A stretch of 64,000 bases of DNA from an uncultured Candidatus Saccharibacteria bacterium (GTDB lineage Bacteria > Patescibacteriota > UBA1384 > JAMDBS01 > CAYSHH01). A program made the position numbers and the translations under genes. Location of the stretch: contig CAYSHH010000001.1 of the NCBI GenBank assembly GCA_964430945.1, positions 6,473 through 70,472 on the forward strand, written 5' to 3'. Shown here piece by piece: positions 1-64,000 of this stretch. Numbering within the stretch: the first letter of the stretch is position 1; each line of letters opens with the position of its first letter. The notes under the pieces were generated by a model that saw nothing but the letters and a program-made list of their open reading frames with translations, was not told the DNA's origin and ran no database searches.

Positions 1-56
1 CTTCATCGGCTAAGTCTCCCAAGGCATCCACCGTATACTCTTAATGATGATTCTAA
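1..56 (-). rRNA. rrl: 23S rRNA, 5' end only (gene continues leftward out of window)
   Basis: Reverse complement of 1..56 reads ..TCATTAAGAGTATACGGTGGATGCCTTGGGAGACTTAGCCGATGAAG. This matches the universally conserved 23S 5' region (ACGGTGGATGCCTTGG...GCCGATGAAGG). Confidence 0.6.
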
Positions 57-194
57 GATAATCTTATAACTGCAAATACACTGAGTTTTTATTACCCAAA
101 TGATTTATTAATGTTCGTAAAAATTATGTGCAGACTTTAAAACAGGTGTAATAACACCAGTTTTAATAACACATTCATTAGTTGTCGTAAGGCT

Positions 195-222
195 ATATTA
201 ACAAATTTATTTTTTATGTCAA
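195..222 (-). promoter_or_regulatory. sigma70-like promoter (TTGACA-16-TAATAT) facing the 23S 5' end
   Basis: Minus-strand read ggtacTTGACAtaaaaaataaatttgtTAATATagcc. -35 at 217..222, -10 at 195..200, about 130 nt upstream of the mature 23S 5' end. Confidence 0.4.
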
Positions 223-266
223 GTACCTATAAAAATTATAGACAAAAAAATAAATAAATATACATT

Positions 267-1631
267 TTATACCCAACTAGGATGCATACTGTCATCTACA
301 TTATGAGCTTGTTGATCATCTTCATTTGATTCAGAAATTGTAGGAATTATTTGAATCTTCGGTTTATTTTTATCCATAGGAATATCGAGATTTATTCTTC
401 CGCTTTTCTTGAAAGTAAGATTGTTTTTCTTATATTGTTCATAAGATGTTTTGACTGCTGTAATTTTATAATTTCCAGGATTAGCAAGAAAATTGTATCT
501 ACCATTACTATCCGAGATCTGTGTTGAAACAAGTTTATTTTCTCTATTGAACAATCTTAGAATTACTCTATCGATAAATATATTTTCGTTTTTATCCTTT
601 GTTATACCGTAAGGTCGAGTTTTTCTTAATTTATAAAGTTCTAATATCCAGATTACAATATACAGACACGCAACAACCAAATTCAAAGTTGTTATATTCT
701 CATAAAGCGCCATGACAGCAAAAATTGTACCCAAAATTATGACTGGAATTCTAATTACATTAAAAAATTTAATAACTCCTGATAGTAAATTAATTCGACG
801 AGACAAAACTTCATGATCGGGATCTAAGGGTATCTTGTAAAGTAACTCTTGTTTTTGATTTACAACAAATGGAGTGCCATGATAGCCTTCAGTAGTAGAT
901 TTAGATGGAAAAGCATAATTAGATTTAATAACTTTTATATAATATTTCCCAGGACCAACAAATAACAAAAATCTACCTTCCTGGTCTGTAATTTGAGTAG
1001 AAAGAAGCTTATTGTATTCGTTTTCAAATATTTGTACTACTGCTCTTGATATTGGTGCATTTGCCTCTGCATCATAAACCATACCGTAACGCTCCTTCTT
1101 TTTACCAAAATCAAAAAGCGCCAAAAACCATGACCAGGCACTACCGAAAAGCGAGAGTATTGCTATACCACCAAAAAGTTGGGACAAAAGAAGTATTACT
1201 AAGGTAAGCGCTAAACCAACAGTCGCTAGTGGTATATTGAGTTCTTTAGCCAATTGACCCAAAGGTGTGTTGACACCCATCTTAATATCAAAGATAGTAC
1301 CCAAAATAGTAATATCTTCTCCAGTCGGTATCAAATTTTCAGCATCTATGATCGGCCCTAAGCTTATTGGTATTCCTCCGTCTGATTGATTGTTATTATC
1401 TCCTCCTCCGCCACTATTTGATACACTAGGCCAAAATACTATTTGACTCATGTCAGTAAGCATTCCGAATACTTGATAGTTCTCCGAACTACTACTTCCG
1501 CCACTATAATCAACTTGATCAGTAACGTTATATCTTTCCGAAGAAGCAGTATTGGCCATACAAAAAATAGGCAAAAACGTTGCCACTCCCAAAAGCACTA
1601 AAATATAAATTTGATTCACTCCTTTTTTCAT
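267..1631 (-). CDS. Polytopic membrane protein with N-terminal signal/TM, Gly/Ser-rich low-complexity segment and two carboxypeptidase-regulatory-like (CarboxypepD_reg) beta-sandwich repeats
   Basis: ORF track 454 aa. Hydrophobic N-terminus; SGGGGDNNNQSDGG tract; multiple TM helices; two repeats of type GRFLLFVGPGKYYIKV and NGRYNFLANPGNYKITAV. Only 13 nt downstream of the preceding gene. Confidence 0.55.
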   Translation of the reverse strand: MKKGVNQIYILVLLGVATFLPIFCMANTASSERYNVTDQVDYSGGSSSSENYQVFGMLTDMSQIVFWPSVSNSGGGGDNNNQSDGGIPISLGPIIDAENLIPTGEDITILGTIFDIKMGVNTPLGQLAKELNIPLATVGLALTLVILLLSQLFGGIAILSLFGSAWSWFLALFDFGKKKERYGMVYDAEANAPISRAVVQIFENEYNKLLSTQITDQEGRFLLFVGPGKYYIKVIKSNYAFPSKSTTEGYHGTPFVVNQKQELLYKIPLDPDHEVLSRRINLLSGVIKFFNVIRIPVIILGTIFAVMALYENITTLNLVVACLYIVIWILELYKLRKTRPYGITKDKNENIFIDRVILRLFNRENKLVSTQISDSNGRYNFLANPGNYKITAVKTSYEQYKKNNLTFKKSGRINLDIPMDKNKPKIQIIPTISESNEDDQQAHNVDDSMHPSWV

Positions 1632-1644
1632 ATCACAAAATAAC

Positions 1645-3657
1645 TTATTGCTTAATAATAATATAACTAAAACTCATATTCTCACCTGCATTTGAAGAAG
1701 AAACAGTAAAACTTGTATTATCTACAATCGCACTTACCCAATATGATCCTTGTGGCTGACTAGTCGGGGTAATTAACACCAAGTCCCCAGTCTCAATATA
1801 AATATTAGATACAGTAATACTACCAACCGCCCAAGTCGCCCCAGTATCAGCACCCGTCCATCTGTTATTCCCATAAACTGATGCATTCAATTTAATCATG
1901 TTGTCAGTGTCTAATGTCGTACTAGCGGAAGCGTCAAAAACTAATTTAGTTGGATCAGTAATATCCCCCTTATAAGCCCTTAGTGACCCTCCATTTTGAA
2001 CATAGAGCTCTCCAGTAATGTTTTTTATATATATATTATTACCGATATATGTATCATTATTTCCTGCCCCACCATGTCCGATAAAAATATCACCCTGGAA
2101 TGTTTCACCAGCAGCCGCATCGTACCTACCGATGGATATATCTCCGCCACCAGTAGCACCTTGATTAACGATATCGCCAATATATACATTATCTGAGGCA
2201 CTAGCCGCTCTAATACGTATATTATCTGTTACACCTGCCACAACGCTAGCTTCGAAATTTGCATTTTGGACAGTCACTGTATCAGTGATACCTCCTTTTG
2301 TAAACAACAAATTTGCATCCGTTGGTCCAATCCCTATCCAATGTGCAGAATCCACATAAACATTATTTGATATTCTCATACCTAAAGAATCAACATACAT
2401 AGCATCTGCTCCATTAACATTCATATCATACGAACCTCCAGCGGGAATATTTACATCAACTCCAGTTGCTTCAACTGAAAAAATATCTACTTTTGTTCCT
2501 CCAACATCATAACCTAAACTAATTCGCTCAGTTGCACCAACTCCAAGACTAATATTACCGTCTGTATCAAATTCCCAATCACTACTACTAGTTTCGTATC
2601 CTATGAATGAATTACCGTCAAAAGTGACATAATGATCTGCTAATAAAAGATTTCCCGTCATTATCTCAACATTAGCTGTAGTATTATGAATTAAAAGTGC
2701 GTCTACACCGTCTACTGCCAAATCTAAATCTTGCCCAGCCCCTGCCTCAATGTAGGTTGCATTGGTTATACTTTGATCATTTAAATTTAAATTTACCGTG
2801 GCAATAGCTGCGCTTGGAACTATTTTCAACTGATTTGCATCAACCTCAAAAATATCGGAACCATTTATGCCAAATAAAATCGAATTTGAACCATAAGAAC
2901 TAACAGTGTTTACACCGAGAATATTATTATTATTAACATTTAATCCCACTCCTGAGCTAGGTAATATTTTTACAGCACTTGAGTTTATTTCTAAAATATT
3001 TGTTCCACCGATATCAAACTTTATACTATTACTCCCATATCCAGAAATTGTATTGATACTAGTTAAATTATGATTGTTTAAATTAATATTACTCGATAAG
3101 GTTGCTCCAGAAAAATCAATACCGCCAGACACGTTAAGGCCATCGTCAGCTTGCAAATAAGTTGCAGTTTTTATTGCCGACCCAATATTTATTGCTCCAG
3201 CCGAATCCAACACCAATATATCATCAGCCCCAGTACCAGCATTTTTACCATCTAGTTTCTTAGAATTAATCGAAAACGGCGATGCTCCAATTTGTGTTCG
3301 AGGACTCATTTCACTATCTGATCCAACTTTGATACCTAAATAGTACTCACTAGAATTAAAATCAAGAGTTATTGGATTGACATCTCCTAATATTACCGAA
3401 AAAATACCATTTTTGGTAGTCACACTTTGAGTTTCGGACCAAGCATTGTCAGATGCAGTTGAACTAGTATAAATACTAAATACTATGTTATAAGTCCCAT
3501 CCGACACAGTGTTTCCTGAACTATTGGTAAGTCTCCCTTGATAACTCAATTTCGAATCAGGCAAGGCATAAGCACTTTCCGAGTAACCAAAAAAAACTGT
3601 GAAAACAGTCAAAAACGCCAACATAACCAAAAATGATCCGAGGCCTTTCTCTTTCAA
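1645..3657 (-). CDS. Secreted repetitive surface protein (signal peptide, internal ~40-aa tandem repeats, beta-helix/adhesin-like)
   Basis: 670 aa. TTG start preceded by AAGGAGGGG. N-terminal signal peptide (..GYSESAYA|LPD). Repeats such as SGYGSNSIKFDIGGTNILEINSSAVKILPSS and SSYGSNSILFGINGSDIFEVDANQLKIVPSA; Asn/Gly/Ser-rich. Confidence 0.6.
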   Translation of the reverse strand: MKEKGLGSFLVMLAFLTVFTVFFGYSESAYALPDSKLSYQGRLTNSSGNTVSDGTYNIVFSIYTSSTASDNAWSETQSVTTKNGIFSVILGDVNPITLDFNSSEYYLGIKVGSDSEMSPRTQIGASPFSINSKKLDGKNAGTGADDILVLDSAGAINIGSAIKTATYLQADDGLNVSGGIDFSGATLSSNINLNNHNLTSINTISGYGSNSIKFDIGGTNILEINSSAVKILPSSGVGLNVNNNNILGVNTVSSYGSNSILFGINGSDIFEVDANQLKIVPSAAIATVNLNLNDQSITNATYIEAGAGQDLDLAVDGVDALLIHNTTANVEIMTGNLLLADHYVTFDGNSFIGYETSSSDWEFDTDGNISLGVGATERISLGYDVGGTKVDIFSVEATGVDVNIPAGGSYDMNVNGADAMYVDSLGMRISNNVYVDSAHWIGIGPTDANLLFTKGGITDTVTVQNANFEASVVAGVTDNIRIRAASASDNVYIGDIVNQGATGGGDISIGRYDAAAGETFQGDIFIGHGGAGNNDTYIGNNIYIKNITGELYVQNGGSLRAYKGDITDPTKLVFDASASTTLDTDNMIKLNASVYGNNRWTGADTGATWAVGSITVSNIYIETGDLVLITPTSQPQGSYWVSAIVDNTSFTVSSSNAGENMSFSYIIIKQ

Positions 3658-3705
3658 AACCCCTCCTTAAAAGTAGGTTTATTTATTACAAATTTTTATA
3701 AATAT

Positions 3706-3714
3706 ATTATATCA
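3706..3714 (-). promoter_or_regulatory. Extended -10 element (TGATATAAT) upstream of the surface-protein gene
   Basis: Minus-strand TGATATAAT about 40 nt upstream of the strong SD and TTG start at 3657. Confidence 0.3.
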
Positions 3715-3745
3715 AATATAGTCTATTTTCACCAAGTGTATCATT

Positions 3746-4000
3746 CTACCGAGAAGTTGGTTGATGATAATCATCAAGGCCAGTATTCCCCCAATTACCA
3801 AACTCAATTACACCCATAAGATATAAAAATCCTACAAGAATAACTCCGATCGCAATAAGTTTCCACATAGTGTAAGACCCCCCTCCACCAAGATGTTGCT
3901 CTGCCCAAACACTTTTACCGAAAGTTCGCACCAACGGCTCCGTATATTTCAATATTGCAAGCCCAATAACAAACATCGATAAAAATATAAGAAATTTCAT
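3746..4000 (-). CDS. Small membrane protein (2 TM), hypothetical
   Basis: 84 aa ORF with two hydrophobic helices and a GGGG linker. Confidence 0.4.
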   Translation of the reverse strand: MKFLIFLSMFVIGLAILKYTEPLVRTFGKSVWAEQHLGGGGSYTMWKLIAIGVILVGFLYLMGVIEFGNWGNTGLDDYHQPTSR

Positions 4001-4012
4001 AAGTCTATCCTC

Positions 4013-4501
4013 CTATTTAAATATTATCACTAATCCAACCGCTAAAACAACAAGCTGGACTATTACACCCCAGTACCAATATTTTTTATCTAATCTATAA
4101 TGAATCTTTTTATGAAAATTAATTAGCGGTGTTACTAGAGGAATTTTTCTTGTACTATCCAATCCCAATTTACCCCCAGAAAAACTAATTTGGAATATCT
4201 TATCTAAAAAATCTACCATGAAAGTTGCCATACCCCCCCAAATAACATTCACTTTCCCAGTATATCGATATGCAACATAAATTAAAATTAATCCAATGAA
4301 AATATCACTTCCGACTAAACACCAGTCCCAGAAATCAAATACGATTCCTTTTTCAGGATTTCCATGTCTTACGCCACTATCATAATGAGGAAGCATATCT
4401 AAAATATAATGACTTGCTACAGACAGAACTACTACCAAAAAAGTACCATCAAGTACATCTCCAATAGCTGATCCAACTGCAATATGTGGTGTTATGAGCA
4501 T
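4013..4501 (-). CDS. Integral membrane protein, hypothetical (possible membrane-bound hydrolase-like)
   Basis: 162 aa with 4-5 hydrophobic segments and conserved His/Asp residues (HIAVGSAIGD, HYILDMLPHYD). Function not established. Confidence 0.4.
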   Translation of the reverse strand: MLITPHIAVGSAIGDVLDGTFLVVVLSVASHYILDMLPHYDSGVRHGNPEKGIVFDFWDWCLVGSDIFIGLILIYVAYRYTGKVNVIWGGMATFMVDFLDKIFQISFSGGKLGLDSTRKIPLVTPLINFHKKIHYRLDKKYWYWGVIVQLVVLAVGLVIIFK

Positions 4502-4533
4502 AAAACGTCCAATATCTAATTTAATAAATTATA

Positions 4534-5424
4534 TCAAAATAAACTATTTTGTTTTATCTGTTTATTGTATTTATTATTAATAATATTTGCATCAATTTGA
4601 ACAATATGAGAAATCCAAGGGTGCAAATCAATAACAAATTGGCTATTTGATGCTTCGACGACCAAGAAGCTCCCAATCATTGCAATTCCACTACCAGAAA
4701 TATAGTTATTTTTGACAATATCTGGGTCTCTCAAAACATTATTTTCTAAATAATAGTTGTCAAATACCTCAATTTTATTATTAATATCTAAATCAAATTC
4801 CTTCGATATCTCATTTTTCATGTCATTAAGTTTTTCTTTTGCTAATTTGGAATCATAATTATTGATAACCAATTGAATCTTTTTATTTCTACTTACGACT
4901 TCTGGCACAGATAAAAATTTGTGTGTATACTCTTCTATCTCTCTTGCGTCATAGGCATTGTCGCATGTCTTAATTATTATTGCACACCTAGCACCTTGTT
5001 CCAACAACCTCCGACGAATTCTTGGTGCATAAGCGATACCAACTTTGTTCACACCATATCCGAAATTAGCTAAATATACACTATGGGGTTTATTGTTTCT
5101 TTTCTGCTGTTTTAAAGATATATAATCAGCATTATAAAATGCTGGATTAAAACCCTGTTTTCTTTTGCACTTATCACACAATGTATATTTGGGGTGAAAA
5201 ATTTCACTTTTTTCAGGACAAGGATAAAAACCATCAATCGTCATGTCATATCCTCCAATACAATACTTTTTACTAGTTTTTCTAATAGTAAATTTTTGAT
5301 TTCTAATCGAAAAATGATATCTTTTCATATCTCCAAAAATCATATCCAAAACTAAAAATGGTCCTTCTTTTTTATGAAAACCATATCCAGAAAATAAATA
5401 TTTTTTCTCAAAATTAATATTCAT
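4534..5424 (-). CDS. Hypothetical protein with N-terminal Cys-rich zinc-ribbon-like segment and GIY-YIG-like motif
   Basis: 296 aa. CPEKSEIFHPKYTLCDKCKRK, followed by SVYLANFGYGVNKVGIAYAPRIRRRLLEQ, which resembles a GIY...YIG...R...E nuclease core. Assignment tentative. Confidence 0.4.
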   Translation of the reverse strand: MNINFEKKYLFSGYGFHKKEGPFLVLDMIFGDMKRYHFSIRNQKFTIRKTSKKYCIGGYDMTIDGFYPCPEKSEIFHPKYTLCDKCKRKQGFNPAFYNADYISLKQQKRNNKPHSVYLANFGYGVNKVGIAYAPRIRRRLLEQGARCAIIIKTCDNAYDAREIEEYTHKFLSVPEVVSRNKKIQLVINNYDSKLAKEKLNDMKNEISKEFDLDINNKIEVFDNYYLENNVLRDPDIVKNNYISGSGIAMIGSFLVVEASNSQFVIDLHPWISHIVQIDANIINNKYNKQIKQNSLF

Positions 5425-5464
5425 AATACAAATAATCTATAAGTGTATTGTAAGTTAAATATCT

Positions 5465-5496
5465 CAAACAAACAAAATGGCTCCTTTATAGGAGCC
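5465..5496 (-). terminator. Rho-independent terminator after HAD nucleotidase gene
   Basis: GGCTCC-TATAAA-GGAGCC hairpin (5479..5496) followed on the minus strand by ATTTTGTTTGTTTG. Confidence 0.5.
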
Positions 5497-5502
5497 AATA
5501 TT

Positions 5503-6099
5503 TCATAAAAGAATTTTTAACATTGGGATTAAATAATCCCAATTGTCAAACTTAAATACACAATCTTGCTTCAAATCGTAATTATATCCCCTCAGAAACA
5601 CTATCCTTCTCCATTTGGGAACATATTGACCAATAATATTTCTAGGAACATCATCTATAAGTAAATCACCCTCGAATAATGTCTTGTCGCTCATAAATAA
5701 AATATTATCCATTAGTTCTGGAAAATATTTATTAATCAGATATATTTTATCAGCTACATTTGTCTGTGATCTAGACATTGGATTTGTGACAAAGTATATC
5801 TTGGCACCTAATTTATAAAGGAGTTTTATAGTTTTAACTGCACCAGAAATAGGAGCCATTTCCCTTGCAAATCCATCCGCATAATATATATTGTCCAAAA
5901 TATCCCAAAAATATTTAGGAAAATTCTCCCTCAAAGGAAATTTTTTTATATCATACAACTGCATCCTTTTTAGAATATCAAACGTTTGATAAAAAATATC
6001 AAGCGTCAATCTATCAAAATCAAAAACAGTATTATCAAGATCTATTCCGATAATCATTCCTTTGATCATCGATAAAAAATTCTTATTCATATTACTCAC
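5503..6099 (-). CDS. HAD-superfamily hydrolase, 5'(3')-deoxyribonucleotidase-like
   Basis: 198 aa. N-terminal HAD motif I GIDLDNTVFDFD and a downstream LIDDVPRN motif. Confidence 0.5.
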   Translation of the reverse strand: MSNMNKNFLSMIKGMIIGIDLDNTVFDFDRLTLDIFYQTFDILKRMQLYDIKKFPLRENFPKYFWDILDNIYYADGFAREMAPISGAVKTIKLLYKLGAKIYFVTNPMSRSQTNVADKIYLINKYFPELMDNILFMSDKTLFEGDLLIDDVPRNIIGQYVPKWRRIVFLRGYNYDLKQDCVFKFDNWDYLIPMLKILL

Positions 6100-6144
6100 C
6101 CCGTATTTTTAATAAAACAAATTAGCCTTAAGGTAACAGAATAC

Positions 6145-6187
6145 TCAAAATAAAAAAAGCTTCAAGCAAATAATATTGCGTGAAGCT
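6145..6187 (-). terminator. Rho-independent terminator after 139-aa gene
   Basis: AGCTTCA...TGAAGCT stem (6158..6187) followed on the minus strand by TTTTTTTATTTTG. Confidence 0.5.
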
Positions 6188-6207
6188 CGAATTCAAAGTT
6201 TCCTTCA

Positions 6208-6627
6208 TTAACTGCGGATGATTATTACATCCCTGTTATTTATCTGGATTTTGCCTTCATCTAATACTACATCATCAACCTCACAGATATTCTTACCCCA
6301 AGGCTGATTTCTCACATTATTTACAAGTTTATCCTTAGCCTCCTGGTCTTTGCCGTTCATGATCATAACTGGAAAAATATCAACCAGAGAGATCTCAATA
6401 AGCTCATTTTTTGAGTACATGTGCCAGACACAATAAAAATAATTTCTGTACTCGCCAGTTGCGCCAGTGTCTTCATCAAATTCATTTCGCTTTGTCAAAA
6501 CTGCAAAATGATTATCATCGACATAAAACAATGCGATCGCAGACTCGTGAAGCTCATGGTCCCAAGTATAGTTGCGCCATTCTCTATCGATGTGTTCAAA
6601 TATCATTCGATAATTATCAACACACAC
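6208..6627 (-). CDS. Hypothetical protein
   Basis: 139 aa ORF, no recognisable motif; has its own terminator. Confidence 0.4.
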   Translation of the reverse strand: MCVDNYRMIFEHIDREWRNYTWDHELHESAIALFYVDDNHFAVLTKRNEFDEDTGATGEYRNYFYCVWHMYSKNELIEISLVDIFPVMIMNGKDQEAKDKLVNNVRNQPWGKNICEVDDVVLDEGKIQINNRDVIIIRS

Positions 6628-6769
6628 TACCTTTCACCTCCTTATAGAAAATTAATTCTCCTCCTTTCAAAAATTATTATTAAATTACAATTATAATCAT
6701 CCAAAACAAAACTACACTAAATTAAGCAAAAAATCAATCATTTTCAATTCATTTAAATTCAATCTTGTA

Positions 6770-6807
6770 TGACCAAACGACAAATACTCAGCAGAAGCTG
6801 AGTATTT
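6770..6807 (-). terminator. Hairpin/terminator-like element immediately 3' of tRNA-Ala
   Basis: Perfect 11-bp stem AAATACTCAGC-(4 nt loop)-GCTGAGTATTT at 6782..6807, followed on the minus strand by GTCGTTTGG. Confidence 0.4.
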
Positions 6808-6813
6808 CTCGTT

Positions 6814-6889
6814 TGGTGGACCCGACAGGACTCGAACCTGCCACCTCCACAGTGCAAATGTGGCGCTCTACCAGATGAGCTACGGGCCC
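6814..6889 (-). tRNA. tRNA-Ala (anticodon UGC), CCA encoded
   Basis: Reverse complement GGGCCCGTAGCTCATCTGGTAGAGCGCCACATTTGCACTGTGGAGGTGGCAGGTTCGAGTCCTGTCGGGTCCACCA. Cloverleaf with G3:U70 Ala identity pair and anticodon loop TT-TGC-AC. Confidence 0.9.
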
Positions 6890-6905
6890 TCGCATAATTA
6901 TTAAC

Positions 6906-6981
6906 TGGTGCGCATGGGAGGAATTGAACCTCCGACCTCGTCATTATCAGTGACGCGCTCTAACCCCTGAGCTACATGCGC
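6906..6981 (-). tRNA. tRNA-Ile (anticodon GAU), CCA encoded
   Basis: Reverse complement GCGCATGTAGCTCAGGGGTTAGAGCGCGTCACTGATAATGACGAGGTCGGAGGTTCAATTCCTCCCATGCGCACCA. Anticodon loop CT-GAT-AA. 16 nt upstream of tRNA-Ala, as in rrn spacers. Confidence 0.9.
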
Positions 6982-7034
6982 AAGAATTCATTTTAGTAAA
7001 ATAATAATAACAGAAGTACCTAAGAGTTTCAAGA

Positions 7035-9602
7035 TTAAATATTATTCTTGTCAATTTTTATTGTCTCACCCTTTTTTACTTCGCCCGATATCATTTCCTT
7101 GGCAACAAGATTCTCCACTTTTTCTTGAATCAGCCTTCTTAGTGGCCTTGCTCCAAACAGGGGATCATATCCCTCTTCTGCTAATTTGTTTATTGCCCCA
7201 TCAGAAATCTCAAGTCTAATATTTTTCTCAGCCAAATCGTCATGAAGACTTTTTATCATAAGTTTTACAATTTGAATAATTTCCTGGATATCAAGTGGTT
7301 TATAGCACACAACTTTATCAAATCTGTTGATAAATTCCGGTCGAAAAATGCCTTGCGAAAGTAAATAATCAACAATTACCTTTCCTAAAGCATTGGCTGA
7401 TATATTACCTTCCAAATACTGTCTGATCTTTTCACTTCCGGCATTTGAAGTACAAATAATTATTGTGCTCGTAAAATCAATAGTTTTTCCAGCAGCATCA
7501 GTAAGTCTTCCCTCGTCCAAAACTTGCAATAACAAATTTAAAATATTTGGGTGTGCTTTTTCGATCTCATCAAAAAGTATCAATGTATATGGATTATTTT
7601 TTACGCCTTGTGTAAGTCTGCCTGGAACGTATTCTCTTCCGCTTTTTGTTCCTATCAAACGATCAATAGTATTAACTTCCTGAAATTCACTCATATCAAA
7701 TCTGATCATATTCTTTTCTGAACCGTAGTACGCTTCGGCCAAAGCACGAGCAGTTTCAGTTTTTCCGACTCCAGTAGGACCAATAAATAAAAAACTTCCG
7801 ATTGGTCTTTTTTTACCAGCAATACCAGCTCTAGCTCTTCTCAAAGCATCAGCAACTGCATCGATTGCTTCTCTTTGACCAATAACCCTTTTATGTAAAA
7901 TATTTTCCAAATTAAGCAATCTCTCCTTCTCCTCTTCTTCAACTTTTCCAACAGGCATTTTTATTTTGCGACTCATAAAATCGTTGATATAATCTACATC
8001 TACAATCTTTTCATTACTTTTCTGAGCATTTATTCCAACTTCACTTAGGAGGTCAACCGCTTTTTGCGGAAATGACTCATCATGAATATATCTCGACGCA
8101 AGTTCAATCAACGTCTTTACTGCCTGATATTTAAAAACAATTCCATGTTTTATTTCTATAAAAGATATAAGATGTTCAATACTTGGGATAACTTCTTCTT
8201 TACTCATCTCCTTTACTTCAATTTTATTAAACAACGTTTCTAGGCTAGTATTCGCCTGCATTTTTCCTTTGAAACTATCATATGAAATACTAGCAATAAC
8301 ATTGATTTCACCAGATTCTAGATAAGGCACTAAAAACTCAGCAGCATTAACTGTTCCCATCTCTCCCAGATAATTTCCTATCAAATGATCTATTTCTTTT
8401 ACAAAAAGAATTATATTTCCGGCATAAGTTGTTTCATTGAATACTGCCAAAAACCTAGCTTCAAGCTCGCTTTTTGAATTTACACCAGCCAAGATTTTAT
8501 TAATATCCAATTGGAATAAGTGTTTGTAGTTCAAACTTGGATATGATTTCCCTCTTCCAATTTTTTGTGCAAGTGAATTTACTAAGGTTGTTTTTCCAAC
8601 ACCCGGATCCCCAATAAGAAGGATATTATTTCTACCTGATTTTGCTAAATCGTCTTCAATAGTTTTAATTATCTCTTGCCTTGTTTGAGACTGATATTCT
8701 AGTTTGGCATCTATAAGATATTGTGAGATATCAGTGCAATACATATTGAGATATGGTGTATATCCCGAAGCCCAATCTTGACCTATACCTGCAGGATAAT
8801 AATCCTTTTGCCAATAATATTTCTTCTTACTTTCCAACAATGTTCTTTCAGTCCAAGACAAAATATTTTTTAAATCATTTTCTTTTATATCAATGTCATT
8901 GAGTACATGCGAAAAAATCTGCAAATTCTTGTAAAGTGACATGACAAGATCTGAAAAATTGATATTTGTGTGATTGCTTGCCAATGCTTCCTTGTCACAC
9001 TGATTCAAGAAATTTTTATTTTGTATATCGAGCTGATCTTGAGCGTTTGCAGACAAACTTTTCATTTCATCTATTAGACTCTTTCTAGTCGCATCGTCAA
9101 CGATAAAACCAGATCTGATAGCAAATACTCTACCAATATCCGTTTTATCCAAAGCTACCAAGATAGCCATAAGATTAATTTCTCGAACATTGTTTTTTCT
9201 AGAAATATCTATAGCTTCACCTAAAATTTCAATATTTTTTTCATTAAAATAATCAAATAAATTCTCACTTGTTTTTTTTTGAATATTTAAATTGTTTTGT
9301 ATATGAGTACCAAATTTTACATATATGTTGATGAGAAAAATAAAAATTCCAAAACCCAATACAATATAAAGCAAAGATCTTATTTCTGGATTTACTAAAT
9401 TGCTATTCCTAGCCAAAATTAAATAAGCAAAGGATGATATCCCAGCAAAATATATTAGATAGCCAAAAAAACTAACCCAAAAACTTCCAAAAGTTTTTCG
9501 TAGTCTGTAAGCTTCATAAGATTTTGAACTCAAAAAATCTTTAATCATATTATTAACCCTCGATAAATCAGATAAATAATTAAAAATGGTAAACTCAACC
9601 AT
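7035..9602 (-). CDS. Membrane-anchored ClpA/ClpB/ClpC-family AAA+ ATPase (two AAA domains; atypical N-terminus with 2 TM helices; divergent D1)
   Basis: 855 aa. The N-terminal 100 aa contain two hydrophobic helices and no Clp_N domain. D1 Walker A is LLIGDPGVGKTTL, but the Walker B region reads ILFVKEIDHL instead of ILFIDEIH. D2 is canonical (VIGQREAI..., FLFIGPTGVGKTETARALA, LILFDEIEKAHPNI, sensor-2 GARPLRR). Confidence 0.8.
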   Translation of the reverse strand: MVEFTIFNYLSDLSRVNNMIKDFLSSKSYEAYRLRKTFGSFWVSFFGYLIYFAGISSFAYLILARNSNLVNPEIRSLLYIVLGFGIFIFLINIYVKFGTHIQNNLNIQKKTSENLFDYFNEKNIEILGEAIDISRKNNVREINLMAILVALDKTDIGRVFAIRSGFIVDDATRKSLIDEMKSLSANAQDQLDIQNKNFLNQCDKEALASNHTNINFSDLVMSLYKNLQIFSHVLNDIDIKENDLKNILSWTERTLLESKKKYYWQKDYYPAGIGQDWASGYTPYLNMYCTDISQYLIDAKLEYQSQTRQEIIKTIEDDLAKSGRNNILLIGDPGVGKTTLVNSLAQKIGRGKSYPSLNYKHLFQLDINKILAGVNSKSELEARFLAVFNETTYAGNIILFVKEIDHLIGNYLGEMGTVNAAEFLVPYLESGEINVIASISYDSFKGKMQANTSLETLFNKIEVKEMSKEEVIPSIEHLISFIEIKHGIVFKYQAVKTLIELASRYIHDESFPQKAVDLLSEVGINAQKSNEKIVDVDYINDFMSRKIKMPVGKVEEEEKERLLNLENILHKRVIGQREAIDAVADALRRARAGIAGKKRPIGSFLFIGPTGVGKTETARALAEAYYGSEKNMIRFDMSEFQEVNTIDRLIGTKSGREYVPGRLTQGVKNNPYTLILFDEIEKAHPNILNLLLQVLDEGRLTDAAGKTIDFTSTIIICTSNAGSEKIRQYLEGNISANALGKVIVDYLLSQGIFRPEFINRFDKVVCYKPLDIQEIIQIVKLMIKSLHDDLAEKNIRLEISDGAINKLAEEGYDPLFGARPLRRLIQEKVENLVAKEMISGEVKKGETIKIDKNNI

Positions 9603-9907
9603 GTAATAAAAATAATAATGAAAGCAATAATAGATAAAATTATTATTATATACCCAGCCATGATAGTAAGTGATCTTATCAAAACCCCCATAAATCTAGA
9701 TATTATATTTATTGCAAACATATTCAATCGTTCCTGAAGTGATGGATTCACTATCTTAGAAATATCTTTTTTCCAAGGCAGAAATAAAGTTCGCATCAAA
9801 AAATCAATAGAAAATTGATGATACAAATACGCAATTGTTTTTTGAAATATAAATATAATTTTTTTTGGCGCCTCAATAAATTGCCAACCAAAATAACTTC
9901 CTATCAT
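9545..9907 (-). CDS. Small polytopic membrane protein, hypothetical
   Basis: 120 aa, 3 predicted TM segments. Overlaps the start of the Clp-like ATPase by about 58 nt. First ORF downstream of the 16S trailer. Confidence 0.4.
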   Translation of the reverse strand: MIGSYFGWQFIEAPKKIIFIFQKTIAYLYHQFSIDFLMRTLFLPWKKDISKIVNPSLQERLNMFAINIISRFMGVLIRSLTIMAGYIIIILSIIAFIIIFITWLSLPFLIIYLIYRGLII

Positions 9908-9996
9908 AGCACTTAGTACACCTCCTTAATTATAATATGTCTACTTAATCATATCAGAACAATAAAAAAAATCCCATACAAGATGAGATTTTTTTA

Positions 9997-10023
9997 TATC
10001 AGTAACTTTGCGGTTGTAAGAAT
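9997..10023 (-). other. 16S rRNA trailer half of leader-trailer processing stem (pairs with 11684..11710)
   Basis: Plus 9997..10023 is the near-perfect reverse complement of plus 11684..11710: 27 bp with 1 G:U and 1 mismatch. The pair brackets the 16S gene like an RNase III processing stem. Confidence 0.6.
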
Positions 10024-10097
10024 GTTCAGAAATAAATTTCTGAAATCGATCTAGTAAGTTTCAAATATAAATATTCAATTCTTACTGATTCCTTTAG

Positions 10098-11596
<1,499 letters not shown>

Positions 11597-11683
11597 TATA
11601 GTTCGCTCCAGCAAATGCTGGATCTGGCTACAAAAAGAAATTAACAAAGTGTTTATTATACTGTGATCTGTTAAAAGCACAGT

Positions 11684-11710
11684 ATTCTTACAACCGCAGA
11701 GTTACCGATA
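11684..11710 (-). other. 16S rRNA leader half of processing stem (pairs with 9997..10023)
   Basis: See trailer half. Complementary over 27 nt across about 1.7 kb. Confidence 0.6.
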
Positions 11711-11898
11711 AGGTTACTCTGCAAAATAATTTAATAAAGAACAAAGAGTAACAAAAAGTTGTCAGGAACAAGTTCTCGACAACTTTTCGCAACTCTTTCA
11801 GATTGTATATATTTGTTAAGCCATTGATAAATCTCCCTCACTTTTTTTATCAGCCGATACCGTTAAAAAATAATTTATGATTATCCACAAGCATCAAT

Positions 11899-11927
11899 AT
11901 GATAGCATGCTTAAAAATATTAGTCAA
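11899..11927 (-). promoter_or_regulatory. Candidate 16S rRNA promoter (TTGACT-17-TATCAT)
   Basis: Minus-strand read ccTTGACTaatatttttaagcatgcTATCATattg. -35 at 11922..11927, -10 at 11899..11904; about 300 nt upstream of the mature 16S 5' end and just downstream of the pepA stop. Confidence 0.4.
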
Positions 11928-11935
11928 GGCCGGTT

Positions 11936-13423
11936 TTAACCTAAACTTTTTACAAACTCAATCAACGTTTTTACGCCAGCACCAGACCCACCTTTTTGGA
12001 TATAAGGCTTAGTAGGTCTAATCTGGATTGCACTACCGGCAATGTCCATATGCATCCACTTTATTTTCGGATCAACAAACTCTTCCAAAAACGCTGCGGC
12101 AGTTGATGCTCCTCCTTCACTACCTTTGCCAAGATTCTGTAAATCAGCAACACTGGATTTCATCTCTTCATGATGGACATTATCCATAGGAAGTTGCCAC
12201 AATTTTTCATAACTATTTTTTGATCTATCGATTGCCTTTTCAATCATTGACTGATTATTTCCAAACACGGCAGTATATTCAAAACCGAGTGCTATCATGC
12301 AAGCACCAGTTAATGTTGCCAAATCTATCATATAATTTGGCTTATATTGCTTACCGATATAAGAAAGTACGTCAGCCAAAACCAATCTTCCTTCAGCATC
12401 AGTATTAATAACCTCTACTGTTTTTCCATTATATGCTTTCCAAATATCACCTGGTTTTTGTGCTTTGTGTCCTGGCAAATTTTCGCAAGCACCTATCGCT
12501 CCAATAATGCGAATATTTTTAGGATTCATTTTAGAAATAACCTGAAATGCCCCCAGCACAGAAGCCGAACCAGCCATATCCATCTTCATTAACTCCATAT
12601 GCTCAGACGGTTTTATTGAAATACCCCCCGAATCAAAGGTCAAACCCTTCCCAACAAAAGCAATAGTTTTATTATATTTTCGAGGCCTATAGTCAAGTAC
12701 AATCATCCTTGCGTCTTCATCTGATCCACGAGCCACAGATGCAAAAAGCCCCATACCCATCTCAGTTATCTTACTTTCATCATATATTTTTACAGAGATA
12801 TTTTTACATTCTTTAGCGATATTTTTAGCTTCCTCGGCTAATTTTTTTGGATTGATAATATTGGATGGATGATTAGTTAAATCCCTGGCCAGATAGATTC
12901 CCTCTATTAAATTTTGAGCGCTCTTTACAATATCATTAAGCTTAGTTATATCCTTTTGGCCGTCATAAACGAAGTCTATTTGAGATAGTTTTGTATCTTT
13001 CTTCTTGGATTTATGATGATGAAATCTGTATAAGGATAAAAGTGTAATCTCAACAGTATCTCTTAAGAAATCTTCATTCTTATTGCCCACATAAATAGCA
13101 CAACTTCTGATACTCGTTTTGCCAACATAGATTATTGCTAAAGAAATTGCTTTATTATATCCTTCCATATTTAAATCTTTTTTCTTACCAAGCCCAACAA
13201 GTACAATCTTTTTAACTTTAAGTTTTTCATAACTATAAACTACATGCACTTCGCCTAATTCTGGTGTAAAATACCCATCTTTAATAATTTCCGAAATCCA
13301 TCCGCCAAGTTTTTTATCAACTACTTTAGCCTGTCCAGATAATTTTTCATCACTATAAATCGGCAATATCATTGCCTGAAAATTTAAATCAACTAATTGT
13401 TTATCACTAAATTTAATTTTCAT
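11936..13423 (-). CDS. pepA: Leucyl aminopeptidase (M17 family)
   Basis: 495 aa with M17 signature NTDAEGRLVLADVL and metal-binding residues in the C-terminal catalytic domain. Confidence 0.9.
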   Translation of the reverse strand: MKIKFSDKQLVDLNFQAMILPIYSDEKLSGQAKVVDKKLGGWISEIIKDGYFTPELGEVHVVYSYEKLKVKKIVLVGLGKKKDLNMEGYNKAISLAIIYVGKTSIRSCAIYVGNKNEDFLRDTVEITLLSLYRFHHHKSKKKDTKLSQIDFVYDGQKDITKLNDIVKSAQNLIEGIYLARDLTNHPSNIINPKKLAEEAKNIAKECKNISVKIYDESKITEMGMGLFASVARGSDEDARMIVLDYRPRKYNKTIAFVGKGLTFDSGGISIKPSEHMELMKMDMAGSASVLGAFQVISKMNPKNIRIIGAIGACENLPGHKAQKPGDIWKAYNGKTVEVINTDAEGRLVLADVLSYIGKQYKPNYMIDLATLTGACMIALGFEYTAVFGNNQSMIEKAIDRSKNSYEKLWQLPMDNVHHEEMKSSVADLQNLGKGSEGGASTAAAFLEEFVDPKIKWMHMDIAGSAIQIRPTKPYIQKGGSGAGVKTLIEFVKSLG

Positions 13424-13440
13424 ATTATAATTTAAAAAAG

Positions 13441-14043
13441 TTATTTCTTTCTAACCACTTCATCGATAATACCGTATTTTTTAGCTTCATCCGCGCGCAT
13501 GAAAAAATCTCTGTCGGTATCTTTTTCAATTTGAGATATTTTTTGTCCAGTATGCTCAGCAAGAATTTTATTTACTTGGTCTTTTGTCTTTAAAACTTCT
13601 TCTGCCTGAATCTTGATATCAGTAGCTTGCCCCTCAAATCCACCCATTACTTGATGGATTAAAATCTTTGAGTTAGGTAGCGCATAGCGCTTGCCTTTTG
13701 CACCACCCGCCAAAAGAAAGGCTCCCATACTAGCTGCCATACCCACACATATAGTTGCTACATCAGGTTTTACATATTTCATCGTATCGTATATCGCAAG
13801 CCCGGAAGTAACAGAACCACCTGGTGAATTTATATAAATTTCAATATCTTTCTTTGAATCATCAGCTTCCAAAAATAAAAGCTGAGCAATAATGATGTTT
13901 GCCATATGATCATCGATCTGACCACCAACGAATATTATTCTATCTCTAAGTAGTCGAGAATATATATCATATGCCCTCTCCCCCATCTCAGATTTTTCAA
14001 TTACTGTGGGTATAAGCACCTGGTTTTTTATTTCATTATTCAT
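13441..14043 (-). CDS. clpP: ATP-dependent Clp protease proteolytic subunit
   Basis: ClpP core motifs [60 protein letters not shown]. Start placed at the internal Met ([14 protein letters not shown]...), because the ORF-track 5' extension to 14118 runs over a terminator hairpin. Confidence 0.85.
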
Positions 14044-14084
14044 AAGTACATATAAAATACCAACTTCACACCTTAAAATCAAGT

Positions 14085-14108
14085 AAAAAACCCCTCTTGC
14101 GAAGGGGC
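14085..14108 (-). terminator. Rho-independent terminator after HD-domain gene
   Basis: Minus strand CCCCT-tcgcaag-AGGGG followed by TTTTTT, between the HD gene stop (14115) and the clpP start. Confidence 0.5.
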
Positions 14109-14114
14109 TTGTAC

Positions 14115-15482
14115 TCATATTCTTAAATAATAATATATTGGCTGTTCAATTACAGCCTCGTTATTCCGTATGAATTCAACAAAATGATGTTTTGTTTCAC
14201 TGATCTCCAATATCAAACCATCATTTTCAATAAATAATGAAAGACCAGAATGAAATTTGATTTTTTGTTCATTGATCAGCTTTAATTTCTTATCCTCCAG
14301 TTCATGCTTGCTATTGATCATTTTTTCAAAAATTATCATCTCTATGTACCCCATACTAAGATTATCGATAAGACAATTAAATTCCTGTAATTCCTTTTTA
14401 TCCTTTTTCCTCACCCTCGAGCTAATCAATCTCAATATCTCGCACTCTGTTTTTCTGACCAATTCTGTTTTAGTAACATATTCCATAAACCTTTTAAACC
14501 GATAAGCTATATATATTTCTACACTCCTTCCGAGAGGGTTAAAGTAGAAATATCTTGCCATTAAAGAACGTATCAGTAAAAACCAGTACACCTCTCTATT
14601 ATTTTTACAAATTAATTTACCATTACCATCAAAATAAAAATTTAGATAACAGTCAGCAAAATTACAATCCTTAAATCTCAACTCCGGCAACTCAAACTCA
14701 TACAGACTTTCAGTTTCTGGACGTACCCGGCTAAAATCAAGAGCTGTATAACTAAGCCGGTCAACAACTTTACTAAAAAAATAGTATAGTCGTGAGAGTT
14801 CAGGTGAGACTTCATTAAATTTTCTCTCAAATAATGCCAACACTTTTTCAAGATCTATGCCATATTTAATACAAAAATTTTTAACAATATTTTGGTCAAG
14901 ACCAGAGATGTATAATCGAAGATTTTTTTCCTCATCATAATCTGCGTAATAAAAATACTTCATCATATCTCCAAAAGCAGAAGTCGCTGCATCATGCAGA
15001 AGTGCCATTAATATTCCAAAATTTATTATTTCCTCAGAATAATGCCCCTGTTTTCTCATCCATATTTCCAACATGACTGCCGAAGTTATAGTATGATAAA
15101 ACCGACTATGAGTTGGGCATCCGACAATCATTCTTTCATCCATATCCGATTTTGGATTGTAATATGGTAAATGAGTGAATTGCCTTATTTCGTGCAATCG
15201 ATCGAGCCCAAAAACTCCAATCGTACAATTATATATATCACCCTTAATCAATATACTCTTTCCATTTATCCCAGAAAAATTACTAAACGGAATATGCACA
15301 AATATTGGATCTTCATAATAGTGTCGAGCCCCAATATTACCGCACATTTGATCCACCAAAACCAAATTGGGACCCAAAAGACCTTTCTCGAAATCAAAAA
15401 TACCGTCCTTAATCTCTTCTGTCTCAACCCAAGTTTGATTTTTAAGTGTATATTGAAAATTTTTAAAAATTTTAAAAGACAT
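14115..15482 (-). CDS. HD-domain phosphohydrolase-like protein (large, uncharacterised)
   Basis: 455 aa. His...HD motif ([17 protein letters not shown]...[12 protein letters not shown]). Own promoter and strong SD (AGGAGG). Confidence 0.6.
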
Positions 15483-15516
15483 ATCTTATTCCTCCTAAAC
15501 AATAAAATGAGGATTT

Positions 15517-15545
15517 ATTATATAAGATTTTCCAATATTACTCAA
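15517..15545 (-). promoter_or_regulatory. sigma70-like promoter (TTGAGT-17-TATAAT) for HD-domain gene
   Basis: Minus-strand TTGAGTaatattggaaaatcttaTATAAT followed by a TAGGAGGAATAAGAT-ATG RBS. Confidence 0.45.
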
Positions 15546-15620
15546 ACATTACATATAAAAAACGGCCCTTCATAGAGCCGCGTCCTAAAAATAAAAATAA
15601 AAATAATTTTACACAGTTAA

Positions 15621-16064
15621 TTAAATACCAAATTCCTGTGCCTTTCTTTTAAAATCCGGTCCGGCCATATTTACTGTCTCTAGGACAGAGACGATGAAAT
15701 CAAATGCCTGCTTAAATTGATCATCTTTAGATAAAAAAACTTTAACAGCTTCATAGATTTCTGAATCGTCGAACTTATATTTTCTAATATGTTTCCCGGT
15801 AAAACTATGAGAAAAATTAGCTAATATCTGGGAAAAGACATCAGACGTCACAGGATCATCATATAGATTAAACATAATATGATATCCGACAAACAAGTTT
15901 CTTACGCTCGCGAATCGAAGTGACAATTGACCACATATGTCGACTATTTGGCAATCGCTTAAATCAGTTTTATGATCACTTTTTTGTGTAAATCCCCACA
16001 AAATTGCTCGAACCAAATCTGATCCAACCATTCTTTGAGTTTTTAATCCCATATTAAATACCAC
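15621..16064 (-). CDS. Hypothetical small protein, paralog B of tandem pair
   Basis: 147 aa. Shares an N-terminal motif with the adjacent 158-aa ORF (MVGSDLVRAILWGF vs ITGVDLVRALVWIL). Confidence 0.5.
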   Translation of the reverse strand: MVFNMGLKTQRMVGSDLVRAILWGFTQKSDHKTDLSDCQIVDICGQLSLRFASVRNLFVGYHIMFNLYDDPVTSDVFSQILANFSHSFTGKHIRKYKFDDSEIYEAVKVFLSKDDQFKQAFDFIVSVLETVNMAGPDFKRKAQEFGI

Positions 16065-16141
16065 CTCTCAAAAATTTTATTGACTACACTCAACATAATG
16101 AAAATCAATAATAATAAAACGATATTTGCTAAGTAATTGGT

Positions 16142-16618
16142 TTATCTAAACAAATATTCATTTTCTATATCAGCATCATATAGGCAAATACTTCCTTGAC
16201 AAGTTTGCTCGCAAAGGGTTCCTAGGTAACTCTTTAGAAAATCAAACTCATTTCCGTACCCACTTTCCCTTAAATATTTTTCCACCTCTGTATATTTTTG
16301 AGAATCGTCTCTGCTATATCTTCTCTGGCCATATAGCTCGGCAATATATGAAAATGGTAAATTATCTAACATTCCAGATAGTTCACAAGACTTTATTGGA
16401 TAACTGTGAAAGTCAAAAAATATTCCTAATTCTGAAAAAAGTGTTTTTATTCTTTCATGATTGCGAGCTACAAATCCCAAGGCATAAACAATCATTGAAT
16501 CTTCCAATACCATCATTCTTTCATAATTTTCCACTAGAATCCAAACCAGGGCTCTAACCAAATCAACACCCGTTATCTCGTTCTTTTCACACATTTTTAA
16601 ACACCATCCCTTTTTCAA
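16142..16618 (-). CDS. Hypothetical small protein, paralog A of tandem pair
   Basis: 158 aa. Conserved GxDLVRALVW segment near the N-terminus, paralogous to 15621..16064. Confidence 0.5.
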   Translation of the reverse strand: MKKGWCLKMCEKNEITGVDLVRALVWILVENYERMMVLEDSMIVYALGFVARNHERIKTLFSELGIFFDFHSYPIKSCELSGMLDNLPFSYIAELYGQRRYSRDDSQKYTEVEKYLRESGYGNEFDFLKSYLGTLCEQTCQGSICLYDADIENEYLFR

Positions 16619-16647
16619 TTTTTCACATTAATATTATCAAATATATT

Positions 16648-16682
16648 TAAAAATAAAAACAACTCCACGCATGCAGAGTTGT
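16648..16682 (-). terminator. Rho-independent terminator after tig
   Basis: Minus strand ACAACTC-tgcatgcgtg-GAGTTGT followed by TTTTATTTTT. Confidence 0.55.
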
Positions 16683-16706
16683 TTTGTCTATATTTTATTA
16701 AAATAT

Positions 16707-17888
16707 CTACTTAGTAGCGATCTCAATAAGCTTATCGAGAGTCTTTTTTACTGCTTTTTGCTGCAACTCATGATTTTTCTTCATATCAGTTCCAAGTTTT
16801 TTGGGATCAAAGTGCCCCATGTCTTTCGAAATCTCGCTAAGAGCTAATGATATTTTTACACCTTTTTCGGCATTAGGCTTGATATCATCTCTCAATTGAA
16901 CCAAAGTTTTACCCATATTCTCTAAATATTTTCCAAATGCTGGGCCAGTTTGTTGTTTTATAGTATCGATTCTTCGATCAATTTCCTGCTCAATTAAAGC
17001 TTCAGAAATATCTATTTCAACATTTTTAAGCACCTCATCAAGCACTTTTGATTCAAGTATTTGTCTATCTTTTTGTTCCTTTTCTGCGACTATACTTTTC
17101 GCGATAGCATCCTTCAATGCCTTCATTCCTTTGTGACCGAATTTTTTGGCAAATTCTTGATCTTCTTTAGGAAGTTTTACATGCCATACTTCATCAATCA
17201 CTACGTCAAAATTTACATCATCTTTTTGTATCTTCATTTTAAAATTAAGATTGTCACCTTTTTTGGTATCAATAAGTTTCTCTTCAAACTTAGGCATAAG
17301 CACACCCTCACCTAAGATAAACGGATAATGCTTCGAAGTATATTTATCTATCTGCACACCTTTTACCTTACCAATAAAGCTAACCTCCATACGATCACCC
17401 TTTTTCGCCTTATCTGATGTGATAGAATATTCTGCACCTTGTTGTTTTAAGCGATCGATAACCTTACCAACTTCACTGTCAGTAGCTTCAATTTTTGCTT
17501 TATCGTGCTTTGCTTTTATTTTTTTATAATTACCTAACTTAATTTCTGGTAAAAGATCTACTTCTGCTTCAAAACTAAATGGCTTATTTTCATCGAATGT
17601 AATGACATTCACTTTTGGGCTTCCTACCGGCACAAGCTTTTTCTCATGAACAACCCTAGAATAAATCTGAGGCAATGCGATATTCAATGCTTCAGAATTG
17701 TATTTTCCACGACCAATAGTCTCAATAGTAAGCATACGAGGCGCCTTACCTGGTCTAAAACCTTTGATGTCTACTGTCAATGCAAGTTTAGTATAGGCTT
17801 CGTCAAAATATCGCTTCATATTTACTACATCTTCAGTAATTGTAAGTTTAACTTTTGATTTGGGTAATTTTTCTATTTTAATATCCAT
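16707..17888 (-). CDS. tig: Trigger factor (ribosome-associated chaperone / PPIase)
   Basis: 393 aa. N-terminal ribosome-binding domain (MDIKIEKLPKSKVKLTITEDVVN..GFRPGKAP) and FKBP-like middle domain. Confidence 0.9.
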   Translation of the reverse strand: MDIKIEKLPKSKVKLTITEDVVNMKRYFDEAYTKLALTVDIKGFRPGKAPRMLTIETIGRGKYNSEALNIALPQIYSRVVHEKKLVPVGSPKVNVITFDENKPFSFEAEVDLLPEIKLGNYKKIKAKHDKAKIEATDSEVGKVIDRLKQQGAEYSITSDKAKKGDRMEVSFIGKVKGVQIDKYTSKHYPFILGEGVLMPKFEEKLIDTKKGDNLNFKMKIQKDDVNFDVVIDEVWHVKLPKEDQEFAKKFGHKGMKALKDAIAKSIVAEKEQKDRQILESKVLDEVLKNVEIDISEALIEQEIDRRIDTIKQQTGPAFGKYLENMGKTLVQLRDDIKPNAEKGVKISLALSEISKDMGHFDPKKLGTDMKKNHELQQKAVKKTLDKLIEIATK

Positions 17889-17899
17889 AATAATCCTAA

Positions 17900-17976
17900 C
17901 CTTTTCATCCTGAATTTTCTTCAGGATCCATGTTTTATATCTTATTATTTATGTATTTTGCACTGCCATTATACCA
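17900..17976 (-). promoter_or_regulatory. tig upstream region: extended -10 (TGGTATAAT at 17968..17976) and 5'-UTR hairpin (ATCCTGAA-ttttc-TTCAGGAT at 17901..17925)
   Basis: Minus-strand aatatGGTATAATggcag upstream; perfect 8-bp inverted repeat immediately before the tig RBS. Confidence 0.35.
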
Positions 17977-17988
17977 TATTCTTTAGGT

Positions 17989-18012
17989 AAAAAAAAGGCG
18001 GCCATAGGCCGC
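17989..18012 (-). terminator. Rho-independent terminator (GCGGCC-uau-GGCCGC + U9)
   Basis: Minus-strand GCGGCCTATGGCCGCCTTTTTTTTT directly after the stop of the 36-aa small ORF. Confidence 0.6.
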
Positions 18013-18030
18013 ATTAATACAAAAAACTCG

Positions 18031-18141
18031 TTAGTTTCCGAGAGTCATCAAATATTGACACTCCCGGTAAAAATGCCAGTACATATATCCAACTCCGAAA
18101 TCTCTATCGGCTGCTGCCGAAGAGCATAAATCGATTTCCAT
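18031..18141 (-). CDS. Small ORF (36 aa, MEIDLCSSAAADRDFGVGYMYWHFYRECQYLMTLGN) with consensus SD and own terminator
   Basis: Not in the ORF track. Minus strand AAAGGAGGttcgactgATG with 7-nt spacing; stop TAA is followed within 15 nt by the GCGGCC terminator. Confidence 0.4.
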   Translation of the reverse strand: MEIDLCSSAAADRDFGVGYMYWHFYRECQYLMTLGN

Positions 18142-18183
18142 CAGTCGAACCTCCTTTAAAAAATCCGATTACTCTCCTACTTG

Positions 18184-18369
18184 TCAAAAATTAAATGGAT
18201 CATAAGTCGCAACAACGAATGCCATCTCCGGATCAGCAGATATTATCTGCCGTATCCTTTTTTCTGCGCTGTCATAGTACTCGTCGTACTGATCCGATAT
18301 TGCAGAAAAATTATTAACAAACCAATTAATAATCTCTGCCAAAGACATTTCCGAAAAATTCACATCCAT
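18184..18369 (-). CDS. Hypothetical small acidic protein
   Basis: 61 aa ORF between pfkB-family kinase gene and the small peptide ORF; no motif. Confidence 0.25.
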   Translation of the reverse strand: MDVNFSEMSLAEIINWFVNNFSAISDQYDEYYDSAEKRIRQIISADPEMAFVVATYDPFNF

Positions 18370-18514
18370 TTAGAATACCTCCTCGCAGTTGGATATTTTA
18401 TTAAAAAATACAAAAAACTTATAATAAACAAGATTAAATCGATGATATCCATAATAGCATCATGTAAAAGAACATGATATCTTTTTACCATAAAAAAACA
18501 AATCGGTAAAGGAC

Positions 18515-19492
18515 CTAAATCAATTTTAAATATTCTTCTTCTATTCTTGACCGTGTAAGTATTCCATTTTGCGCACCAATTTCCTCAGTGACCAATCCAC
18601 CGTTTATCACTCCCCATTTAAGAGCCTTTGCGAGATTCTCATCTTTAATATAACTTGCTAAAAAACCAGCGGAAAAAGCATCTCCCGCACCAGTGACTTC
18701 TACTGTTTTTGCCTTGATTGCTCTTTGGTGAATTATCCTCCCATCAATTTTAGAATAAGCTCCCAAAACTCCGTCAGTAACTACCAAATTTTTAATCCCA
18801 TATTCAGCCACCTTATAAAATATTTCTTTCATTTCAAGCGGAAAACGTGCCCCAAGAAGATGCTCCGCTTCTTCTTTGTTTAATATCAATATTTCAGCCA
18901 TCTTAAGAAGCAATAAAAAATCTTTTTTCTTTTCCTCAAGCTGCAGTTTTCCTGGATTTAAGGCGATTTTAATATTTTTTTCGGCCGCTAGACTTATTGC
19001 TTCTTTCTCATAGCCCTTACCAAGGGAACTAAGATAAAGCCATTTTGATCTTTTCAGCTTTGACACTTTTAGTTTTTTATAATCAAATTCATCCCTATAT
19101 ACAAGAATTGTTCTATCATTTTTATACCGAATAACGAACGAATATGTACTATGGATCTTTTTATCGGTTACAAAATTTACCAATCTAATATTTTCAGTTT
19201 CAATCAACGTCTTAATCTTTTCTCCCATTTCATCGTTACCACAAAAACTACAAAGTCCAGTATCTAGACCCAGTTTTGCCACTCCAGCTGCCACATTACA
19301 AGCCGTTCCGCCTAAAGAATAGTCAACACTTTCTACCGCAATTTTATCTCCATAAGAGAAACAAAGTAATTTCTCATAAGGAATATTGTGACTTACCGAT
19401 CTTCCAGACTTCAAAACTTCCGCTTCGTGCGGTCTAATAAATATATCATAAGTTGAATCACCAACACATATAAGATCGAGCATAACAATCAA
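18515..19492 (-). CDS. PfkB-family carbohydrate kinase (ribokinase-like fold)
   Basis: 325 aa. C-terminal PfkB signature VTGAGDAFSAGFLA (GAGD anion hole) and an N-terminal GG substrate-lid motif. Confidence 0.8.
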   Translation of the reverse strand: MIVMLDLICVGDSTYDIFIRPHEAEVLKSGRSVSHNIPYEKLLCFSYGDKIAVESVDYSLGGTACNVAAGVAKLGLDTGLCSFCGNDEMGEKIKTLIETENIRLVNFVTDKKIHSTYSFVIRYKNDRTILVYRDEFDYKKLKVSKLKRSKWLYLSSLGKGYEKEAISLAAEKNIKIALNPGKLQLEEKKKDFLLLLKMAEILILNKEEAEHLLGARFPLEMKEIFYKVAEYGIKNLVVTDGVLGAYSKIDGRIIHQRAIKAKTVEVTGAGDAFSAGFLASYIKDENLAKALKWGVINGGLVTEEIGAQNGILTRSRIEEEYLKLI

Positions 19493-19507
19493 TTATTAAT
19501 AAATTTA

Positions 19508-20353
19508 CTAAATTTTATTATCACTACCAAAAATCTTAATCTTTTTTTCTACCACTTTTCTCACTGCTTCCTTGGCAGATTCAAGTATCTCTCTCGGATC
19601 ATAAATATCTGGGTGATTCTGTTGAAACTTTTTAATACTTCCAGAAAAAGCCATTCTAATGTCCGTATCAATATTTACTTTTGACATACCCAGAGATATT
19701 GCCTTTTTCATATCGTTTATAGGAGTAGAAGAAGCACCGTGAAATACAAGAGGAATTTTCACCAATTTTGCTACTTGCGACAACACATCAAAATCTAATT
19801 TTTCTTTTGGGTCTGGCACACCATGAGCATTTCCAAAAGCAATAGCCAGACTATTAACTCCCGTAAGTTTAACAAATTTCAAAGCAATATCTGGGTCAGT
19901 ACACTTAATATTTTTGTTACTTATATCGTCCTCTACACCACCGATTGTTCCGATCTCACCTTCCACTTGAGCATCATATTTTTTGGCCAACTCTACTACT
20001 TCTTTTGTCAACTTAATATTATCATCATATTCAAGTTTTGACCCATCAATCATCACCGATTTATATCCAACCTCCAAACATCTTTTCACAATTTCAAAAT
20101 TACTTCCATGGTCAAGATGTAAGGCAACATCAATACCGAGCCTCTCCGACTCATTTTTCACCACATCATAAATATTTTCAAGTCCAGCATAATCTATCGC
20201 TTTTTCGGAAGTCTGAATCATTATCGGCGCCTTTGATTCTTTCGCAACATCCATAATGGCTTGTGTAATCTCAATATCGGAAGTGTTAAAAGCTCCGATA
20301 GCATACCCCTCTTGTCTCGCTTCTTCTAATTGTTTTTTTGGATTAATAATCAT
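19508..20353 (-). CDS. fba: Class II fructose-bisphosphate aldolase
   Basis: 281 aa with class II aldolase zinc-binding motifs (VALHLDHGS, FHGASS, GNAHG). Confidence 0.85.
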   Translation of the reverse strand: MIINPKKQLEEARQEGYAIGAFNTSDIEITQAIMDVAKESKAPIMIQTSEKAIDYAGLENIYDVVKNESERLGIDVALHLDHGSNFEIVKRCLEVGYKSVMIDGSKLEYDDNIKLTKEVVELAKKYDAQVEGEIGTIGGVEDDISNKNIKCTDPDIALKFVKLTGVNSLAIAFGNAHGVPDPKEKLDFDVLSQVAKLVKIPLVFHGASSTPINDMKKAISLGMSKVNIDTDIRMAFSGSIKKFQQNHPDIYDPREILESAKEAVRKVVEKKIKIFGSDNKI

Positions 20354-20447
20354 AATTTTTAAAACGTTATTCTCCTATTAACTTTACTTGCCAACAATAC
20401 GAATATTAATTGTATATGTGAATATTTAACATCTAAAATTACAAAAA

Positions 20448-21602
20448 TCATTTACTATTTTCAAGCGCTTCTACTGCTGATAATTTTTCACCAGCAAGAT
20501 AAACCAAAGATGCACCGCCACCAGTAGATACATGTGTCATCTTATCAACCATACCCATCTTATCAACCTCGGCAATTGTATCACCGCCGCAAACTATTTT
20601 TTCTTCTGCACCTGATTCGGCAATAGCCTCGATTACTGCTTTTGTGCCCATCGCATATTTGAAGTTACCAAGTGATGTTAACCCCATTGTACCATTCCAA
20701 AATACAGTTTTAGCCTTACGAATAACCCATTTATATTGATCCTGAGTGGTTTTGCCAATATCAACCGCCATACCACCTTTCCACACAAGATCTGTTGGTA
20801 GGTAAAACTTCCCAGCATCTTTTGAATAAATATCGCTCGCCACCGAAACGCTATCCTTGTCATATTTAGAAGCTTTCATGTCAATTTTCCTACTTACCAA
20901 AAATGTATTTGCCATCACTCCACCAAGAAGTATTTTGTCTGCTTTTTTTACCAGTTTTTTGAGTATTTTAATCTTATCGGATACTTTCGCACCGCCGATA
21001 ATAAGAACAAATGGCTTCGGCGGGTTCTTAAGAATTTTTTGGAATACCTTTATTTCTTTCTCAAACAAAAGTCCTGCGTATGATGGAACAAATTTAGTAA
21101 CAGCTACCATACTTGCATGTTTTCTATGCGCGTTACCAAAAGCATCATCGACATAAATATCTCCAAGATCAGCAAGTTTCTTAGCAAAAACAGAATCATT
21201 TTCTTCTTCCCTAGGATCAAAACGAAGATTTTCCATCATTACTATTTTTTCACTCAATCTGTATATTGGTAACGCAAATTTATTATCATATTCTCTTTTC
21301 AACTTACTAAGATTAATTCTGAGCTTTTTAGCCAAATCATTTGCAATAGGCTCTAGCGTTAAACCATGATTGCCCTTAATAACATCTTCAATCTTGGCAT
21401 TTTTTTGAACAATTGGTCTGCCCATATGAGAAAGTATGATAATCTCTTTAACCTTATTTTTAATAAGGTATTTTATTGTAGGAATAGTCGCTCTAATTTT
21501 TACGTCATCAATTATTTTTCCGTAAGCATCCAACGTAACATTATAGTCCACCCTAAGTATCACTCTTTTATCTTTGACTGAAATATCTTTTATGGTTTTC
21601 AT
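20448..21602 (-). CDS. pgk: Phosphoglycerate kinase
   Basis: 384 aa. N-terminal KRVILRVDYNVT and GRP motifs; C-terminal GGGASLVYLAGEKL. Confidence 0.95.
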   Translation of the reverse strand: MKTIKDISVKDKRVILRVDYNVTLDAYGKIIDDVKIRATIPTIKYLIKNKVKEIIILSHMGRPIVQKNAKIEDVIKGNHGLTLEPIANDLAKKLRINLSKLKREYDNKFALPIYRLSEKIVMMENLRFDPREEENDSVFAKKLADLGDIYVDDAFGNAHRKHASMVAVTKFVPSYAGLLFEKEIKVFQKILKNPPKPFVLIIGGAKVSDKIKILKKLVKKADKILLGGVMANTFLVSRKIDMKASKYDKDSVSVASDIYSKDAGKFYLPTDLVWKGGMAVDIGKTTQDQYKWVIRKAKTVFWNGTMGLTSLGNFKYAMGTKAVIEAIAESGAEEKIVCGGDTIAEVDKMGMVDKMTHVSTGGGASLVYLAGEKLSAVEALENSK

Positions 21603-21693
21603 AATTCAAAATATAATTATATGATTTATTTAATTTTATCCAACTTTAAGCTAAAATAAAAGTATAGACCTAAAATAAACTTAAGGAGGATTT

Positions 21694-22641
21694 TTGGCCG
21701 ATAGTAGATGTATCCCTCATAATAAGATCATAAGTTATCTAAAATCTTTACTAAAAGACTATATTGTTTATTATCCAATAAAACCCCAAAAAGAAATTAT
21801 TTTTACAAATGACCCCAATCGAGCTGATGAATTTTATTGGGGACTCTCTCACATACCCCCCAAACAATTTTTTATCCCACAAAAAGAAGAACTTCTTAGA
21901 TACAAAAATAATCAACCTTCTGTCCCATCAATAAATACATCTAAAAAAATAATTTTTGGTTTACATCCATACGACATAAAAGCTATCGCCATTTTAGACA
22001 AAATATTCTTTGAAAAACGTCCTGATTTTTATTATCAAAGAAGAAGAAATAATTTTCTTATTATTGGTATGGGTGATAACGAATTTGAAAGCTATTTTGA
22101 GCCTGATATATTTCTCAATACTAATGCGGACACATATGAAGTAATTTTAAAAAATCCAGTTGCCAAACCCCTACTTGATTATAAAAATATTTTTCGAAAA
22201 TCAGTATTCGAACCCGATAATAAATACTATAAAGAAGAACCGCTTTTTTCCAATATCAAAGAACTCTCCCAATCTGTTGAAAAATCGCATACATCAAAAA
22301 TTTGGGACGAACTCGCTAAAATTGATCTTGGGTGTGGCATTTGTTCTTATACTTGCCCACTATGCTATTGTTTTGATCTGGACAACGAACTTTGTTTGGA
22401 AAATAATTGTGATGCCAAAAAATATCGCTCCCACTCAAGTTGCTACCACAAAGATTTTGCCGAAACATCATCCATAAATTTTCACGGCAGGCTTAGAGAG
22501 AGAATTTATGATTGGTACCATCATAAATTTGTCCGCATGCCCAGAGAAATTGGACATGTTGGATGTGTTGATTGCGGTAGATGTATTAAATACTGCCCTG
22601 CGAAAATTAATTTTAAAAACGTCCTTAAAAGTTTACAATGA
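21694..22641 (+). CDS. hydB: NiFe hydrogenase group 3b (sulfhydrogenase-type) beta subunit, Fe-S protein
   Basis: 315 aa, TTG start 7 nt after AAGGAGGA. Cys clusters CGICSYTCPLCYC and CVDCGRCIKYCP. First gene of a four-gene operon with translationally coupled ATGA overlaps. Confidence 0.75.
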   Translation: MADSRCIPHNKIISYLKSLLKDYIVYYPIKPQKEIIFTNDPNRADEFYWGLSHIPPKQFFIPQKEELLRYKNNQPSVPSINTSKKIIFGLHPYDIKAIAILDKIFFEKRPDFYYQRRRNNFLIIGMGDNEFESYFEPDIFLNTNADTYEVILKNPVAKPLLDYKNIFRKSVFEPDNKYYKEEPLFSNIKELSQSVEKSHTSKIWDELAKIDLGCGICSYTCPLCYCFDLDNELCLENNCDAKKYRSHSSCYHKDFAETSSINFHGRLRERIYDWYHHKFVRMPREIGHVGCVDCGRCIKYCPAKINFKNVLKSLQ

Positions 22642-23444
22642 TAAATATGAATAAATACCATCAAACAAAGATTAAAATAAAAAATATTACCAAGATTCAA
22701 GATAATCTTAGAATATTTACATTCACACCAGGTCACAATACTTTCATACCTGGGCAATTTTTTATGCTCGATATTCCCGGTTTCTCTGAAGCGCCTTTTA
22801 CCCCTACTAATTTTCCAAATACATCAAGCATTGAATTTCTTATTCAAAAAAAAGATAAAGGATTATTCACTGATAAGTTATTCTCACTTAAAATTAGTGA
22901 CACTATTCTTGCAAGAGGACCGTATGGAAATGGGTTTGACCTTCAAAAGTTAAAAGGAAAAAATGTTGCGCTTATTGCTGGTGGATGCGGTTTAGCTCCG
23001 ATAAAATCAGCCATGGAATATTTGTATCGCAAAAGTTCATACTATGGCCAGATCCAATTATTTTATGGCGTAAATACTATTCGAGATTTTGCTTACAAAA
23101 AAGATATTTTATCAAAAAGTGATAAAATTGAAATAATATACACAGTTGCCAAATCTGACAAAAGCTATCGTGGAAATATTGGTTTCGTTGATAAACTTAT
23201 CGACAAAAATACTATCAAAAAAAATTCAGTAGCTATACTTTGTGGACCAGAAATCATGTATAGGGGAGTTATTGAAAAACTAATATCCTTAGGTTTAAAT
23301 CCAGAGGATATTTATCTTCAATATGAACGTAGAATGCATTGTGGTACTGGTACCTGTCAACACTGTGTTTGTGGCGACAAATATGTTTGCCTTGACGGCC
23401 CAGTTTTTACCTATAAGCAAATATTAAAAATGGATATAAAATGA
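22638..23444 (+). CDS. hydG: NiFe hydrogenase group 3b gamma subunit (FAD/NAD(P)-binding oxidoreductase with C-terminal 2Fe-2S)
   Basis: 268 aa, ferredoxin-NADP reductase-like fold (GPYG, LIAGGCGLAPI); C-terminal CGTGTCQHCVCGDKYVCLDGP cluster motif. Confidence 0.8.
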   Translation: MINMNKYHQTKIKIKNITKIQDNLRIFTFTPGHNTFIPGQFFMLDIPGFSEAPFTPTNFPNTSSIEFLIQKKDKGLFTDKLFSLKISDTILARGPYGNGFDLQKLKGKNVALIAGGCGLAPIKSAMEYLYRKSSYYGQIQLFYGVNTIRDFAYKKDILSKSDKIEIIYTVAKSDKSYRGNIGFVDKLIDKNTIKKNSVAILCGPEIMYRGVIEKLISLGLNPEDIYLQYERRMHCGTGTCQHCVCGDKYVCLDGPVFTYKQILKMDIK

Positions 23445-24229
23445 AACCTAAAAAAACTTTAGCCATTTTCGATTTAACTGACTGTGAAGGATGTGAAGTT
23501 GAATTCTTATCACTAAGAAGATCCAAAGATTTTGCATTTCTCGAAAAACATTTTAATATTAAAAATTGGAGACTTCTTACTGCTCACGAGAAATCTGGAT
23601 TTTTTGATGTCGCATTCATTGAAGGATCGCCAGTAACACTTAATGAAATTCATCTTTTAAAGAAAATACGCGCCAACTCCAAGACAGTAATCGCTCTTGG
23701 AGCATGTGCTTCTATTGGCGGAATACCTGCAATATTAAGTGAAAACAAAAGACAAAAACTTGTCAGATATGTTTATGGTAAAAGATACAAGGCTAAAGCA
23801 CTAAACGCCAAACCAATAACAAAATATATCGATGTCGATTACCATCTTTCTGGATGTCCAATAAGTCCACATGAACTTAAACAATTACTCATTGATATTG
23901 CATATGACAAACAGCTAAAAGAAAATCCTAATTCTGTTTGTTATGACTGTAAAGCAAAAGGAAATGAATGCTTACTAATTCAAGGAAAACCCTGTCTTGG
24001 TCCAATTACCAAGGGTGGATGTGGAGCAATTTGTCCAGAAAATGGTCAACATTGTTATGGATGCTGGGGACTAAAAAAAGATGCTAACTTTCCTGCAATG
24101 ATCATTACTCTAAAAAAACATGGATTCAAAAAATCTGAAATCAAAAAAATTATGGATATCTTTCTCGAAGAGTCAGATGGCTATCAAAAATATCTTAGAA
24201 ACAAAACAAAAATTCAAATTAAAATATAA
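23441..24229 (+). CDS. hydD: NiFe hydrogenase small (delta) subunit
   Basis: 262 aa. CEGCEV and GACASIGGIPA motifs of the small-subunit proximal cluster; further Cys ligands in the C-terminal half. Confidence 0.8.
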   Translation: MKPKKTLAIFDLTDCEGCEVEFLSLRRSKDFAFLEKHFNIKNWRLLTAHEKSGFFDVAFIEGSPVTLNEIHLLKKIRANSKTVIALGACASIGGIPAILSENKRQKLVRYVYGKRYKAKALNAKPITKYIDVDYHLSGCPISPHELKQLLIDIAYDKQLKENPNSVCYDCKAKGNECLLIQGKPCLGPITKGGCGAICPENGQHCYGCWGLKKDANFPAMIITLKKHGFKKSEIKKIMDIFLEESDGYQKYLRNKTKIQIKI

Positions 24230-24342
24230 ATTAATATGTACGACATCCCTCAAATCTCTTTCCGCAGATATACACAAATAGATATTGAGTAATCTGTAAT
24301 ATCCGTGAAAAAAAGATTAGTGGGAAAAAGTCAACTTAAATT

Positions 24343-25599
24343 ATGATTAAACAATACATTGCCAAAATAGAAGGACATGGAACGCTTAACATTGATTTTA
24401 ACAAAGACAAGGTCAAGCTCAGCATTGAAGAAGGAGAACGCCTCATAGAAGGGATCATGCTTGATAGACCTTACTACGACGCCCCATTCATCACTTCTCG
24501 CATTTGCGGAGTATGTCCCATTGCTCACAACACTGCATCACTTCTTGCTCTTGAGAATGCGTTTAAAATAAAAATTGATCGTACTACCCAAAGACTAAGA
24601 GACCTCATGATTTGCACTCAAATGATTCAAAGTCATGCTTTGCATTTATATTTTTTATCTTTAAGCGATTACCTTAATACAGATTCCACTCTGGCTCTTG
24701 CCGATTCAAACCCAAAAATATTTGCCGATGCACTCCAAATAAAAAAAGTTTCCGATCACTTGGCAGATGCCTCTGCGGGTAGAAACGTCCATCCAATATC
24801 ACCAACGATTGGCGGGTTTTTAAAAATTCCGACTAAAACAACATTGCAGAAATTACTAAATGAATTAAATACTGCCGAAGAAGCAATATTAAATACTGTT
24901 AAACTTTTTAGTAAACTTAATTATCCAGAATTATCAAACACCACTAAATATCTAGCCTTATCATCCACGCGTGATTACCCAACAATCTCCGAAACAGTAG
25001 AATCTAGCTCTGGAGAAGTTTTTGTAAAAAGAAATTATGAAAAAAATATCATAGAAAAAGTACGCCTCAGTTCCCCAACAAAATATGCAACTTACAAAGG
25101 TAGTCCATTTATGCTCGGGGCATTATCTCGTCTTTCTATAAATCCAAATCACCTCAACAAATTTTCCAAAGATTTATATTCGCGATATAAAACCAATCTT
25201 GGTAATTTCCCAGCCTACAATAGTTTCCATAATAATTTTGCCCAAGCTATAGAGATTGCCCACTTTTATGAAAAAGCCAAAATGATAATCGGTAAACTGT
25301 TGAATGACAAATCTTATAAATTTAAGAAACCACCGGTCATCAAACCCAGACAGGCAAAAGTATATGGTTTAGTAGAAGCTCCCAGGGGAATTCTATATCA
25401 TTATTATGAAATCACCAATGGTGGAAAAATTAAAAATTGTAATATTATCACCCCCACAGCCCAATCACTCACAAATCTTGAAAAAGATTGCCAAGCACTT
25501 ATAAAACAAACAAACAATTTATCAAATAAAGAACGTACTCGCCTTATCGAAATGCTCATTCGCGCCTATGATCCGTGTATTACATGCTCTGTGCACTAA
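24343..25599 (+). CDS. hydA: NiFe hydrogenase large (alpha) subunit
   Basis: 418 aa. N-terminal Ni-Fe ligand motif RICGVCPIAHN and C-terminal motif DPCITCSVH. ORF stops immediately after the His, so there is no C-terminal extension. Confidence 0.85.
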   Translation: MIKQYIAKIEGHGTLNIDFNKDKVKLSIEEGERLIEGIMLDRPYYDAPFITSRICGVCPIAHNTASLLALENAFKIKIDRTTQRLRDLMICTQMIQSHALHLYFLSLSDYLNTDSTLALADSNPKIFADALQIKKVSDHLADASAGRNVHPISPTIGGFLKIPTKTTLQKLLNELNTAEEAILNTVKLFSKLNYPELSNTTKYLALSSTRDYPTISETVESSSGEVFVKRNYEKNIIEKVRLSSPTKYATYKGSPFMLGALSRLSINPNHLNKFSKDLYSRYKTNLGNFPAYNSFHNNFAQAIEIAHFYEKAKMIIGKLLNDKSYKFKKPPVIKPRQAKVYGLVEAPRGILYHYYEITNGGKIKNCNIITPTAQSLTNLEKDCQALIKQTNNLSNKERTRLIEMLIRAYDPCITCSVH

Positions 25600-25608
25600 A
25601 AAACTCGC

Positions 25609-26319
25609 TTAAGATCTAAGCGAGTTATAAAAACGAAAATTTCTTTCATATATCCCATTTAAGAATTGGTAGTCAATTTCTAGACTCTTGCGAGCCATAG
25701 TATTAAAGTCATCAAATATCTCATCTTGTGAGCTCAATAGCTCGGCAATAATTGTTTGATTTTCTTCAGTCGTATAGTCCAGAGATTCTACGACAACTCC
25801 AAAGTGCACCAGATGCACTATTTGTCTGTTTGGGTCCCTGGAATAATATAAATTTTTCAATAAAAGATTATTATATCTCTTTGAAAACAATTTCAGTCGA
25901 GTATGATCACTAACATCGACTATCGCTGGTTTGATAATATGAGAAATCAGAAACTCATCTAGGCTAAATTTTTCATGCCAAAAATCAGTCTGACCTCCAT
26001 ATATATACATCTCTTTCATCGCCTCAAGATGTACTTCGTCTGCAAAAGCCATGATAACATCTTTTTTTGTGATCGATTTACCACTGCTTTCTGAAAATGC
26101 TTTATAGCAACCGATAGTACAACTACCGGTTTTTATTTGCTCATATGTATCAGCTAAAGTAGCCGGTGCATCCATTTCTAAGAAACGAGAGCAATTTTGT
26201 AAAACATTTTTATGATAAACACAACTCAACCAGATCCTCTGGAACAATTTCAATGCCTCTTCTGTAAATTTAAATTCACGAAAATCAGGTAAATTAAACA
26301 AATAAATCAGCCTCCTCAA
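25609..26319 (-). CDS. Hypothetical protein, last gene of hypC operon
   Basis: 236 aa. Start overlaps the stop of the upstream gene by 4 nt (ATGA). Conserved Cys/His scattered; no assignable domain. Confidence 0.5.
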   Translation of the reverse strand: MRRLIYLFNLPDFREFKFTEEALKLFQRIWLSCVYHKNVLQNCSRFLEMDAPATLADTYEQIKTGSCTIGCYKAFSESSGKSITKKDVIMAFADEVHLEAMKEMYIYGGQTDFWHEKFSLDEFLISHIIKPAIVDVSDHTRLKLFSKRYNNLLLKNLYYSRDPNRQIVHLVHFGVVVESLDYTTEENQTIIAELLSSQDEIFDDFNTMARKSLEIDYQFLNGIYERNFRFYNSLRS

Positions 26320-27023
26320 ACAATCGCGTTAATTATACCTAGATGGTATCTATTCCATCTTTCTAAGTTTTTAATTTGCGTATCTGTAATCTTATCACAT
26401 ATCCAATCCCAATGAAACGATACATTATCACCAATAAAATATTTATCCAATCCAGTCGTCCTTACATTCCTAATCTCTTCACTACCAATAAGCATTTTAT
26501 TCTTAAAAACAATAGGATTATATTTTACTTTAATCACATCACTTTTTGTTTCAATCACTGTTCCTGGAAGTATTAGACAATTGTTTACGTGATCCATTAT
26601 CTTTCTATTTTTATTTTTCTTAGCAAACAATGATAGTACATGAAAACTATGATGTGGCTTTGCACCATATCCGTGCGATTCTCCAAATACTATATCCAGC
26701 GCATGTCTATCCCACTGTCCTTTATACTGATCTCTCAAATATTGATAGTAATTATTTATCGAAACGTTGGCCAAAAGTTCATTTCCTATCCAATAGGCTT
26801 CAACTACCTTCTTGGAAAATGGATCTAATATTTTATTTGCTCGGGCAATATATAAAAGATTTGGATATGCACCATCAAATTTTGTAAGTAGTTCTATGAG
26901 GCCTTGATCAACTTTCTCATGTAAAAAATAATCAAAAATAGCCCTATTATTACTAGGACCACAATATCTAAGCTTATTTGGAGGATAAGCATACTTTATA
27001 AAATCAAGCGCTCCATTTTGCAT
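26316..27023 (-). CDS. Hypothetical protein, middle gene of hypC operon
   Basis: 235 aa, 19 nt downstream of hypC; no assignable domain. Confidence 0.5.
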   Translation of the reverse strand: MQNGALDFIKYAYPPNKLRYCGPSNNRAIFDYFLHEKVDQGLIELLTKFDGAYPNLLYIARANKILDPFSKKVVEAYWIGNELLANVSINNYYQYLRDQYKGQWDRHALDIVFGESHGYGAKPHHSFHVLSLFAKKNKNRKIMDHVNNCLILPGTVIETKSDVIKVKYNPIVFKNKMLIGSEEIRNVRTTGLDKYFIGDNVSFHWDWICDKITDTQIKNLERWNRYHLGIINAIV

Positions 27024-27042
27024 ATCCCAATTGTATCATATG

Positions 27043-27303
27043 CTAATGACTGTGTGAGCAAGCATGTGAGTGAGTATGTCCATGACGATGATCATGTGGA
27101 CATTGTTTGATAAGAGAAAATATATTGTCTGCTTCTTTTTTGGTTATCTTATTTATAGCCAAATCTCCATGTACCAAAAGCCAATCACCCTTTTTTACGC
27201 TAGGTACTAAAGAAATATCTATCTTTTTATCATCTTCGATTAATACTTTTGACTTTTCGTCTTTAACTTTTAATTTTACCTGTACTGGCGTCGCCATACA
27301 CAT
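27043..27303 (-). CDS. hypC: Hydrogenase maturation factor HypC/HupF family with His-rich C-terminal tail
   Basis: 86 aa. N-terminal MCMATP (HypC signature MC[LM]A[IV]P with essential Cys2); core ..GDWLLVHGDLAI; C-terminal tail CPHDHRHGHTHSHACSHSH. Confidence 0.75.
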   Translation of the reverse strand: MCMATPVQVKLKVKDEKSKVLIEDDKKIDISLVPSVKKGDWLLVHGDLAINKITKKEADNIFSLIKQCPHDHRHGHTHSHACSHSH

Positions 27304-27342
27304 AAATCACTCCTTTACCATATAGCTAGTTTCAAATATTTT

Positions 27343-28347
27343 CTACAATTTATGATTTACAATCTTTTCCGCCAACTCAACAAGTCTATTCGCATAACCC
27401 CATTCATTGTCATACCACGCCACTACCTTCACCATATCACCGTCAACAACTTTTGTAAGACTTAGATCTACTATTGATGAAAAATTATTACCGATAACGT
27501 CTGAAGACACGATTGGATCAGTTGTACACATAACTACATTTTTATATTCTAAATTATCACATGCTTTTACGAGAATACTATTTACTTCCCCTTCTGTTAC
27601 TTTCTTCTCAAGAAGGAAAGTAAAATCAGCTAATGATCCACAAGCAACAGGAACCCTGATAGCCATACCATCAAATTTTCCCTTAAGACCAGGTATTGTT
27701 TCCGTTGTCGCTTGAGCAGCACCAGTCGTAGTAGGAATGATATTCTCCCCAGCTGTTCTTCCACGTCTAGCATCTTTGTGCGGCCCATCAACCAAGCTCT
27801 GATCAGCAGTATAGGCATGCACCGTACTCATCATGGCCTTTTTAACTCCAAAAGCATCATTGATAATCTTAGCTACAGGTGCAATACAGTTTGTAGTACA
27901 ACTAGCGTTATTTATTATCTCATCGTTCTTGTATTCATTATCATTAACCCCAATTACATAAGTTTTCGTTACTTTGTCTTTTGCAGGTGCCGATATAATC
28001 ACTTTTTTTGCACCAGCAGATATATGAGCCTTTGCATCTTTTGTAGTTCTAAATATTCCAGTACACTCAAGCACAACATCTATTTCAAGTTCTTCCCATG
28101 GTAATTTATAAGGATCTTTCTCGGAAAGATACTCTATCTTTTTATTTGACACGATTATTTCTCTATCGCCAACGTCGACTGGTTCACTATATCCGCCATA
28201 AACACTATCATATTTAAGAAGATAAGCCATATTTTCTATATCACCCAAATCATTTATTGCCACCACATCAATACCTCGCTCAAGTGCAATTTTTAAAGCA
28301 GCCCTTCCTATTCGACCAAAACCATTGATTGCAATTTTCATATTCAC
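27343..28347 (-). CDS. gap: Glyceraldehyde-3-phosphate dehydrogenase
   Basis: 334 aa. NGFGRIGR NAD-binding motif and active-site ASCTTNCIAP. Confidence 0.95.
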   Translation of the reverse strand: MNMKIAINGFGRIGRAALKIALERGIDVVAINDLGDIENMAYLLKYDSVYGGYSEPVDVGDREIIVSNKKIEYLSEKDPYKLPWEELEIDVVLECTGIFRTTKDAKAHISAGAKKVIISAPAKDKVTKTYVIGVNDNEYKNDEIINNASCTTNCIAPVAKIINDAFGVKKAMMSTVHAYTADQSLVDGPHKDARRGRTAGENIIPTTTGAAQATTETIPGLKGKFDGMAIRVPVACGSLADFTFLLEKKVTEGEVNSILVKACDNLEYKNVVMCTTDPIVSSDVIGNNFSSIVDLSLTKVVDGDMVKVVAWYDNEWGYANRLVELAEKIVNHKL

Positions 28348-29084
28348 CCCTTTAAATTATCATATATTTTATTAAAGTTATTTACATCTAAACTTGAACT
28401 ACCTACCAAAAAACCATTGATGCTTGTTTCGTCTAAAAATGATTTTATGTTTTGACTATTGATACTTCCTCCATATAGAAATCTAATCTTGTGAGTTACT
28501 AGTCTATTATAAATCACAGCCAATCTCTCATGTGCTGATTCTATCATTTCTCTTGCATGAGATGCGCTAGATACTTCACCAGTACCAATAGCCCAAACCG
28601 GCTCATAGGCAAAAACAACTTTTTTAATTTCATGGCTAGATAATCCTTGAATCGATTTAGCTACTTGGGCAAGAGTATGATCTATACCTTCTTCTTTTGT
28701 TTCCTCGCCAAAACAAATAATTGGTCTCAAATTGTTTTTTATTGCCATTTTAACTTTAAGATGAACTGCTTCATTTGTTTCATGGAAAAAACGTTTTCTT
28801 TCCGAATGTCCAAGTATTACATATTTAGCAAATTGTCGCACCATTGGAGCAGAAACTTCACCAGTAATAGCACCTCGCTCAAGATAATGAATATTTTGAG
28901 CACCGATTTCGATATGTGAGTTTTTTAATTTCTTGTATGTACTTTCAAGCCATATTGACGGAGGACAAACAACAATTTTAACATCATCATTTTTCTTAAG
29001 ATGATTTTTATAAAAATCTAAAAAATCCATCGCTTCGCGATATGTAGTATTCATTTTCCAATTAGCGACTAAAAGTTTCCGCAT
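28344..29084 (-). CDS. tpiA: Triosephosphate isomerase
   Basis: 246 aa. AYEPVWAIGTG active-site motif; overlaps gap by 4 nt. Confidence 0.95.
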   Translation of the reverse strand: MRKLLVANWKMNTTYREAMDFLDFYKNHLKKNDDVKIVVCPPSIWLESTYKKLKNSHIEIGAQNIHYLERGAITGEVSAPMVRQFAKYVILGHSERKRFFHETNEAVHLKVKMAIKNNLRPIICFGEETKEEGIDHTLAQVAKSIQGLSSHEIKKVVFAYEPVWAIGTGEVSSASHAREMIESAHERLAVIYNRLVTHKIRFLYGGSINSQNIKSFLDETSINGFLVGSSSLDVNNFNKIYDNLKG

Positions 29085-29127
29085 TTAACCCTCCATCTCT
29101 CTTTACAGAAAGAAAATATTTATAAGA

Positions 29128-29931
29128 TTATTTCCCAGCTTGTTTTTTTTGATTATTTACTTCATTCTCAACATAAGCGTTCATTGTCACCATGTCTTTA
29201 TAATCAAACCCCTTATATCCACCAAGAATTTCTAATGGCACTGCAAAAACGACAGTATTGGACTGATCGCTTGAAAGATCATTTATTGACTGCAAAGTTC
29301 TTAAATGCAACGCTCCAGGTGAGTTTGACAACATCCTTGCAGCTTTCGACATGTTTTCAGCTGATGCAACTTCTCCTTCGGCTTTAATAATCACTGCTCT
29401 TCTTTCACGCTCTGCCTCAGCTTCCTTGCCAATAGTTCTTTTTAATTGTTCTGGAAGTTCAACATGCTTAAGTTCTACTGATTCTACTTTTATGCCCCAC
29501 GGATCAGTTGCCTTATCTACAATCTCACGAATTCTTTTTGATACATCGTCACGATTTGAAAGCAGCTCATCTAAAGTTACTTCTCCGACTACATCTCTCA
29601 TTGTAGTCTGAGCAAGTTGAGATACTGCAAAATCAAAATATTCGACTTCTATTATTGCCTTCGCTGCATCAGAAACTTTAAAATAAAGTACTGCATTAAC
29701 TTTCAAAGATACGTTATCTTTAGTAATCGCATCTTGATCTGGTACATCTACCGCTTTAGTTCGTATATCAACTTTTTGCATACTTTGAAAAACTGGTAAT
29801 ATCACATGCCACCCAGGCTGAACAATCTTAGTAAAACGTCCAAAAGTGAATAATACGCCTCTTTGATACTGATTGATCTGTCGTATAAATGAAAAGATCA
29901 GAATTATAAATATTATTAAGATAATATACAT
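29128..29931 (-). CDS. SPFH/band-7 (stomatin/prohibitin-like) membrane protein
   Basis: 267 aa. N-terminal TM helix followed by an SPFH domain (QYQRGVLFTFGRFTKIVQPGWHVILP...); coiled-coil, charged C-terminal region. Confidence 0.8.
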   Translation of the reverse strand: MYIILIIFIILIFSFIRQINQYQRGVLFTFGRFTKIVQPGWHVILPVFQSMQKVDIRTKAVDVPDQDAITKDNVSLKVNAVLYFKVSDAAKAIIEVEYFDFAVSQLAQTTMRDVVGEVTLDELLSNRDDVSKRIREIVDKATDPWGIKVESVELKHVELPEQLKRTIGKEAEAERERRAVIIKAEGEVASAENMSKAARMLSNSPGALHLRTLQSINDLSSDQSNTVVFAVPLEILGGYKGFDYKDMVTMNAYVENEVNNQKKQAGK

Positions 29932-29945
29932 AAATCAACCTCTTT

Positions 29946-31160
29946 CTAAATATTTTTTAAACTATTAATTTTAATCAATTTAGATTCCTTTTCATTGCGC
30001 ATTTTTATCTCAACACTATCCTTTTCTAAAGTTTTTCTGCTAACAACAATCCTTATTGGCATGCCCATAAGATCAGCATCGGCAAATTTTTGTCCTGCTG
30101 ATACATCACGATCATCGATAAGACAATTGTCTTCACCAAATACCCTGATTACTTCTGATAGTTTTTCAGTGTCATCTGACAATTGTATTATATGATATTT
30201 ATAAGGTGCAACACTTTCAGGTAAAATCATTCCGTTTTCATCATGAAAAATCTCAGCAATTGTCCCCATAACTCTTGATGGACCAATACCATAGCATCCC
30301 ATAATAATCGGTCTATCTTTACCATCTTTATCTTTATATGTCATATTAAATGAATCTGAAAATTTAGCCTTTAATTTAAATATATTGGCTACTTCAATTG
30401 ATCTCATTTCTTCCAAATTTTTCCCCCCACACTCAGGGCATGTTTTTTGAACATCAATAATTTCTTTGTTTACTCCAGCCCCGCATTTTTTACACATATG
30501 AACTGTATCTTCACCAGTAGGACAAACAGCCTGAAACTCATGCGAAAATTTTGAAAAAGTCCCGCCAGATGCATAAACCAAATGTGTTAATTTACCCAAT
30601 CCAAGCCTCTTAAATATATTAAAATATGCTTTGATTGCTTTTTTATAATATTTATCAAGATCAGTCTCGTCTACATGAAAACTATACAGATCTTTCATGA
30701 TAAATTCTCTGCCACGAAGAAGTCCACTTCTGGCCCTTGGCTCGTTTCTAAATTTTGTTTGTATTTGATAAACCGCAACTGGTAAATCTTTATAAGAATT
30801 AATAAATTTTTGCACCAATGGTGTAACCACCTCTTCATGGGATTGATTTAAAACAAAATCACTACCGCTATGAAGTTTTGTTCTGAAAAGTATATCAAGA
30901 TTATCGCGTTTGGTTTTTTTATAGTTTTCGATAGAAGTCAAAGTTGGCATAAGTATCTCTTGACCCCCAATACCATTAATTTCTTCACGTATAATACTAT
31001 TAATTTTTCCAACCATTACAAGACCAAGCGGTAAATAACTATAAACCCCAGCCATCTGTTTAGACACAAATCCGGCTCGCTCTAAAAGTTGAGCATTAAT
31101 TGATTTCTCATCCTTTGATATTTCTTTTTGAGTTTTTGTAAACAATTTTGATAAATACAT
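29946..31160 (-). CDS. proS: Prolyl-tRNA synthetase, compact form lacking editing (INS) domain
   Basis: 404 aa. Class II motifs (AGFVSKQMAGVYSYLPLG; motif 2 FRNEPRARSGLLRGREF; motif 3 GCYGIGPSR). Cys-rich insert CKKCGAGV...CPECGG. C-terminal anticodon-binding domain. Confidence 0.85.
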   Translation of the reverse strand: MYLSKLFTKTQKEISKDEKSINAQLLERAGFVSKQMAGVYSYLPLGLVMVGKINSIIREEINGIGGQEILMPTLTSIENYKKTKRDNLDILFRTKLHSGSDFVLNQSHEEVVTPLVQKFINSYKDLPVAVYQIQTKFRNEPRARSGLLRGREFIMKDLYSFHVDETDLDKYYKKAIKAYFNIFKRLGLGKLTHLVYASGGTFSKFSHEFQAVCPTGEDTVHMCKKCGAGVNKEIIDVQKTCPECGGKNLEEMRSIEVANIFKLKAKFSDSFNMTYKDKDGKDRPIIMGCYGIGPSRVMGTIAEIFHDENGMILPESVAPYKYHIIQLSDDTEKLSEVIRVFGEDNCLIDDRDVSAGQKFADADLMGMPIRIVVSRKTLEKDSVEIKMRNEKESKLIKINSLKNI

Positions 31161-31239
31161 AATCAGTTTTTAACTTATAATATTCAATATGTTTCAAATT
31201 ATACCGATGGTCAATAATTGTCCTTTGTATCAAAATATA

Positions 31240-32358
31240 CTATTTAATAAACCATTTACTAATATCATTATACGTCACTACAGCAAACAAAATCAAAAGT
31301 ACAATAAAACCAAACCAATGAAGCGTATTTTCCCACCTTGCTTTCATAATTTTTTTACCTCGTATTGCTTCACCAACGATAAATAAAAGATGTCCTCCAT
31401 CAAGCGCAGGAATAGGCAACAAATTAAAAAAACCAACAGCAATAGATATCATTGCAATAAATCGAAGTACAAATATCCACCCATAACCTATAACTTGATA
31501 TAAAAGCGCAAATACACCAACCGGTCCAGATACCATATCACCTGATACCTGAGATTGTCCAAAAATACCCATAATTAGTCCACCAATAAATTGTACGCTT
31601 ACCCAGATTATGCTAACTATCTCCATAAAAGCCCAATATGGTGATTGCCACCAAGGAAAGTTTGGCATATCTTCTGATGATCCCGTCTCTGTAAGTCCTA
31701 CTCCAAGTGGCGTGTCAGTATTGTCCGGTAATACAGCTTTTTTAATCTCATCTTTTCCAAAATGATTTACTACTAAAGATATTTCCTTTCCTTTATTACT
31801 TGCTGTAATATTTTTCAAATCTTCAATATTCTTAATTTCTTGATCGTTGATACTTAATATAAAATCATTAGCCATAAGATTCATTTCCTCTGCAACTGAT
31901 CCTTTACTTACAGAAACTACAACAACTTGATTGGGTATATCTTTAGGTAACACCCAAAACCAAACGGTAAGGAGTATCCAAGCCAAAAGAAAATTAAACA
32001 ACACTCCCGCTACAATAATTTTTGCTCTCACCCATGGTGATTTCTCGGAAAATGAATCTTTGTTTTTATTTTCACTTTCCTCACCCAACATCCTGACAAA
32101 ACCACCAAATGGAATCCAATTGAGCGAATATATCGTATCATTGATATCTTTTCGTTTATCTATATTTTTTCCTCTCACGAATCTCCATTTGCCAGTTTCA
32201 GCCGATTTATACCAAGCAAAAATTCTTGGGGGATAACCAAGTCCAAATTCTTCAACTTTAACTCCATTTCTTTTAGCAATCCAAAAATGCCCTGATTCAT
32301 GAATCATGACGATAAGAGAAAGTATCAATATAAATATTACAATTGAGAGAAATAACAT
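31240..32358 (-). CDS. rseP: RIP site-2 metalloprotease (RseP/YluC family) with PDZ domain
   Basis: 372 aa. HESGHF zinc motif in TM1; central PDZ; LNLLPIPALDGG motif near the C-terminus. Confidence 0.85.
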   Translation of the reverse strand: MLFLSIVIFILILSLIVMIHESGHFWIAKRNGVKVEEFGLGYPPRIFAWYKSAETGKWRFVRGKNIDKRKDINDTIYSLNWIPFGGFVRMLGEESENKNKDSFSEKSPWVRAKIIVAGVLFNFLLAWILLTVWFWVLPKDIPNQVVVVSVSKGSVAEEMNLMANDFILSINDQEIKNIEDLKNITASNKGKEISLVVNHFGKDEIKKAVLPDNTDTPLGVGLTETGSSEDMPNFPWWQSPYWAFMEIVSIIWVSVQFIGGLIMGIFGQSQVSGDMVSGPVGVFALLYQVIGYGWIFVLRFIAMISIAVGFFNLLPIPALDGGHLLFIVGEAIRGKKIMKARWENTLHWFGFIVLLILFAVVTYNDISKWFIK

Positions 32359-32404
32359 ATATAAATTTATAATTATGCTAATGATCTAAAAACCAACTCA
32401 ATTA

Positions 32405-32962
32405 CTATACAGTTTTCAATTCTTTTTCTTTTTTATCGGATAACTCTTCTATCTGATCGTTATATGCCTTAACTACCTTATTTAATTCTTCCTCGCTATT
32501 GTATTTATCGTCTTCCGTGAGATCGCCATCCTTTTCCATCTTCTTGACTGTTTTCCAGACATCTTCTCTTAGATTTCTTACAGCAACCCGTGCTTCTTCA
32601 GATAACTTTGTGACAAGACTGGCAAATTCATTTCTTCTTTCCTCAGTAAGTGGGGGCAACGAAATACGGACATTTTTTCCATCATTTACTGGATTAAACC
32701 CTAGATCAGAATTTCGAATCGCATTTTCAATGTCACCCAAACTATTTACATCCCAAGGAGTAACAAGTATTTGATTCGATTCTGGAACTGTAATCGATGC
32801 CATTTGTTTTAAAGCTTGTTTCTGTCCATAATAATTAACTGAAACATTTTCTACTAAAGCCGAACTAGCTCTCCCTGTATGAATATTCTTATATTCTTCT
32901 TTTAGGCTTTCTATAACTTCATCTGATTTAGACTTCATGTCTTTAAGCATATCATTATACAT
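32405..32962 (-). CDS. frr: Ribosome recycling factor
   Basis: 185 aa, collinear with RRF (..HTGRASSALVENVSVNYYG..ISLPPLTEERR..). Confidence 0.9.
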   Translation of the reverse strand: MYNDMLKDMKSKSDEVIESLKEEYKNIHTGRASSALVENVSVNYYGQKQALKQMASITVPESNQILVTPWDVNSLGDIENAIRNSDLGFNPVNDGKNVRISLPPLTEERRNEFASLVTKLSEEARVAVRNLREDVWKTVKKMEKDGDLTEDDKYNSEEELNKVVKAYNDQIEELSDKKEKELKTV

Positions 32963-33091
32963 GAAAAAATCCTTTCTAAAAATAATTAAACTATCTACTT
33001 ATATTATATAATTTTCTCCCTATAAAATCAAAAACAGTCCCTAAAGACTGTTTTTGATTGAAATTCTACTTTATAAATGCTTTGAGAACTT

Positions 33092-33541
33092 TTATAAACC
33101 CAACCTCTTAAAATCAACCACCCTAATGTTTTCACCAATTTTTCCAATATTTTCTTCGATAAGTTCAGCAACAGTCATATCTTGATCTTTGATAAAAGTC
33201 TGAGCCAAAAGCTCTTTTTTATTCTTCGGATTCATGGATGCAATCTGCATTGCTAGATCATGTGCCAAATTCCTGAATTGCTCGTTTTTGGCAACAAAAT
33301 CGGTTTCACATCCAAGTATTACTATTGCTCCGACACGAGAGTCATGTATATATGCCTCGACAACACCTTGATCTGTAGTACGATCTTTTCTCTTTTCAGC
33401 CTTCATTGATCCTTCCTTTGACAAAGCTTTTTTTGCATTAGAAAAATCACCTTTAGCATCATTTAGAGCTTTTTTACATTCCATAATACCGAAACCAGTC
33501 TCCATTCTTAATTTTTGAATATCTTTTGCAGAAATAGACAT
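33092..33541 (-). CDS. tsf: Elongation factor Ts (short form)
   Basis: 149 aa. N-terminal UBA-like signature LRMETGFGIMECKKAL. Confidence 0.85.
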   Translation of the reverse strand: MSISAKDIQKLRMETGFGIMECKKALNDAKGDFSNAKKALSKEGSMKAEKRKDRTTDQGVVEAYIHDSRVGAIVILGCETDFVAKNEQFRNLAHDLAMQIASMNPKNKKELLAQTFIKDQDMTVAELIEENIGKIGENIRVVDFKRLGL

Positions 33542-33556
33542 ATTATCTCCTTAATC

Positions 33557-34258
33557 TTATTTTTCTGACTTAGTACTTTTCTTTTTATTATCACTAATAG
33601 TTTTCGCAATATAGTTACAAATATATTCAATGGTTTTTGGAGCATTATCATTACCAGCAATTGGGTATTCTATTTTGGTGAAATCAACATTTGTATTTGC
33701 CAATGCAATCACGGGAATACCTTTATTTTTTGCTTCTCTTATCGCTACATGCTCTTCACTGGGATCAACAACAAACAATGCATCAGGCATACCACTCAAA
33801 TCCTTGAGTCCATAAAAGAACCTATCCAATTTTGCTACTTCTTTTTCCATTCTAACACGTTCTTTTTTAATATATTTCTTTCCTTCTTCGCTCTCTAGTT
33901 CACTTTTTAATTTTTTATAACTATCAATTCTGGCTCTAATCGTTTTAAAATTAGTAAGAGTACCGCCAAGCCATCGATAATTAACAAAAGGCATATCACA
34001 TTCAAGCGCAGTTTTTCTAATAATATCTTTTGCTTGTTTTTTTGTTCCGACAAAAATAACTTTTTTTCCATCTTTCGCAAGACCAGCCAAAAAAGCGCTA
34101 GCACGATCCAAACCTTCGATAGTTTTCTCTAAATTTATGATATTAATTCCTTCGCAGATTGTATAGATGTATTTATTAGCTTTGGGATGGGATAGTTCCT
34201 TTTTGTGACCAAAATGTGCACCCATTTCCAAAAGGTCTTTTAAGGTTGGAGCTTGCAT
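33557..34258 (-). CDS. rpsB: 30S ribosomal protein S2
   Basis: 233 aa. LLEMGAHFGHKK..IFVGTKKQA.. conserved S2 motifs. Confidence 0.95.
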   Translation of the reverse strand: MQAPTLKDLLEMGAHFGHKKELSHPKANKYIYTICEGINIINLEKTIEGLDRASAFLAGLAKDGKKVIFVGTKKQAKDIIRKTALECDMPFVNYRWLGGTLTNFKTIRARIDSYKKLKSELESEEGKKYIKKERVRMEKEVAKLDRFFYGLKDLSGMPDALFVVDPSEEHVAIREAKNKGIPVIALANTNVDFTKIEYPIAGNDNAPKTIEYICNYIAKTISDNKKKSTKSEK

Positions 34259-34599
34259 TATTTAATATCCTTTCTTTTTAAATCTTTAATGTCTACTCTT
34301 TTAAGCTTCTTTTCAGTATTTTTCTTTTCCTCAACATTATTTTTTTTGACAACTTTCTTTTCATTCAACATTTTTTCCTTCTTGGCCAATCGTTCCTTGA
34401 ATTTATCTACTCTACCCGAAGTATCAACAAGTCTCTGTGTTCCAGTATAATATGGATGACACGCTGAGCATACCTCAACGCTTATGTTTTCGTCAGTTGA
34501 ACCAATTTGAAAACTAGCGCCACATGAACATTTTACATTTGCATTTGGATAGTACTTTATTTCATCAATTTTAATCTGTTCCTTTTTTTTACTTTTCAT
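34258..34599 (-). CDS. rpmE: 50S ribosomal protein L31 with Lys-rich C-terminal extension
   Basis: 113 aa. CSCGASF...CSACHPYYTG zinc-ribbon motif of L31; SD AGGTGG upstream. Confidence 0.85.
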   Translation of the reverse strand: MKSKKKEQIKIDEIKYYPNANVKCSCGASFQIGSTDENISVEVCSACHPYYTGTQRLVDTSGRVDKFKERLAKKEKMLNEKKVVKKNNVEEKKNTEKKLKRVDIKDLKRKDIK

Positions 34600-34748
34600 A
34601 TTCCACCTAAAAAATAATAAATAAACAATACTATTTGTATTGCTTATAGTTTTTTATAATTTTCAAATGGAATTATATCTTATTTTACTAATTATTGCAA
34701 GAAAACGCTTTTTCTGTTACAATTTGCGAAAATAAATATTGTATTTTT

Positions 34749-35654
34749 ATGGATAAAAATAAACAAAAAATTATAGAAGAACTGAAGAAAAATCAATCGC
34801 TTCTTGCCGAAACACAAGATGAAGACTTTAAAACTCTTATCAAAGAAGAGATTGATGCTCTATTGAAAAATTTGATATCCGATGATCCAACTGATAAAAA
34901 AAACATTATTATTGAGATTCGTCCAGCCGCTGGCGGTCAAGAATCTGAGCTTTTTGCATCTGATCTATGGAAAATGTATGAAAAATATTCTGAAAAAATA
35001 GGCTGGAAGGTTAGAGTTCACGATATTTCAAAAACTGGTATCGGAGGCATCAAATTTATTTCTGCTGAAATTCGTGGTGAAGATGTTTACAAACATTTCA
35101 AGTACGAATCCGGTGTCCATAGAGTTCAACGTGTACCAAATACTGAAAAATCTGGTCGTATTCACACTTCCACGGCTACAGTTGCTGTATTGCCCGAAGC
35201 AGACAAAATAGACCTTGAAATAAACCCAAATGATCTTCAAATAGATAAATTTCATTCTGGCGGATGTGGCGGCCAAAACGTAAATAAAGTTGAAACAGCA
35301 ATTCGTATAACTTATAAACCTACTGGGCTTGTAATCACCTGTCAAGACGAACGTTCACAGCTCAAAAACAGGCTTAAGGCTATGTCCATACTGCGATCCA
35401 AACTTCTCGAAGAAAAACGTCGAAAAGAAGAAGAAAAAATTGGCTCCGAAAGGCGATCTCAAGTAGGCACAGGCGATAGATCTGAAAAAATCCGCACCTA
35501 TAACTTCCCCCAGGATCGTATTACTGACCATCGCATCAAAAAATCCTGGAATCAACTTGAAAACATTCTTGCTGGTAATATGGATAAAATTATAGAAACC
35601 TTAAAAGAAGCCGATTATGAGAAAAAGAAAGAAATCATTCTCCAAGGACGATAA
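34749..35654 (+). CDS. prfA: Peptide chain release factor 1
   Basis: GGQ motif (HSGGCGGQNVNK) and a PxT-type codon-recognition tripeptide (RVPNTEKSGRIHTS). Start placed at the internal ATG (MDKNKQ...); ORF track extends to a TTG at 34695. Confidence 0.8.
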   Translation: MDKNKQKIIEELKKNQSLLAETQDEDFKTLIKEEIDALLKNLISDDPTDKKNIIIEIRPAAGGQESELFASDLWKMYEKYSEKIGWKVRVHDISKTGIGGIKFISAEIRGEDVYKHFKYESGVHRVQRVPNTEKSGRIHTSTATVAVLPEADKIDLEINPNDLQIDKFHSGGCGGQNVNKVETAIRITYKPTGLVITCQDERSQLKNRLKAMSILRSKLLEEKRRKEEEKIGSERRSQVGTGDRSEKIRTYNFPQDRITDHRIKKSWNQLENILAGNMDKIIETLKEADYEKKKEIILQGR

Positions 35655-35734
35655 TTAAACGAATTTAACATATAAAATAAACTGTCAGCTTATATGCTGG
35701 CAGTTTATTTTATATAAAGACAATTCAGTTAAAT

Positions 35735-36961
35735 TTATTTTGCTTCTTCCAACTTCAATTTAACTTCTTTTGTACTACCTTGATGTTGTATTTTAAGATT
35801 AACTTCATCACCGACATTGTAATTTCTTAATATTTTAGTAAGAGAGTTATTTTCATCTATTCTCTGACCGTCAATCTCAAGAATAATATCATTTTCTACG
35901 ATTCCTGCCTTATCAGCTGGAGAACCAAGCACTATTGCAGTAGTATTATTTCCTCTTAGAACCCAAGCGCCATAATTATCATCCAGGTTATTAGCTTCAG
36001 CGATTTCCTTGGTAATAGGAACGTATCTCACGCCAATCATTGGGCGTTTGATCTCACCAGTCTCCTTGATAGAATCAATTGCCTTTTTAACTGAATTTAT
36101 CGGAATCGCGAAACCAATATTTTGTGCCTCACTTGCTACAGCCGTATTGATACCAATCACCTGACCAGCAAGATTCACTAGTGGTCCACCAGAATTACCA
36201 GAATTGATTGCGGCATCGGTTTGAAGCAAACCATCAAGATTTTCGGATACACCCCCACCACTCGCAGTGATCTGACGCTCTTTCGCTGATATCACACCAG
36301 CAGTTACAGAATTAGAAAACTCTCCCAAAGCATTTCCAATGGCTACTACCCATTGCCCGATAGAAACATCATCGGAATCACCCAACTCAACTGTCTGCAA
36401 ACCATTTGCTTCAATTTTAAGTACGGCTAGATCATCAAGTGGATCAGTTGCGACAACCTTAGCATCATATTCTTTACCGTCATACGTATATATTTTATAC
36501 GTGCCATCTTGATTTGATGCCACATGCTTATTGGTCACGATAAGACCATCCGAAGTAATAATAAATCCCGTACCACCACCTTTCTCTTCATACGTTCTAC
36601 CAAAAAGATCTACCACATTTTGAGTAGTTGTAATTGATACAACAGCTGGAGAGACGTGATCAACCGTATCTGTAATAGCAGAAGACTCTTCAAGCTTAAT
36701 TTTTTCCGTCTTTGTAACTGGTATATTAAATTTATTAATACCAATTTTTTCTTGAAGACTTTGATGATCAGATAAATAAAGCAATGACCCCACCGCACCA
36801 ACTACGCCCATTACAAGTGCAACAATTAGAGTTAATATATAAAAACCTACTCCAGGACCACATTTTTTATTACCAGTTGAACTATAGGCATTTTTCTGTT
36901 TCTCGCTTAATTCATGCTCTTTACCGGCTTCATCGGTATAAGTAATTTTGGTTTTTGGCAT
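35735..36961 (-). CDS. htrA: HtrA/DegP-family serine protease with C-terminal PDZ domain
   Basis: Catalytic triad motifs (..TNKHV.., GNSGGPLVN) and PDZ. Start set at the ATG preceded by GGAGG (MPKTK...); ORF track extends to 37018. Confidence 0.85.
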   Translation of the reverse strand: MPKTKITYTDEAGKEHELSEKQKNAYSSTGNKKCGPGVGFYILTLIVALVMGVVGAVGSLLYLSDHQSLQEKIGINKFNIPVTKTEKIKLEESSAITDTVDHVSPAVVSITTTQNVVDLFGRTYEEKGGGTGFIITSDGLIVTNKHVASNQDGTYKIYTYDGKEYDAKVVATDPLDDLAVLKIEANGLQTVELGDSDDVSIGQWVVAIGNALGEFSNSVTAGVISAKERQITASGGGVSENLDGLLQTDAAINSGNSGGPLVNLAGQVIGINTAVASEAQNIGFAIPINSVKKAIDSIKETGEIKRPMIGVRYVPITKEIAEANNLDDNYGAWVLRGNNTTAIVLGSPADKAGIVENDIILEIDGQRIDENNSLTKILRNYNVGDEVNLKIQHQGSTKEVKLKLEEAK

Positions 36962-37041
36962 AATTCCTCCATTTGTAAGCCCGTAAGATAACAGGCAAAT
37001 TCTCCAATACAGCTTCATTAAAAACTGAGAACATTACATTA

Positions 37042-37335
37042 CTATTTTTTTATACAGACCTTATTCTTCAATTCTTCCTCTAATTTCTCTACTCTTTTAG
37101 CAAGTTTTTCTTCGCGTTTCAATATTTTTGTTGCAAACTCATTTATATAATAAGAAACCAAAACCGCCAGAATAGTTATAATAACCGCGTATATAAAAAG
37201 TGATAATACATCATCACCTTTCGAAACATATGTATTTATCAGAGTTTTGATAGCATCATTCCATGCAAGAGCTGCTAAAAGTGCAAAAGCTCCGGTGATA
37301 AGTGCTGCGAATTTTTCTACAAATTTCTTAGTCAT
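37042..37335 (-). CDS. Small membrane protein with C-terminal coiled-coil, hypothetical
   Basis: 97 aa; two hydrophobic helices then REEKLAKRVEKLEEELK. Confidence 0.4.
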   Translation of the reverse strand: MTKKFVEKFAALITGAFALLAALAWNDAIKTLINTYVSKGDDVLSLFIYAVIITILAVLVSYYINEFATKILKREEKLAKRVEKLEEELKNKVCIKK

Positions 37336-37362
37336 TTCCGTTATATTTAATTAATACATTAT

Positions 37363-38820
37363 TTATTTTATTTTCGTACCAATAATCTTGTTAACTATCT
37401 TGGGGTTAGCTTTTCCTTGAGTCTCTTTCATTACTTGTCCAACCAGAAACCCCATTACTCCTATCTGCCCAGATTTAATTTTTGCTACCGCATCAGGATT
37501 TTCTTTTACCACTTTTTCTACAATCTTCTCTATTTCTCCAGTATCAGATACTTGTTCAAGACTTTTTTCTTTTACAATCATATTTGGTGATTTTCCCTTT
37601 TTAACCTCAGGTAAAATATCCTTAGCAATTTTTCCGGAAATCTTACCATCCGATATCAAGATAATTATTTGAGCAAGATCTTTAGGCTTTACTGATAAAT
37701 CAGGAATCTCATTAACCATCCATTTCACAGCATCTTTAACAAATGAACAGTCCAACAATTTAATAATTTCTTCAAAATATTCTACTTTTTGTAAATCGTT
37801 AGCAATATGCTCAGCATTTTCTTTTGAAATTTCATACTTTTTTTGATATCTCTTCACCTTATCCTTAGGTAATTCCGGCAATTGTTTTTCGATTTCCTCA
37901 ATACAAATATCATTCTTATTTTTTAATTCTGTTTGATTACTTCTTACTTGTGTGGGCGGCAAATCTGGCTCAGGAAAATATCTATAATCAGCTGAAGTTT
38001 CCTTAACGCGCATCACATAGGTCTTGCTTCCTTTTTCATCCCAACCACGAGTTTGCTGAGCAATTTTTTCACCAGACTCAATAGTATCGATTTGACGCTT
38101 AATTTCATATTCTATCGCTCTTTCAACAGATTTAAACGAATTTAAATTTTTCACTTCAACTTTAGTTCCAAACTTCTTTTCACCAGCTTTCCTTACTGAA
38201 ATGTTGGCTTCGCACCTCATTTCACCTTTTTCCATATTTGCATCTGATACTTTTAGAGTTCTTAAAATCGTCTGATAATTTTTACAAAATTCTTTGGCTT
38301 CTTGAGCATTTCTAATATCTGGTTCTGTTACAAGTTCCATAAGAGGCGCACCAGCACGATTGAAATCCAAAAGTGAATAATCGACATCCGCTCTGCCTTC
38401 TGGGTGTTTACTTGTTCCCGTATCTTCTTCCAAATGAATTCTAGTGATTCCAATTTTCCTTACTTGATCATTAGGATTTATTTCCAAATACCCATCATAA
38501 ACCAACGGCAGATCATACTGGGATATTTGATATCCTTTTGGAATATCGGGATAAAAGTAGTTTTTTCTATCCCATTTGGTAAATTTATTCACTTTACAAT
38601 TTAATGCCAAACCAGTAAGTATTGTCCATTCGATCGCTTTTTTATTGAGAACGGGCAGTGTCCCAGGCATACCTAAACATACCGGACATACATTTTCATT
38701 TGGCCCAGAGTGAAATGGATCGTTTTTACAACCACAAAACATCTTACTATTTGTTTTAAGTTCTGCGTGTATTTCAAGTCCAATTATTACTTCATATTTT
38801 TTATTTATTACCTTTTCCAT
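37363..38820 (-). CDS. gatB: Asp/Glu-tRNA(Asn/Gln) amidotransferase subunit B
   Basis: 485 aa. N-terminal YEVIIGLEIHAELKT...MFCGC and C-terminal GatB/YqeY domain. Confidence 0.95.
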   Translation of the reverse strand: MEKVINKKYEVIIGLEIHAELKTNSKMFCGCKNDPFHSGPNENVCPVCLGMPGTLPVLNKKAIEWTILTGLALNCKVNKFTKWDRKNYFYPDIPKGYQISQYDLPLVYDGYLEINPNDQVRKIGITRIHLEEDTGTSKHPEGRADVDYSLLDFNRAGAPLMELVTEPDIRNAQEAKEFCKNYQTILRTLKVSDANMEKGEMRCEANISVRKAGEKKFGTKVEVKNLNSFKSVERAIEYEIKRQIDTIESGEKIAQQTRGWDEKGSKTYVMRVKETSADYRYFPEPDLPPTQVRSNQTELKNKNDICIEEIEKQLPELPKDKVKRYQKKYEISKENAEHIANDLQKVEYFEEIIKLLDCSFVKDAVKWMVNEIPDLSVKPKDLAQIIILISDGKISGKIAKDILPEVKKGKSPNMIVKEKSLEQVSDTGEIEKIVEKVVKENPDAVAKIKSGQIGVMGFLVGQVMKETQGKANPKIVNKIIGTKIK

Positions 38821-38859
38821 ATTTAAATTCCTTTGACAAAATATTTTAAAGACATATCG

Positions 38860-39651
38860 TCATTTATCCTTACCGATCATTGATACTAATTCCAAATCTT
38901 CTATATTAAAAACTCCTTTTTGGTTCCATCGATCCGATAACTCCTGACTCACGGGGACATAATCTATATTAAACTCACTATTTTCATACCCATTTTCTTT
39001 AAATAAATAATACACTTTGGCGGCTGATATATAATCTTTTTCTTTTAAAAAAATTTTAAAACAATCTTTTGATTTCTTGAAAACTTTATCCAAATTATCT
39101 TTATCAAGAGTAAAACCTAGTAATGTTATAGCATCAAAAATATGTGACGGATTCTTTGTATTGATTAAATTATCTATAGCCTCGTCATAGCTTATGTTTA
39201 ATTTCTTTTGCAAATATTCATCATCAAATAAATCAGGATTATAATTATTTTTATCTACTAAGTAATTTCTCGTAAGAATATTTCTTGTTCTCAATATATT
39301 TATCATACCATGAATCTTATCAAAAACATTTAATGATTTTTCAGCCTCATTTGTAATTTGTCTACACCTATCATCTATCACTGTTAGATAATCATTATTT
39401 GGTATAGCATAATTAAACTTGGTAGGTTTTTCAATTGATTTAATCGATCTAATCACATCATATGTTCTTAATACCTCCTCATACAACTTATTGTTTTGAT
39501 ATCCATCTAATAAATTATTGATCTGCATTCCGGATTCTAAGTCGCTAGAAATATTATCAATTAACTTATCAAATATTCTTTTGTCATTTAACTTTTCGTG
39601 TTCAATACAAGCTTCTTTTTTACTAAAACGCTTATTCTCTATATTATTCAT
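38860..39651 (-). CDS. Hypothetical protein (island gene 5, most distal from gatA)
   Basis: 263 aa, Asn/Lys/Asp-rich, no assignable domain. Start overlaps the stop of the preceding island gene by 8 nt. Confidence 0.45.
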   Translation of the reverse strand: MNNIENKRFSKKEACIEHEKLNDKRIFDKLIDNISSDLESGMQINNLLDGYQNNKLYEEVLRTYDVIRSIKSIEKPTKFNYAIPNNDYLTVIDDRCRQITNEAEKSLNVFDKIHGMINILRTRNILTRNYLVDKNNYNPDLFDDEYLQKKLNISYDEAIDNLINTKNPSHIFDAITLLGFTLDKDNLDKVFKKSKDCFKIFLKEKDYISAAKVYYLFKENGYENSEFNIDYVPVSQELSDRWNQKGVFNIEDLELVSMIGKDK

Positions 39652-40027
39652 TTAAAGCATTCTTAAGTTTTTCTTTCAAGTCACTCAGGCTATTATACAT
39701 AAAATTAATTTTGGATGTTCCACTCATAGTAGGAGATTCTTTAATCTTTTCATTCTGAAAACTAATTACCCTTTTTTCTTTTGCATAAAAATAACCTGCT
39801 TCTATTCCTACTCCAAAAGCGCATTCCGAGGCTTCACAAACAATCATATCGCACTCATCCATCTTTTTGAAAGCTAATCTCATCATTTCTTTCGCATCGG
39901 GAATATATCCTTCATCGATAAAACTATAACTTGTATTTCCAGATTCTCTTATAGCATCTTTGATAACGTTAACAATTTCTTCGTTACTACCGTCTTTTTT
40001 GAATCTTATACTTATAAATATTTTCAT
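39644..40027 (-). CDS. Nucleoside 2-deoxyribosyltransferase-like / SLOG-like small Rossmannoid protein (island gene 4)
   Basis: 127 aa. MKIFISIRF...CDMIVCEASECAFGVGIEAGYFYAKEKRVISF matches the NDT-family core (D..G...E.G.A...K.V), including the catalytic-type Glu. Confidence 0.5.
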   Translation of the reverse strand: MKIFISIRFKKDGSNEEIVNVIKDAIRESGNTSYSFIDEGYIPDAKEMMRLAFKKMDECDMIVCEASECAFGVGIEAGYFYAKEKRVISFQNEKIKESPTMSGTSKINFMYNSLSDLKEKLKNALNE

Positions 40028-40077
40028 AATTTATTAAATTTATTGTGTTATTGCATAATATTTTACTAACTCAATCA

Positions 40078-41013
40078 CTATTTTCCAAAATCAGGATTAA
40101 CCCCATAATATTTACAGGCCTGTTCATATGTTTTAGGATACTGACTTCTAATTGATATTGGAATATTATTTTTTCTTTCAAAACTAACTACAGCATCGCT
40201 AACCATTGTCCATATCCTATCTCTTTCCGTTTTAGCATATTTAGCAATACTATTCAAAAAATTTTGCCGATATTTTTTCATTCCTCCTCCAACATCCAAA
40301 GCAAAATATCTCGCTAGTTGGAATACATTACCTTCATAATCTGCGGTATCAACCGAGCCTATAAGCTGATTTATACTGTCCTTAATGGAACTATCGTCAA
40401 TAAGTTGAATATCAACATCACGGTATGCATTAAATTCAATATCTGGGAATAACTTTTCAAATTTATTAAATATAAACTTATCTATGATTTTTTTTGCAGC
40501 GATAAATTTCAATTTCTTTAAATTTTCCGAATCATAGCTATTAGGCTTTGTCTTATTTTGCAATGATTTTTGAGCCTGACTCACGCTAAATGAATTATTT
40601 TTTGCCAATATCAATTCTTCTTTAAACTCTTGGGTTAATTTTTTTTCTTTTATAAAACTAAAGCATTTTTTCTTAAACTGACCTTGATTAATATATATCG
40701 TAACATCAATATCAGATAAATTGTGTGTTTTATGATTTAACGCTTTACCTTTGCTCAAAGAACCAAACAAAATCATACCTAAATCAATATTTAAATCTTT
40801 TTTTAGCTCAGTAAACATTTCTTTTAAATTTCTAATTCTTTCTCGGGAATATCTATCTTGAGATATTTCAAATCTCTTATGCTCCGATGAATTATAATCA
40901 ACCTTGCCTCCCATTGGATCATTACCAATACCGATAGATTCCCTTTTTTCGCATTCATTATCAACTTGATATTGTTGACCTATGTTTTCACTGTTTAATG
41001 ATCTTTCATCCAT
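40078..41013 (-). CDS. Pol-beta-superfamily nucleotidyltransferase (island gene 3)
   Basis: 311 aa. Helix followed by GMILFGSLSKGKALNHKTHNLSDIDVTIY, i.e. a GS...D[IV]D nucleotidyltransferase motif; long C-terminal helical region. Confidence 0.55.
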   Translation of the reverse strand: MDERSLNSENIGQQYQVDNECEKRESIGIGNDPMGGKVDYNSSEHKRFEISQDRYSRERIRNLKEMFTELKKDLNIDLGMILFGSLSKGKALNHKTHNLSDIDVTIYINQGQFKKKCFSFIKEKKLTQEFKEELILAKNNSFSVSQAQKSLQNKTKPNSYDSENLKKLKFIAAKKIIDKFIFNKFEKLFPDIEFNAYRDVDIQLIDDSSIKDSINQLIGSVDTADYEGNVFQLARYFALDVGGGMKKYRQNFLNSIAKYAKTERDRIWTMVSDAVVSFERKNNIPISIRSQYPKTYEQACKYYGVNPDFGK

Positions 41014-41023
41014 AATAATTTAA

Positions 41024-41479
41024 TTATAATGCTCCTATATTCTCAAGACCTCTTCTAAATTTATTTAAAGCGTTTTTGCATTCGTTATTTGTCGGCTTGT
41101 GATTTTCTTCATGTGTAATCTGATTTCTCAGTTTATGTGCTTGCCAAATCATCTGATATGTATTTTTATTAAAATGATCTTCCCAATTTCTCAGTCTATG
41201 AGCGAACGTCTCACCTTGGGCACCACCATGACGAAGTTGTGCATCAAAAAACTTGTCAGCTCTCACTACAGCCTGTTCGGCATGTACTTGATCACCAGAA
41301 TCTAAAAGTTTCTCAATCTCAATCCATTTAGCTAAATTTTTAGCTTTATCGTATCTATCTTTTTCCTTTATTCCAAATATTTTTTTAAACGGCCAACTCA
41401 CCAAAAACCACAATCCCTTTCCCAAAGATATAAAAATACTTTCTAAAAAACCTGGTTGACTACGATGATACCTTGACAT
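41024..41479 (-). CDS. HEPN-like protein with N-terminal hydrophobic segment (island gene 2)
   Basis: 151 aa. N-terminal FLESIFISLGKGLWFLVSWPF hydrophobic stretch; C-terminal AHKLRNQITHEENH fits the HEPN Rx4-6H motif (RNxxxH). Confidence 0.4.
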   Translation of the reverse strand: MSRYHRSQPGFLESIFISLGKGLWFLVSWPFKKIFGIKEKDRYDKAKNLAKWIEIEKLLDSGDQVHAEQAVVRADKFFDAQLRHGGAQGETFAHRLRNWEDHFNKNTYQMIWQAHKLRNQITHEENHKPTNNECKNALNKFRRGLENIGAL

Positions 41480-41730
41480 TAATTATTTTTTATTTCATTT
41501 TGATTAATTTTCAATTCATCTTGATTTTCATCAATTGTTGCTCGATTTTCATTTGGTTTTTCTCCAATTTCTTCTTGAACTCTATCTTTTGTTTTTTTTC
41601 GTTCCTCTCTGTTTTGCTTTGCGACTTCTTTTAGTTTATCCCAACTTGCTTTTTCTGGCTTACGATCACTTTGATTTAAATCTTCTAACATTTTTCGAGT
41701 GTCAAATGGTCCCAAAGGTCTTTCTCTCAT
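41479..41730 (-). CDS. Small highly charged (Lys/Glu/Arg-rich) protein (island gene 1)
   Basis: 83 aa, predicted disordered/coiled. Stop overlaps the start of the HEPN-like gene by 1 nt; preceded by AAGGAGAAAAAT-ATG. Confidence 0.4.
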   Translation of the reverse strand: MRERPLGPFDTRKMLEDLNQSDRKPEKASWDKLKEVAKQNREERKKTKDRVQEEIGEKPNENRATIDENQDELKINQNEIKNN

Positions 41731-41744
41731 ATTTTTCTCCTTAT

Positions 41745-41791
41745 AATCACTATATAGAGTGATTTAAGCGACTCCAAAATTTTCTCGGAGT
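41745..41791 (-). promoter_or_regulatory. Two adjacent hairpins in the gatA-island junction
   Basis: AATCACT-atatag-AGTGATT (41745..41764) and ACTCC-aaaattttctc-GGAGT (41771..41791), in the 68-nt gap between the gatA stop and the first island gene. Confidence 0.3.
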
Positions 41792-41798
41792 TTAGCTT

Positions 41799-43259
41799 TC
41801 ATTTAACTAATTTCTCATATTTATCTGCAATACTTAATATCAGCTCCTCCGACCACTGTGGTCCTAAGATTTGCATTCCAACAGGAAGTCCTTCAACTTT
41901 TCCAACTGGAATTGAAACTGCTGGAATTCCTGCAATATTTGCCCCAACCGTGTAGACATCAGCCAGATACATGCTAAGCGGATCTTCTTCACGTTCACCA
42001 ATCTTAAACGGCAATGTTGGAGAAGTTGGAGTAATAATTATATCAACTTCGTGAAATGCTTTTTCAAAATCCTTCATTACCAAAGTTCTCACCTTCATTG
42101 CTTTTTTATAATACGCATCAAGATATCCAGAGCTTAAGACATAAGTTCCGAGCATAATTCTTCTTTTTGCTTCATCGCCAAAACCTTCCGCACGAGATTT
42201 TAAATATAGCTCGGAAAGATCCTTGGCTGATTTACTCTGATGTCCGTATCGAATTCCATCGTATCGAGCTAAGTTTGATGATACTTCAGCTGGCTGGACA
42301 ATATAATAAACCGCAAGTGCATAATCTGTCATTGGTAAACTTATTTGTTTAACTTGTGCACCTTGTCCTTCCAATATTTTTACTGCATTTTTTACTTTTT
42401 CCTCTATCTTAGGATTCAACCCCTTAGCAAAATATTCCTTAGGTAATCCAATCTTTAAATCTTTTAGCTTGTAGTTTGTAGTTTGTAGCTTTTTAGAATT
42501 AAAATCTTTATTCGGTACTGTAGTAGAATCTTTGATATCAACTCCACTTATAATTTCAAGAAGCATTGCTGCATCTTCTGCGCTTTTAGTAATTGGCCCT
42601 GGGACATCCAAACTCGAAGCCATAGCAACAAGTCCGTAACGTGATGCTCTACCATAAGTTGGTTTAAGCCCAACCACATTACAAAATCCAGCTGGCTGGC
42701 GAATAGAACCACCAGTATCAGTTCCAAATGATGCAAAGCCCATACCAGAGGCAACTGCTGCGCAGGATCCACCAGAAGATCCACCTGGAACTCTCTCTAA
42801 ATCGTACGGATTATGTGTTGTGAAAAACTGGGAATTTTCTGTTGAACTTCCATGCGCCCAAGCATCCATATTACATTTACCAACAATTACAGCACCCGCA
42901 TTTTTTAATCTTTCGACGATTGTCGCATCATAAGCTGGCACAAAATCCTCTAACATCTTAGAAGCTGCAGTAGTTCGAATTCCTTTTGTTAAAATATTAT
43001 CTTTCAAAGATATTGGCACACCATCAACTTTCGAAAGTCTCTTTCCTTCGTTGATTCTTTTATCAGCCTCTTTCGCTTGCTCAAGCGCTTCTTTCTCTGA
43101 AATAGTAATAAATGCCTTAATTTGTGGATCTTTCAGCTTAATTTGTTCCAATACTAATTTAGTCAGTTCAACTGAACTAACTTCTTTTTGATCTAAAAGT
43201 TCCGATATCTCCGATATCGATTTTTCTAAAATTTTAAATTTTGATCTGTCATTTTGCAT
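41799..43259 (-). CDS. gatA: Glutamyl-tRNA(Gln) amidotransferase subunit A (amidase signature family)
   Basis: 486 aa. Amidase signature GGSSGGSCAAVASGMGFASFGTDTGGSIRQPA. Confidence 0.95.
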   Translation of the reverse strand: MQNDRSKFKILEKSISEISELLDQKEVSSVELTKLVLEQIKLKDPQIKAFITISEKEALEQAKEADKRINEGKRLSKVDGVPISLKDNILTKGIRTTAASKMLEDFVPAYDATIVERLKNAGAVIVGKCNMDAWAHGSSTENSQFFTTHNPYDLERVPGGSSGGSCAAVASGMGFASFGTDTGGSIRQPAGFCNVVGLKPTYGRASRYGLVAMASSLDVPGPITKSAEDAAMLLEIISGVDIKDSTTVPNKDFNSKKLQTTNYKLKDLKIGLPKEYFAKGLNPKIEEKVKNAVKILEGQGAQVKQISLPMTDYALAVYYIVQPAEVSSNLARYDGIRYGHQSKSAKDLSELYLKSRAEGFGDEAKRRIMLGTYVLSSGYLDAYYKKAMKVRTLVMKDFEKAFHEVDIIITPTSPTLPFKIGEREEDPLSMYLADVYTVGANIAGIPAVSIPVGKVEGLPVGMQILGPQWSEELILSIADKYEKLVK

Positions 43260-43280
43260 TTTGATCTTTGATTTTTTAAT

Positions 43281-43595
43281 TTATGATAGCATTTGTTTCA
43301 CTTTTACATAATCACCTTTTTTCTCTTTTGCATTTGAAAGTAATTCTTTTCTGTTTTTATCAACGTTCTTATCTGCTTTCCAAATATCACTCACTTCATC
43401 TTCTCGATAAATATTTTTAAGTCCTGTAACTTGCGAAGTTTCTTCAATATTTTCAGTTTTAACTTTATTAAGTTTCTCGACATAACCTAAAATACTCGAT
43501 AATTCTTTCGAGTATTTTTCTTTTTCTTTATCAGTAATATTTATACGAGCCAATCTTGATAAATGTTCAATTTCAGCTTTAGTAATATCATTCAT
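43281..43595 (-). CDS. gatC: Asp/Glu-tRNA amidotransferase subunit C
   Basis: 104 aa. N-terminal ITKAEIEHLSRLARINITDKEKEKYSKELSSILGYVEKL, typical GatC. Confidence 0.85.
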   Translation of the reverse strand: MNDITKAEIEHLSRLARINITDKEKEKYSKELSSILGYVEKLNKVKTENIEETSQVTGLKNIYREDEVSDIWKADKNVDKNRKELLSNAKEKKGDYVKVKQMLS

Positions 43596-43607
43596 AATTT
43601 ATCTTGA

Positions 43608-43636
43608 TTATAACAGTTTATTCGACCTGTTGTAAA
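43608..43636 (-). promoter_or_regulatory. sigma70-like promoter (TTTACA-17-TATAAT) for gatC, giving a near-leaderless transcript
   Basis: Minus-strand TTTACAacaggtcgaataaactgTTATAATcaagataaatt-ATG. Only about 12 nt separate the -10 from the start codon; no SD. Confidence 0.4.
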
Positions 43637-43730
43637 ATTTTATTTGTCCACAAAAAATTTCATATTTTTCTGATATCATGTAATTAACAAATGTAAGTTT
43701 TCGTTCGTTTATTTGATAGGAGGGATATCA

Positions 43731-43928
43731 ATGCAAAACAATAGTACTTTTAAAGTACTCCAAAAAGCGATGGACTTATCTCGTCGAAGAAAAGATGATG
43801 GCAAAATTTCCCGATCTAGTCTGAACGATTCTCAGACTCAACCACAACAAAAAACCACGAAACAACCAAGATCATCAAATATTATTATATCGACTTCCGC
43901 CCCGAAAGAACCAATCTGTGTTTTCTAA
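43731..43928 (+). CDS. Small hypothetical protein (65 aa) with SD and own terminator
   Basis: AGGAGGGATATCA-ATG; polar, Lys/Arg/Ser/Gln-rich product; followed by a hairpin and T-run. ORF track starts it 18 nt earlier, at 43713. Confidence 0.35.
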   Translation: MQNNSTFKVLQKAMDLSRRRKDDGKISRSSLNDSQTQPQQKTTKQPRSSNIIISTSAPKEPICVF

Positions 43929-43940
43929 AAACAATACCTA

Positions 43941-43979
43941 CCCAATCACAACAAGCTCTTATGTCTGATTGGGTTTTTT
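43941..43979 (+). terminator. Terminator-like hairpin (CCCAATCA...TGATTGGG + T6)
   Basis: 8-bp stem with 17-nt loop followed by TTTTTT; overlaps the ligA stop region on the other strand. Confidence 0.35.
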
Positions 43980-46020
43980 ATTTTATCATCCCCAAAAATC
44001 CTTTTTCATTAATTATCTCAACATTATTTTTCTTTGCTTTTTCAAACTTACTTCCGGGATTTTCACCACTAATAAGATAATTAGTTTTACTAGTTATAGA
44101 ACTTAAGACTTTGCCACCATACTGGATAATTTTTTTATGAGCATCTTCGCGAGTAAGTGTTGGAAGTGTACCAGTCACAACAAACGATTGTCCTTTGAGT
44201 TTATTGGCACTGACTGGTGAATGATAGTTTTGAACAACAATATCAGCTTTCAATAAATCGTCGACAAATTTTTGATGTCCAATATTTTTAAGCCAATCGC
44301 ATATCTCTTTAGCAGTTTTATCTGCTACTCCATACATGCGTCTAATACTTTCATAATTCGCTTTTCTAAATTTTTCTAAAGTATGGAATTGCTTTGCCAA
44401 ATCTACTGCCATTTCAGCCCCTACACTTCTAATAGAAAGTGCATAAATAAATCTATCAAGTGTAATTTTCTTAGCACTTTGAATAGAGTTATAGGTATTT
44501 TGTGAAGATTTTTCTGCAAATCTTTCTAAAGGTTCTAAATCACCTGGCTCTAGCTTAAATAAATCTACTGCCGATTTAATAAGTCCTGCATCGATAAGTT
44601 GGTCAATGACTTTTGGCCCTAATCCCTCCATATTAAAAGCTGATTTTGAAACAAAATGCACAATTCTTCGCCTCATCTGCGAAGCACAGTTTTTATTTGG
44701 ACATCGTGTAATTGCTTCTCCTTCTGGCCTGACAACCCCTACACCGCAAATTGGACATTTTTTTGGCATATGAAACTCTCGAGCAGTTTTAGGCCTCAAT
44801 CGCTTTAATACCTCAACAACTTCAGGTATAACATCTCCAGCCTTTTGAATAATCACTGTATCACCCACACGCACATCTTTTTTATGAATTTCATCCTCAT
44901 TGTGAAGTGTAGCACGACTTATTGTTGATCCAGCTACAAGTACAGGCTCAAGTATCGCCACAGGGGTTAAAGCTCCTGTCCTACCTACCTGCACCACAAT
45001 ATTATTTATTGTAGTTGTTGCTTGCTCTGCTGCCCATTTGTAAGCAATCTCCCAACGATAAGCTTTGCCAATATATCCAAGTTTTTTCCTCTCTATTAAA
45101 TTATTTACTTTAATAACTACTCCATCAACCTGATACGGTAGCTTTTCTCTTTTCTTTTGCCAAAGCTTATATAATTTTTCTATATCTGTGGTAGTTCTCA
45201 CAATTTGAGCATGGGGATTGATTTTAAATCCTACTTTTTTAGCAATTTCAAAATTTTCTAAATGAGTTTTGGTGCCTATATCCGTATCAATACTATAAAT
45301 ATTAAAATCAAGCTTTCTTAGTGCAGTCACCTTAGGATTTAATTGACGAATAGATCCTGCGGCAATATTTCTTGGATTAGCATATTTAGCCAATCCCTTT
45401 TTTTCCTGTTCTTTGTTTAATCTTTGAAATTCTTTTTTAGAAATATAAACTTCCCCCCGAACTTCAAATATTCCATTTTTAATAATTTCTTCTAATTTTG
45501 AATTTTTAATTATTTTTTTAAGTTTTTCGCTTTGAGTTTTAAGTTCTAATGGAATTGATTCAATTGTCCTAATGTTTTGTGTGACATCCTCTCCGATGAC
45601 TCCATCACCACGTGTAGCAGCTTGTATAAGTACTCCCTTTTCATAAATCAATGAGACTGCCAACCCATCCATTTTAAGCTCTGCAAAATATTCTTTTGGT
45701 TTATGACCCAAAATTTTACTTATCCGAGTTTCCCAATCAATAATTTCTTCGTATGTAAAAGCATCCTCCATGCTCATCATCCGAGTTTTGTGTTTTACCT
45801 TTTTGAATTTATCCAATGCTTTTCCACCCACCCTTTGAGTTGGAGAATCAGATGTAATAAACTCAGGATATTTGTGCTCTAGCTCATAAAGTTTATGCTT
45901 AAGAGAGTCTAAAGCCGCATCGGTTATTTCTTCACGATCAAGTACGTGATACAAATATCGATGATGATTAATCTCTTTTTTTAATGCTTCTATTCTTTTT
46001 TTCACTTCATTTTTATCCAT
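43978..46020 (-). CDS. ligA: NAD-dependent DNA ligase
   Basis: 680 aa. Adenylation motif KMDGLAVSLIYEKG; Cys4 zinc finger (CPICG...CPNKNC); HhH and BRCT regions. Confidence 0.95.
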   Translation of the reverse strand: MDKNEVKKRIEALKKEINHHRYLYHVLDREEITDAALDSLKHKLYELEHKYPEFITSDSPTQRVGGKALDKFKKVKHKTRMMSMEDAFTYEEIIDWETRISKILGHKPKEYFAELKMDGLAVSLIYEKGVLIQAATRGDGVIGEDVTQNIRTIESIPLELKTQSEKLKKIIKNSKLEEIIKNGIFEVRGEVYISKKEFQRLNKEQEKKGLAKYANPRNIAAGSIRQLNPKVTALRKLDFNIYSIDTDIGTKTHLENFEIAKKVGFKINPHAQIVRTTTDIEKLYKLWQKKREKLPYQVDGVVIKVNNLIERKKLGYIGKAYRWEIAYKWAAEQATTTINNIVVQVGRTGALTPVAILEPVLVAGSTISRATLHNEDEIHKKDVRVGDTVIIQKAGDVIPEVVEVLKRLRPKTAREFHMPKKCPICGVGVVRPEGEAITRCPNKNCASQMRRRIVHFVSKSAFNMEGLGPKVIDQLIDAGLIKSAVDLFKLEPGDLEPLERFAEKSSQNTYNSIQSAKKITLDRFIYALSIRSVGAEMAVDLAKQFHTLEKFRKANYESIRRMYGVADKTAKEICDWLKNIGHQKFVDDLLKADIVVQNYHSPVSANKLKGQSFVVTGTLPTLTREDAHKKIIQYGGKVLSSITSKTNYLISGENPGSKFEKAKKNNVEIINEKGFLGMIK

Positions 46021-46096
46021 ACTATTATTTTAAACTTTTATATAAGATTGACAAGTAATACTTATGTATATTTCGAAAAGATCATAATATTTACTT

Positions 46097-46120
46097 AAAA
46101 GCTCCCTTAAGGGAGCTTTT
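46097..46120 (-). terminator. Palindromic terminator hairpin AAAAGCTCCC-TTAA-GGGAGCTTTT
   Basis: Perfect 10-bp stem including flanking A/T runs, between the DUF2207-like gene stop and the ligA start; can act on either strand. Confidence 0.5.
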
Positions 46121-46149
46121 ATCTTTATCCAATTATATGATTTTTGTTT

Positions 46150-47880
46150 TTACCAACTTCCGCCACCACCTCCGCCGAATCCTCCTCCAGAACCACCACC
46201 GGAAAATCCAGATCCTCCGGAACCAGCTGAAGATGGAGCTGATATTAAAGCCGAATTCATGCTTGTTTGCATATCGGACATAGAAGAAGCAAAAACAACA
46301 GGGTAAAATGCACCACGACCTTCATACCAATCAGGTCTATCTATTTGCATTTTCTCAAACTTTTTAGACCATTCTTTTACTATTCCGAATATCATCGCAT
46401 AAGGCAGAAATTTCTCAAATATCTTATTATCTTCATTGAACTTTTGCCTATACCTCTCAGCAGTATACATATAAAGTTTAAATCCCTTAATCTGACGTGT
46501 TATTTCTACCCCCTTGTCAGTTCTTTTGGGCATAAGAAAAGAAAATATAATAATAAGAATTCCCGAACCAACAAAAGCGAACATTATCGGAAAAAATGAG
46601 CCCATGAAAAACACCAAAAATTCTGGCAAAAAAAATCCTAAAATAAGCACTACCACGCCAAACGCTAGATATTTATTTCTTACATTTTCCGGATTCTCTT
46701 CAAAATAACCATCCTTTTTTACAGTATCGTATAAATCTTTTTTAATATCTTTGATATATATATAAAATTTATTTCGCAATTCACTAATTTTTACTAGACT
46801 ATCTTCTTTAAATAGTCCATCCATAATTTTCATCTCATAATTCGCAAGTCCATTCCTTATCTTTTTTGTATCTGTCAGCAGATAATCTTTCCCACTACCA
46901 ATACCTAATATTTTCTTTTCTTCTAATTCTTTAATTTTAATATAACCTCTTACCGCCATATCAATAATCACTGCTGAAATATCATGAGTATCCACCTTTT
47001 CATCGTAAATAGTTCCCATAACTGCTGGGCTAAGTTTCTCTGGTGGAGCAAATTCTGGTACAACAGTTTTCTTCATATCTCTTGGGTCCTTACCTTTTTT
47101 ATAATAATTATTGATAAGTAATATTAGTACCAAAAAAGGCACCAAATAACCCCAGTTATCTTGAAGAAACCATTCGATTTGAGTCCAAACAGAATATTGT
47201 TTTATAACGCCTGGCTTAATTCCACTAACCACCGTAAACCCTTCTCCAGGTGTTAAAACGTCCCTTATACTTAAGTTTACCGAATTGTCCTGAACATCTA
47301 TTTGGCAATTACTTGTATTGGAGCCATAACTTCCTGTAAAACAGTTATTATCAAACATTTCTGCATTTTGAGGCCATGTTATCTTTATGTTTGCTTCTTT
47401 AATATCGACGGGCCAATCGTTTCCAGTCGCATTCCAATAAAACTCGTCGTGATCTGAAAAACTATTTATTACTCTATTTATAAAATATTCAATGGTATAA
47501 TGCTGGCTTCCAGAAATAAGCTTATCGGCATCACCGATTTTCAATTCTAAGTTTCCAGATGAACGCGATTCTTCATAACTCACACTATTTCCATCTTGAT
47601 CGGTAACACTTTTAACATCTATTCTTACGTCATAGTTATTACCATTTCTAGAATATTTATATGGAATATACCTATAAATTCCGTGTTTATTGAGATTATT
47701 GAAATTTACATCAATATCCTCTTTGACAGTTGCAGACCTATCTTCATTGATCACAACATCTGAGTTAAATTTATCAATTTCCCAGCCAGTATCGTTTGTA
47801 TCGTATGCCTGCGAATTACTAAAACCAAAAAATACTGCAAGAAAAGTTGCAACTATAAAAATATATAATATTTTTCTCAT
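46150..47880 (-). CDS. DUF2207-like membrane protein (N-terminal extracytoplasmic domain, TM helices, Gly-rich C-terminal tail)
   Basis: 576 aa. Signal peptide, large N-terminal domain, 3-4 TM, C-terminal SGGSGFSGGGSGGGFGGGGGGSW. Confidence 0.55.
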   Translation of the reverse strand: MRKILYIFIVATFLAVFFGFSNSQAYDTNDTGWEIDKFNSDVVINEDRSATVKEDIDVNFNNLNKHGIYRYIPYKYSRNGNNYDVRIDVKSVTDQDGNSVSYEESRSSGNLELKIGDADKLISGSQHYTIEYFINRVINSFSDHDEFYWNATGNDWPVDIKEANIKITWPQNAEMFDNNCFTGSYGSNTSNCQIDVQDNSVNLSIRDVLTPGEGFTVVSGIKPGVIKQYSVWTQIEWFLQDNWGYLVPFLVLILLINNYYKKGKDPRDMKKTVVPEFAPPEKLSPAVMGTIYDEKVDTHDISAVIIDMAVRGYIKIKELEEKKILGIGSGKDYLLTDTKKIRNGLANYEMKIMDGLFKEDSLVKISELRNKFYIYIKDIKKDLYDTVKKDGYFEENPENVRNKYLAFGVVVLILGFFLPEFLVFFMGSFFPIMFAFVGSGILIIIFSFLMPKRTDKGVEITRQIKGFKLYMYTAERYRQKFNEDNKIFEKFLPYAMIFGIVKEWSKKFEKMQIDRPDWYEGRGAFYPVVFASSMSDMQTSMNSALISAPSSAGSGGSGFSGGGSGGGFGGGGGGSW

Positions 47881-47894
47881 ATTTTAGTGATTTA

Positions 47895-48245
47895 TTATAT
47901 CTTCAAAGTCTCCGCATATTTGCCAACCACTGGAAGTGGTTTCATTTTACCATTAAGAGCATTCATTATACCCATAACAAATAGAACTGCAATCAATACA
48001 TATACTGCTACCATGATAAGCCATCCTAAAATCGGAATCCAATAGATTATCCATCCAAGCTGAGCAATAATTATCAAAACCAAAAGCGCCAACCCCTGTT
48101 TGCCATGGTATTGAGCAAAAGGAGAATCTTTTTTAGCCAAAAGAGGAATAAGACATAAGATTCCCAAATACCCAATAGCCGCAATTGCTTTATTCTCTTC
48201 GACATCCTTGCTCGATACTTTCTTCTCATTTTTTTCTTCAGTCAT
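47895..48245 (-). CDS. DUF4870-like small membrane protein
   Basis: 116 aa. AAIGYLGILCLIPLLAKKDSPFAQYHGKQGLAL motif followed by two TM helices. Confidence 0.5.
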   Translation of the reverse strand: MTEEKNEKKVSSKDVEENKAIAAIGYLGILCLIPLLAKKDSPFAQYHGKQGLALLVLIIIAQLGWIIYWIPILGWLIMVAVYVLIAVLFVMGIMNALNGKMKPLPVVGKYAETLKI

Positions 48246-48270
48246 ATTTTTTCCTTTTAATTATTTATTA

Positions 48271-48834
48271 TTATTTCTTCTTTTCATTAAAATCTACTTT
48301 TATAGCTTCTTTCTCTGCGCCTTGTGCTTCAAAAAGTTCCTTTTTGGTAAATCCTAGGTTGTTTGCAATTATATTATTTGGGAATACCTGAATTCTAGTA
48401 TTAAAATCACGCACATTACCATTATAAAATCTTCTAGACGCTTCAATCTTATCTTCAGTGCCAGTCAATTCATCTTGGAGTTTAGAAAAATTTTCATTTG
48501 CCTTAAGCTCAGGATAATTTTCTGCTATAGCAAACACGGATTTCAAGGCATCGGTAAGCATATTTTCTGCCTCAGCTTTATTTGCCATACCCTTTGCTCC
48601 CATCGCTTGAGTCCTAGCCTTGGTTACATCAATAAACACATTCTTTTCATGCTTGGCATATCCTTTTACTGTCTCAACCAAGTTCGGAATAAGATCATAT
48701 CTTCTTTTTGTTTGTACATCGATATCACTTTTTGCTTCTTCAACTCTATTTTTTAACCCAATAAGACCATTATACACTGCAATAATCCAGATAACTGCAA
48801 CGACTACAAGTCCAATAATTGCCCATAGTAACAT
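48271..48834 (-). CDS. lemA: LemA family protein
   Basis: 187 aa. N-terminal TM plus LIGLKNRVEEAKSDIDVQTKRRYDLIPNLVETVKGY. Confidence 0.8.
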   Translation of the reverse strand: MLLWAIIGLVVVAVIWIIAVYNGLIGLKNRVEEAKSDIDVQTKRRYDLIPNLVETVKGYAKHEKNVFIDVTKARTQAMGAKGMANKAEAENMLTDALKSVFAIAENYPELKANENFSKLQDELTGTEDKIEASRRFYNGNVRDFNTRIQVFPNNIIANNLGFTKKELFEAQGAEKEAIKVDFNEKKK

Positions 48835-48863
48835 ATTGATTCCTTTTTATATTTTAATTAATA

Positions 48864-49304
48864 TTATTTATCTTTCCCGATTTTTGATTTTACAATTATC
48901 TTAATAACTGTCTTAACATCATGACCAAAGTCAATTTCTACTTTGTGATCACCAACTTCTTTAATCGGTTGAAAATTAACTTGTTTCACATCAATTTTTA
49001 GTTTTTCAGCAACCTGAGACGGTCCTATCGATCCATAAAGCTTGCCTTTGTTAGACGCTTTCAATTCAAATTTAAGTTCTTTATCTGCATAGTTCTTAGC
49101 AATACTCTCTATCTTTTTTATCTCGTTCTTTACTTTCTTTCTTTCACGAGAAATATTTTTTAATATAATCTTTGCTTTCTCGTCATCTGTTTTTACTGCC
49201 AATTTTTTTGGTAAAAGATAATTTCTCGCATATCCATTAGCTACCTCTTTTCTGTCACCAACAATTCCTAATCCTGATACATTTTCCAATAATACTACTT
49301 TCAT
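48864..49304 (-). CDS. rplI: 50S ribosomal protein L9
   Basis: 146 aa. MKVVLLENVSGLGIVGDRKEVANGYARNYLLPKKLA. Confidence 0.9.
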   Translation of the reverse strand: MKVVLLENVSGLGIVGDRKEVANGYARNYLLPKKLAVKTDDEKAKIILKNISRERKKVKNEIKKIESIAKNYADKELKFELKASNKGKLYGSIGPSQVAEKLKIDVKQVNFQPIKEVGDHKVEIDFGHDVKTVIKIIVKSKIGKDK

Positions 49305-49406
49305 ATGGTCCTTTCTATAATCTTTCTATCTTTCCCTCCAAAATGAATCTTTGTCAAATATATCAACCTAACAATATCTTATTAGAAATTACTCCTTTTG
49401 TAAACA

Positions 49407-50612
49407 TTATTTCTGAAATTCTTCCATCGCTTTTTGAAACTGCACATCTTCATCAGTACCAATTTTATTGGTATCCATCTCAACCTCAATATCTGGAGTA
49501 ATGCCCTCATCCTGAATTTGTCTTTGATTTGGAGTAAGCCAATTTGCCACTGTAATTTTTATCTGTGAACCATCAGGCAACTCTTCCAAATTTTGCACGC
49601 AGCCTTTACCAAATGTCTTTTCTCCTATCACAACACCACTTTTAGTATCTTGGATAGCTCCTGTAAAAATTTCAGACGAGGAAGCAGATCCACCATTGGC
49701 CAGTACTACTAGATCAACATCTCTCAATCTCGGAATATGAGTAGTATTGAGTGCTTCTTTCTGTGAGTTTCTGTCTTCTTCCCATACCACAACACCCTCT
49801 GGAATAAACAAACTTGTCACATCAACCGCAGTTGTTAAATATCCACCTGGATCATCTCTGACATCAACAATCATCTTATTGATATTTTTTGACTGCATTT
49901 CTTCGGCAACTTGATTGAGTTTATCAAAAGTGTCTTCTCCGAACTGAGAAATTCTTACATACATCACTCCGTTTTCCTTTTCCTCCCATTTAACCGATTC
50001 CACCAAAATAGTATCTCTGGTCACAACGACATCCTGTGTTTGCTCATCTCCATCGTGTAAAACTGTTAATGTCACATTCGTTCCCTTCTCGCCTCTAATC
50101 TTATTGATTGCCTCAGTAAAAGTGTAATCACCCACGTCAACACCATCAATTTTTACAATAATATCTTTCGATTTCATTCCAGCCTTCTGAGCAGGTGACC
50201 CATCCAAAGGAGATATAACAACCAACAATCCTCCTTTATTTGCAATTTCGATACCGATACCACCAAATTCACCCCCCAGATCTTCACTTAGCATCTTGGT
50301 TTCCTCAGGATTCATAAATACAGTATATGGATCGTTAAGAGAATCAAGCATTCCAGATATAGCACCATATGTCATTTTCTGAAAATCAAGGTTTTTATTA
50401 ATAAAATTAGACCTAACAATGTTCCAAGCATCCCAAAATATTGAGAAGTTTACTTCATTTGGTTTATTTTTATCAATATCCACTATTTTTACTTTTCCAC
50501 CAGATACAGTAAATAAATTTTTATGTCCAACACCATATCCTACAAAATAAACACCTACTAATATTAGTACAATTGAAACAAATTTAATTAATTTTCGTGT
50601 TTTCTTATTCAT
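49407..50612 (-). CDS. ctpA: Carboxyl-terminal processing protease (S41 family) with PDZ domain
   Basis: 401 aa. N-terminal TM; PDZ; S41 catalytic region (GGSASSSEIFTGAIQD, Ser/Lys dyad). Confidence 0.85.
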   Translation of the reverse strand: MNKKTRKLIKFVSIVLILVGVYFVGYGVGHKNLFTVSGGKVKIVDIDKNKPNEVNFSIFWDAWNIVRSNFINKNLDFQKMTYGAISGMLDSLNDPYTVFMNPEETKMLSEDLGGEFGGIGIEIANKGGLLVVISPLDGSPAQKAGMKSKDIIVKIDGVDVGDYTFTEAINKIRGEKGTNVTLTVLHDGDEQTQDVVVTRDTILVESVKWEEKENGVMYVRISQFGEDTFDKLNQVAEEMQSKNINKMIVDVRDDPGGYLTTAVDVTSLFIPEGVVVWEEDRNSQKEALNTTHIPRLRDVDLVVLANGGSASSSEIFTGAIQDTKSGVVIGEKTFGKGCVQNLEELPDGSQIKITVANWLTPNQRQIQDEGITPDIEVEMDTNKIGTDEDVQFQKAMEEFQK

Positions 50613-50620
50613 TAAACTCC

Positions 50621-51709
50621 TTATTTAATTATCCCTCCACCTAGAACTTTTTTGTTATTATAAAAAACTATTGACTGTCCACATGAAATTGCTCTTTGTT
50701 TCTCAAAAAAATACACATTGATACCATTTTCTACACACGTTATTCTACACTTTGCTTTTTTAGAGCATGATCTGATCTTTGCAGAAGCTAAAAAAACATT
50801 TCCTATACTCAGAGGATTAATCCAATTAATTTTTTCAACTGTAAGCCAGTTTTGATACAAATCTCTATTAAGACCCAATACAAGCTCATTTTTTTCTACA
50901 TTTAATTTTAACACATACAATTGCGGAATCATATCTTTACTTTTTTTTAATCTTGATTTTTCTAGATTAATTTTTGAAAGACCACTTCTTTGACCAACAG
51001 TATAGCAGATCAATCCTTCATGCTCGGCAATTTTAACACCACCTCGATCAACAACATCACCATTTTTTTTAAGTTTTTTGGCAGATTTATTTAAAAAATT
51101 TCTGATATTATTATCTTTTATAAAACAAATGTCTTGTGATTCACTTTCATTTTTAGATATTAATTTGTATTTTTTTGCAATTTCCTTAACCTCATCTTTT
51201 TTATAATCGCCTAAAGGAAAAATTATTCTCTTAAGATCATCTTTTCCCAGATTATACAAAAAATAACTTTGGTCCTTATTCTCATCCACCCCTTCCATTA
51301 ACTCAAAATGATAATTGGTATCTGTATCTTTTCCAACCTTTTTAATGCGAACATAGTGTCCAGTTGCCACATTATCGAAATTGTGTTTTTTGGCCAGTCG
51401 AAGCAATGTTTTAAATTTTATCTTTGGATTACAAACAACGCATGGGTTTGGAGTCCTACCTTGTTCATACTCACTAACGAAGTGATCGATAACCTCTTTT
51501 TTAAAATTATGCGATACGTCACAGATAATAAGCTTTATGCCAAGTTTTTTACAAATATTCTGAGTTTTCTTCTGATTTATATTCTGTCTAGATGTCATTT
51601 TGATAAATAAACCAGTCACATCATAACCTCTATCTATAAGCAATTTTGCACTTACTGCCGAATCAACACCACCAGACATCCCAACAAGAACATTTTTTTT
51701 ATGTTTCAT
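50621..51709 (-). CDS. mnmA: tRNA-specific 2-thiouridylase
   Basis: 362 aa. PP-loop VGMSGGVDSAV and the conserved Cys pair of MnmA. Confidence 0.9.
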   Translation of the reverse strand: MKHKKNVLVGMSGGVDSAVSAKLLIDRGYDVTGLFIKMTSRQNINQKKTQNICKKLGIKLIICDVSHNFKKEVIDHFVSEYEQGRTPNPCVVCNPKIKFKTLLRLAKKHNFDNVATGHYVRIKKVGKDTDTNYHFELMEGVDENKDQSYFLYNLGKDDLKRIIFPLGDYKKDEVKEIAKKYKLISKNESESQDICFIKDNNIRNFLNKSAKKLKKNGDVVDRGGVKIAEHEGLICYTVGQRSGLSKINLEKSRLKKSKDMIPQLYVLKLNVEKNELVLGLNRDLYQNWLTVEKINWINPLSIGNVFLASAKIRSCSKKAKCRITCVENGINVYFFEKQRAISCGQSIVFYNNKKVLGGGIIK

Positions 51710-51712
51710 AAA

Positions 51713-52330
51713 TCACCTTGTCAATAAATATAAACCACCAATTTCCCAAATTGCTGACACAAAAAGAATTACAACAATGAGGGGATAAAGTTTCAATGCA
51801 TCTATCCATGCATACTTAAATGCTTTCCATCTGTTTTTGGTCTTATATTTCTCTGGCCAAAATAAGCTTACGCCGATATTTGTACCTGCTGCAGCTGACA
51901 ATATATAAGCACCAAATTCGAGCAGTATTGTTCCAAATAACAATAAATAATACCAGCAATTACCGCCAATATCTCCATACAAAAGACCAATAAAAAATGC
52001 TCTTTCGACCATCACTAAAAGTGGTAATGGGAAAAAAACTCCTACAAGTGTAGTCGACAAAAAAGCCCCCAAAAAACTATTGTAACCAGTAGTATAGAAA
52101 ATAGCGTATATGATATTTTTACTTTGTATTGCCTGTACGATATTTTGTATTGCATCTGTTTTTTCAATCTGTAACATCAAATTTACTTTTAGAGAAGAAA
52201 CAATGTCAAGATCACTTTGAGACATAAAAAAACCAGCGCCAAGCGTGATTAGAGTTATCACAAAAACAATTATAACAATCGGTTTTATTTTTTTTAGAAC
52301 CTCTAGAGATTGCGAGAATATTTTAATCAT
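51713..52330 (-). CDS. Polytopic membrane protein, SpoIIM/DUF95-like (tentative)
   Basis: 5-6 TM helices with a GTILLEFGAYILSAAAG motif. ORF track extends to 52417 into iscU; start trimmed to MIKIFSQ. Confidence 0.4.
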   Translation of the reverse strand: MIKIFSQSLEVLKKIKPIVIIVFVITLITLGAGFFMSQSDLDIVSSLKVNLMLQIEKTDAIQNIVQAIQSKNIIYAIFYTTGYNSFLGAFLSTTLVGVFFPLPLLVMVERAFFIGLLYGDIGGNCWYYLLLFGTILLEFGAYILSAAAGTNIGVSLFWPEKYKTKNRWKAFKYAWIDALKLYPLIVVILFVSAIWEIGGLYLLTR

Positions 52331-52733
52331 TCTTTTTTTTATATTTCTCAATTGCCTTTTTAATACCCTGTTCAGCCAATAATGAACAATGATATTTAAC
52401 CTTTGGCAACCCACCAAGTTTCTTTACAATTTCCTGATTGCTAATTTTTAAGGCATTATCAAGCGATTTACCCTTTATTATTTCAGTAGCGATCGATGAA
52501 GTTGCAATAGCCGCTCCACAACCTAGAGTGAGTACTTTTACATCCTTAATATATTCTTCTTCTTTTCCACCCTTTTTACGTTTATCTATCTTAAGATACA
52601 CTTTCATTACATCACCACACTTAGGATTTCCAACCATAGCTACGCTATCAGCATCTTTAATTTTTCCTATATTCTTAGGATTGATAAAATACTGCATTAC
52701 TTTTTGCGAGTATAAATCAAAATTATCTTTCAT
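52323..52733 (-). CDS. iscU: Fe-S cluster assembly scaffold, IscU/NifU N-terminal domain type
   Basis: 136 aa with three conserved Cys (GNPKCGDVMKV, LTLGCGAAIA, YHCSLLAEQ). Confidence 0.85.
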   Translation of the reverse strand: MKDNFDLYSQKVMQYFINPKNIGKIKDADSVAMVGNPKCGDVMKVYLKIDKRKKGGKEEEYIKDVKVLTLGCGAAIATSSIATEIIKGKSLDNALKISNQEIVKKLGGLPKVKYHCSLLAEQGIKKAIEKYKKKND

Positions 52734-52746
52734 ATATATCTCCTAA

Positions 52747-53487
52747 CTAATAATTTTTTAAGACATATTCTCTAGCCTTGTCCTCAAGATTATCGTTTAT
52801 TTTTTTAAGTTTAATCGGTTTATTATACTTAACCTCAAGCGCTTTTTCAAGAAGCCAATCGGTGACTTGTGGATTTTTAGGCAAAAAAGGTCCATGTAGA
52901 TACGTTCCTATAAAATTTTTTGAGATTATACCTTCAGTCTTATCTACACCATTATTACCACCACCTCTGATAATTTTTCCCATAGCTTCAGATTTATTTG
53001 CTAAAAATGTCCTTCCACTATGATTTTCAAACCCGGCAAGTTTCTCACTACCAAATATCTTACTCTCTACAAATACATTTCCAACCATGCGCTCTTTGCT
53101 GCCAAATGTATTCGCATCAAATATGCCTATGCCTCTTATCTTGCTTCCTTCGCAAGTTTGAAAAAAATTACCCAAAAGCTGGTATCCACCACATATCGTA
53201 AGCATAGGTTTACCAGTATCATAAAATTTCTTAATATCTACCGATTTTATCTGTAAATCTCTGGCCACTACTTTCTGTTCTTTGTCCTGTCCACCACCAA
53301 AAAAAGCTAGGTCAATTTTTTTATAGTCAAATTTATCTCCTATTTCAATATTTTCAATCTCAACATCAATATTTCTCATCTTTGCTCGATAAGTCATCGC
53401 TACAATATTTCCTCTATCACCATAAAGATTCATTGTCTTCGAATAAAGCCACCCAATTGTAAGTTTTTTATTTTGTATCATATGCAA
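52747..53487 (-). CDS. gatD: Lipid II isoglutaminyl synthase glutaminase subunit (CobQ/CobB-type GATase)
   Basis: 246 aa. Type-3 GATase with catalytic Cys (ICGGYQLLG) and His; immediately downstream of the murT-like gene. Confidence 0.7.
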   Translation of the reverse strand: MHMIQNKKLTIGWLYSKTMNLYGDRGNIVAMTYRAKMRNIDVEIENIEIGDKFDYKKIDLAFFGGGQDKEQKVVARDLQIKSVDIKKFYDTGKPMLTICGGYQLLGNFFQTCEGSKIRGIGIFDANTFGSKERMVGNVFVESKIFGSEKLAGFENHSGRTFLANKSEAMGKIIRGGGNNGVDKTEGIISKNFIGTYLHGPFLPKNPQVTDWLLEKALEVKYNKPIKLKKINDNLEDKAREYVLKNY

Positions 53488-53502
53488 AATATTATTGTAA
53501 AA

Positions 53503-54882
53503 TTAAACCTTTTCTACTAATCCCTTCTTCTCTAATATCTTTCTAATTTCAAGCATAGCAGTATAAGTTGGCAGTATATAAATACACTCATCGTCGCCAA
53601 TCTTTTTTCCACCAGCAATTTCAATCTCTTTCCAATAATTATTACTTACTTTTATATATTTTTCGTCCACACCAGCATATTTTAAACGCAGTGCCAAATC
53701 GTATTTTCTTGTACCCATACTTACTATTTTCTTCATATCACCCAAGGACTCAAAGTCAACATCATATATCCACGATACATCTGTACCGTCAGCAATCTTA
53801 TCATTGAGCGCACAGATAACATACTTATCTTTTGCTTGATTCAGTATTTCAATTGCAGTATTCGCCCCAGTGGGATTTTTTACAAGAATTATTCTAAATT
53901 TATTATTTTTGTATACAAATTCTTCCATTCTGCCAAATGCAGGCTTAAAACTGACAAAAGATTGTGCGATCGAATCTTCGGTAAATTCCCACTCTTTGGC
54001 AACAATAAATGCAGCCAGTGCATTATAAACATTATATGACCCCAATATCTTTATATTTATCTTCACAATTGATTTATTGTCATAAAGCTTAAACTCAATA
54101 CTGTCCTTGCAATGCACAATTTCGTCTGCCCACATATCAAGCTTTGGTCTTGAGCTATTACATCCCACGCAGTAGTAATCTCCCAGATGAGAGAACATTC
54201 TTGTCTTATAATTTAGTATTTGTCTACAATTAAAACATCTTACCGAATCAGATGCATGTTCAATCTCATCCTCATTTATCTTTTTATGAGTTCGAATACC
54301 ATAAAATATTTTATCTCCCCGAAAAGAATTAGCGATTGAAGCCAATGACGGGTCGTCAGCATTCACCACAAGCAATGTCTTCGCTGATAATTTTTGAAGA
54401 GTATCTTGCCACTTTCTAGCAATAGTATCCAATTCACCATATCTATCTAGCTGATCACGAAATATATTTCCCAATATCACCACATCCGGTTTTATCACGC
54501 TGGCAATATTAGCAAATTCTGCCTCGTCTACCTCGAACACTCCATAATTTAACTGAATATTGCCAACATAATCTGATTTCTCAATAAGAGCCGAGGCTAT
54601 ACCACGAGCCAAGTTTGAGCCACTTGAGTTTCTAACATAGTTTTCACAGTTTTCCTTGAGGATACCCGCTACCATCTCTGATGTTGTCGTCTTGCCATTA
54701 GTAGCAGTTATAATAACTTTTTTCTCAATGCCGCGCGACAAATCACGTATTAGATCAGGATAAATTTTGAGTGCGATAAGACCGGGGGCAGACTGTCCCG
54801 AACCACGTCCAAAAGCTTGGGTCAAAAACCCAATAAACTTTCCGACTAATATTGCCACACATAATCTTATTGACTTAATCAT
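53503..54882 (-). CDS. murT: Lipid II isoglutaminyl synthase, Mur-ligase-family subunit
   Basis: 459 aa. Mur ligase P-loop (TATNGKTTTSEMVAGIL), the MurT-specific Cys4 ribbon CFNCRQ...CVGCNS, and a C-terminal DUF1727-like domain. Confidence 0.8.
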   Translation of the reverse strand: MIKSIRLCVAILVGKFIGFLTQAFGRGSGQSAPGLIALKIYPDLIRDLSRGIEKKVIITATNGKTTTSEMVAGILKENCENYVRNSSGSNLARGIASALIEKSDYVGNIQLNYGVFEVDEAEFANIASVIKPDVVILGNIFRDQLDRYGELDTIARKWQDTLQKLSAKTLLVVNADDPSLASIANSFRGDKIFYGIRTHKKINEDEIEHASDSVRCFNCRQILNYKTRMFSHLGDYYCVGCNSSRPKLDMWADEIVHCKDSIEFKLYDNKSIVKINIKILGSYNVYNALAAFIVAKEWEFTEDSIAQSFVSFKPAFGRMEEFVYKNNKFRIILVKNPTGANTAIEILNQAKDKYVICALNDKIADGTDVSWIYDVDFESLGDMKKIVSMGTRKYDLALRLKYAGVDEKYIKVSNNYWKEIEIAGGKKIGDDECIYILPTYTAMLEIRKILEKKGLVEKV

Positions 54883-54944
54883 AATTTTATGATATATTAT
54901 CTGGTCTTTAAAAAAACAAATTCTTTAAAAAAGGAGTCGAAAAA

Positions 54945-55139
54945 ATGGGAAAACATGAAGAAATTTTTGCTTTCATGATTTTGATCATCTTTAGAATAGC
55001 AGGATGTTTTGTTGTCTGGTATATAAAACCAGGTGACTACAAACTTCTTGGAGGAGTGATTGTCTTGTTAGTTTTACTAACATTCTTCGACTGGCATCAA
55101 AACCAGTGGGCAAAAAAGGAATACAAAACAAAAGGATAG
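54945..55139 (+). CDS. Small membrane protein (2 TM), hypothetical
   Basis: 64 aa, preceded by AAAGGAG. One of only two plus-strand ORFs in a long minus-strand run. Confidence 0.3.
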   Translation: MGKHEEIFAFMILIIFRIAGCFVVWYIKPGDYKLLGGVIVLLVLLTFFDWHQNQWAKKEYKTKG

Positions 55140-55186
55140 ATTTTTTCTATTTTTTCCGATCAAAATTTAACTTGGGAGGTGAAAAA

Positions 55187-55360
55187 ATGAAATTTTCAAA
55201 ATGGATCTTCGCATTTTTAATTGCGATCATCTATACAATCGGCATTGGTAAAATAGTTACCGATTTAACCATAGCCGGTAAACCAGTATTGGCATATGCA
55301 TTTTTTGGAATTGCAAATATAATAATGGGGGGGGTTGCAGCAATACATGCCCGAGACTAA
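55187..55360 (+). CDS. Small membrane protein (2 TM), hypothetical
   Basis: 57 aa (MKFSKW...), preceded by GGGAGGTGAAAAA-ATG; followed by a terminator. ORF track extends it upstream to 55106. Confidence 0.35.
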   Translation: MKFSKWIFAFLIAIIYTIGIGKIVTDLTIAGKPVLAYAFFGIANIIMGGVAAIHARD

Positions 55361-55372
55361 CAGACTTATAAC

Positions 55373-55397
55373 CCGCAGCACTCGCTGCGGTTTTTTT
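55373..55397 (+). terminator. Rho-independent terminator CCGCAGC-actc-GCTGCGG + T7
   Basis: Between the plus-strand small ORFs and the iscS stop. Confidence 0.6.
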
Positions 55398-55406
55398 ATC
55401 TAAATT

Positions 55407-56588
55407 TTATTTCCCAAACGGACTCATCATTCTTAATTTACTAACAATTTTTTTTAATACTCTGATTGTATAATCTATATCTTCTTTCGTTGTTGTATCT
55501 CCCAAAGTAAATCTGATCGATCCATGTGCATCCTCATGCTTAAGTCCAATTGCCAAAAGTACATGGGATGGATCCAAACTTCCTGACGTACAAGCCGAAC
55601 CAGAACTAGCTGCGATTCCTGCCCCATCAAGATGCAAAAGTATTGCCTCACCTTCAATATATTTAAAACTAATATTTACATTGTTTGGATTTCTCTTGAC
55701 TCTGTCTCCATTTAAAAACGTATTCGGGATTTCTTTTAAGATTTTTTCAATAAAGTAATCTCTCAATTCTTTGATTATTTGATTTTTTCTTTTTGATTTT
55801 TCAATTAGCTCTATCGCTTTTCCTATCCCCACAATTCCTGGGGTATTATATGTCCCAGCCCTCAAATTATTTTCTTGAGCGCCACCAATATTTTCTCGAT
55901 GTAGTTTTACTCCTTTTTTTACATAAAGCAAACCTACGCCTTTAGGCCCCCCAAACTTATGAGCTGACACACTCATCATGTCCACACCTAGCTTTTTCAC
56001 ATTACAATTTTGATATCCGACAGCCTGCACAGCATCGGTATGAAAATACAACTTATCGTATTTTCCAATCAATTTTCCAATTTCCGCAATTGGCTGAACG
56101 GTACCGATCTCATTATTTACATACATTATCGTAACCAGTACTGTATTTTTTTTAATAGCTTTCTCTATATCACTAACACAAATGATTCCCTTATTATCAG
56201 GTTTCACATAAGTTAACTCTATCAAACCTCGCTTCTCTAAATCCTTACACGTATCAAGTACTGCGTGATGTTCAAAAGCTGAGGTGATAATATGTGGTTT
56301 CGATTTCAAATCTAAAAATTCCGATTTTATAATATTGTTTATCAACCCTTTGATTGCCAGATTATCAGACTCCGTACCACCAGATGTAAAAATTATTTCT
56401 CTAGCGTCACAACCAAAATACTTAGCAATCTCGTCTCTCGCTTCTTCTATTGCCTTTTTTGCGTCTCTCCCAAAACCATGAACACTCGACGCATTACCAT
56501 ATTTTTCTGAAAAATATGGTAACATCACCTCAAGAACTTCTTTTTTTACCGGACCAGTTGCCGCATAATCAAGATATATCTTTTTCAT
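55407..56588 (-). CDS. iscS: Cysteine desulfurase (class V aminotransferase, IscS/NifS type)
   Basis: 393 aa. PLP lysine motif SAHKFGGPKGVGLLYV; active-site Cys in SSGSACTSG. Confidence 0.9.
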   Translation of the reverse strand: MKKIYLDYAATGPVKKEVLEVMLPYFSEKYGNASSVHGFGRDAKKAIEEARDEIAKYFGCDAREIIFTSGGTESDNLAIKGLINNIIKSEFLDLKSKPHIITSAFEHHAVLDTCKDLEKRGLIELTYVKPDNKGIICVSDIEKAIKKNTVLVTIMYVNNEIGTVQPIAEIGKLIGKYDKLYFHTDAVQAVGYQNCNVKKLGVDMMSVSAHKFGGPKGVGLLYVKKGVKLHRENIGGAQENNLRAGTYNTPGIVGIGKAIELIEKSKRKNQIIKELRDYFIEKILKEIPNTFLNGDRVKRNPNNVNISFKYIEGEAILLHLDGAGIAASSGSACTSGSLDPSHVLLAIGLKHEDAHGSIRFTLGDTTTKEDIDYTIRVLKKIVSKLRMMSPFGK

Positions 56589-56597
56589 AACAATTTC

Positions 56598-56837
56598 TTA
56601 TTTTGTTTTTTTATCTTTCTGCAAATTAAGTTCATCCACCAAACTTCTCACACAACCACGGCATTCACCTGTAAGACACTCGTATTCTTCCTGTGGGACC
56701 AATACAGCAACCGGTTTGGAATAGCGCATCACCTGATAAGTATTTCCTTTTTCTACGTCTTTAATAATTTTCGAAACACCTGATTGTAATTTATTGATTG
56801 TTACGCTCTTTCGTGTTGTTTTTTTCATAATATTCAC
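56598..56837 (-). CDS. Phd/YefM-fold small protein with C-terminal Cx4Cx2C motif
   Basis: 79 aa. N-terminal KSVTINKLQSGVSKIIKDVEKGNTYQVMRYSKPVAVLVPQEEY matches the Phd/YefM antitoxin fold, followed by ECLTGECRGCV. 9 nt upstream of iscS; no toxin gene adjacent. Confidence 0.55.
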   Translation of the reverse strand: MNIMKKTTRKSVTINKLQSGVSKIIKDVEKGNTYQVMRYSKPVAVLVPQEEYECLTGECRGCVRSLVDELNLQKDKKTK

Positions 56838-56883
56838 TTTAACTTGTTGATCATATGTAATATAACATTATATATAATATAAA

Positions 56884-58515
56884 TCAAACTTTTTTAGATG
56901 CTCGAACTAACTCCATAAATAAAGGATGTGGTTTTGTTGGCCAAGACCTAAACTCTGGATGAAATTGCACTCCTACAAAAAATGGATGGTCATTTTTATT
57001 TAGTTCTACTATTTCTACGATATGATTGTCTGGACTAGTACCTGCAACTACCAATCCGGCTTTCTCAAGCTTTTGTCGGAATTTATTATTGAATTCAAAT
57101 CTATGACGATGTCGCTCTCCGATCAAATTCCTCTTATAAGCACGATACGATATTGATCCTTTTTTTATCTTTGCTGAATACTCTCCTAAACGCATCGTGC
57201 CACCATAGTCACGATCTAGCATTTTCTTTTCTTGTTCTGGCATTATATGTATTACCTGATTTTTGCTATTCTTTACAATCTCTTCAGTACAGGCACCTTT
57301 AATCTTTGCCACATTTCTAGCAAATTCTATTGTCGCAAGTTGCATGCCATAACAAAGTCCAAGATATGGTATTTTATTAATACGTGCATATTTAATTGCC
57401 GATATTATACCTTCAATTCCTCTAGATCCAAACCCACCAGGCACGACAACACCATCGTATTGACTAAGCTTTTTAAGATTTTTTTTGTCATCTTCAAATT
57501 CTTGAGCATTTATCCAACTCAAATCTATATTTACACCATTCGCCCAACCAGCATGCTTTATTGCTTCAATAACAGAAATATAAACATCAGACAACATAAA
57601 ATCACCCGTCTGAAAATATTTTCCAACAAGCGCTATTTTGATGTTATCTTTGGCTTTTTTCATCTGTTGCACCAACTTACGCCATTTTGCACCATCTTTA
57701 AGTTTGGGCGCCAACCCAAATTTGGACAGTATTTTTTCTGCTATACATTGTTGATCCAAGATATATGGTATTTCATAAATACTATCGACGTCTGGGTCAG
57801 AAAATATATGCTCAGTTGACACATTGCAAAATAACGAAATTCTTTCTTTTCTCTTCTCATCCATTTCAATCTCAGCTCGCCCAATAATAAAATCTGGTTG
57901 TATTCCCATTGAATTAAGTGCTTGTACTGATTGCTGAACAGGTTTTGTTTTCATCTCACCAAGCTTCGCGGGTATTGGCAAATATGCCAAGTGGATTTGC
58001 AAAATATCATCTGGGTGTTTCATTTTCATCAATCTTGCTGCCTCAAAAAATAATGCGTTTTGATATTCTCCTACAGTTCCGCCAAGCTCAACCAATACAA
58101 TTTCTGCTTTGTTACTAGTACCAGCAAGTTCAATCCGTCTTATAATTTCATTTGACACGTGTGGAATCGCTTCTACATCTTCACCGTCATACCCAAACGC
58201 ACGTTCTTTTTGCAATACTTCCCAATAAACTTGCCCTGTTGTTATATAATTTGTTTTATTGAGTTCTTGTCCCAAAAATCTCTCATAGTTGCCAACATCT
58301 TGATCGGTTTCCATACCATCATTTGTCACAAATACTTCCCCATGCTCGGTGGGGCGTATAGTTCCAGCATCAAGATTGAGATACATGTCTATCTTTACAG
58401 CTGTTACCTTGTATCCACGCGATTTCAATAAATTTCCAATCGATGCAGTAATTATCCCTTTACCAAGTCCAGACAACACCCCCCCAGAAATAAAAATAAA
58501 TTTAGGTCTTTTCAT
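56884..58515 (-). CDS. pyrG: CTP synthase
   Basis: 543 aa. N-terminal synthetase domain (FISGGVLSGLGKGI) and C-terminal GATase (GLCYGMQ). Confidence 0.95.
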   Translation of the reverse strand: MKRPKFIFISGGVLSGLGKGIITASIGNLLKSRGYKVTAVKIDMYLNLDAGTIRPTEHGEVFVTNDGMETDQDVGNYERFLGQELNKTNYITTGQVYWEVLQKERAFGYDGEDVEAIPHVSNEIIRRIELAGTSNKAEIVLVELGGTVGEYQNALFFEAARLMKMKHPDDILQIHLAYLPIPAKLGEMKTKPVQQSVQALNSMGIQPDFIIGRAEIEMDEKRKERISLFCNVSTEHIFSDPDVDSIYEIPYILDQQCIAEKILSKFGLAPKLKDGAKWRKLVQQMKKAKDNIKIALVGKYFQTGDFMLSDVYISVIEAIKHAGWANGVNIDLSWINAQEFEDDKKNLKKLSQYDGVVVPGGFGSRGIEGIISAIKYARINKIPYLGLCYGMQLATIEFARNVAKIKGACTEEIVKNSKNQVIHIMPEQEKKMLDRDYGGTMRLGEYSAKIKKGSISYRAYKRNLIGERHRHRFEFNNKFRQKLEKAGLVVAGTSPDNHIVEIVELNKNDHPFFVGVQFHPEFRSWPTKPHPLFMELVRASKKV

Positions 58516-59629
58516 AATTCTCCTTATCCCCCGATTTAAGACTTTGTTTATAATTTGTTATATAGAGCCACGCAATTGCTATATATTTAAATAATACCAA
58601 AGTTTGTAGCCAATAAACATGCTCTTTGAACCAAAAAAGAAACAATATTTGTAATCCATTTGGAATTTCAAGTAAATAGAACGCTCGCTTATCTACATTG
58701 TATGCCGTAAGCACCAAAAATGGCAACAAGTATATATTATATTGTGGAGAATATATTCGATCGGTCATTATAAATATAAGAATCACTGCGATACAAAGAT
58801 TTACAATCGACGTTTTTCTAAGTTTAACCCAGGTGAATAAATATAATAATGCAAACAATCCCAAGCTCATCCACCCCATTTTATCACCTAAAAATTGGTA
58901 AAAAATCCACCAATAAGTTCCATTTTCCGGACCCTTAGAAAGATTCTGCCCAATTTGCCAAGTATATGGAAATACCCATTTTGAAAAATCACCTATCATG
59001 TATGGCAAATTGAGCCCAATAACTATCAACACAAATATCAGCCCCAGCCTCCACCAATCTTTTTTTGGTGATTTTAAAATAAAGATAGGTACTAAAAATA
59101 TCGGAAATACCTTCAATACTGTACCTATTGCCAAGCTTACAATTGCTCCATAATATTTTTTCTTAAAAAATAAATATAAAGCTAGAACTATAAGAAACAC
59201 TACTGGCAGGTCATAATTGATAAACGAATATGCGATAAAAGATGGCGCGAATATCCAAAAAACCCAAATACTATTTTTGCTTTTATTTTTATCTCGTTTA
59301 ATAATCTTATAAAGTAATAATGTTGTACCGATTGCGAATAGACTAAGTATAATTGTATTCACAGTAAAAAACTGGATATAACTCTCATATTTGTTAAATT
59401 GCATAAACTCATAAAAAAATCTTAGTCCGGCCGGATACTCTGGTGGATACACGGCATGTTGTCTTCCAAGATAATTGGTCCAAAAATTCCATAAATCACC
59501 GGGATATGTCATAAGGTGTCTATAAAGATATATATAAATCTCTTCCTTATAACGCATCAGGTACCCAGGAATTAAAGCTAGCACAGTCCCCAACAGTAAA
59601 TATATTAATTTTTTATACTTTTTAAACAT
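58502..59629 (-). CDS. Polytopic integral membrane protein (possible GT-C-type glycosyltransferase / DUF2029-like), function unknown
   Basis: 375 aa, about 10 TM helices, Trp/Tyr-rich loops. Confidence 0.45.
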   Translation of the reverse strand: MFKKYKKLIYLLLGTVLALIPGYLMRYKEEIYIYLYRHLMTYPGDLWNFWTNYLGRQHAVYPPEYPAGLRFFYEFMQFNKYESYIQFFTVNTIILSLFAIGTTLLLYKIIKRDKNKSKNSIWVFWIFAPSFIAYSFINYDLPVVFLIVLALYLFFKKKYYGAIVSLAIGTVLKVFPIFLVPIFILKSPKKDWWRLGLIFVLIVIGLNLPYMIGDFSKWVFPYTWQIGQNLSKGPENGTYWWIFYQFLGDKMGWMSLGLFALLYLFTWVKLRKTSIVNLCIAVILIFIMTDRIYSPQYNIYLLPFLVLTAYNVDKRAFYLLEIPNGLQILFLFWFKEHVYWLQTLVLFKYIAIAWLYITNYKQSLKSGDKENYEKT

Positions 59630-59734
59630 GTCTTAATTTTAGCATAAAAAAATTTTAACTTATCCTCTTGAAAAAATATTGTCTTGTCTGTTATTATTAA
59701 TAACGCACCTAAAAAAGATAATTTATAATTTATT

Positions 59735-60178
59735 ATGAAAATTATAAGTCAGATCATAGACATAAAAACCAAAAAAGAATTAGAATTTATCGACATCAGC
59801 GATAAAATTATTAATTTTGTTAAAAAATCAAAAGTTATTAACGGTTTCATAAATATCCAGTCACTCCATACTACTGCATCTATCGTCGTCAACGAGAATG
59901 AACCACTTCTCATAAGAGATTTTATAAATCATCTTAAAAAATTAGCACCAAAAAATTTTGCCTACAACCACAACGATTTTACTCGTCGCACCGTAAACAT
60001 GTGCAATGGGGAATGCAAAAATGGTCATTCACATATCCGAGCACTTCATCTACCAACATCTGTTACCGTAAACGTAATAAAAGGTGCCCTTTCACTCGGC
60101 ACCTGGCAACGAATATTTTATATCGAACTAGATCACTCTCGTACTCGTAAAATAGGGCTTCAAATACTAGGACAATAA
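59735..60178 (+). CDS. yjbQ: YjbQ/UPF0047 family protein (secondary thiamine-phosphate synthase-like)
   Basis: 147 aa. HTTASIVVNENEPLL...HSHIRALHLPTSVTVNVIKGALSLGTWQRIFYIELDHSRTRKI. Confidence 0.8.
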   Translation: MKIISQIIDIKTKKELEFIDISDKIINFVKKSKVINGFINIQSLHTTASIVVNENEPLLIRDFINHLKKLAPKNFAYNHNDFTRRTVNMCNGECKNGHSHIRALHLPTSVTVNVIKGALSLGTWQRIFYIELDHSRTRKIGLQILGQ

Positions 60179-60186
60179 CTTCAGAA

Positions 60187-60222
60187 CCAAATAAGTACAC
60201 CCCGCAGGGTGTACTTATTTGG
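60187..60222. terminator. Bidirectional terminator hairpin between convergent yjbQ and tatD
   Basis: 16-bp perfect stem CCAAATAAGTACACCC-cgca-GGGTGTACTTATTTGG, flanked by T-rich sequence. Confidence 0.6.
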
Positions 60223-60223
60223 T

Positions 60224-61114
60224 TTAAATAGTAAATAGCTTCTCAGCGTTCTTTGTAGTTTGTTTCTCAACTATCTCAACACTAATATTTTTTATCTCAG
60301 CAATTTTCTTAGCAATTACTGGTATATACATTGGCTCATTCCTTTTGCCACGATACGGATCTGGCGCTAAAAATGGACAATCTGTTTCAAGAACAATTTT
60401 ATCAAGTGTTATTTTTTTTATAACTTCTTGCAGCTCAACTGATTTCTTAAAAGTCACAATTCCATTTACACCTATATAAAAACCCAACTCAATAAATTTC
60501 CGAACTTGTTTTGCATTACCCAAAAAACAATGTATCACTCCTCTTAAATTGTCTTTAAATTTTGATTTATCATTTTGCATTTTCAATTTTGCATTTTCAA
60601 TTATTCCTATCATCTCATCATATGCTCCATAAGGATCTTCCTCACTTCCTCTACAGTGAAGTACTAATGGCAAATTATTTTCAATCGCAAGCTCAATATG
60701 TGCTTGAAACACTTTTTTTTGAATTTCTTTTTCATCTTTTACCTTGCCCACATGAAAATAATCCAATCCCGTTTCACCAATTCCAACTATCGCGTCTCTA
60801 CTTTGATCTATTAATTCTTGATATTTTTCTTTATCAAATATCTCTTTTTTAGTTTTAAATTTATACTCTTTTCCATCAAACTTTGCGCTCTCAGTAATAT
60901 CTTGAGTTAGATGTATCGGATGACATCCAATAACTGCTTTCATTTTCACATTTTGAACATTTTTGATCATTTGAACGGCTTTGACGCTTGTTTCATAGTT
61001 ACTTCCAATATTTACAATCTTTTTTACTCCAGCCTCAAAAGAACGTTTCAAAACGTCATCAATCTCCCCCTCGTATTCACGGAAATTAATATGTGCATGA
61101 GTATCGATAAACAT
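60224..61114 (-). CDS. tatD: TatD-family metal-dependent DNase/hydrolase
   Basis: 296 aa. N-terminal MFIDTHAHIN and TIM-barrel His/Glu/Asp metal ligands. Confidence 0.9.
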   Translation of the reverse strand: MFIDTHAHINFREYEGEIDDVLKRSFEAGVKKIVNIGSNYETSVKAVQMIKNVQNVKMKAVIGCHPIHLTQDITESAKFDGKEYKFKTKKEIFDKEKYQELIDQSRDAIVGIGETGLDYFHVGKVKDEKEIQKKVFQAHIELAIENNLPLVLHCRGSEEDPYGAYDEMIGIIENAKLKMQNDKSKFKDNLRGVIHCFLGNAKQVRKFIELGFYIGVNGIVTFKKSVELQEVIKKITLDKIVLETDCPFLAPDPYRGKRNEPMYIPVIAKKIAEIKNISVEIVEKQTTKNAEKLFTI

Positions 61115-61134
61115 AAAAATATATTAGTAAATAA

Positions 61135-62565
61135 CTACTTAATTCTTGGGAATAACGGCTCAGCTTTCAAGGTTTCAAGTTGTTTTTTTATCTTTTCAGA
61201 AGTTTCTGGTAAAAATGGTTCTAAAGATAATGCCACAGTTTGTATTTCAAAAAATATTCTCTCGAATAATTCAACTAATACTTTTTTATCTTTAATTTCC
61301 CATGGTTTCTTAAGTTCTATAATTCTATTTGCAGATCGAATTCTTTGCCAAATATTCTCCAATATAAAACCAAAATTATATTGTTCGATATTTTCCGCAA
61401 ATATTTTCTCAGAGCTATTATATATCGGTTGTGCATCTTTATGATAGTTATCTAGCTTTAATTGATTTTTTTCTGCCATTTTTACAGCTCGCATTACCAA
61501 ATTCCCAAGCTCATTCGCAAGCTCCCCATTATAAACCTCATCAAATCTCTTCTGAGAGAAATCTCCATCTCCAGTTGCAGGAATTTCTTTAAGTAAATAA
61601 TATCTTAGTGCATCAGTCCCATATTTCTCAATAATTACAAATGGATCTACAACATTACCCATTGATTTGCTCATCTTTTTTCCCTCAGAAGTAATCCATC
61701 CGTGAACAAATATCGTTTTCGGAAGTTTTAATTCAGCTGACATAAGCATTGCTGGCCAGATAGCTGCATGAAATTTTAATATATCTTTACCAATACAATG
61801 AATATCTGCAGGCCAATATTTTTTAAATTTTGATTCGTCTTTTTGTCCATAATTAAGACCAGTTAGATAATTTGATAGTGCGTCACACCACACATACATC
61901 ACGTGTGATTCATCACCAGGTACAGGTATGCCCCAAGGCAATTTATCTTTTGGACGAGAAAAACTAACATCAGTAAGTTCAGCCAAGATATTTAATACTT
62001 CATTCTTTCTCGACTCAGGTACAATTTTAAGTTCATCGCTTTGAATTTTTTCTATAATTTGATTTTTATAGTCGGTCAATTTGAAAAAGTAATTCTCTTC
62101 TTTCACAACCTCTGGTTCTTTATTATGATTTGGACATTTACCATCAACTAGATCACGCTTTGTAAGAAATGCTTCACAACCAGCACAATACATTCCTTCA
62201 TAACTTTTTTTGTAAATATCACCTTTTTCTGCCAATTTTTTCCATAATTTTTGTGCCCCAGGCCAATGTGCTTTTTCATCAGATGTTGATATAAAATTAT
62301 CATTTGATATATCGAGTTTTTTTGCTAATTCTTTAAATTCTTTGATATTATCATCAACAAACTGTTTCGGGGTAATCTTTTTTTCCTCTGCACTACGAAA
62401 TATTTTTATTCCATGATCGTCTGTTCCTGTCAAAAAAAACACATCATTTTTTTGATCATGATAATATCGAGCTATTACATCAGCTTGTACCAACTCTAAA
62501 GCATACCCAATATGGGGCTTAGCATTAGTATAGGCGATTGATGTTGTTATATATTTTTTCTTCAT
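61135..62565 (-). CDS. metG: Methionyl-tRNA synthetase (short form, no C-terminal tRNA-binding appendage)
   Basis: 476 aa. HIGH-type motif (KPHIGYA) and KMSKSMGNVVDP. Confidence 0.9.
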   Translation of the reverse strand: MKKKYITTSIAYTNAKPHIGYALELVQADVIARYYHDQKNDVFFLTGTDDHGIKIFRSAEEKKITPKQFVDDNIKEFKELAKKLDISNDNFISTSDEKAHWPGAQKLWKKLAEKGDIYKKSYEGMYCAGCEAFLTKRDLVDGKCPNHNKEPEVVKEENYFFKLTDYKNQIIEKIQSDELKIVPESRKNEVLNILAELTDVSFSRPKDKLPWGIPVPGDESHVMYVWCDALSNYLTGLNYGQKDESKFKKYWPADIHCIGKDILKFHAAIWPAMLMSAELKLPKTIFVHGWITSEGKKMSKSMGNVVDPFVIIEKYGTDALRYYLLKEIPATGDGDFSQKRFDEVYNGELANELGNLVMRAVKMAEKNQLKLDNYHKDAQPIYNSSEKIFAENIEQYNFGFILENIWQRIRSANRIIELKKPWEIKDKKVLVELFERIFFEIQTVALSLEPFLPETSEKIKKQLETLKAEPLFPRIK

Positions 62566-62591
62566 TTTATCTTTAAATTTAATATCTTTCC

Positions 62592-62888
62592 CTAATGTAC
62601 ATCAAATTTCTTGGCTAATATTTCAAATTTTGTAAATTCATCTTTATATTTTTGATAATAAGGCTCACATCTCTCAACTTGTGCATTTTTAGGTCCAACC
62701 TTGCACCACTCAATAAATTTTTTGATATCTGCTTTACTTCCTTCTGCTGTCATCACCACCTGACCAGTTTCAGTATTCAGTGCCCATCCTGTAATTCCAA
62801 GTTTATTTGCAAAATCCTGTGCAGCTTTTCTAAATCCTACCCCTTTTACTTTTCCATAAATAGTAATTTTTACACGCGACTTAGGCAT
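62592..62888 (-). CDS. acyP: Acylphosphatase
   Basis: 98 aa. VKGVGFRKAAQDFANKLGITGWALNT. Confidence 0.85.
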   Translation of the reverse strand: MPKSRVKITIYGKVKGVGFRKAAQDFANKLGITGWALNTETGQVVMTAEGSKADIKKFIEWCKVGPKNAQVERCEPYYQKYKDEFTKFEILAKKFDVH

Positions 62889-63553
62889 ATACTCACCTCT
62901 CCTTTAATTTTCTTATCTTTTAATTTTTCAATAATATCTTTGATATTTCCTCTTATAATTTCTTCGAATTTCTTTGTCATCTCGCGACCTATCACCACTT
63001 GCCAATCACCAATCGCCGAAAAATCTCTCAATGTTCTTACTATTCTATAGGGAGATTCGTAGATAATGATCGCTATATCATCTTTTTTAAAATTTAACAT
63101 TTGAACTTTGATATTTTCTAAAAGTGTTTTTCTACCTTTTTTCTTCGGCAGAAAACCCAAAAAAAGAAATTTACCAGATCTATTTCCAGAAATTGAACTC
63201 AAAGTGGCTACAGCCGATACACCGGGAATTGGCACTACTTTTATTTTATTTTCAATTGCTCTGAAAATCAACTCTGCACCCGGGTCTGATACAGCTGGTG
63301 TCCCAGCATCAGATACAAGCGCCACATCGCTTTCCGATTTCAATATATCAATAATCTCATCAATCTTATAATTTTTTGAATGTTGATGATATGAAATCAT
63401 CTTTGTTTTTATGTCGTATCGCTGAAGTAGTTTTGCTGTTTGCCTAGTATCTTCACACGCAATGACGTAAACCGACTTTAAAATACGTACCCCACGGTAC
63501 GTTATATCTTCCATATTCCCTATCGGTGTTGCAACTACATAAAGTATTCCCAT
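62870..63553 (-). CDS. rsmI: 16S rRNA (cytidine1402-2'-O)-methyltransferase (tetrapyrrole-methylase fold)
   Basis: 227 aa. N-terminal GILYVVATPIGNMEDITYRGVRILK. Confidence 0.85.
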   Translation of the reverse strand: MGILYVVATPIGNMEDITYRGVRILKSVYVIACEDTRQTAKLLQRYDIKTKMISYHQHSKNYKIDEIIDILKSESDVALVSDAGTPAVSDPGAELIFRAIENKIKVVPIPGVSAVATLSSISGNRSGKFLFLGFLPKKKGRKTLLENIKVQMLNFKKDDIAIIIYESPYRIVRTLRDFSAIGDWQVVIGREMTKKFEEIIRGNIKDIIEKLKDKKIKGEVSICLSRV

Positions 63554-63590
63554 GTGATGATTCTAACAGGTCAAAAAACTAATTACAATA

Positions 63591-63640
63591 TTGACAATTG
63601 CCCATTTTTCGCGTATCATCTCTAAGTCTCTCGCGAGAGA
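63591..63640 (+). promoter_or_regulatory. sigma70-like promoter (TTGACA-17-TATCAT) with a 14-bp perfect palindrome TCTCTCGCGAGAGA just downstream of the -10
   Basis: -35 at 63591..63596, -10 at 63614..63619, palindrome at 63627..63640 over the predicted start site; upstream of the partial ORF at 63678. Confidence 0.45.
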
Positions 63641-63677
63641 TTCATTAAAAAATCAAAAGACGAAAGGGGAAAATGAT

Positions 63678-64000
63678 ATGTCAAAAATACTATCAATAAA
63701 AAAACACCGGGTAGAATACCAGCGGGTTTTACAATCTCTAGAAAAGGTACGCAATGAAATTTTTGAAATTTTTCTTTGGACGAAAAGAAACCCTTATCTC
63801 AAAGATGAAGCAATAAACAGAATTTATTCAAAATTGGCTAATCTTGTGCCACGTGCCAATAATATTAAGGAAATTGAACGAGAGATAGAAAATGCGAATT
63901 CTTTTATTCATATTTTTTATAACTCGTTACATGAAGAATTGAAAAAGAGTCTTAACGAGCATTTCTGCCAAGAAATTTCTTATCTAGGAGGTCGCTATGG
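63678..64000 (+). CDS. Hypothetical protein, 5' partial (continues beyond window)
   Basis: Open frame from ATG 63678 (MSKILSIKKHRVEYQRVLQSLEK...) to the window end, preceded by GAAAGGGGAAAATGAT. Confidence 0.4.
   Translation, partial: MSKILSIKKHRVEYQRVLQSLEKVRNEIFEIFLWTKRNPYLKDEAINRIYSKLANLVPRANNIKEIEREIENANSFIHIFYNSLHEELKKSLNEHFCQEISYLGGRY

Follow-up and report, generated by a model that had tools for sequence, protein, structure and literature searches.

The ATPase gene described here lies on the reverse strand of the window (the whole 64-kb stretch of DNA that was analyzed), and its placement between the 16S rRNA gene and the genes for tRNA-Ile and tRNA-Ala, proposed in an earlier note on this DNA, is borne out by the 16S and tRNA coordinates (Table 1). 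Upstream of it, clpP (13441-14118) is found 3.9 kb away on the same strand, with pepA and the 16S gene in between. As the earlier note had pointed out, clpP is not followed by clpX; the gene for an M17 aminopeptidase (pepA) is there instead. Neither clpX nor a second Clp-type ATPase besides that of the module was found anywhere in the 64 kb, and no type VI secretion families were found among the neighboring genes examined. The order tig-...-clpP-pepA-16S-small gene-ATPase is common to two relatives' loci (L002 and L003). The shorter order 16S-small gene-ATPase (followed by tRNA-Ile) is shared by the window, L001, and L002 with WS2, with Berkelbacteria, and with two bins, one from Saccharibacteria and the other from elsewhere in Patescibacteria; it is nevertheless rare, being present in only 3 to 4 of the 63 testable GTDB loci. 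The sequence downstream of the 16S gene folds into an A/U-rich hairpin that has a U8 tail, and a strict scan of positions 6700-10200 called no terminator after that gene. Ahead of the small gene is a promoter-like site, but it is not above chance, as such sites are not enriched in the scanned region (21 versus 15.6 ± 4.1 in shuffles). The hairpin with its U8 tail and the promoter-like site make a separate transcription of the module possible.

Table 1. Features of the two-gene module and its flanking RNA genes, in window coordinates
Feature	Position	Strand	Basis or remark
16S rRNA gene	10098..11595	-	Rfam SSU_rRNA_bacteria, 1464.5 bits, full length; directly 5' of module; context
Small membrane protein, 120 aa	9545..9907	-	ORF; conserved gene of the probable partner of the ATPase
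ATPase, longer reading, 855 aa, start 9602	7035-9602	-	ORF
Class-I Clp/Hsp100 ATPase with membrane anchor, 837-aa form beginning at M19 (most likely start)	7035..9548	-	
N-terminal TM helical hairpin, residues 23-80 (837-aa form)	9309..9482	-	Hydropathy, AF2, relatives
Divergent Clp_N-like double-repeat domain, residues ~97-240	8829..9260	-	Profile comparison
Family-specific linker motif GIGQDWASGYTP between N-domain and D1	8754..8789	-	Alignment
D1 AAA+ module, catalytically degenerate	7959..8696	-	
D1 Walker A GDPGVGKTT, intact	8586-8612	-	
D1 pore loop NSK where KYR expected	8472-8480	-	
D1 Walker B ILFVKE	8394-8411	-	Aligned to ILFIDE
D1 TL where Arg-finger pair RR expected	8232-8237	-	
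D2 AAA+ module (AAA_2), canonical	7314..7808	-	
D2 Walker A GPTGVGKTE	7755-7781	-	
D2 pore loop SGREYVPGRLT	7611-7643	-	
D2 Walker B LILFDEIE	7560-7583	-	
D2 small domain (ClpB_D2-small)	7053..7295	-	
D2 sensor 2 GARPLRR	7134-7154	-	
tRNA-Ile(GAT)	6906-6981	-	Directly 3' of ATPase gene; context
tRNA-Ala(TGC)	6814-6889	-	After tRNA-Ile, 3' side of ATPase gene; context
tRNA-Ile and tRNA-Ala pair	6814..6981	-	

The 855-aa ORF reported previously exists, but translation most likely begins at M19 (nt 9548), which gives a protein of 837 aa, in agreement with the NCBI version of the protein and with the N-termini of the relatives. The previously noted overlap of the start with the upstream 120-aa gene is therefore real but small: with M19, it is a 4-nt ATGA shared with the stop of that gene and not one of 58 nt. 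The Pfam search that had been set beforehand found AAA, AAA_2 (4.3e-52), and ClpB_D2-small (1.6e-26) in the ATPase, as well as AAA_lid_9, and the protein thus has the class-I double-ring layout of AAA followed by AAA_2 and a C-terminal D2-small domain. Its closest sequence relatives in the PDB are ClpB, ClpC, and ClpA (top match ClpB 1qvr, 1.2e-128). The AF2 model (pLDDT 85.4, pTM 0.76) resembles substrate-bound ClpB, ClpC, and ClpA protomers, and the best Foldseek matches were ClpC, ClpB, ClpC1, and ClpA. However, the protein scored below the cut-offs of the equivalog models for ClpB (TIGR03346, 529.1 bits against 1232.1, the highest NCBIfam score), ClpA (TIGR02639, 495.8 against 993.15), and ClpV/TssH (TIGR03345, 403.3 against 884.95). 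The ATPase is a real, uncharacterized kind of ClpB/ClpC-like protein-remodeling ATPase that is widespread in the ultrasmall Patescibacteria.

The N-terminus carries two hydrophobic stretches whose mean Kyte-Doolittle values over 19-mers reach 1.76 and 2.51, and for which AF2 gives helices 23-48 and 54-80 (837-aa numbering) with high confidence. Such stretches are present in 36 of 37 relatives, in agreement with the earlier proposal of two TM helices; membrane topology was judged by hydropathy, charge distribution, and AF2 only. The accompanying claim that Clp_N is absent proved to be wrong. No Pfam Clp_N match was obtained in the N-terminal 283 aa, even at E ≤ 10, and only profile methods reveal the domain, which is a divergent double repeat C-terminal to the hairpin. 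The family profile of this region aligned with the canonical Clp_N profile over 132 columns, covering both repeats, with an hhalign probability of 95.6% (E 1.1e-8), compared with 0.4% or less for reversed and shuffled decoys. In a PDB profile search at E ≤ 10, nearly all of the matches were N-domains of Clp/Hsp100 proteins or Clp chains matched at the N-domain, the best being the HSP101 N-domain (4iod_B, E 5.6e-5). An alternative start that restores a standard Clp_N was rejected, as the Clp_N-like domain is located after the hairpin and the supported start, M19, is not upstream. The linker that follows has the family pattern G-h-G-x-D-W-x-x-G-[YF]-T-P.

In D1, the Walker A motif is kept and the Walker B motif is abnormal, as had been noticed before; aligned to ILFIDE, the latter reads ILFVKE, with Lys in the place of Asp and with Glu retained. 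The degeneracy of D1 exceeds what was seen then, since both arginine fingers and the pore-loop tyrosine are also missing, and it is found in the window protein and in 36 relatives. Among 119 GTDB species loci, the Walker B pair was DD in 61, DE in 22, and DN in 16, and none had the RR fingers or the D1 pore tyrosine. The two active rings with pore-loop tyrosines that would mark a ClpB are thus not present, D1 having KE, TL for RR, and NSK for KYR. The lid of D1 lacks the M-domain: ClpB residues ~400-507 were unmatched in the alignment with the ATPase, whereas ClpA aligned as one uninterrupted stretch because ClpA and the window ATPase are both without a long M-domain, and the AF2 model contains no long coiled coil. 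D1 probably still binds nucleotide but is unable to hydrolyze it efficiently. The original description, a ClpB/ClpC-like AAA+ ATPase that is anchored in the membrane and whose first ATPase domain is degenerate, is correct.

The second module is canonical, as had been stated, with Walker A, Walker B, sensor 1 (Asn), the Arg finger, and sensor 2 all present. D2 is also canonical in all relatives examined, and its Walker B pair is DE in 101 of the 101 loci covering the region. The D2 pore loop is without an aromatic residue in 97 of the 103 members of the family that were sampled, most of them Saccharibacteria, while the clade of the window retains Y/F-hydrophobic-P-G, which is Y-V-P-G in the window protein. 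This aromatic-hydrophobic pair makes threading plausible in the window's clade. As the aromatic residue is missing from D2 in most members and from D1 in all, classical tyrosine-mediated threading may not have been how the ancestor of the family worked. At the D2 site of the LGF of ClpC, the window protein has a ClpB-like length, no insertion, and no [LIV]-G-[FL] tripeptide for docking to ClpP; the sole [ILVM]G[FLM] of the protein (LGF) falls within TM2.

The small protein has no family in Pfam or NCBIfam, and its own family comprises 1,492 representative clusters (50% identity) at E ≤ 1e-3, which are without annotation. Its N-terminal helices bear a conserved FS...L....F.PW[KR][KR], and a hydrophobic stretch of ~49 residues occupies the C-terminus. 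AF2 predicts an all-helical fold (pLDDT 88.1), for which no match with E < 4 was found in the PDB. The protein is conserved at the loci of five relatives with W8, F32, S33, P44, G74, W103, and P107 invariant. The homologous gene is directly upstream of the ATPase gene in the window, L001, L002, and L008; it is 78 nt upstream in L005, and in L006 a 70-aa GIY-YIG gene lies in between. We also searched GTDB species genomes with a degenerate back-translated DNA pattern of the GxGxDWxxG[YF]TP motif and retrieved 120 loci, the great majority of which are labeled as Saccharibacteria or other Patescibacteria; in 119 of them, the encoded protein fits the ATPase profile of the family. The small gene was directly upstream in all 93 testable loci, in 90 of them adjacent on the same strand, in 1 overlapping, and in 2 in the reading frame of the ATPase. 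Further fusions of the small protein with the ATPase are P0336, P0353, P0374, and P0309, and the fusions do not all have the same number of hydrophobic helices separating the two parts. The two genes form a conserved module, found mainly in Patescibacteria (CPR), and the small protein is probably the partner of the ATPase. The window has the TM hairpin, the linker motif, the degenerate D1, and, directly upstream, the homologous membrane protein of ~120-130 aa that characterize this module.

An apparent counterpart pair exists in the Saccharibacteria member Southlakia epibionticum, in which SEML1_0700 is an 860-aa AAA ATPase and SEML1_0701 is a 127-aa hypothetical protein upstream that overlaps its start (Wang et al. 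2023, PMC10633639, Table S1). The pair was matched by architecture and not by sequence comparison: the positions of AAA, AAA_lid_9, AAA_2, and ClpB_D2-small in SEML1_0700 match those in the window ATPase, and it has no Pfam Clp_N either. The Tn-seq calls for both genes are NE, NE, and GD, that is, dispensable with a late growth defect, and the normalized reads fall in parallel from 4124 to 2517 to 1638 for SEML1_0700 and from 258 to 157 to 51 for SEML1_0701 (PMC10633639). The phenotype is mild. Both genes appear only as rows of the supplementary tables, and the main text is silent on Clp and AAA proteins (PMC10633639). Southlakia also has ClpP and a canonical ClpC (SEML1_0512) with Clp_N and UVR domains. 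Adjacency, the natural fusions, and the parallel Tn-seq profiles give indirect support to a putative physical complex of the ATPase and the small protein in the membrane.

On these grounds, we give about even chances to a model in which a D2-driven hexamer, held at the membrane with its entry face to the bilayer, extracts or remodels membrane proteins together with the small protein as a subunit. The hexamer would be tethered to the cytoplasmic face of the membrane, with D1 serving for assembly and D2 as the sole motor. As the anchor is N-terminal, the substrate-entry face formed by the N-domain and D1 would be directed at the bilayer. Membrane-embedded or membrane-associated proteins could then be pulled out of the membrane, or apart at it, and released to the cytoplasm without the need for ClpP or DnaK. 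The small protein would be a stoichiometric membrane subunit that acts as an adaptor, anchor, or regulator. We infer the extraction mechanism from the topology and from the likeness to FtsH and Msp1. A role as a membrane quality-control factor, which the earlier note had also suggested, is plausible and would agree with the topology.

The absence of pore-loop tyrosines from D1 in all members and from D2 in most, together with the apparently obligate small membrane partner and the missing arginine fingers of D1, could also be explained by a non-threading remodeler or nucleotide-dependent switch, in which hydrolysis in D2 alters the conformation or assembly of a membrane complex without translocation through the pore, as has been proposed for torsins. 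We consider this fairly unlikely, since the window's clade keeps the Y/F-hydrophobic-P-G of its D2 pore loop, the predicted fold is like that of substrate-bound Hsp100 protomers, and an external activator is not required by a D2 that carries both an Arg finger and sensor 2 itself. A broader proposal, which we regard as unlikely, is that the module is a lineage-wide, Hsp100-derived membrane machine (a hexamer with six small subunits and up to 24 TM helices) that abandoned tyrosine threading in both rings in most lineages and serves a lineage-specific membrane process, such as the remodeling or turnover of envelope or surface complexes of episymbiosis, and not proteostasis in general; on this view, the clade of the window is a variant with a D2 pore tyrosine in an rRNA operon. 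Export has also been considered, with six hairpins and six partner subunits forming a conduit across which the AAA+ rings push proteins, as in HSP101 of the Plasmodium PTEX translocon or in Bcs1. Patescibacteria live as episymbionts and need to exchange material with their hosts (PMC10633639). In a 6:6 complex, the models would allow as many as 24 TM helices directly above the axial channel, and the N-domain profile happens to have its best PDB match in the N-domain of HSP101. However, in Hsp100 machines the substrate passes from the N-domain/D1 face toward D2. With the N face at the membrane, the expected direction is from the membrane to the cytoplasm, which is the opposite of export. A pore-forming partner is also not evident, the small protein has no fold match, and the Tn-seq phenotype is mild. 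A translocation motor is thus improbable.

The neighborhood suggests two other functions. The nearby clpP without a following clpX had led to the proposal that the ATPase is the unfoldase partner of ClpP in place of ClpX, and the conservation of the gene order in L002 and L003 speaks for it. This proposal was not supported and was rejected for lack of the docking loop. The module is also far from clpP in most other lineages that have it, and Southlakia has a canonical ClpC in addition to ClpP and to what appears to be its version of the module; we therefore consider such a partnership very unlikely. The position in the rRNA operon spacer, which recurs across several lineages, might point to a role in rRNA or ribosome biogenesis or to expression coupled to growth rate. 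This is equally hard to credit, given the rarity of the order among GTDB loci, the hairpin and promoter-like site (at chance level) between the 16S and small genes, and a membrane anchor that does not suggest a ribosomal substrate. PADLOC matched the ATPase to DolB (3.7e-35) and PDC-M37B (6.3e-32), which would point to an anti-phage defense ATPase of the Dodola or PDC-M37 type, but the matches are confined to residues ~435-711, a generic D2/AAA_2 stretch. The small protein fits no PADLOC model, so there is no DolA-like partner, and the module is widespread and not patchy, at a conserved housekeeping position. We rejected both systems because of the partial D2 matches and the unmatched partner, and a defense function is extremely unlikely.

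To our knowledge, the characterized bacterial class-I Clp/Hsp100 proteins (ClpA, B, C, E, L, V, G, and K) are all soluble, and we found no description of a membrane-anchored one in the open literature. Here the Hsp100 scaffold has acquired an FtsH-like anchor as well as a small membrane subunit that seems to be obligate, one of its rings is silent, and the substrate-gripping tyrosines have been lost in most lineages of the module. Patescibacteria, in which the module mainly occurs, are a very large radiation that is still poorly understood. Genetic tools now exist for Saccharibacteria, and the apparent counterpart pair stands uncommented in a published Tn-seq table. If the function is ordinary membrane-protein quality control, the interest is chiefly evolutionary.

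Compared with known systems, the window ATPase shares with ClpB/Hsp104 the Clp_N-type N-domain, the AAA and AAA_2 modules, ClpB_D2-small, and the lack of a ClpP-docking loop. However, it is without the coiled-coil M-domain that couples ClpB/Hsp104 to Hsp70, and it has a degenerate D1, is anchored by a TM hairpin, and comes with the gene of a small membrane partner that appears to be obligate. The overall fold and the Clp_N-type N-domain are also shared with ClpC and ClpA, the latter of which likewise has no long M-domain, whereas the ClpP-binding loop, the UVR and short M-domain of ClpC, and the active D1 motifs are missing, and the window ATPase is membrane-anchored.

FtsH is a hexameric AAA+ enzyme with an N-terminal TM tether, an entry face to the membrane, and small or accessory membrane partners. 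The likeness to FtsH, and by analogy to Msp1/ATAD1, is functional, coming from general knowledge and not from homology. FtsH consists of one AAA ring of another AAA+ clade fused to an M41 metalloprotease, while the window ATPase has two Clp-type rings, and no Peptidase_M41 or other protease domain was found in it with Pfam. Torsins, with LAP1/LULL1, are kin of the ClpB D2 clade, are membrane-associated, and need a small membrane-protein partner for activity. They have no pore-loop aromatic residue, as is the case in most ATPases of the module. However, torsins are single-ring, lumenal proteins without an Arg finger of their own, whereas the D2 of the window ATPase supplies an Arg finger itself, along with sensor 2, and a pore-loop tyrosine is kept in the window's clade. 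The apparent counterpart pair SEML1_0700/0701 has the same two-gene arrangement and belongs to the Saccharibacteria branch of the family.

The Clp/Hsp100-type AAA+ protein was described in the earlier note as an 855-aa product whose start is overlapped by the gene of a 120-aa membrane protein. The open reading frame and the overlap were both borne out, and the start is instead most likely M19 of this frame, which gives the 837 aa of an identical NCBI protein. The equivalent methionine is the start in relatives of 50-68% identity, where it opens the motif MIKD(F/L)L.SK.Y. With M19 as the start (residue numbers refer to the 837-aa form), the ATG of the ATPase gene (9548-9546) overlaps the TGA of the small gene (9547-9545) as ATGA, a stop/start overlap that typically accompanies translational coupling. 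Pfam recognizes AAA, AAA_lid_9, AAA_2 (4.3e-52), and ClpB_D2-small (1.6e-26) in the protein. Its top NCBIfam scores, for ClpB (529 bits), ClpA (496 bits), and ClpV (403 bits), are far under the respective curated cut-offs of 1232, 993, and 885. The nearest solved structures are those of ClpB, ClpC, and ClpA, and a confident AlphaFold2 model from 37 family sequences (pLDDT 85.4, pTM 0.76) matched protomers of ClpC, ClpB, ClpC1, and ClpA in Foldseek.

The protein begins with a hydrophobic hairpin. Residues 23-80 contain two hydrophobic helices (Kyte-Doolittle 19-mer means of 1.76 and 2.51), which coincide with helices 23-48 and 54-80 of the AlphaFold2 model, and Lys/Arg-rich segments lie on either side of them, which, given the positive-inside rule, suggests from the sequence an N-in/C-in topology. 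Hydrophobic stretches are found within the N-terminal ~90 residues of 36 of 37 relatives; the lone exception looks N-terminally truncated. Residues ~97-240 form eight helices in the AlphaFold2 model, and no match to Pfam Clp_N was obtained in the N-terminal region even at E <= 10. The protein had been said to lack this domain. However, the family profile aligned with the canonical Clp_N profile over 132 columns, including both repeats (hhalign probability 95.6%, E 1.1e-8; reversed and column-shuffled decoys, <= 0.4%). An HMM of the N-terminal region gave 24 matches in the PDB at E <= 10, nearly all of which were Clp/Hsp100 N-domains or Clp chains at that region, including Plasmodium HSP101 (4iod_B, 5.6e-5), S. 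aureus ClpC, ClpA (1k6k), B. subtilis ClpC (2y1q), and Hsp104. These profile matches indicate that the ATPase does possess a Clp_N domain, which has diverged and is located after the membrane anchor. The linker motif GIGQDWASGYTP occupies residues 254-265, with the family-wide pattern G-h-G-x-D-W-x-x-G-[YF]-T-P.

The two AAA+ rings differ in the state of their motifs. ATP hydrolysis by such rings requires the Glu of Walker B and Arg fingers acting in trans. In the first ring (D1), Walker A (GDPGVGKTT) is intact, the Walker B ILFIDE of ClpB has become ILFVKE, the pore loop reads NSK instead of KYR, and the arginine-finger pair is ETLF as against ERRF of ClpB. With this Walker B, the hairpin, and the ClpB/ClpC/ClpA relatives, the description as a membrane-anchored ClpB/ClpC-like protein with a degenerate D1 is largely right. 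It was also correctly recognized that the second ring (D2) conforms to the canonical pattern: it has both Walker motifs (DE in Walker B), the sensor 1 Asn, the Arg finger, and GARPLRR as sensor 2, and its pore loop SGREYVPG keeps the aromatic-hydrophobic pair. Among 119 GTDB loci, a sample biased toward Saccharibacteria and toward sequences matching the linker search motif, the D1 Walker B dipeptide was DD in 61, DE in 22, DN in 16, and another pair in 13 (region absent in 7), the D1 arginine-finger pair was never RR, and the D1 pore loop never had the central Tyr; the D2 Walker B was DE in all 101 loci covering the region, and just 6 of 103 family sequences had the D2 pore-loop aromatic. The Lys at the D1 Walker B Asp position is peculiar to the closest relatives of the window (KN or KD there), and [YF]-hydrophobic-P-G in D2 is an unusual retention by its clade.

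The M-domain, the element coupling ClpB to DnaK, is absent from the ATPase as judged from PDB alignments and from the AlphaFold2 model, which has no long coiled coil. ClpA aligns to the protein as one stretch, and T. thermophilus ClpB has ~107 residues (400-507) that remain unpaired. ClpP is docked through an [LIV]-G-[FL] loop. The earlier note had observed, correctly, that clpX does not follow clpP in the window (Table), and had considered the ATPase as a ClpP partner. This role failed at the key point: the LGF insertion of the ClpC references is absent at the D2 site, where the length is ClpB-like, and the sole [ILVM]G[FLM] of the whole protein lies inside TM2. A ClpP partnership is very unlikely on these grounds. 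A phmmer search with the ATPase against every window ORF of >=70 aa revealed no second Clp-type ATPase. The listed clpP ORF has 225 aa with a hydrophobic N-terminal extension; its true start is probably M26, giving ~200 aa like the clpP of the related locus L002.

Coordinates of features in the window and of in-frame fusions in two related loci
Feature	Sequence	Coordinates	Strand	Remark
Trigger factor (tig)	window	16707-17888	-	first in minus-strand order
Three ORFs without Pfam match	window		-	between trigger factor and clpP
455-aa ORF	window	14115-15482	-	one of the ORFs between trigger factor and clpP; no Pfam match; HD-like motif
clpP	window	13441-14118	-	
M17 leucyl aminopeptidase	window	11936-13423	-	takes the place of clpX after clpP
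16S rRNA gene	window	10098-11595	-	full length
Hairpin with U8 tail	window	~9962-10000	-	just after 16S 3' end
Promoter-like site	window	9929-9957	-	ahead of small gene
Small-protein ORF, 120 aa	window	9545-9907	-	
ATPase long ORF, 855 aa	window	7035-9602	-	
tRNA-Ile(GAT)	window	6906-6981	-	
tRNA-Ala(TGC)	window	6814-6889	-	
NT5C-type 5'-nucleotidase	window	5503-6099	-	downstream of tRNAs
DUF2797 protein	window	4534-5424	-	downstream of tRNAs
454-aa protein, CarboxypepD_reg/SdrD_B-like domains	window	267-1631	-	downstream of tRNAs
Small protein-ATPase fusion	L022	3279-5805	+	in frame
Small protein-ATPase fusion	L044	1866-4137	+	in frame

The family was traced by its database matches, about 40 of the best of which carry the N-terminal hydrophobic hairpin (the named ones are Patescibacteria), and by searching GTDB species-representative genomes with a degenerate DNA pattern of the linker motif, which gave at least 120 loci. 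Most by far bear the label of Saccharibacteria or another patescibacterial lineage (Berkelbacteria, Parcubacteria, Woesebacteria, and WS2), and 119 of the 120 listed encode a protein that the family ATPase profile recognizes. Four of the listed loci carry labels from outside the Patescibacteria. Two of these match the profile strongly, in a Gammaproteobacteria bin (L044, 727.5 bits) and a Nevskiaceae bin (L116, 938.9 bits), and are probably mis-binned contigs; the match in a Dormiibacterota bin (L041) is weak (209 bits), and a Gemmatimonadota bin (L058) has no ATPase match to the profile and seems to have been picked up by the pattern by chance.

The small gene accompanies the ATPase gene throughout. 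Where the upstream region is present (93 loci), a homologue of the small protein lies directly upstream on the same strand in 90; in the remaining three, the small gene overlaps in one and is in the ATPase reading frame in two (L022 and L044). Among six loci reached through individual homologues, the small gene sits directly upstream in the window, L001, L002, and L008; in L005 it lies 78 nt upstream, and in L006 a 70-aa GIY-YIG gene separates it from the ATPase gene. The small proteins of the individually fetched loci have 24-46% identity to that of the window, with W8, F32, S33, P44, G74, W103, and P107 invariant. The protein has no match in Pfam, NCBIfam, or PADLOC, its AlphaFold2 model is all-helical (pLDDT 88.1) with no significant match in a PDB fold search, and its family, which forms 1,492 representative clusters at 50% identity (E <= 1e-3), is named in the database only as "hypothetical protein". 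Among the best 150 representatives, four (P0336, P0353, P0374, and P0309) are fused to the N-terminus of a family ATPase. In P0336 and L044 the TM hairpin belonging to the ATPase itself is missing, and L044 is also without most of the Clp_N-like region; the L022, P0353, and P0309 fusions keep an extra hydrophobic helix, which makes their topology ambiguous. Because of the strict adjacency across deep lineages, the likely translational coupling, and the recurrent gene fusion, we infer that the two proteins probably act as one unit.

In the window, which is low in G+C (33.5%), the module interrupts an rRNA operon with its two protein-coding genes between the 16S rRNA gene and tRNA-Ile/tRNA-Ala (6814-11595, minus strand). 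No 23S or 5S rRNA gene was found in the 64 kb. The same-strand order 16S, small gene, ATPase recurs within the clade of the window (L001 and L002/L003, whose 16S identities to the window are 84-88%), in a WS2 bin (L025), a Patescibacteria bin (L075), a Berkelbacteria bin (L097), where tRNA-Ile comes directly next, and a single Saccharibacteria bin (L014); it was present in only 3-4 of the 63 GTDB loci with sufficient upstream sequence. In L001, ~5 kb with protein genes separates the tRNAs from the start of the downstream 23S rRNA gene. Unlinked rRNA genes are known to be frequent in the Patescibacteria radiation (bioRxiv 10.1101/705046). The 16S rRNA gene of L075 (816-3578) aligns to that of the window in four pieces over ~2.8 kb, which suggests internal insertions as described for this radiation. 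In the window, the 16S 3' end is followed by an A/U-rich hairpin of 13 bp and then by U8 (dG -11.1 kcal/mol, z -3.4), and the small gene is preceded by CTGATA-17-TATAAT. Promoter-like sites are no more frequent in the module region than in shuffled sequence, and the module may have this candidate promoter of its own. Several ORFs neighbouring the DUF2797, NT5C, and 454-aa genes are without a Pfam match.

Published genetics are available for Southlakia epibionticum (Wang et al. 2023, Cell; PMC10633639). Its SEML1_0700 is an 860-aa "AAA family ATPase" with AAA (276-381), AAA_lid_9 (415-471), AAA_2 (544-706), and ClpB_D2-small (713-792) and no Clp_N match, and SEML1_0701, on the same strand with a 22-nt overlap with the SEML1_0700 start, encodes a 127-aa hypothetical protein of the ECOD helical-hairpin class (PMC10633639). 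Since the Pfam coordinates of SEML1_0700 agree within ~5 residues with those of P0034, a Saccharibacteria-type family member, the pair is, judged from its architecture, taken as the likely counterpart of the module. In the Tn-seq data, both genes rated as non-essential in P0 and in P1 and as "growth defect" in P2, with normalised reads falling from 4124 to 2517 to 1638 for SEML1_0700 and from 258 to 157 to 51 for SEML1_0701 (PMC10633639). This genome also encodes a canonical ClpC (SEML1_0512, with Clp_N and UVR) and ClpP (SEML1_0493), both non-essential, and its gene table has no other "Clp" entry (PMC10633639). A 507-aa hypothetical protein (SEML1_0494) likewise lies between tig and clpP; its likeness to the 455-aa ORF of the window is one of position. 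In the open literature we found no description of a membrane-anchored Clp/Hsp100 protein or of this ATPase family.

How the machine might work can be modelled on the established Hsp100 mechanism, while the architecture, motif states, pairing, and distribution are direct observations. Hsp100 substrates enter at the N-domain/D1 face and leave at D2. With the anchor at the N-terminus, the entry face of the ATPase would be turned toward the membrane from the cytoplasm. D1 would serve as a nucleotide-binding assembly ring and D2 as the sole motor, the small protein would be a membrane subunit, and the machine would operate without DnaK and ClpP. The ATPase may instead work by a non-threading mechanism, an alternative that we retain mainly because most of the family has lost the pore-loop aromatics; the clade of the window is among the few that keep them in D2. 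The architectural and family description of the module is very probably correct, the extraction mechanism is tentative and somewhat short of an even chance, and the two taken together stand at about even.

The most economical reading is that the ATPase would extract or remodel proteins in or near the membrane in a manner comparable to FtsH or Msp1, which agrees with the putative role in membrane protein quality control raised earlier. The module represents a genuine and conserved variant of Clp/Hsp100, essentially without annotation and found mainly in Patescibacteria; the ATPase is membrane-anchored, comes with a small membrane protein, and appears to be driven by one ring and to be independent of ClpP and DnaK.

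Follow-up and report, generated by a model that had tools for sequence, protein, structure and literature searches.

A divergent HD-domain protein of predicted SAMHD1 type and a genome-specific pair of small paralogs between tig and clpP in an uncultivated Patescibacteria bacterium

In the 64-kb stretch of Patescibacteria DNA analysed here (the window), three genes lie between tig and clpP, and clpP is followed by a gene other than clpX. A sequence-only reading had taken this arrangement as a conserved tig-clpP-clpX block interrupted by an accessory, perhaps defensive, insertion. Is this the case, or do the genes belong to the locus, and what might they do? All open reading frames (ORFs) were found where that reading had placed them, in the order tig, A, B, X, clpP, pepA and on a single strand (Table 1). 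The account that we favour, with a probability of about 0.6, is that X is a resident, divergent gene of SAMHD1 type, and that A and B are a separate, genome-specific pair.

The starts of A, B and clpP were corrected from the positions of ribosome-binding sites (RBS) together with the database gene call. B has the RBS GAGAGGTGG ahead of its ATG at 16052. The clpP ORF is over-extended, in that the terminator hairpin of X falls within its first 25 codons, and the ClpP proteins of relatives (191-198 aa) align only from residue 27-35 of the 225-aa product.

Table 1. Genes and putative transcription signals of the tig-clpP region, in window positions
Feature	Position	Strand	Remarks
Two-ring Clp/Hsp100 AAA+ ATPase	7035-9602	-	855 aa; Pfam AAA_2 4e-52, ClpB_D2-small, AAA_lid_9
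pepA (M17 leucyl aminopeptidase)	11936-13423	-	in the place expected for clpX; Pfam Peptidase_M17 3e-119
clpP, ORF	13441-14118	-	225 aa; downstream flank; Pfam CLP_protease 8e-87
clpP, corrected extent	13441-14052	-	true start at ~14043-14052, ~M23/M26 of the 225-aa ORF
Terminator-like hairpin directly past the X stop codon	14088-14110	-	CCCCTTCGCAAGAGGGG, then TTTTTT
X, predicted divergent SAMHD1/EF1143-type HD-domain protein	14115-15482	-	455 aa
Promoter-like site 5′ of X	15517-15545	-	TTGAGT-17-TATAAT, 10/12 matches; AGGAGG RBS after it
Terminator-like hairpin closing the A-B unit	15562-15581	-	8-bp stem GCGGCTCT...GGGCCGT, then TTTTT
Small protein B, ORF	15621-16064	-	147 aa; probable start ATG 16052, giving 143 aa; tandem paralog of A
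Small protein A, ORF	16142-16618	-	158 aa; probable start ATG 16594, giving 150 aa
Terminator-like hairpin closing the tig unit	16656-16685	-	13-bp stem, then T run
tig (trigger factor)	16707-17888	-	upstream flank; Pfam Trigger_N 4.5e-34, Trigger_C 1.5e-19, FKBP_C

Terminator-like hairpins stand 3′ of tig, B and X. The region has more sites of this kind than expected (12 observed, 2.8 expected), and on one related contig (L002) a hairpin also directly follows X, at the homologous position. X is predicted to be transcribed alone, with an RBS and a terminator of its own and no coupling to tig or clpP. X had been credited with its own promoter as well. A promoter-like site is present, but such sites are not enriched over shuffled sequences (27 observed, 31 expected), and this one is a weak candidate for a true promoter. 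Between A and B no terminator was seen, which makes their co-transcription probable.

The absence of clpX proved to be ordinary. A tblastn search with E. coli ClpX found no clpX in the 64-kb window and no match in the Patescibacteria loci; the query was validated on a gammaproteobacterial locus (L015), where it matched at 71% in the position after clpP. Among eight Patescibacteria-type loci in which both tig and clpP were detected, none had clpX 3′ of clpP. The two genes are directly adjacent on the same strand in L011, L013 and L041 and adjacent on opposite strands in L012, while an unrelated MFS-like gene separates them in L008-L010 and a gap of ~2 kb in L014. Since clpX was found after clpP in none of these nearest Patescibacteria genomes, a "broken" block is normal for the phylum, and the idea of an interrupted conserved cluster is not upheld. 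Absence of clpX beside clpP is a phylum-level trait and no consequence of the genes between tig and clpP. The paper found on ClpX in Patescibacteria concerns host genes. That pepA takes the place after clpP was read correctly, as the Pfam match shows, and the clpP-pepA order recurs in L002. Some 4 kb past clpP there is a gene for a ClpA-like ATPase. The NCBIfam ClpA model aligns to its 855-aa product in a single stretch, scoring under the model's cut-off, and inspection of the protein sequence showed no obvious IG[FL] ClpP-docking loop. With its ClpA-like architecture, this ATPase is a candidate partner for ClpP, or else a candidate chaperone.

What kind of protein is X? It had no significant match in Pfam (E<=1), NCBIfam, PADLOC (E<=1), PHROGs or the sequences of the PDB, and so failed the gathering threshold of Pfam HD (PF01966). 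Only profile and structure searches succeeded in assigning it to a family. A profile of the X family reached HD-domain proteins and, in the PDB, SAMHD1 and EF1143; its PDB matches gave 2.8e-22, 8.6e-17 and 1.8e-14. Pfam HD was matched at E<=0.01 by 16 of 36 family members and HD_assoc_2 by 5 of 36, and two members, P0011 (27.2 bits) and P0020 (28.5 bits), exceeded the 22-bit Pfam HD cut-off. X is thus linked to Pfam HD transitively, through family members that match where X itself does not. The AlphaFold2 (AF2) model of X (pLDDT 77.7, pTM 0.83) has a helical core, residues 130-250, with pLDDT > 90, and an extra N-terminal segment of ~75 aa that is poorly modelled. Its best Foldseek matches were EF1143, SAMHD1 and BT4208. 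The model corresponds to SAMHD1-type structures over its full length, HD core and C-terminal lobe included, and structure comparison placed it closer to SAMHD1/EF1143 than to Dgt-type dGTPases. Motifs in X include sRFx..., DEExN and FDRxSYTAxD. Judged by this model and the family profile, X falls, as a very divergent member, within the SAMHD1/EF1143/Aq_1910 branch of the metal-dependent nucleotide phosphohydrolases with an HD domain, and its description as an HD-domain protein was borne out by this indirect route. The idea that X stands in for ClpX was discarded, as its sequence showed no P-loop on inspection and its fold is HD.

Comparison with SAMHD1 located the putative active site. The metal ligands in X are H130, H163, D164 and D241, invariant across five close homologs and equivalent to H167, H206, D207 and D311 of SAMHD1. 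In 150 distant representatives of the family, H130, H163, E184 and D241 occurred in 150/150, and R127, D164, Y245, D249 and R305 in 149/150; D172 was found in 140, Y313 in 130 and T167 in 115, and position 242 was K or R in 140. X also has equivalents of the SAMHD1 residues R164 (R127 in X), Q149 (Q101), K312 (R242), Y315 (Y245), D319 (D249), R366 (R305) and Y374 (Y313), which we take to contact the triphosphate, sugar and base; H370 and Q375 of SAMHD1 are not retained. SAMHD1 H210, H215 and H233 correspond to T167, D172 and D183 of X, and D218 to K175. The H233 equivalent was D in 101/150 representatives and His in only 14/150. For human SAMHD1, whose numbering here is consistent with the residues quoted in PMC8177086, that paper describes the roles of the metal ligands and reports H210, H215, H233 and R164 to be important for catalysis. 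At the allosteric site, SAMHD1 D137/Q142/R145 (G89/D94/H97 in X) and N119/D330/N358/R372 (no residue/S259/E297/Y311) are not retained.

From these correspondences we infer that X would bind a nucleoside triphosphate, most likely a dNTP, and hydrolyse it at the metal centre. The dNTP triphosphohydrolase activity is an extrapolation, because three residues important in SAMHD1 catalysis are replaced, and the chemistry of the second shell would be unlike that of SAMHD1. The acidic cluster D183-E184-E185 probably holds a second Mg/Mn ion through its carboxylates. Regulation of X must differ from that of SAMHD1, because the residues of the allosteric site are absent. The same replacements could be read as a sign that the chemistry has been lost or changed, so that X would be a non-hydrolytic nucleotide binder or sensor, or an HD enzyme acting on another substrate (a signalling nucleotide, NTPs), with the replaced histidine triad marking a distinct family. 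The exchange of H210, H215 and H233 for T, D and D, and of D218 for K, fits this reading, as does the unconserved allosteric site. The resulting pattern, HD[IA]ATPAxGD..K / DEExN, is itself strongly conserved in the 150 representatives, implying that a particular and different arrangement of the active site has been under selection. However, the four primary metal ligands are kept in 149-150 of the 150 representatives, favouring retained metal catalysis, and the residues for triphosphate, sugar and base contact are kept as well. We consider a loss or change of chemistry unlikely.

Whether X is an insertion was judged from its distribution. Only four close homologs were found among 5.8 billion proteins, making five family members with X itself. 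Three other contigs carry the family (L001, L002 and L004), and on all of them X comes right after tig or a few unrelated genes later. It lies 5′ of clpP in L001 and L002, and the L004 contig stops just past X. The order PGK-FBA-PfkB-tig-X-clpP is common to the window and L001. The slot between tig and X varies among relatives: it may be empty, contain unrelated small genes (189, 52 and 56 aa in L002) or, in L001, be taken up by a second X copy, X being tandemly duplicated there. Identity with relatives is lower for X (35-45%, and 36-45% for the homologs on L001, L002 and L004) than for Tig (47-59%), PepA (58%) or ClpP (75-80%). X, A and B have native codon usage (z-scores -0.1 to -1.0, inside the range of the window), and the only repeats seen around the genes were short, AT-rich and attributable to chance. 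No relatives were found in phage, plasmid or IMG/VR sequences, and no matches in PADLOC or PHROGs. A GTDB scan returned nothing for X, and a metagenome scan a single distant relative. The clade that carries X is absent among GTDB representatives, where the best Tig match was 39% identical. All relatives with X were retrieved through X, so this sample is biased as to clade members without it.

Proteins with the HD[IA]ATPAxGD..K / DEExN pattern number at least 250 cluster representatives, most of them from low-GC contigs that carry no annotation in the sources searched. Distant X relatives examined for context lie on short contigs, with no recurrent neighbour and none near tig or clpP. Some of these distant relatives adjoin toxin-antitoxin genes (AbiEii, ParE).

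Because its position is shared, its codon usage native, and no flanking repeats or phage or plasmid relatives were seen, X is a clade-resident gene. We conclude that it is most likely inherited vertically in a rare, uncultivated Patescibacteria clade; that it is a mobile or defence insertion, or the accessory insertion first suggested, is not supported. Had all three genes been core to the lineage, they would recur together between tig and clpP; this was found for X and not for A and B, which are unique to this genome.

A and B had been called tandem duplicates of an unknown family on the strength of a shared motif, G-x-DLVRA-[LI]-[VL]-W. Their alignment reaches well outside the motif, with 29% identity over 126 aa (BLASTP, E=2e-15; phmmer, 1e-12), and the call holds. 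Both also retain the C-terminal DDS..Y/FDF residues. A is an acidic (pI 4.65), helical ORFan, for which one of five AF2 runs gave a confident model. Neither protein had a significant match in Pfam (and hence none to DUF4065/Panacea, which had been proposed as a profile to search), NCBIfam, PADLOC, PHROGs or PDB sequences, and no fold match was found. No relatives of either appeared in JGI metagenome contigs, IMG/VR or phage records, nor any of A among the 5.8 billion proteins of the protein database. Neither was found in any relative carrying tig-X-clpP. Two candidate origins were rejected. A and B are not a degraded second X copy of the kind that L001 might suggest, as X-family HMMs matched neither, and they share no homology with the 189-aa protein that L002 has in this slot (hhalign probability 0.1%, no phmmer match). 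The pair is probably one of genome-specific, co-transcribed, small, soluble helical paralogs, and would have arisen by an old tandem duplication within the variable slot that separates tig from X. Our best guess is that A and B act together as a hetero-oligomer and, because all relatives have X without them, that they are not required for X. As it stands, the pair is an uninformative ORFan duplication.

X might instead be an anti-phage nucleotide-depletion gene, a bacterial analogue of SAMHD1. The tig-clpP interval would then be a small hotspot, defensive or variable, in which A and B, the three small genes of L002 and the second X of L001 would be interchangeable as accessory partners, as regulators or as additional defence genes. 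The SAMHD1-type fold of X is consistent with this, and depleting dNTPs is an established way in which bacteria defend themselves (bioRxiv 10.1101/2021.04.26.441389; PMC13519002). X has diverged more rapidly than the genes around it and has a duplicate in L001, which fits an arms race; the slot beside it differs in gene content among relatives; two distant relatives have AbiEii or ParE genes as neighbours; and the PADLOC dGTPase model is weakly matched by 4 of 36 distant family members. X itself, however, matches no PADLOC model and is structurally nearer to SAMHD1/EF1143 than to the Dgt-type dGTPases, the type to which, to our knowledge, the characterised bacterial defence dNTPases belong. Defence genes are usually patchy in distribution, whereas X keeps its chromosomal position in 4/4 known genomes despite ~40% identity. 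Native codon usage, the lack of mobile-element marks and the lack of phage, plasmid or viral homologs also speak against defence, and no system architecture recurs, because homologs of A and B were not found. A role in defence seems to us doubtful.

There is also a more far-reaching proposal. Proteins with the HD[IA]ATPAxGD..K / DEExN pattern would form an undescribed, functionally distinct branch of the SAMHD1 superfamily, in which the histidine second shell is swapped for carboxylate and lysine, with altered metal stoichiometry, substrate or regulation. In this clade X would be fixed between tig and clpP beside a hypervariable slot, with an antiviral or host-interaction role and with slot proteins such as A and B as strain-specific modulators. 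We regard this combination as distinctly improbable.

Finally, it is very unlikely that A and B are functional partners of X or of the neighbouring proteostasis genes (adaptors, inhibitors or immunity-type proteins acting on ClpP, Tig or X, with A-B-X as one module): both lie at the same place as X, tig and clpP and on the same strand, their N-terminal motif and C-terminal DDS..Y/FDF residues have been kept through long divergence, which implies selection, and A is strongly acidic, as are many protein-binding inhibitors, but every tig-X-clpP relative is without them, they form their own transcription unit with a terminator before X, and they match no fold or family.

In animals and bacteria, dNTPases of the SAMHD1 type control the pools of DNA precursors and also restrict viruses, and the nucleotide metabolism of Patescibacteria is thought to be reduced. 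Under the favoured reading of X as a resident SAMHD1-type gene, the simplest physiological role for it would be to control the (d)NTP pool of an organism whose genome is reduced. A conserved, predicted nucleotide triphosphohydrolase offers a small lead into the nucleotide economy of Patescibacteria. The X branch, a deep-branching clade, keeps the metal- and nucleotide-binding residues while three histidines are systematically replaced, and it could show which parts of the SAMHD1 mechanism are dispensable, or reveal a new substrate. With genes between tig and clpP and no clpX being ordinary for the phylum, the locus overall is a modest curiosity.

Set against known systems, the locus resembles the canonical tig-clpP-clpX cluster in that tig and clpP lie close together on the same strand, and differs from it in the three extra genes between them and in pepA after clpP. 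In structure X matches the Dgt-type dGTPases, among them CloA and PADLOC's anti-phage dGTPase, clearly less well than the SAMHD1 branch; X does not match the PADLOC dGTPase and has no defence-island context. Aq_1910/O67745 of Aquifex aeolicus (PDB 2hek), which carries a canonical HDLGHPPFSH, and BT4208 (PDB 2q14) are structural-genomics HD proteins and, both being functionally uncharacterised, are uninformative on the function of X. EF1143, the dNTPase of Enterococcus faecalis (PDB 2o6i, 3irh, 4lrl), has the canonical HDVGHGPYSH and NHE, whereas X has another ten-residue sequence in place of the first and DEE in place of the second. With human SAMHD1 (PDB 7ujn, 6txc, 4bzc) X is 12-17% identical and it has no SAM domain, yet it keeps the four metal ligands together with R164, Q149, K312 (as R), Y315, D319, R366 and Y374.

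X, the 455-aa HD-fold protein encoded 5′ of clpP, is an HD enzyme of the SAMHD1/EF1143 type that is resident in its clade, has diverged strongly and has a second shell that is remodelled. X itself matched nothing in Pfam, NCBIfam, PADLOC, PHROGs or the PDB sequences, and only four homologs, with 36–42% identity, were found in a collection of 5.8 billion proteins. A profile built from X and these four homologs reached 412 further, more remote proteins, similar to X in length, in a set of 1.84 billion representatives, 247 of them at E ≤ 1e-10. On two short contigs, L007 and L046, toxin-antitoxin genes adjoined a distant superfamily member, one neighbour being AbiEii/DUF6922 and the other encoding a ParE toxin. 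Pfam HD was matched by 16, and HD_assoc_2 by 5, of 36 aligned family members, and the 36-member profile matched Aquifex Aq_1910 (2hek, 2.8e-22), Enterococcus EF1143 (8.6e-17) and SAMHD1 (1.8e-14) among the PDB sequences. When X was compared with HD proteins, the tabulated values were 22.6 for 2hek, 20.6 for fungal SAMHD1, 20.3 for BT4208, 19.1 for EF1143 and 17.0 for human SAMHD1, with 10–14 for Dgt-type dGTPases and 8 or less for other HD proteins. These values and the profile matches show that the HD-domain call of the sequence-only reading was right, and sharpen it: X belongs to the SAMHD1/EF1143 branch.

The ORFs for tig, the small proteins A and B, X, clpP and pepA were found exactly where they had first been placed. 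Every gene from 11.9 to 21.6 kb of the window lies on the minus strand, and GC content (~32% in the window) is flat across the tig-clpP region. Terminator-like sites were enriched (12 against 2.8 expected), and the terminator scan and reading of the DNA divided the interval between tig and clpP into three separate units. A and B lie side by side, both have an RBS, and the scan found no terminator between them; from the RBS, the probable starts are ATG 16594 for A (150 aa, a form also present in the database) and ATG 16052 for B (143 aa). X is preceded by a promoter-like site and an AGGAGG RBS; promoter-like sites were not enriched over shuffles and therefore carry little weight.

Features of the window and of the compared loci
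Feature	Position	Strand	Basis or description
tig	16707-17888	-	Pfam, strong score
A	16142-16618	-	158-aa ORF
B	15621-16064	-	147-aa ORF
X	14115-15482	-	455-aa ORF
clpP	13441-14118	-	225-aa ORF as called; Pfam, strong score
clpP over-extension	14043-14118	-	~25 codons
pepA	11936-13423	-	Pfam, strong score
Hairpin closing tig	16685-16656	-	Terminator scan and DNA reading
Hairpin closing the A-B unit	15581-15562	-	Terminator scan and DNA reading
Hairpin directly 3′ of the X stop codon	14110-14088	-	Terminator scan and DNA reading
Clp/Hsp100 ATPase	7035-9602	-	855 aa
16S rRNA	10098-11595		
tRNA-Ile	6906-6981		
tRNA-Ala	6814-6889		
670-aa ORF	1645-3657	-	No Pfam family
MFS-like protein, L008	9408-10640		410 aa; nearest GTDB Patescibacteria genomes
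MFS-like protein, L009	9325-10560		410 aa; nearest GTDB Patescibacteria genomes
Tandem X copies, L001	8522-11290		tig-clpP interval
Small genes, L002	3005-3917		tig-X slot
Distant X relative, L007	2447-3348		
Distant X relative, L046	1806-2257		

The hairpin after X falls within the first 25 codons of the called clpP ORF, and the ClpP proteins of relatives are shorter (191–198 aa) and align only from residue 27–35 on. The clpP ORF is thus over-extended, in the public gene set as well, with its true start probably at M23 or M26. The 4-nt overlap that X and clpP seem to share is thus an artefact of annotation, and there is no translational coupling of X to clpP.

Gene order was compared with that on the three contigs, from relatives, on which the four X homologs lie. 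The window reads PGK-FBA-PfkB-tig-A-B-X-clpP-pepA, L001 reads PGK-(565 aa)-FBA-PfkB-(120 aa)-tig-X′-X-clpP, L002 reads tig-189aa-52aa-56aa-X-clpP-pepA, and L004 reads tig-X before the contig ends. Identities to the window were 47–59% for Tig, 58% for PepA, 75–80% for ClpP and 36–45% for X, placing X at the same position in four mutually well-diverged genomes. The unit structure also recurs in L002, with a terminator before X and another directly after it. In codon usage, X, A and B fell inside the window spread (z −0.1 to −1.0; clpP −1.3), no flanking repeats were found, and the phage, plasmid and IMG/VR collections contained no relatives. Of the proposal that A, B and X form an accessory insertion, the HD enzyme and the tandem paralogs stand, and X as an insertion is not supported. 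The four gene orders agree with X being a core gene of the lineage, the outcome that the sequence-only reading had named as counting against it, and A and B were missing from all relatives carrying X; since L001, L002 and L004 were all retrieved through X, clade members without it could have been missed. In L001, the X copies (465 and 429 aa) are 43% identical, indicating an old duplication, and a terminator-like hairpin lies 3′ of the first. That X is a defence gene is unlikely; the reading is kept in view of the fast evolution of X, its duplication in one relative and the variable slot next to it.

A and B align over 126 residues with 29% identity (E = 2e-15 by BLASTP, 1e-12 by phmmer), well beyond the G-x-DLVRA-[LI]-[VL]-W motif from which tandem duplication had been proposed. 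Judged from this alignment, they are real paralogs, and the motif is not a chance similarity. Neither matched any family in Pfam, NCBIfam, PADLOC or PHROGs; A as sole query found no homologs in the protein database, and neither had homologs in metagenome or viral contigs. The pair are thus ORFan tandem paralogs. The tig-X slot is empty in L004, holds the second X copy in L001 and three unrelated small genes in L002, and the most likely reading of A and B is that a tandem duplication specific to this genome took place in this permissive slot. The L002 genes encode one protein of 189 aa and two very small ones of CxxC type, of 52 and 56 aa, all unrelated to A or B and matching no family, with a perfect TTGACA-17-TATAAT promoter in front and a strong terminator at the end.

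When the GTDB species representatives were scanned with a Tig alignment, no Tig exceeded 39% identity, and the top matches were Patescibacteria MAGs labelled 'Saccharibacteria' or Berkelbacteria. At L008–L010 the tig-clpP interval encodes a multi-pass membrane protein of 410 aa that looks MFS-like by eye; thus the gap is filled by different genes in different lineages. The two genes adjoin directly at L011, L013 and L041 (same strand) and at L012 (opposite strands), and lie ~2 kb apart at L014. With E. coli ClpX as query, no clpX was found after clpP within the fetched flanks of L008–L014 and L041; the same query gave a 71% match directly after clpP in a gammaproteobacterial locus. The missing clpX, with pepA after clpP, is correctly described in the window, and is therefore a lineage trait.

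The window also encodes a two-ring Clp/Hsp100 AAA+ ATPase of ClpA-like architecture, in which no obvious IG[FL] ClpP-docking loop was seen. It has no M-domain, and two hydrophobic stretches take the place of the N-terminal Clp_N domain. Its gene is flanked by 16S rRNA and by tRNA-Ile and tRNA-Ala, a pair usually placed in the 16S-23S spacer; neither 23S nor 5S rRNA was detected within the 64 kb. For the 670-aa ORF, NCBIfam gave one weak match, below its cut-off (E 2.8e-6), to the N-terminal part of a mosaic adhesive trimer fibre protein from Bdellovibrio. The ORF may encode a protein that an episymbiont uses at its surface or for attachment.

The active site of X was mapped onto the human SAMHD1 sequence, with numbering that agrees with the residues in PMC8177086. 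X keeps the metal ligands (H130, H163, D164 and D241 for SAMHD1 H167, H206, D207 and D311) and the substrate contacts R127 (R164), Q101 (Q149), R242 (K312), Y245 (Y315), D249 (D319), R305 (R366) and Y313 (Y374). Among 150 family representatives, H130, H163, E184 and D241 were invariant, and R127, D164, Y245, D249 and R305 were each present in 149. In SAMHD1, H210 and H215 touch the phosphates and H233 binds the second metal, and all three, with R164, are important for catalysis (PMC8177086). X differs at each of these histidines, with T167 for H210, D172 for H215 and D183 for H233, and has K175 for D218, whereas E234 is kept as E184; the allosteric-site residues are not retained. D172, K175 and T167 recurred in 140, 119 and 115 of the 150, respectively. 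The pattern thus marks the family as a coherent sub-clade, with the signature HD[IA]ATPAxGD..K / DEExN / D[KR]xxY[TV]xxD. Relative to SAMHD1, X is predicted to retain metal-dependent nucleotide triphosphate hydrolysis, with a second-metal site that would be carboxylate-based.

What the first reader, a model, noticed from the sequence alone, without database searches (positions are those of the whole stretch)
38860..41798. Five-gene island inserted inside the gatCAB operon: nucleotidyltransferase, NDT/SLOG-like protein, HEPN-like protein and two unknowns
gatC-gatA and gatB are normally contiguous. Here 2.9 kb carrying five tightly packed, overlapping or coupled minus-strand genes separates gatA from gatB. 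The genes are an 83-aa hypercharged protein; a 151-aa protein with an Rx4H HEPN-type motif (LRNQITHE) and an N-terminal hydrophobic anchor; a 311-aa Pol-beta nucleotidyltransferase (GS...DID); a 127-aa nucleoside-2-deoxyribosyltransferase/SLOG-like Rossmannoid protein (ECAFGVGIEAGYFYAKEKRV); and a 263-aa unknown. HEPN plus minimal-NTase pairs are toxin-antitoxin modules. NTase plus SLOG/NDT-like sensor plus nuclease combinations characterise nucleotide-second-messenger conflict systems. This composition and its location inside an essential translation operon do not match a described system I recognise.
Basis: partly seen in the sequence, partly recalled or inferred. Interest (0 to 1): 0.8.

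Follow-up and report, generated by a model that had tools for sequence, protein, structure and literature searches.

The report
Conserved HEPN gene, swappable cargo in gatCAB
The five genes between gatA and gatB are real, but they are not one new immune system: one is a predicted RNase gene that this group of tiny bacteria has long kept inside the operon, and the others fill two swappable slots beside it that hold different accessory or defence-type genes in related genomes.

Summary
Five tightly packed minus-strand ORFs (38860-41730) lie between gatA and gatB. The domain calls hold: a true HEPN fold with an invariant RNxxxH motif, a Pol-beta nucleotidyltransferase (NTase), a DNPH1/NDT-like N-glycosidase, a 263-aa ORFan and a charged 83-aa ORF.

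The reading as one inserted second-messenger system is not supported.
- The HEPN gene was not inserted recently. [quoted passage not shown] It is often translationally coupled to gatB and diverges at about the rate of GatB and GatC.
- DNA homology with the closest relative breaks exactly on both sides of the HEPN gene. This defines two variable slots.
- In relatives these slots hold a RhuM-Doc protein (PADLOC candidate PDC-S23), an AAA ATPase (PDC-S01), GNAT, PPIase and unknowns. A ninth contig with no gat gene in view carries MazE-PIN upstream of the HEPN gene. Relic gene ends mark cassette insertions.
- Relatives of the NTase and of the NDT-like protein occur alone elsewhere, never together and never with this HEPN family.
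- The NTase resembles minimal or aminoglycoside NTases, not CD-NTases.

Best reading: an operon-resident HEPN RNase that anchors a cassette hotspot inside an essential operon. This is moderately interesting, and the role of the HEPN protein is the open question.

The parts
43607..43636 (-). Promoter-like site upstream of gatC (TTTACA, 18 nt spacer, TATAAT, with TG)
   Evidence: This is the best-scoring sigma-70-like match in 36500-46500 (11 of 12 positions). No minus-strand terminator-like site lies between gatC and gatB. Co-transcription is inferred, not shown.
43281..43595 (-). gatC
   Evidence: Pfam GatC, E 6.6e-21.
41799..43259 (-). gatA, the conserved upstream anchor of the slot
   Evidence: Pfam Amidase, E 1.7e-152. 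It is 85% identical to gatA of L088. DNA homology to L088 ends at 41801.
41496..41800 (-). Variable segment 1, between gatA and the HEPN gene
   Evidence: There is no DNA homology to the closest relative L088 here. The equivalent position holds an unrelated 88-aa acidic ORF (L088), GNAT (L091), PPIase (L149), a 234-aa unknown (L006), or a 23S_rRNA_IVP protein plus a PDC-S01 ATPase (L155). It holds nothing in L073 and L151.
41479..41730 (-). 83-aa charged ORF (chg83), with an AGGAG ribosome-binding site; its stop overlaps the HEPN start
   Evidence: ORF listed. It is 48% charged and was called as a gene in L001. It has no family hit and no relative in any fetched locus. Its GC3 is 0.13, against 0.22-0.25 for its neighbours. 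Coding status is plausible but unproven.
41024..41479 (-). HEPN-domain protein (hepn151): a hydrophobic N-terminal helix followed by a four-helix HEPN domain with R118-N119-x3-H123. This is the lineage-conserved core of the interval.
38833..41023 (-). Variable segment 2, between the HEPN stop and 12 nt upstream of the gatB start; here it holds three cargo genes
   Evidence: DNA homology to L088 stops at the HEPN stop (41024) and resumes at 38832. In L088 and L091 this slot holds a RhuM-Doc gene (PADLOC PDC-S23, E 3e-117). L091 also has an 1118-aa protein here, and L093 a 232-aa unknown. In L006, L073 and L149 the slot is absent and the HEPN gene overlaps the gatB start. In L151 the two genes are 91 nt apart with no gene between them.
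40078..41013 (-). Divergent Pol-beta-fold nucleotidyltransferase (nt311); G84-S85, D101 and D103 are invariant, D240 nearly so
39644..40027 (-). DNPH1/Rcl- and NDT-like N-glycosidase-fold protein (ndt127); GVGIE75AG nucleophile motif, S97 and T99 conserved
   Evidence: Pfam Nuc_deoxyrib_tr, E 1.7e-5, below the cut-off. There are 168 representatives at E <= 1e-3. The family profile hits Rcl/DNPH1 at E 2.4e-9, with GVGYELG aligned to GVGIEAG. Of 36 family members, 35 hit PF05014.
38860..39651 (-). 263-aa ORFan (u263); its start overlaps the ndt127 stop by 8 nt
   Evidence: The word-seeded search of 5.8 billion proteins found only the protein itself. There is no significant family hit and no viral relative. 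It has the lowest GC (0.261) of the 50 long ORFs in the window, with normal GC3.
37363..38820 (-). gatB, the conserved downstream anchor
   Evidence: Pfam GatB_N, E 1.8e-119, and GatB_Yqey. It is 76% identical to gatB of L088.
37042..37335 (-). DUF5654 small membrane protein, a conserved follower of gatB in this lineage
   Evidence: Pfam DUF5654, E 1.3e-21. It is syntenic in L008, L088, L091, L093 and L151, and partly in L006.

Best explanation
The five genes are a composite, not a single system.

1. The 151-aa gene encodes a catalytically intact HEPN RNase-type protein with a hydrophobic N-terminal helix. It is an old, vertically inherited resident of the gatC-gatA-X-gatB operon in one Patescibacteria (CPR) lineage. 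It is co-transcribed with gatB, and in several relatives translationally coupled to it.

2. The short intervals on either side of this gene act as cassette slots. Recombination between the conserved anchors (gatA, the HEPN gene, gatB) swaps in unrelated accessory genes. These genes are probably expressed by read-through from the gatC promoter and are hard to delete because they sit inside an essential operon.

3. In this genome the downstream slot holds three unrelated genes: an active-site-intact but otherwise novel Pol-beta NTase, a DNPH1/Rcl-like nucleotide N-glycosidase and an ORFan. The upstream slot holds a small charged ORF.

Shown: the folds and motifs, the conservation, the synteny, the homology breakpoints, the variable cargo and the insertion scars. 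Inferred: RNase activity, co-transcription, the recombination mechanism, and that the cargo genes act independently of one another.
For: HEPN fold and motif. Weak hits from family members go to four different HEPN Pfam families.

Conserved position: the family lies between gatA and gatB in L006, L073, L088, L091, L093, L149, L151 and L155. The HEPN stop overlaps the gatB start in L006, L073 and L149.

Vertical inheritance: HEPN identity tracks GatC and GatB across all locus pairs. For example, window against L088 gives 79% for HEPN, 76% for GatB and 73% for GatC; window against L073 gives 33%, 50% and 28%.

Breakpoints: DNA homology with L088 ends at 41801, covers 41495-41024, and resumes at 38832.

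Variable cargo in relatives: RhuM-Doc (PDC-S23, E 3e-117), an AAA_14/DUF4143 ATPase (PDC-S01, E 6e-107), MazE-PIN, GNAT, PPIase, PDDEXK_3, a 23S_rRNA_IVP protein and unknowns.

Insertion scars: a 28-codon relic of the HEPN 5' end lies upstream of the PDC-S01 gene in L155. A 26-codon relic of the gatB 3' end lies after an inserted 313-aa gene in L088.

Independence of the cargo: NTase relatives occur alone (cysS-NTase-dus in L002 and L087; other contexts in L004 and L086). The 55 loci of NDT-like relatives have no NTase, HEPN, u263 or gat neighbour, and the neighbours read in the 15 closest cases are heterogeneous. u263 is an ORFan.

Expression: there is no minus-strand terminator-like site between gatC and gatB, and a strong promoter-like site lies upstream of gatC. 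GC3 of the cargo genes equals that of their neighbours, so they are not recent arrivals from a donor of different composition.

Precedent: gatA and gatB are interrupted by variable genes in Caulobacter (PMC4221894) and by bro-1 in Moraxella (cited in PMC8406222).
Against:
- One of them (L153, a 5 kb contig) shows no gat gene in view.
- The NTase, ndt127 and u263 have no close relatives, so their age in this slot and their selection state could not be measured.
- A NTase sitting 10 nt downstream of a HEPN whose nearest structural neighbours are MNT-associated HEPN toxins could be more than coincidence. So could the fact that the protein modifier RhuM-Doc occupies the same slot in L088 and L091.
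- No expression data exist, and no biochemical data exist for any of these proteins.
Confidence: 0.6

Rival explanations
1. HEPN plus a covalent modifier forms a type-VII-like toxin-antitoxin or abortive-infection pair. The hepn151 RNase is held in check by a neighbouring protein-modifying enzyme: the Pol-beta NTase in this genome and the RhuM-Doc protein in close relatives (non-orthologous replacement). Loss or inhibition of the modifier would release RNA cleavage.
For: The nearest structural neighbours of hepn151 are MNT-associated HEPN proteins and HepT toxins. nt311 starts 10 nt after the HEPN stop. Its best NTase-like structural hits include MNT antitoxins and the AMPylator DrrA, and NCBIfam gives a weak MntA hit (E 0.0055). 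RhuM-Doc lies next to the HEPN gene in L088, L091 and L093 and diverges in step with it. HEPN with DOC or RhuM neighbourhoods have been described in defence loci (PMC3710099).
Against: The HEPN gene stands alone between gatA and gatB in L073 and L151, and sits with only a PPIase in L149, so it needs no adjacent partner. The tyrosine of the Rx4HxY motif that MntA AMPylates is absent: the sequence is H123-E-E, and never Y in the family. The gene order is HEPN then NTase, whereas MNT is almost always 5' of HEPN (PMC3710099). nt311 is 311 aa, not a minimal NTase of about 100-140 aa. Its relatives have no neighbour from this HEPN family.
Confidence: 0.15
2. The genes have housekeeping roles in tRNA and nucleotide metabolism. 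hepn151 is a tRNA or rRNA processing or quality-control RNase that works with GatCAB. nt311 modifies or repairs tRNA. ndt127 is a dNMP/NMP N-glycosidase in nucleotide salvage, on which these reduced genomes depend.
For: The HEPN gene is conserved, evolves at the rate of GatB and GatC, and is coupled to gatB. NTase relatives are embedded in cysS-NTase-dus with overlapping stops and starts in two genomes, and one lies next to a tRNA_edit/HD gene in a third. In L153 the HEPN gene lies two genes upstream of a CCA-adding enzyme. ndt127 retains the DNPH1 nucleophile Glu and the Ser/Thr positions, and its relatives are stand-alone genes in mixed contexts. An NT5C 5'-deoxynucleotidase lies in the same window at 5503-6099.
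Against: A profile of the HEPN family found it in only 2 of the 80 GatB loci from species-representative genomes, many of them Patescibacteria, so it is not generally needed for GatCAB. The genes that share its slots in relatives are toxin or defence-candidate types. The tRNA association of the NTase rests on three or four contexts that are not fully independent.
Confidence: 0.2
3. This is the first reader's model: one nucleotide-second-messenger conflict system (CBASS- or SMODS-like), in which the NTase makes a signal, the NDT/SLOG-like protein senses it and the HEPN protein is the nuclease effector.
For: The N-terminal core of nt311 gives weak hits to CBASS cyclase models (PADLOC E 1.2e-5; NCBIfam 20.8 bits). 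A few relatives of ndt127 weakly hit TIR_2, SLOG and DUF4062 models. The location is a slot that holds defence-candidate genes in relatives.
Confidence: 0.05

Closest known systems
HEPN-MNT (HepT-MntA) type VII toxin-antitoxin systems, for example Shewanella SO_3166/SO_3165 and Aphanizomenon HEPN/MNT
   Different: Here the HEPN gene is 5' of the NTase. The NTase is 311 aa with a novel helical elaboration. The HxY tyrosine acceptor is missing. The HEPN protein carries an N-terminal hydrophobic helix. The two families do not co-occur elsewhere. The HEPN gene is inherited vertically inside gatCAB rather than being mobile.
HEPN with DOC or RhuM defence neighbourhoods (Anantharaman et al. 2013, PMC3710099)
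   Same: Relatives L088, L091 and L093 pair this HEPN family with a RhuM-Doc fusion protein, a pairing noted in that survey.
   Different: Those neighbourhoods are built on PrrC/RloC-type ABC-HEPN proteins inside restriction-modification loci. Here a minimal HEPN sits in a translation operon with no R-M genes, and the window itself lacks the RhuM-Doc gene.
CBASS and other CD-NTase/SMODS second-messenger systems
   Same: A Pol-beta-superfamily NTase lies near a Rossmannoid protein and a nuclease-type domain.
   Different: There is no CD-NTase fold or profile match. There is no recognised sensor domain such as SAVED, STING or a catalytically dead SLOG. The genes are not conserved as an operon.
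Interrupted gatCAB operons (genes X, Y and Z in Caulobacter, PMC4221894; the bro-1 insertion in Moraxella catarrhalis, cited in PMC8406222)
   Same: Variable genes are inserted exactly between gatA and gatB.
   Different: Here one interrupting gene (HEPN) is conserved over deep divergence, and the flanks behave as repeatedly reused cassette slots that carry toxin or defence-type cargo.
DNPH1/Rcl 2'-deoxynucleoside 5'-phosphate N-hydrolase and nucleoside 2-deoxyribosyltransferases (PF05014)
   Same: The ndt127 family aligns over the catalytic GxGxExG motif and the downstream Ser/Thr region.
   Different: ndt127 itself scores below the Pfam cut-off (25.4 against 28.8 bits). It is shorter (127 aa), and its substrate is unknown.
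Defence-island or variable-gene hotspots flanked by conserved core genes (general concept, from my own knowledge)
   Same: The anchors are conserved, the cargo is unrelated between relatives, and defence-candidate genes (PDC-S23, PDC-S01) lie in the slots. A MazE-PIN pair lies upstream of the HEPN gene on a contig (L153) where no gat gene is in view.
   Different: The hotspot lies inside an essential, co-directional translation operon of a very small genome. No integrase or repeats were found. A conserved HEPN gene sits in the middle of it.

Membership tests
HEPN superfamily | Four-helix up-down bundle, with an insert between helices 2 and 3 | tested here: met
HEPN superfamily | Rx4-6H motif at the end of helix 3, with a polar residue after the R | tested here: met
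   R118-N119-Q-I-T-H123 lies at the end of helix 105-123. R118, N119 and H123 are invariant in 18 and in 22 sequences. The position agrees with PMC3710099.
HEPN superfamily | RNase activity | not testable with these tools
   Inferred only from the intact motif.
Type VII HEPN-MNT toxin-antitoxin | Tyrosine acceptor in the Rx4HxY motif | tested here: not met
   H123 is followed by E-E in the window. Position +2 is E, D, Q, N, S or A in the family, never Y.
Type VII HEPN-MNT toxin-antitoxin | A minimal NTase (about 100-140 aa) encoded 5' of the HEPN gene and strictly co-occurring with it | tested here: not met
   The NTase is 311 aa and lies 3' of the HEPN gene. The HEPN family occurs without any NTase of this family in all the relatives' loci that were read. 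The NTase family occurs without this HEPN family.
CBASS / CD-NTase systems | A cGAS/DncV-like CD-NTase (SMODS) enzyme | tested here: not met
CBASS / CD-NTase systems | Conserved cyclase-effector operon | tested here: not met
   The three families do not co-occur in any other locus examined.
Pol-beta nucleotidyltransferase superfamily | hG[GS] motif plus a [DE]x[DE] carboxylate pair on adjacent strands, and a third carboxylate | tested here: met
   G84-S85, D101 and D103 are invariant. D240 is nearly invariant and is a candidate third carboxylate. NTP_transf_2 scores 23.8 bits against a cut-off of 21. Strands 78-83 and 103-109 flank the motifs.
NDT/DNPH1 (PF05014) superfamily | Profile match with the catalytic Glu nucleophile conserved | tested here: met
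   The family profile matches Rcl/DNPH1 at E 2.4e-9, with E75 aligned to the Glu of GVGYELG. The identity of that Glu as the nucleophile comes from my own knowledge of DNPH1. Of 36 relatives, 35 hit PF05014. ndt127 alone is below the cut-off (25.4 against 28.8 bits).
Variable-cargo (defence-type) hotspot between core genes | Conserved flanks, unrelated cargo in related genomes, and presence of known or candidate defence or TA genes | tested here: met
   The breakpoints come and the cargo list. PDC-S23 matches at E 3e-117 and PDC-S01 at E 6e-107. MazE-PIN is in L153, where no gat gene is in view. Enrichment over the genome background was not tested.
Discrete mobile element (integrative island or transposon) | Integrase or transposase gene and flanking repeats | tested here: not met
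   No such gene lies in 38860-41798. Only short AT-rich chance repeats were found. There are no phage or viral relatives.

The most novel reading that the evidence does not exclude
The hepn151 family is a dedicated fourth component of the gatCAB operon in a CPR lineage. It would be an RNase that is physically or functionally tied to the tRNA-dependent amidotransferase, for example by cleaving tRNA(Gln) or tRNA(Asn) or their mischarged forms, or by shutting down translation on infection. Its flanks would be the lineage's main defence-gene hotspot, which would make the NTase-NDT-ORFan cassette of this genome a previously unseen defence module by position.
Probability: 0.15. Interest if true: 0.75.

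Novelty: new variant of a known kind. Interest (0 to 1): 0.45.

Why it matters
CPR/Patescibacteria genomes are tiny, and recognised defence systems are seldom reported in them (my own knowledge). Evidence that toxin or defence-type cassettes are parked inside an essential translation operon, around a conserved HEPN RNase gene, suggests how such genomes keep and express accessory genes without promoters of their own. It also gives a concrete place to look for new systems.

The HEPN family has no Pfam model and is conserved next to gatB. The NTase family has no structural match and recurs beside tRNA-enzyme genes. Both are defined targets for biochemistry.

The result also removes a false lead. 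The five genes should not be catalogued as a new CBASS-like system.

Tried and rejected
- Reading the five genes as one conserved system. Rejected because tblastn and HMM searches of all 150+ fetched loci found only the HEPN family recurring, and always without the other four.
- CD-NTase identity of nt311. Rejected.
- A profile of the NTase family against PDB sequences. It gave only a non-significant aminoglycoside NTase hit (E 2.3).
- A mobile element with repeats. Nothing was found.
- Phage origin. There are no viral-contig relatives of ndt127 or u263 and no phage-record matches for nt311, ndt127 or hepn151.
- Recent foreign origin judged from composition. GC3 of the cargo equals that of the neighbours.
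- Relic gene fragments inside the window's island, like those in L155 and L088. None was found.
- A leftover RhuM-Doc gene elsewhere in the window. None was found.
- Homology between chg83 and the 88-aa ORF at the same position in L088. None was found.
- Homology among the unknown cargo proteins of different loci. None was found apart from the RhuM-Doc orthologues.
- The N-terminal helix of hepn151 as a firm transmembrane anchor. The maximum Kyte-Doolittle value over 19 residues is 1.31, which is borderline, so I leave it as a hydrophobic helix that may associate with the membrane.

Full report
**1. Observation.** The ORF list and the sequence confirm five co-directional minus-strand ORFs between gatA (41799-43259) and gatB (37363-38820). 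They are chg83 (41479-41730), hepn151 (41024-41479), nt311 (40078-41013), ndt127 (39644-40027) and u263 (38860-39651). Gaps between them are at most 50 nt, apart from 68 nt between gatA and chg83. There are two overlaps: TAATG between chg83 and hepn151, and 8 nt between ndt127 and u263. Pfam confirms GatC, GatA (Amidase) and GatB. A separate Logan assembly (L001) is 100% identical over 7335 bp spanning gatA to htrA, so the arrangement is unlikely to be a binning artefact. A strong promoter-like site lies upstream of gatC, and no minus-strand terminator-like site lies between gatC and gatB. This fits read-through transcription, which is inferred rather than shown.

**2. What each protein is.**

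*ndt127.* Alone it falls below the Pfam cut-off for Nuc_deoxyrib_tr. However, 168 cluster representatives match it at E <= 1e-3. A profile of 36 of them hits Rcl/DNPH1 at E 2.4e-9, with GVGIE75AG aligned to GVGYELG, and 35 of the 36 hit PF05014. It looks like an enzyme of the DNPH1/NDT type rather than a degenerate sensor.

*u263 and chg83.* u263 has no detectable relative among 5.8 billion proteins in the word-seeded search and no family hit. chg83 is 48% charged, has a good AGGAG ribosome-binding site and is unique.

**3. Context in relatives, which is the decisive evidence.**

I fetched 80 GatB loci from species-representative genomes and searched them with the window's proteins. hepn151 relatives turned up between gatA and gatB in L006 and L073, with the HEPN stop overlapping the gatB start. 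Looking up further HEPN relatives gave these arrangements:

| Locus | Gene order |
|---|---|
| L088 | gatA, 88-aa ORF, HEPN, RhuM-Doc, gatB, 313-aa gene |
| L091 | gatA, GNAT, HEPN, RhuM-Doc, 1118-aa protein, gatB |
| L093 | RhuM-Doc, HEPN, 232-aa unknown, gatB |
| L149 | gatA, PPIase, HEPN, gatB |
| L151 | gatA, HEPN, gatB |
| L155 | gatA, 23S_rRNA_IVP protein, HEPN 5' relic, AAA_14/DUF4143 ATPase, HEPN, PDDEXK_3 |
| L153 | MazE, PIN, transglutaminase-like, HEPN, 335-aa unknown, CCA-adding enzyme; no gat gene on this 5 kb contig |

HEPN identity between loci tracks that of GatC and GatB. This is what vertical inheritance under purifying selection predicts. A profile of the family finds it in only 2 of the 80 GatB loci, so it is specific to one lineage. 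That lineage shares the synteny ligA-gatC-gatA-...-gatB-DUF5654-htrA-prfA-rpmE-rpsB-tsf.

At the DNA level, homology with the closest relative L088 ends at the gatA stop (41801). It covers only the HEPN gene (41495-41024) and resumes 12 nt before the gatB start (38832). So there are two variable segments, 41496-41800 and 38833-41023, on either side of a conserved gene.

Two scars show that cassettes enter by recombination at gene ends. L155 carries a 28-codon relic of the HEPN 5' end. L088 carries a 26-codon relic of the gatB 3' end downstream of an inserted 313-aa gene.

The cargo in relatives is largely of toxin or defence type. RhuM-Doc matches PADLOC PDC-S23 full length (E 3e-117), and the ATPase matches PDC-S01 (E 6e-107). 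L153 adds a MazE-PIN pair. The PDC entries are candidate systems only; that is my own knowledge of what the PADLOC label means.

**4. Do the window's cargo genes form a system?**

NTase relatives lie in other contexts with none of the other four genes. They sit between cysS and dus, with overlapping stops and starts, in L002 and L087. One lies next to a tRNA_edit/HD gene in L004, and one sits among unrelated genes in L086.

A metagenome scan gave 55 loci with ndt127 relatives. None contains a relative of the NTase family, the HEPN family, u263 or the gat genes. The neighbours read in the 15 closest cases are heterogeneous. There are no phage or viral relatives, no integrase and no flanking repeats. 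GC3 matches that of the neighbouring genes. The three genes therefore look like an idiosyncratic filling of the slot.

**5. Mechanism.**

Best supported (confidence 0.6): an operon-resident HEPN RNase gene anchors a cassette-exchange hotspot inside gatCAB, and the cargo genes here act independently of one another. I infer that the cargo is expressed by read-through, and that its position inside an essential operon shields it from deletion.

What hepn151 itself does is unresolved. Its solo occurrence between gatA and gatB (L073, L151) argues against a classical toxin that needs an adjacent antitoxin.

Rivals:
- A type-VII-like HEPN-plus-modifier pair, with the NTase here and RhuM-Doc in relatives (0.15).
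- Housekeeping roles in tRNA and nucleotide metabolism (0.2). This overlaps with the main reading as far as the HEPN gene is concerned.

**6. Comparison with known systems.**

hepn151 passes the HEPN superfamily tests. The pair fails the HEPN-MNT tests: there is no HxY tyrosine, the gene order is reversed, the NTase is 311 aa, and the two families do not co-occur. It also fails the CBASS tests.

Interruption of gatA-gatB by variable genes has precedents in Caulobacter (PMC4221894) and Moraxella (cited in PMC8406222). HEPN with DOC or RhuM neighbourhoods are described in PMC3710099. Full-text searches found no paper linking HEPN with gatCAB, and the two papers that mention both HEPN and Patescibacteria are about archaeal defence systems.

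**7. Verdict.**

This is a new variant of known kinds: a new HEPN family with an unusual conserved operon context, a structurally novel NTase family, and a hotspot inside an essential operon. Interest is 0.45. The most novel reading that the evidence does not exclude is that HEPN is a functional partner of GatCAB and the cassette is a new defence module; I put that at about 0.15.

Noticed in passing
L155:1309-1392 (relic) and L155:2759-3214 (full gene): A 28-codon copy of the HEPN N-terminus lies upstream of an inserted AAA_14/DUF4143 (PADLOC PDC-S01) gene, and the full-length HEPN gene follows it. By eye the relic differs from the resident copy at 6 of 28 residues. This looks like a scar of cassette exchange that used the HEPN 5' end as the recombination anchor.
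   Followed up: partly
L088:12264-12341 (same in L090:7336-7413): A relic of the last 26 codons of gatB (LVGQVMRESKGKANPGVVNQIIGNKL) lies downstream of a 313-aa weakly mTERF-like gene inserted just after the intact gatB. This is a second insertion scar in the same operon.
   Followed up: partly
L002:8070-11172 and L087:5672-8791: Relatives of nt311 are embedded in a cysS-NTase-dus arrangement with overlapping stops and starts in two CPR genomes. Another relative (L004:10001-10732) follows a tRNA_edit/HD gene. This hints that the new NTase family acts on tRNA.
   Followed up: partly
window 6814-11595: The 16S rRNA gene (10098-11595, minus strand) is separated from tRNA-Ile and tRNA-Ala (6814-6981) by a ClpB/ClpC-like AAA+ gene (7035-9602) and a 120-aa ORF. 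Rfam's gathering-threshold scan of the 64-kb window found no 23S rRNA gene. The rRNA operon is therefore unlinked or interrupted.
   Followed up: partly
L153:60-4960: This 5 kb contig carries MazE, a PIN protein, a transglutaminase-like protein, HEPN (74% identical to hepn151), a 335-aa unknown (weak tRNA_NucTran2_2 hit) and a CCA-adding enzyme. No gat gene is in view. It is either an exception to the gatA-HEPN-gatB rule or a very large cargo load.
   Followed up: no
L093:1944-2642: The 232-aa cargo protein between HEPN and gatB contains an HFHP...S..D stretch that recalls a JAMM/MPN metalloprotease motif, but it has no Pfam or PADLOC hit.
   Followed up: no
window 37042-37335 and syntenic genes in L008, L088, L091, L093, L151: A small DUF5654 membrane protein consistently follows gatB and precedes htrA in this lineage. 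In L151 its start overlaps the gatB stop. Its function is unknown.
   Followed up: no
window 5503-6099: An NT5C-type 5'-deoxynucleotidase is encoded in the same window. Together with the DNPH1-like ndt127, it suggests an active deoxynucleotide salvage or catabolism repertoire.
   Followed up: no
L094:1163-2003: The closest metagenomic relative of ndt127 (48% identical) lies directly downstream of a second small protein, read by eye as NDT-like (motif FAWELGCAYG). This may be a tandem paralogue pair. No such pairing exists in the window.
   Followed up: no
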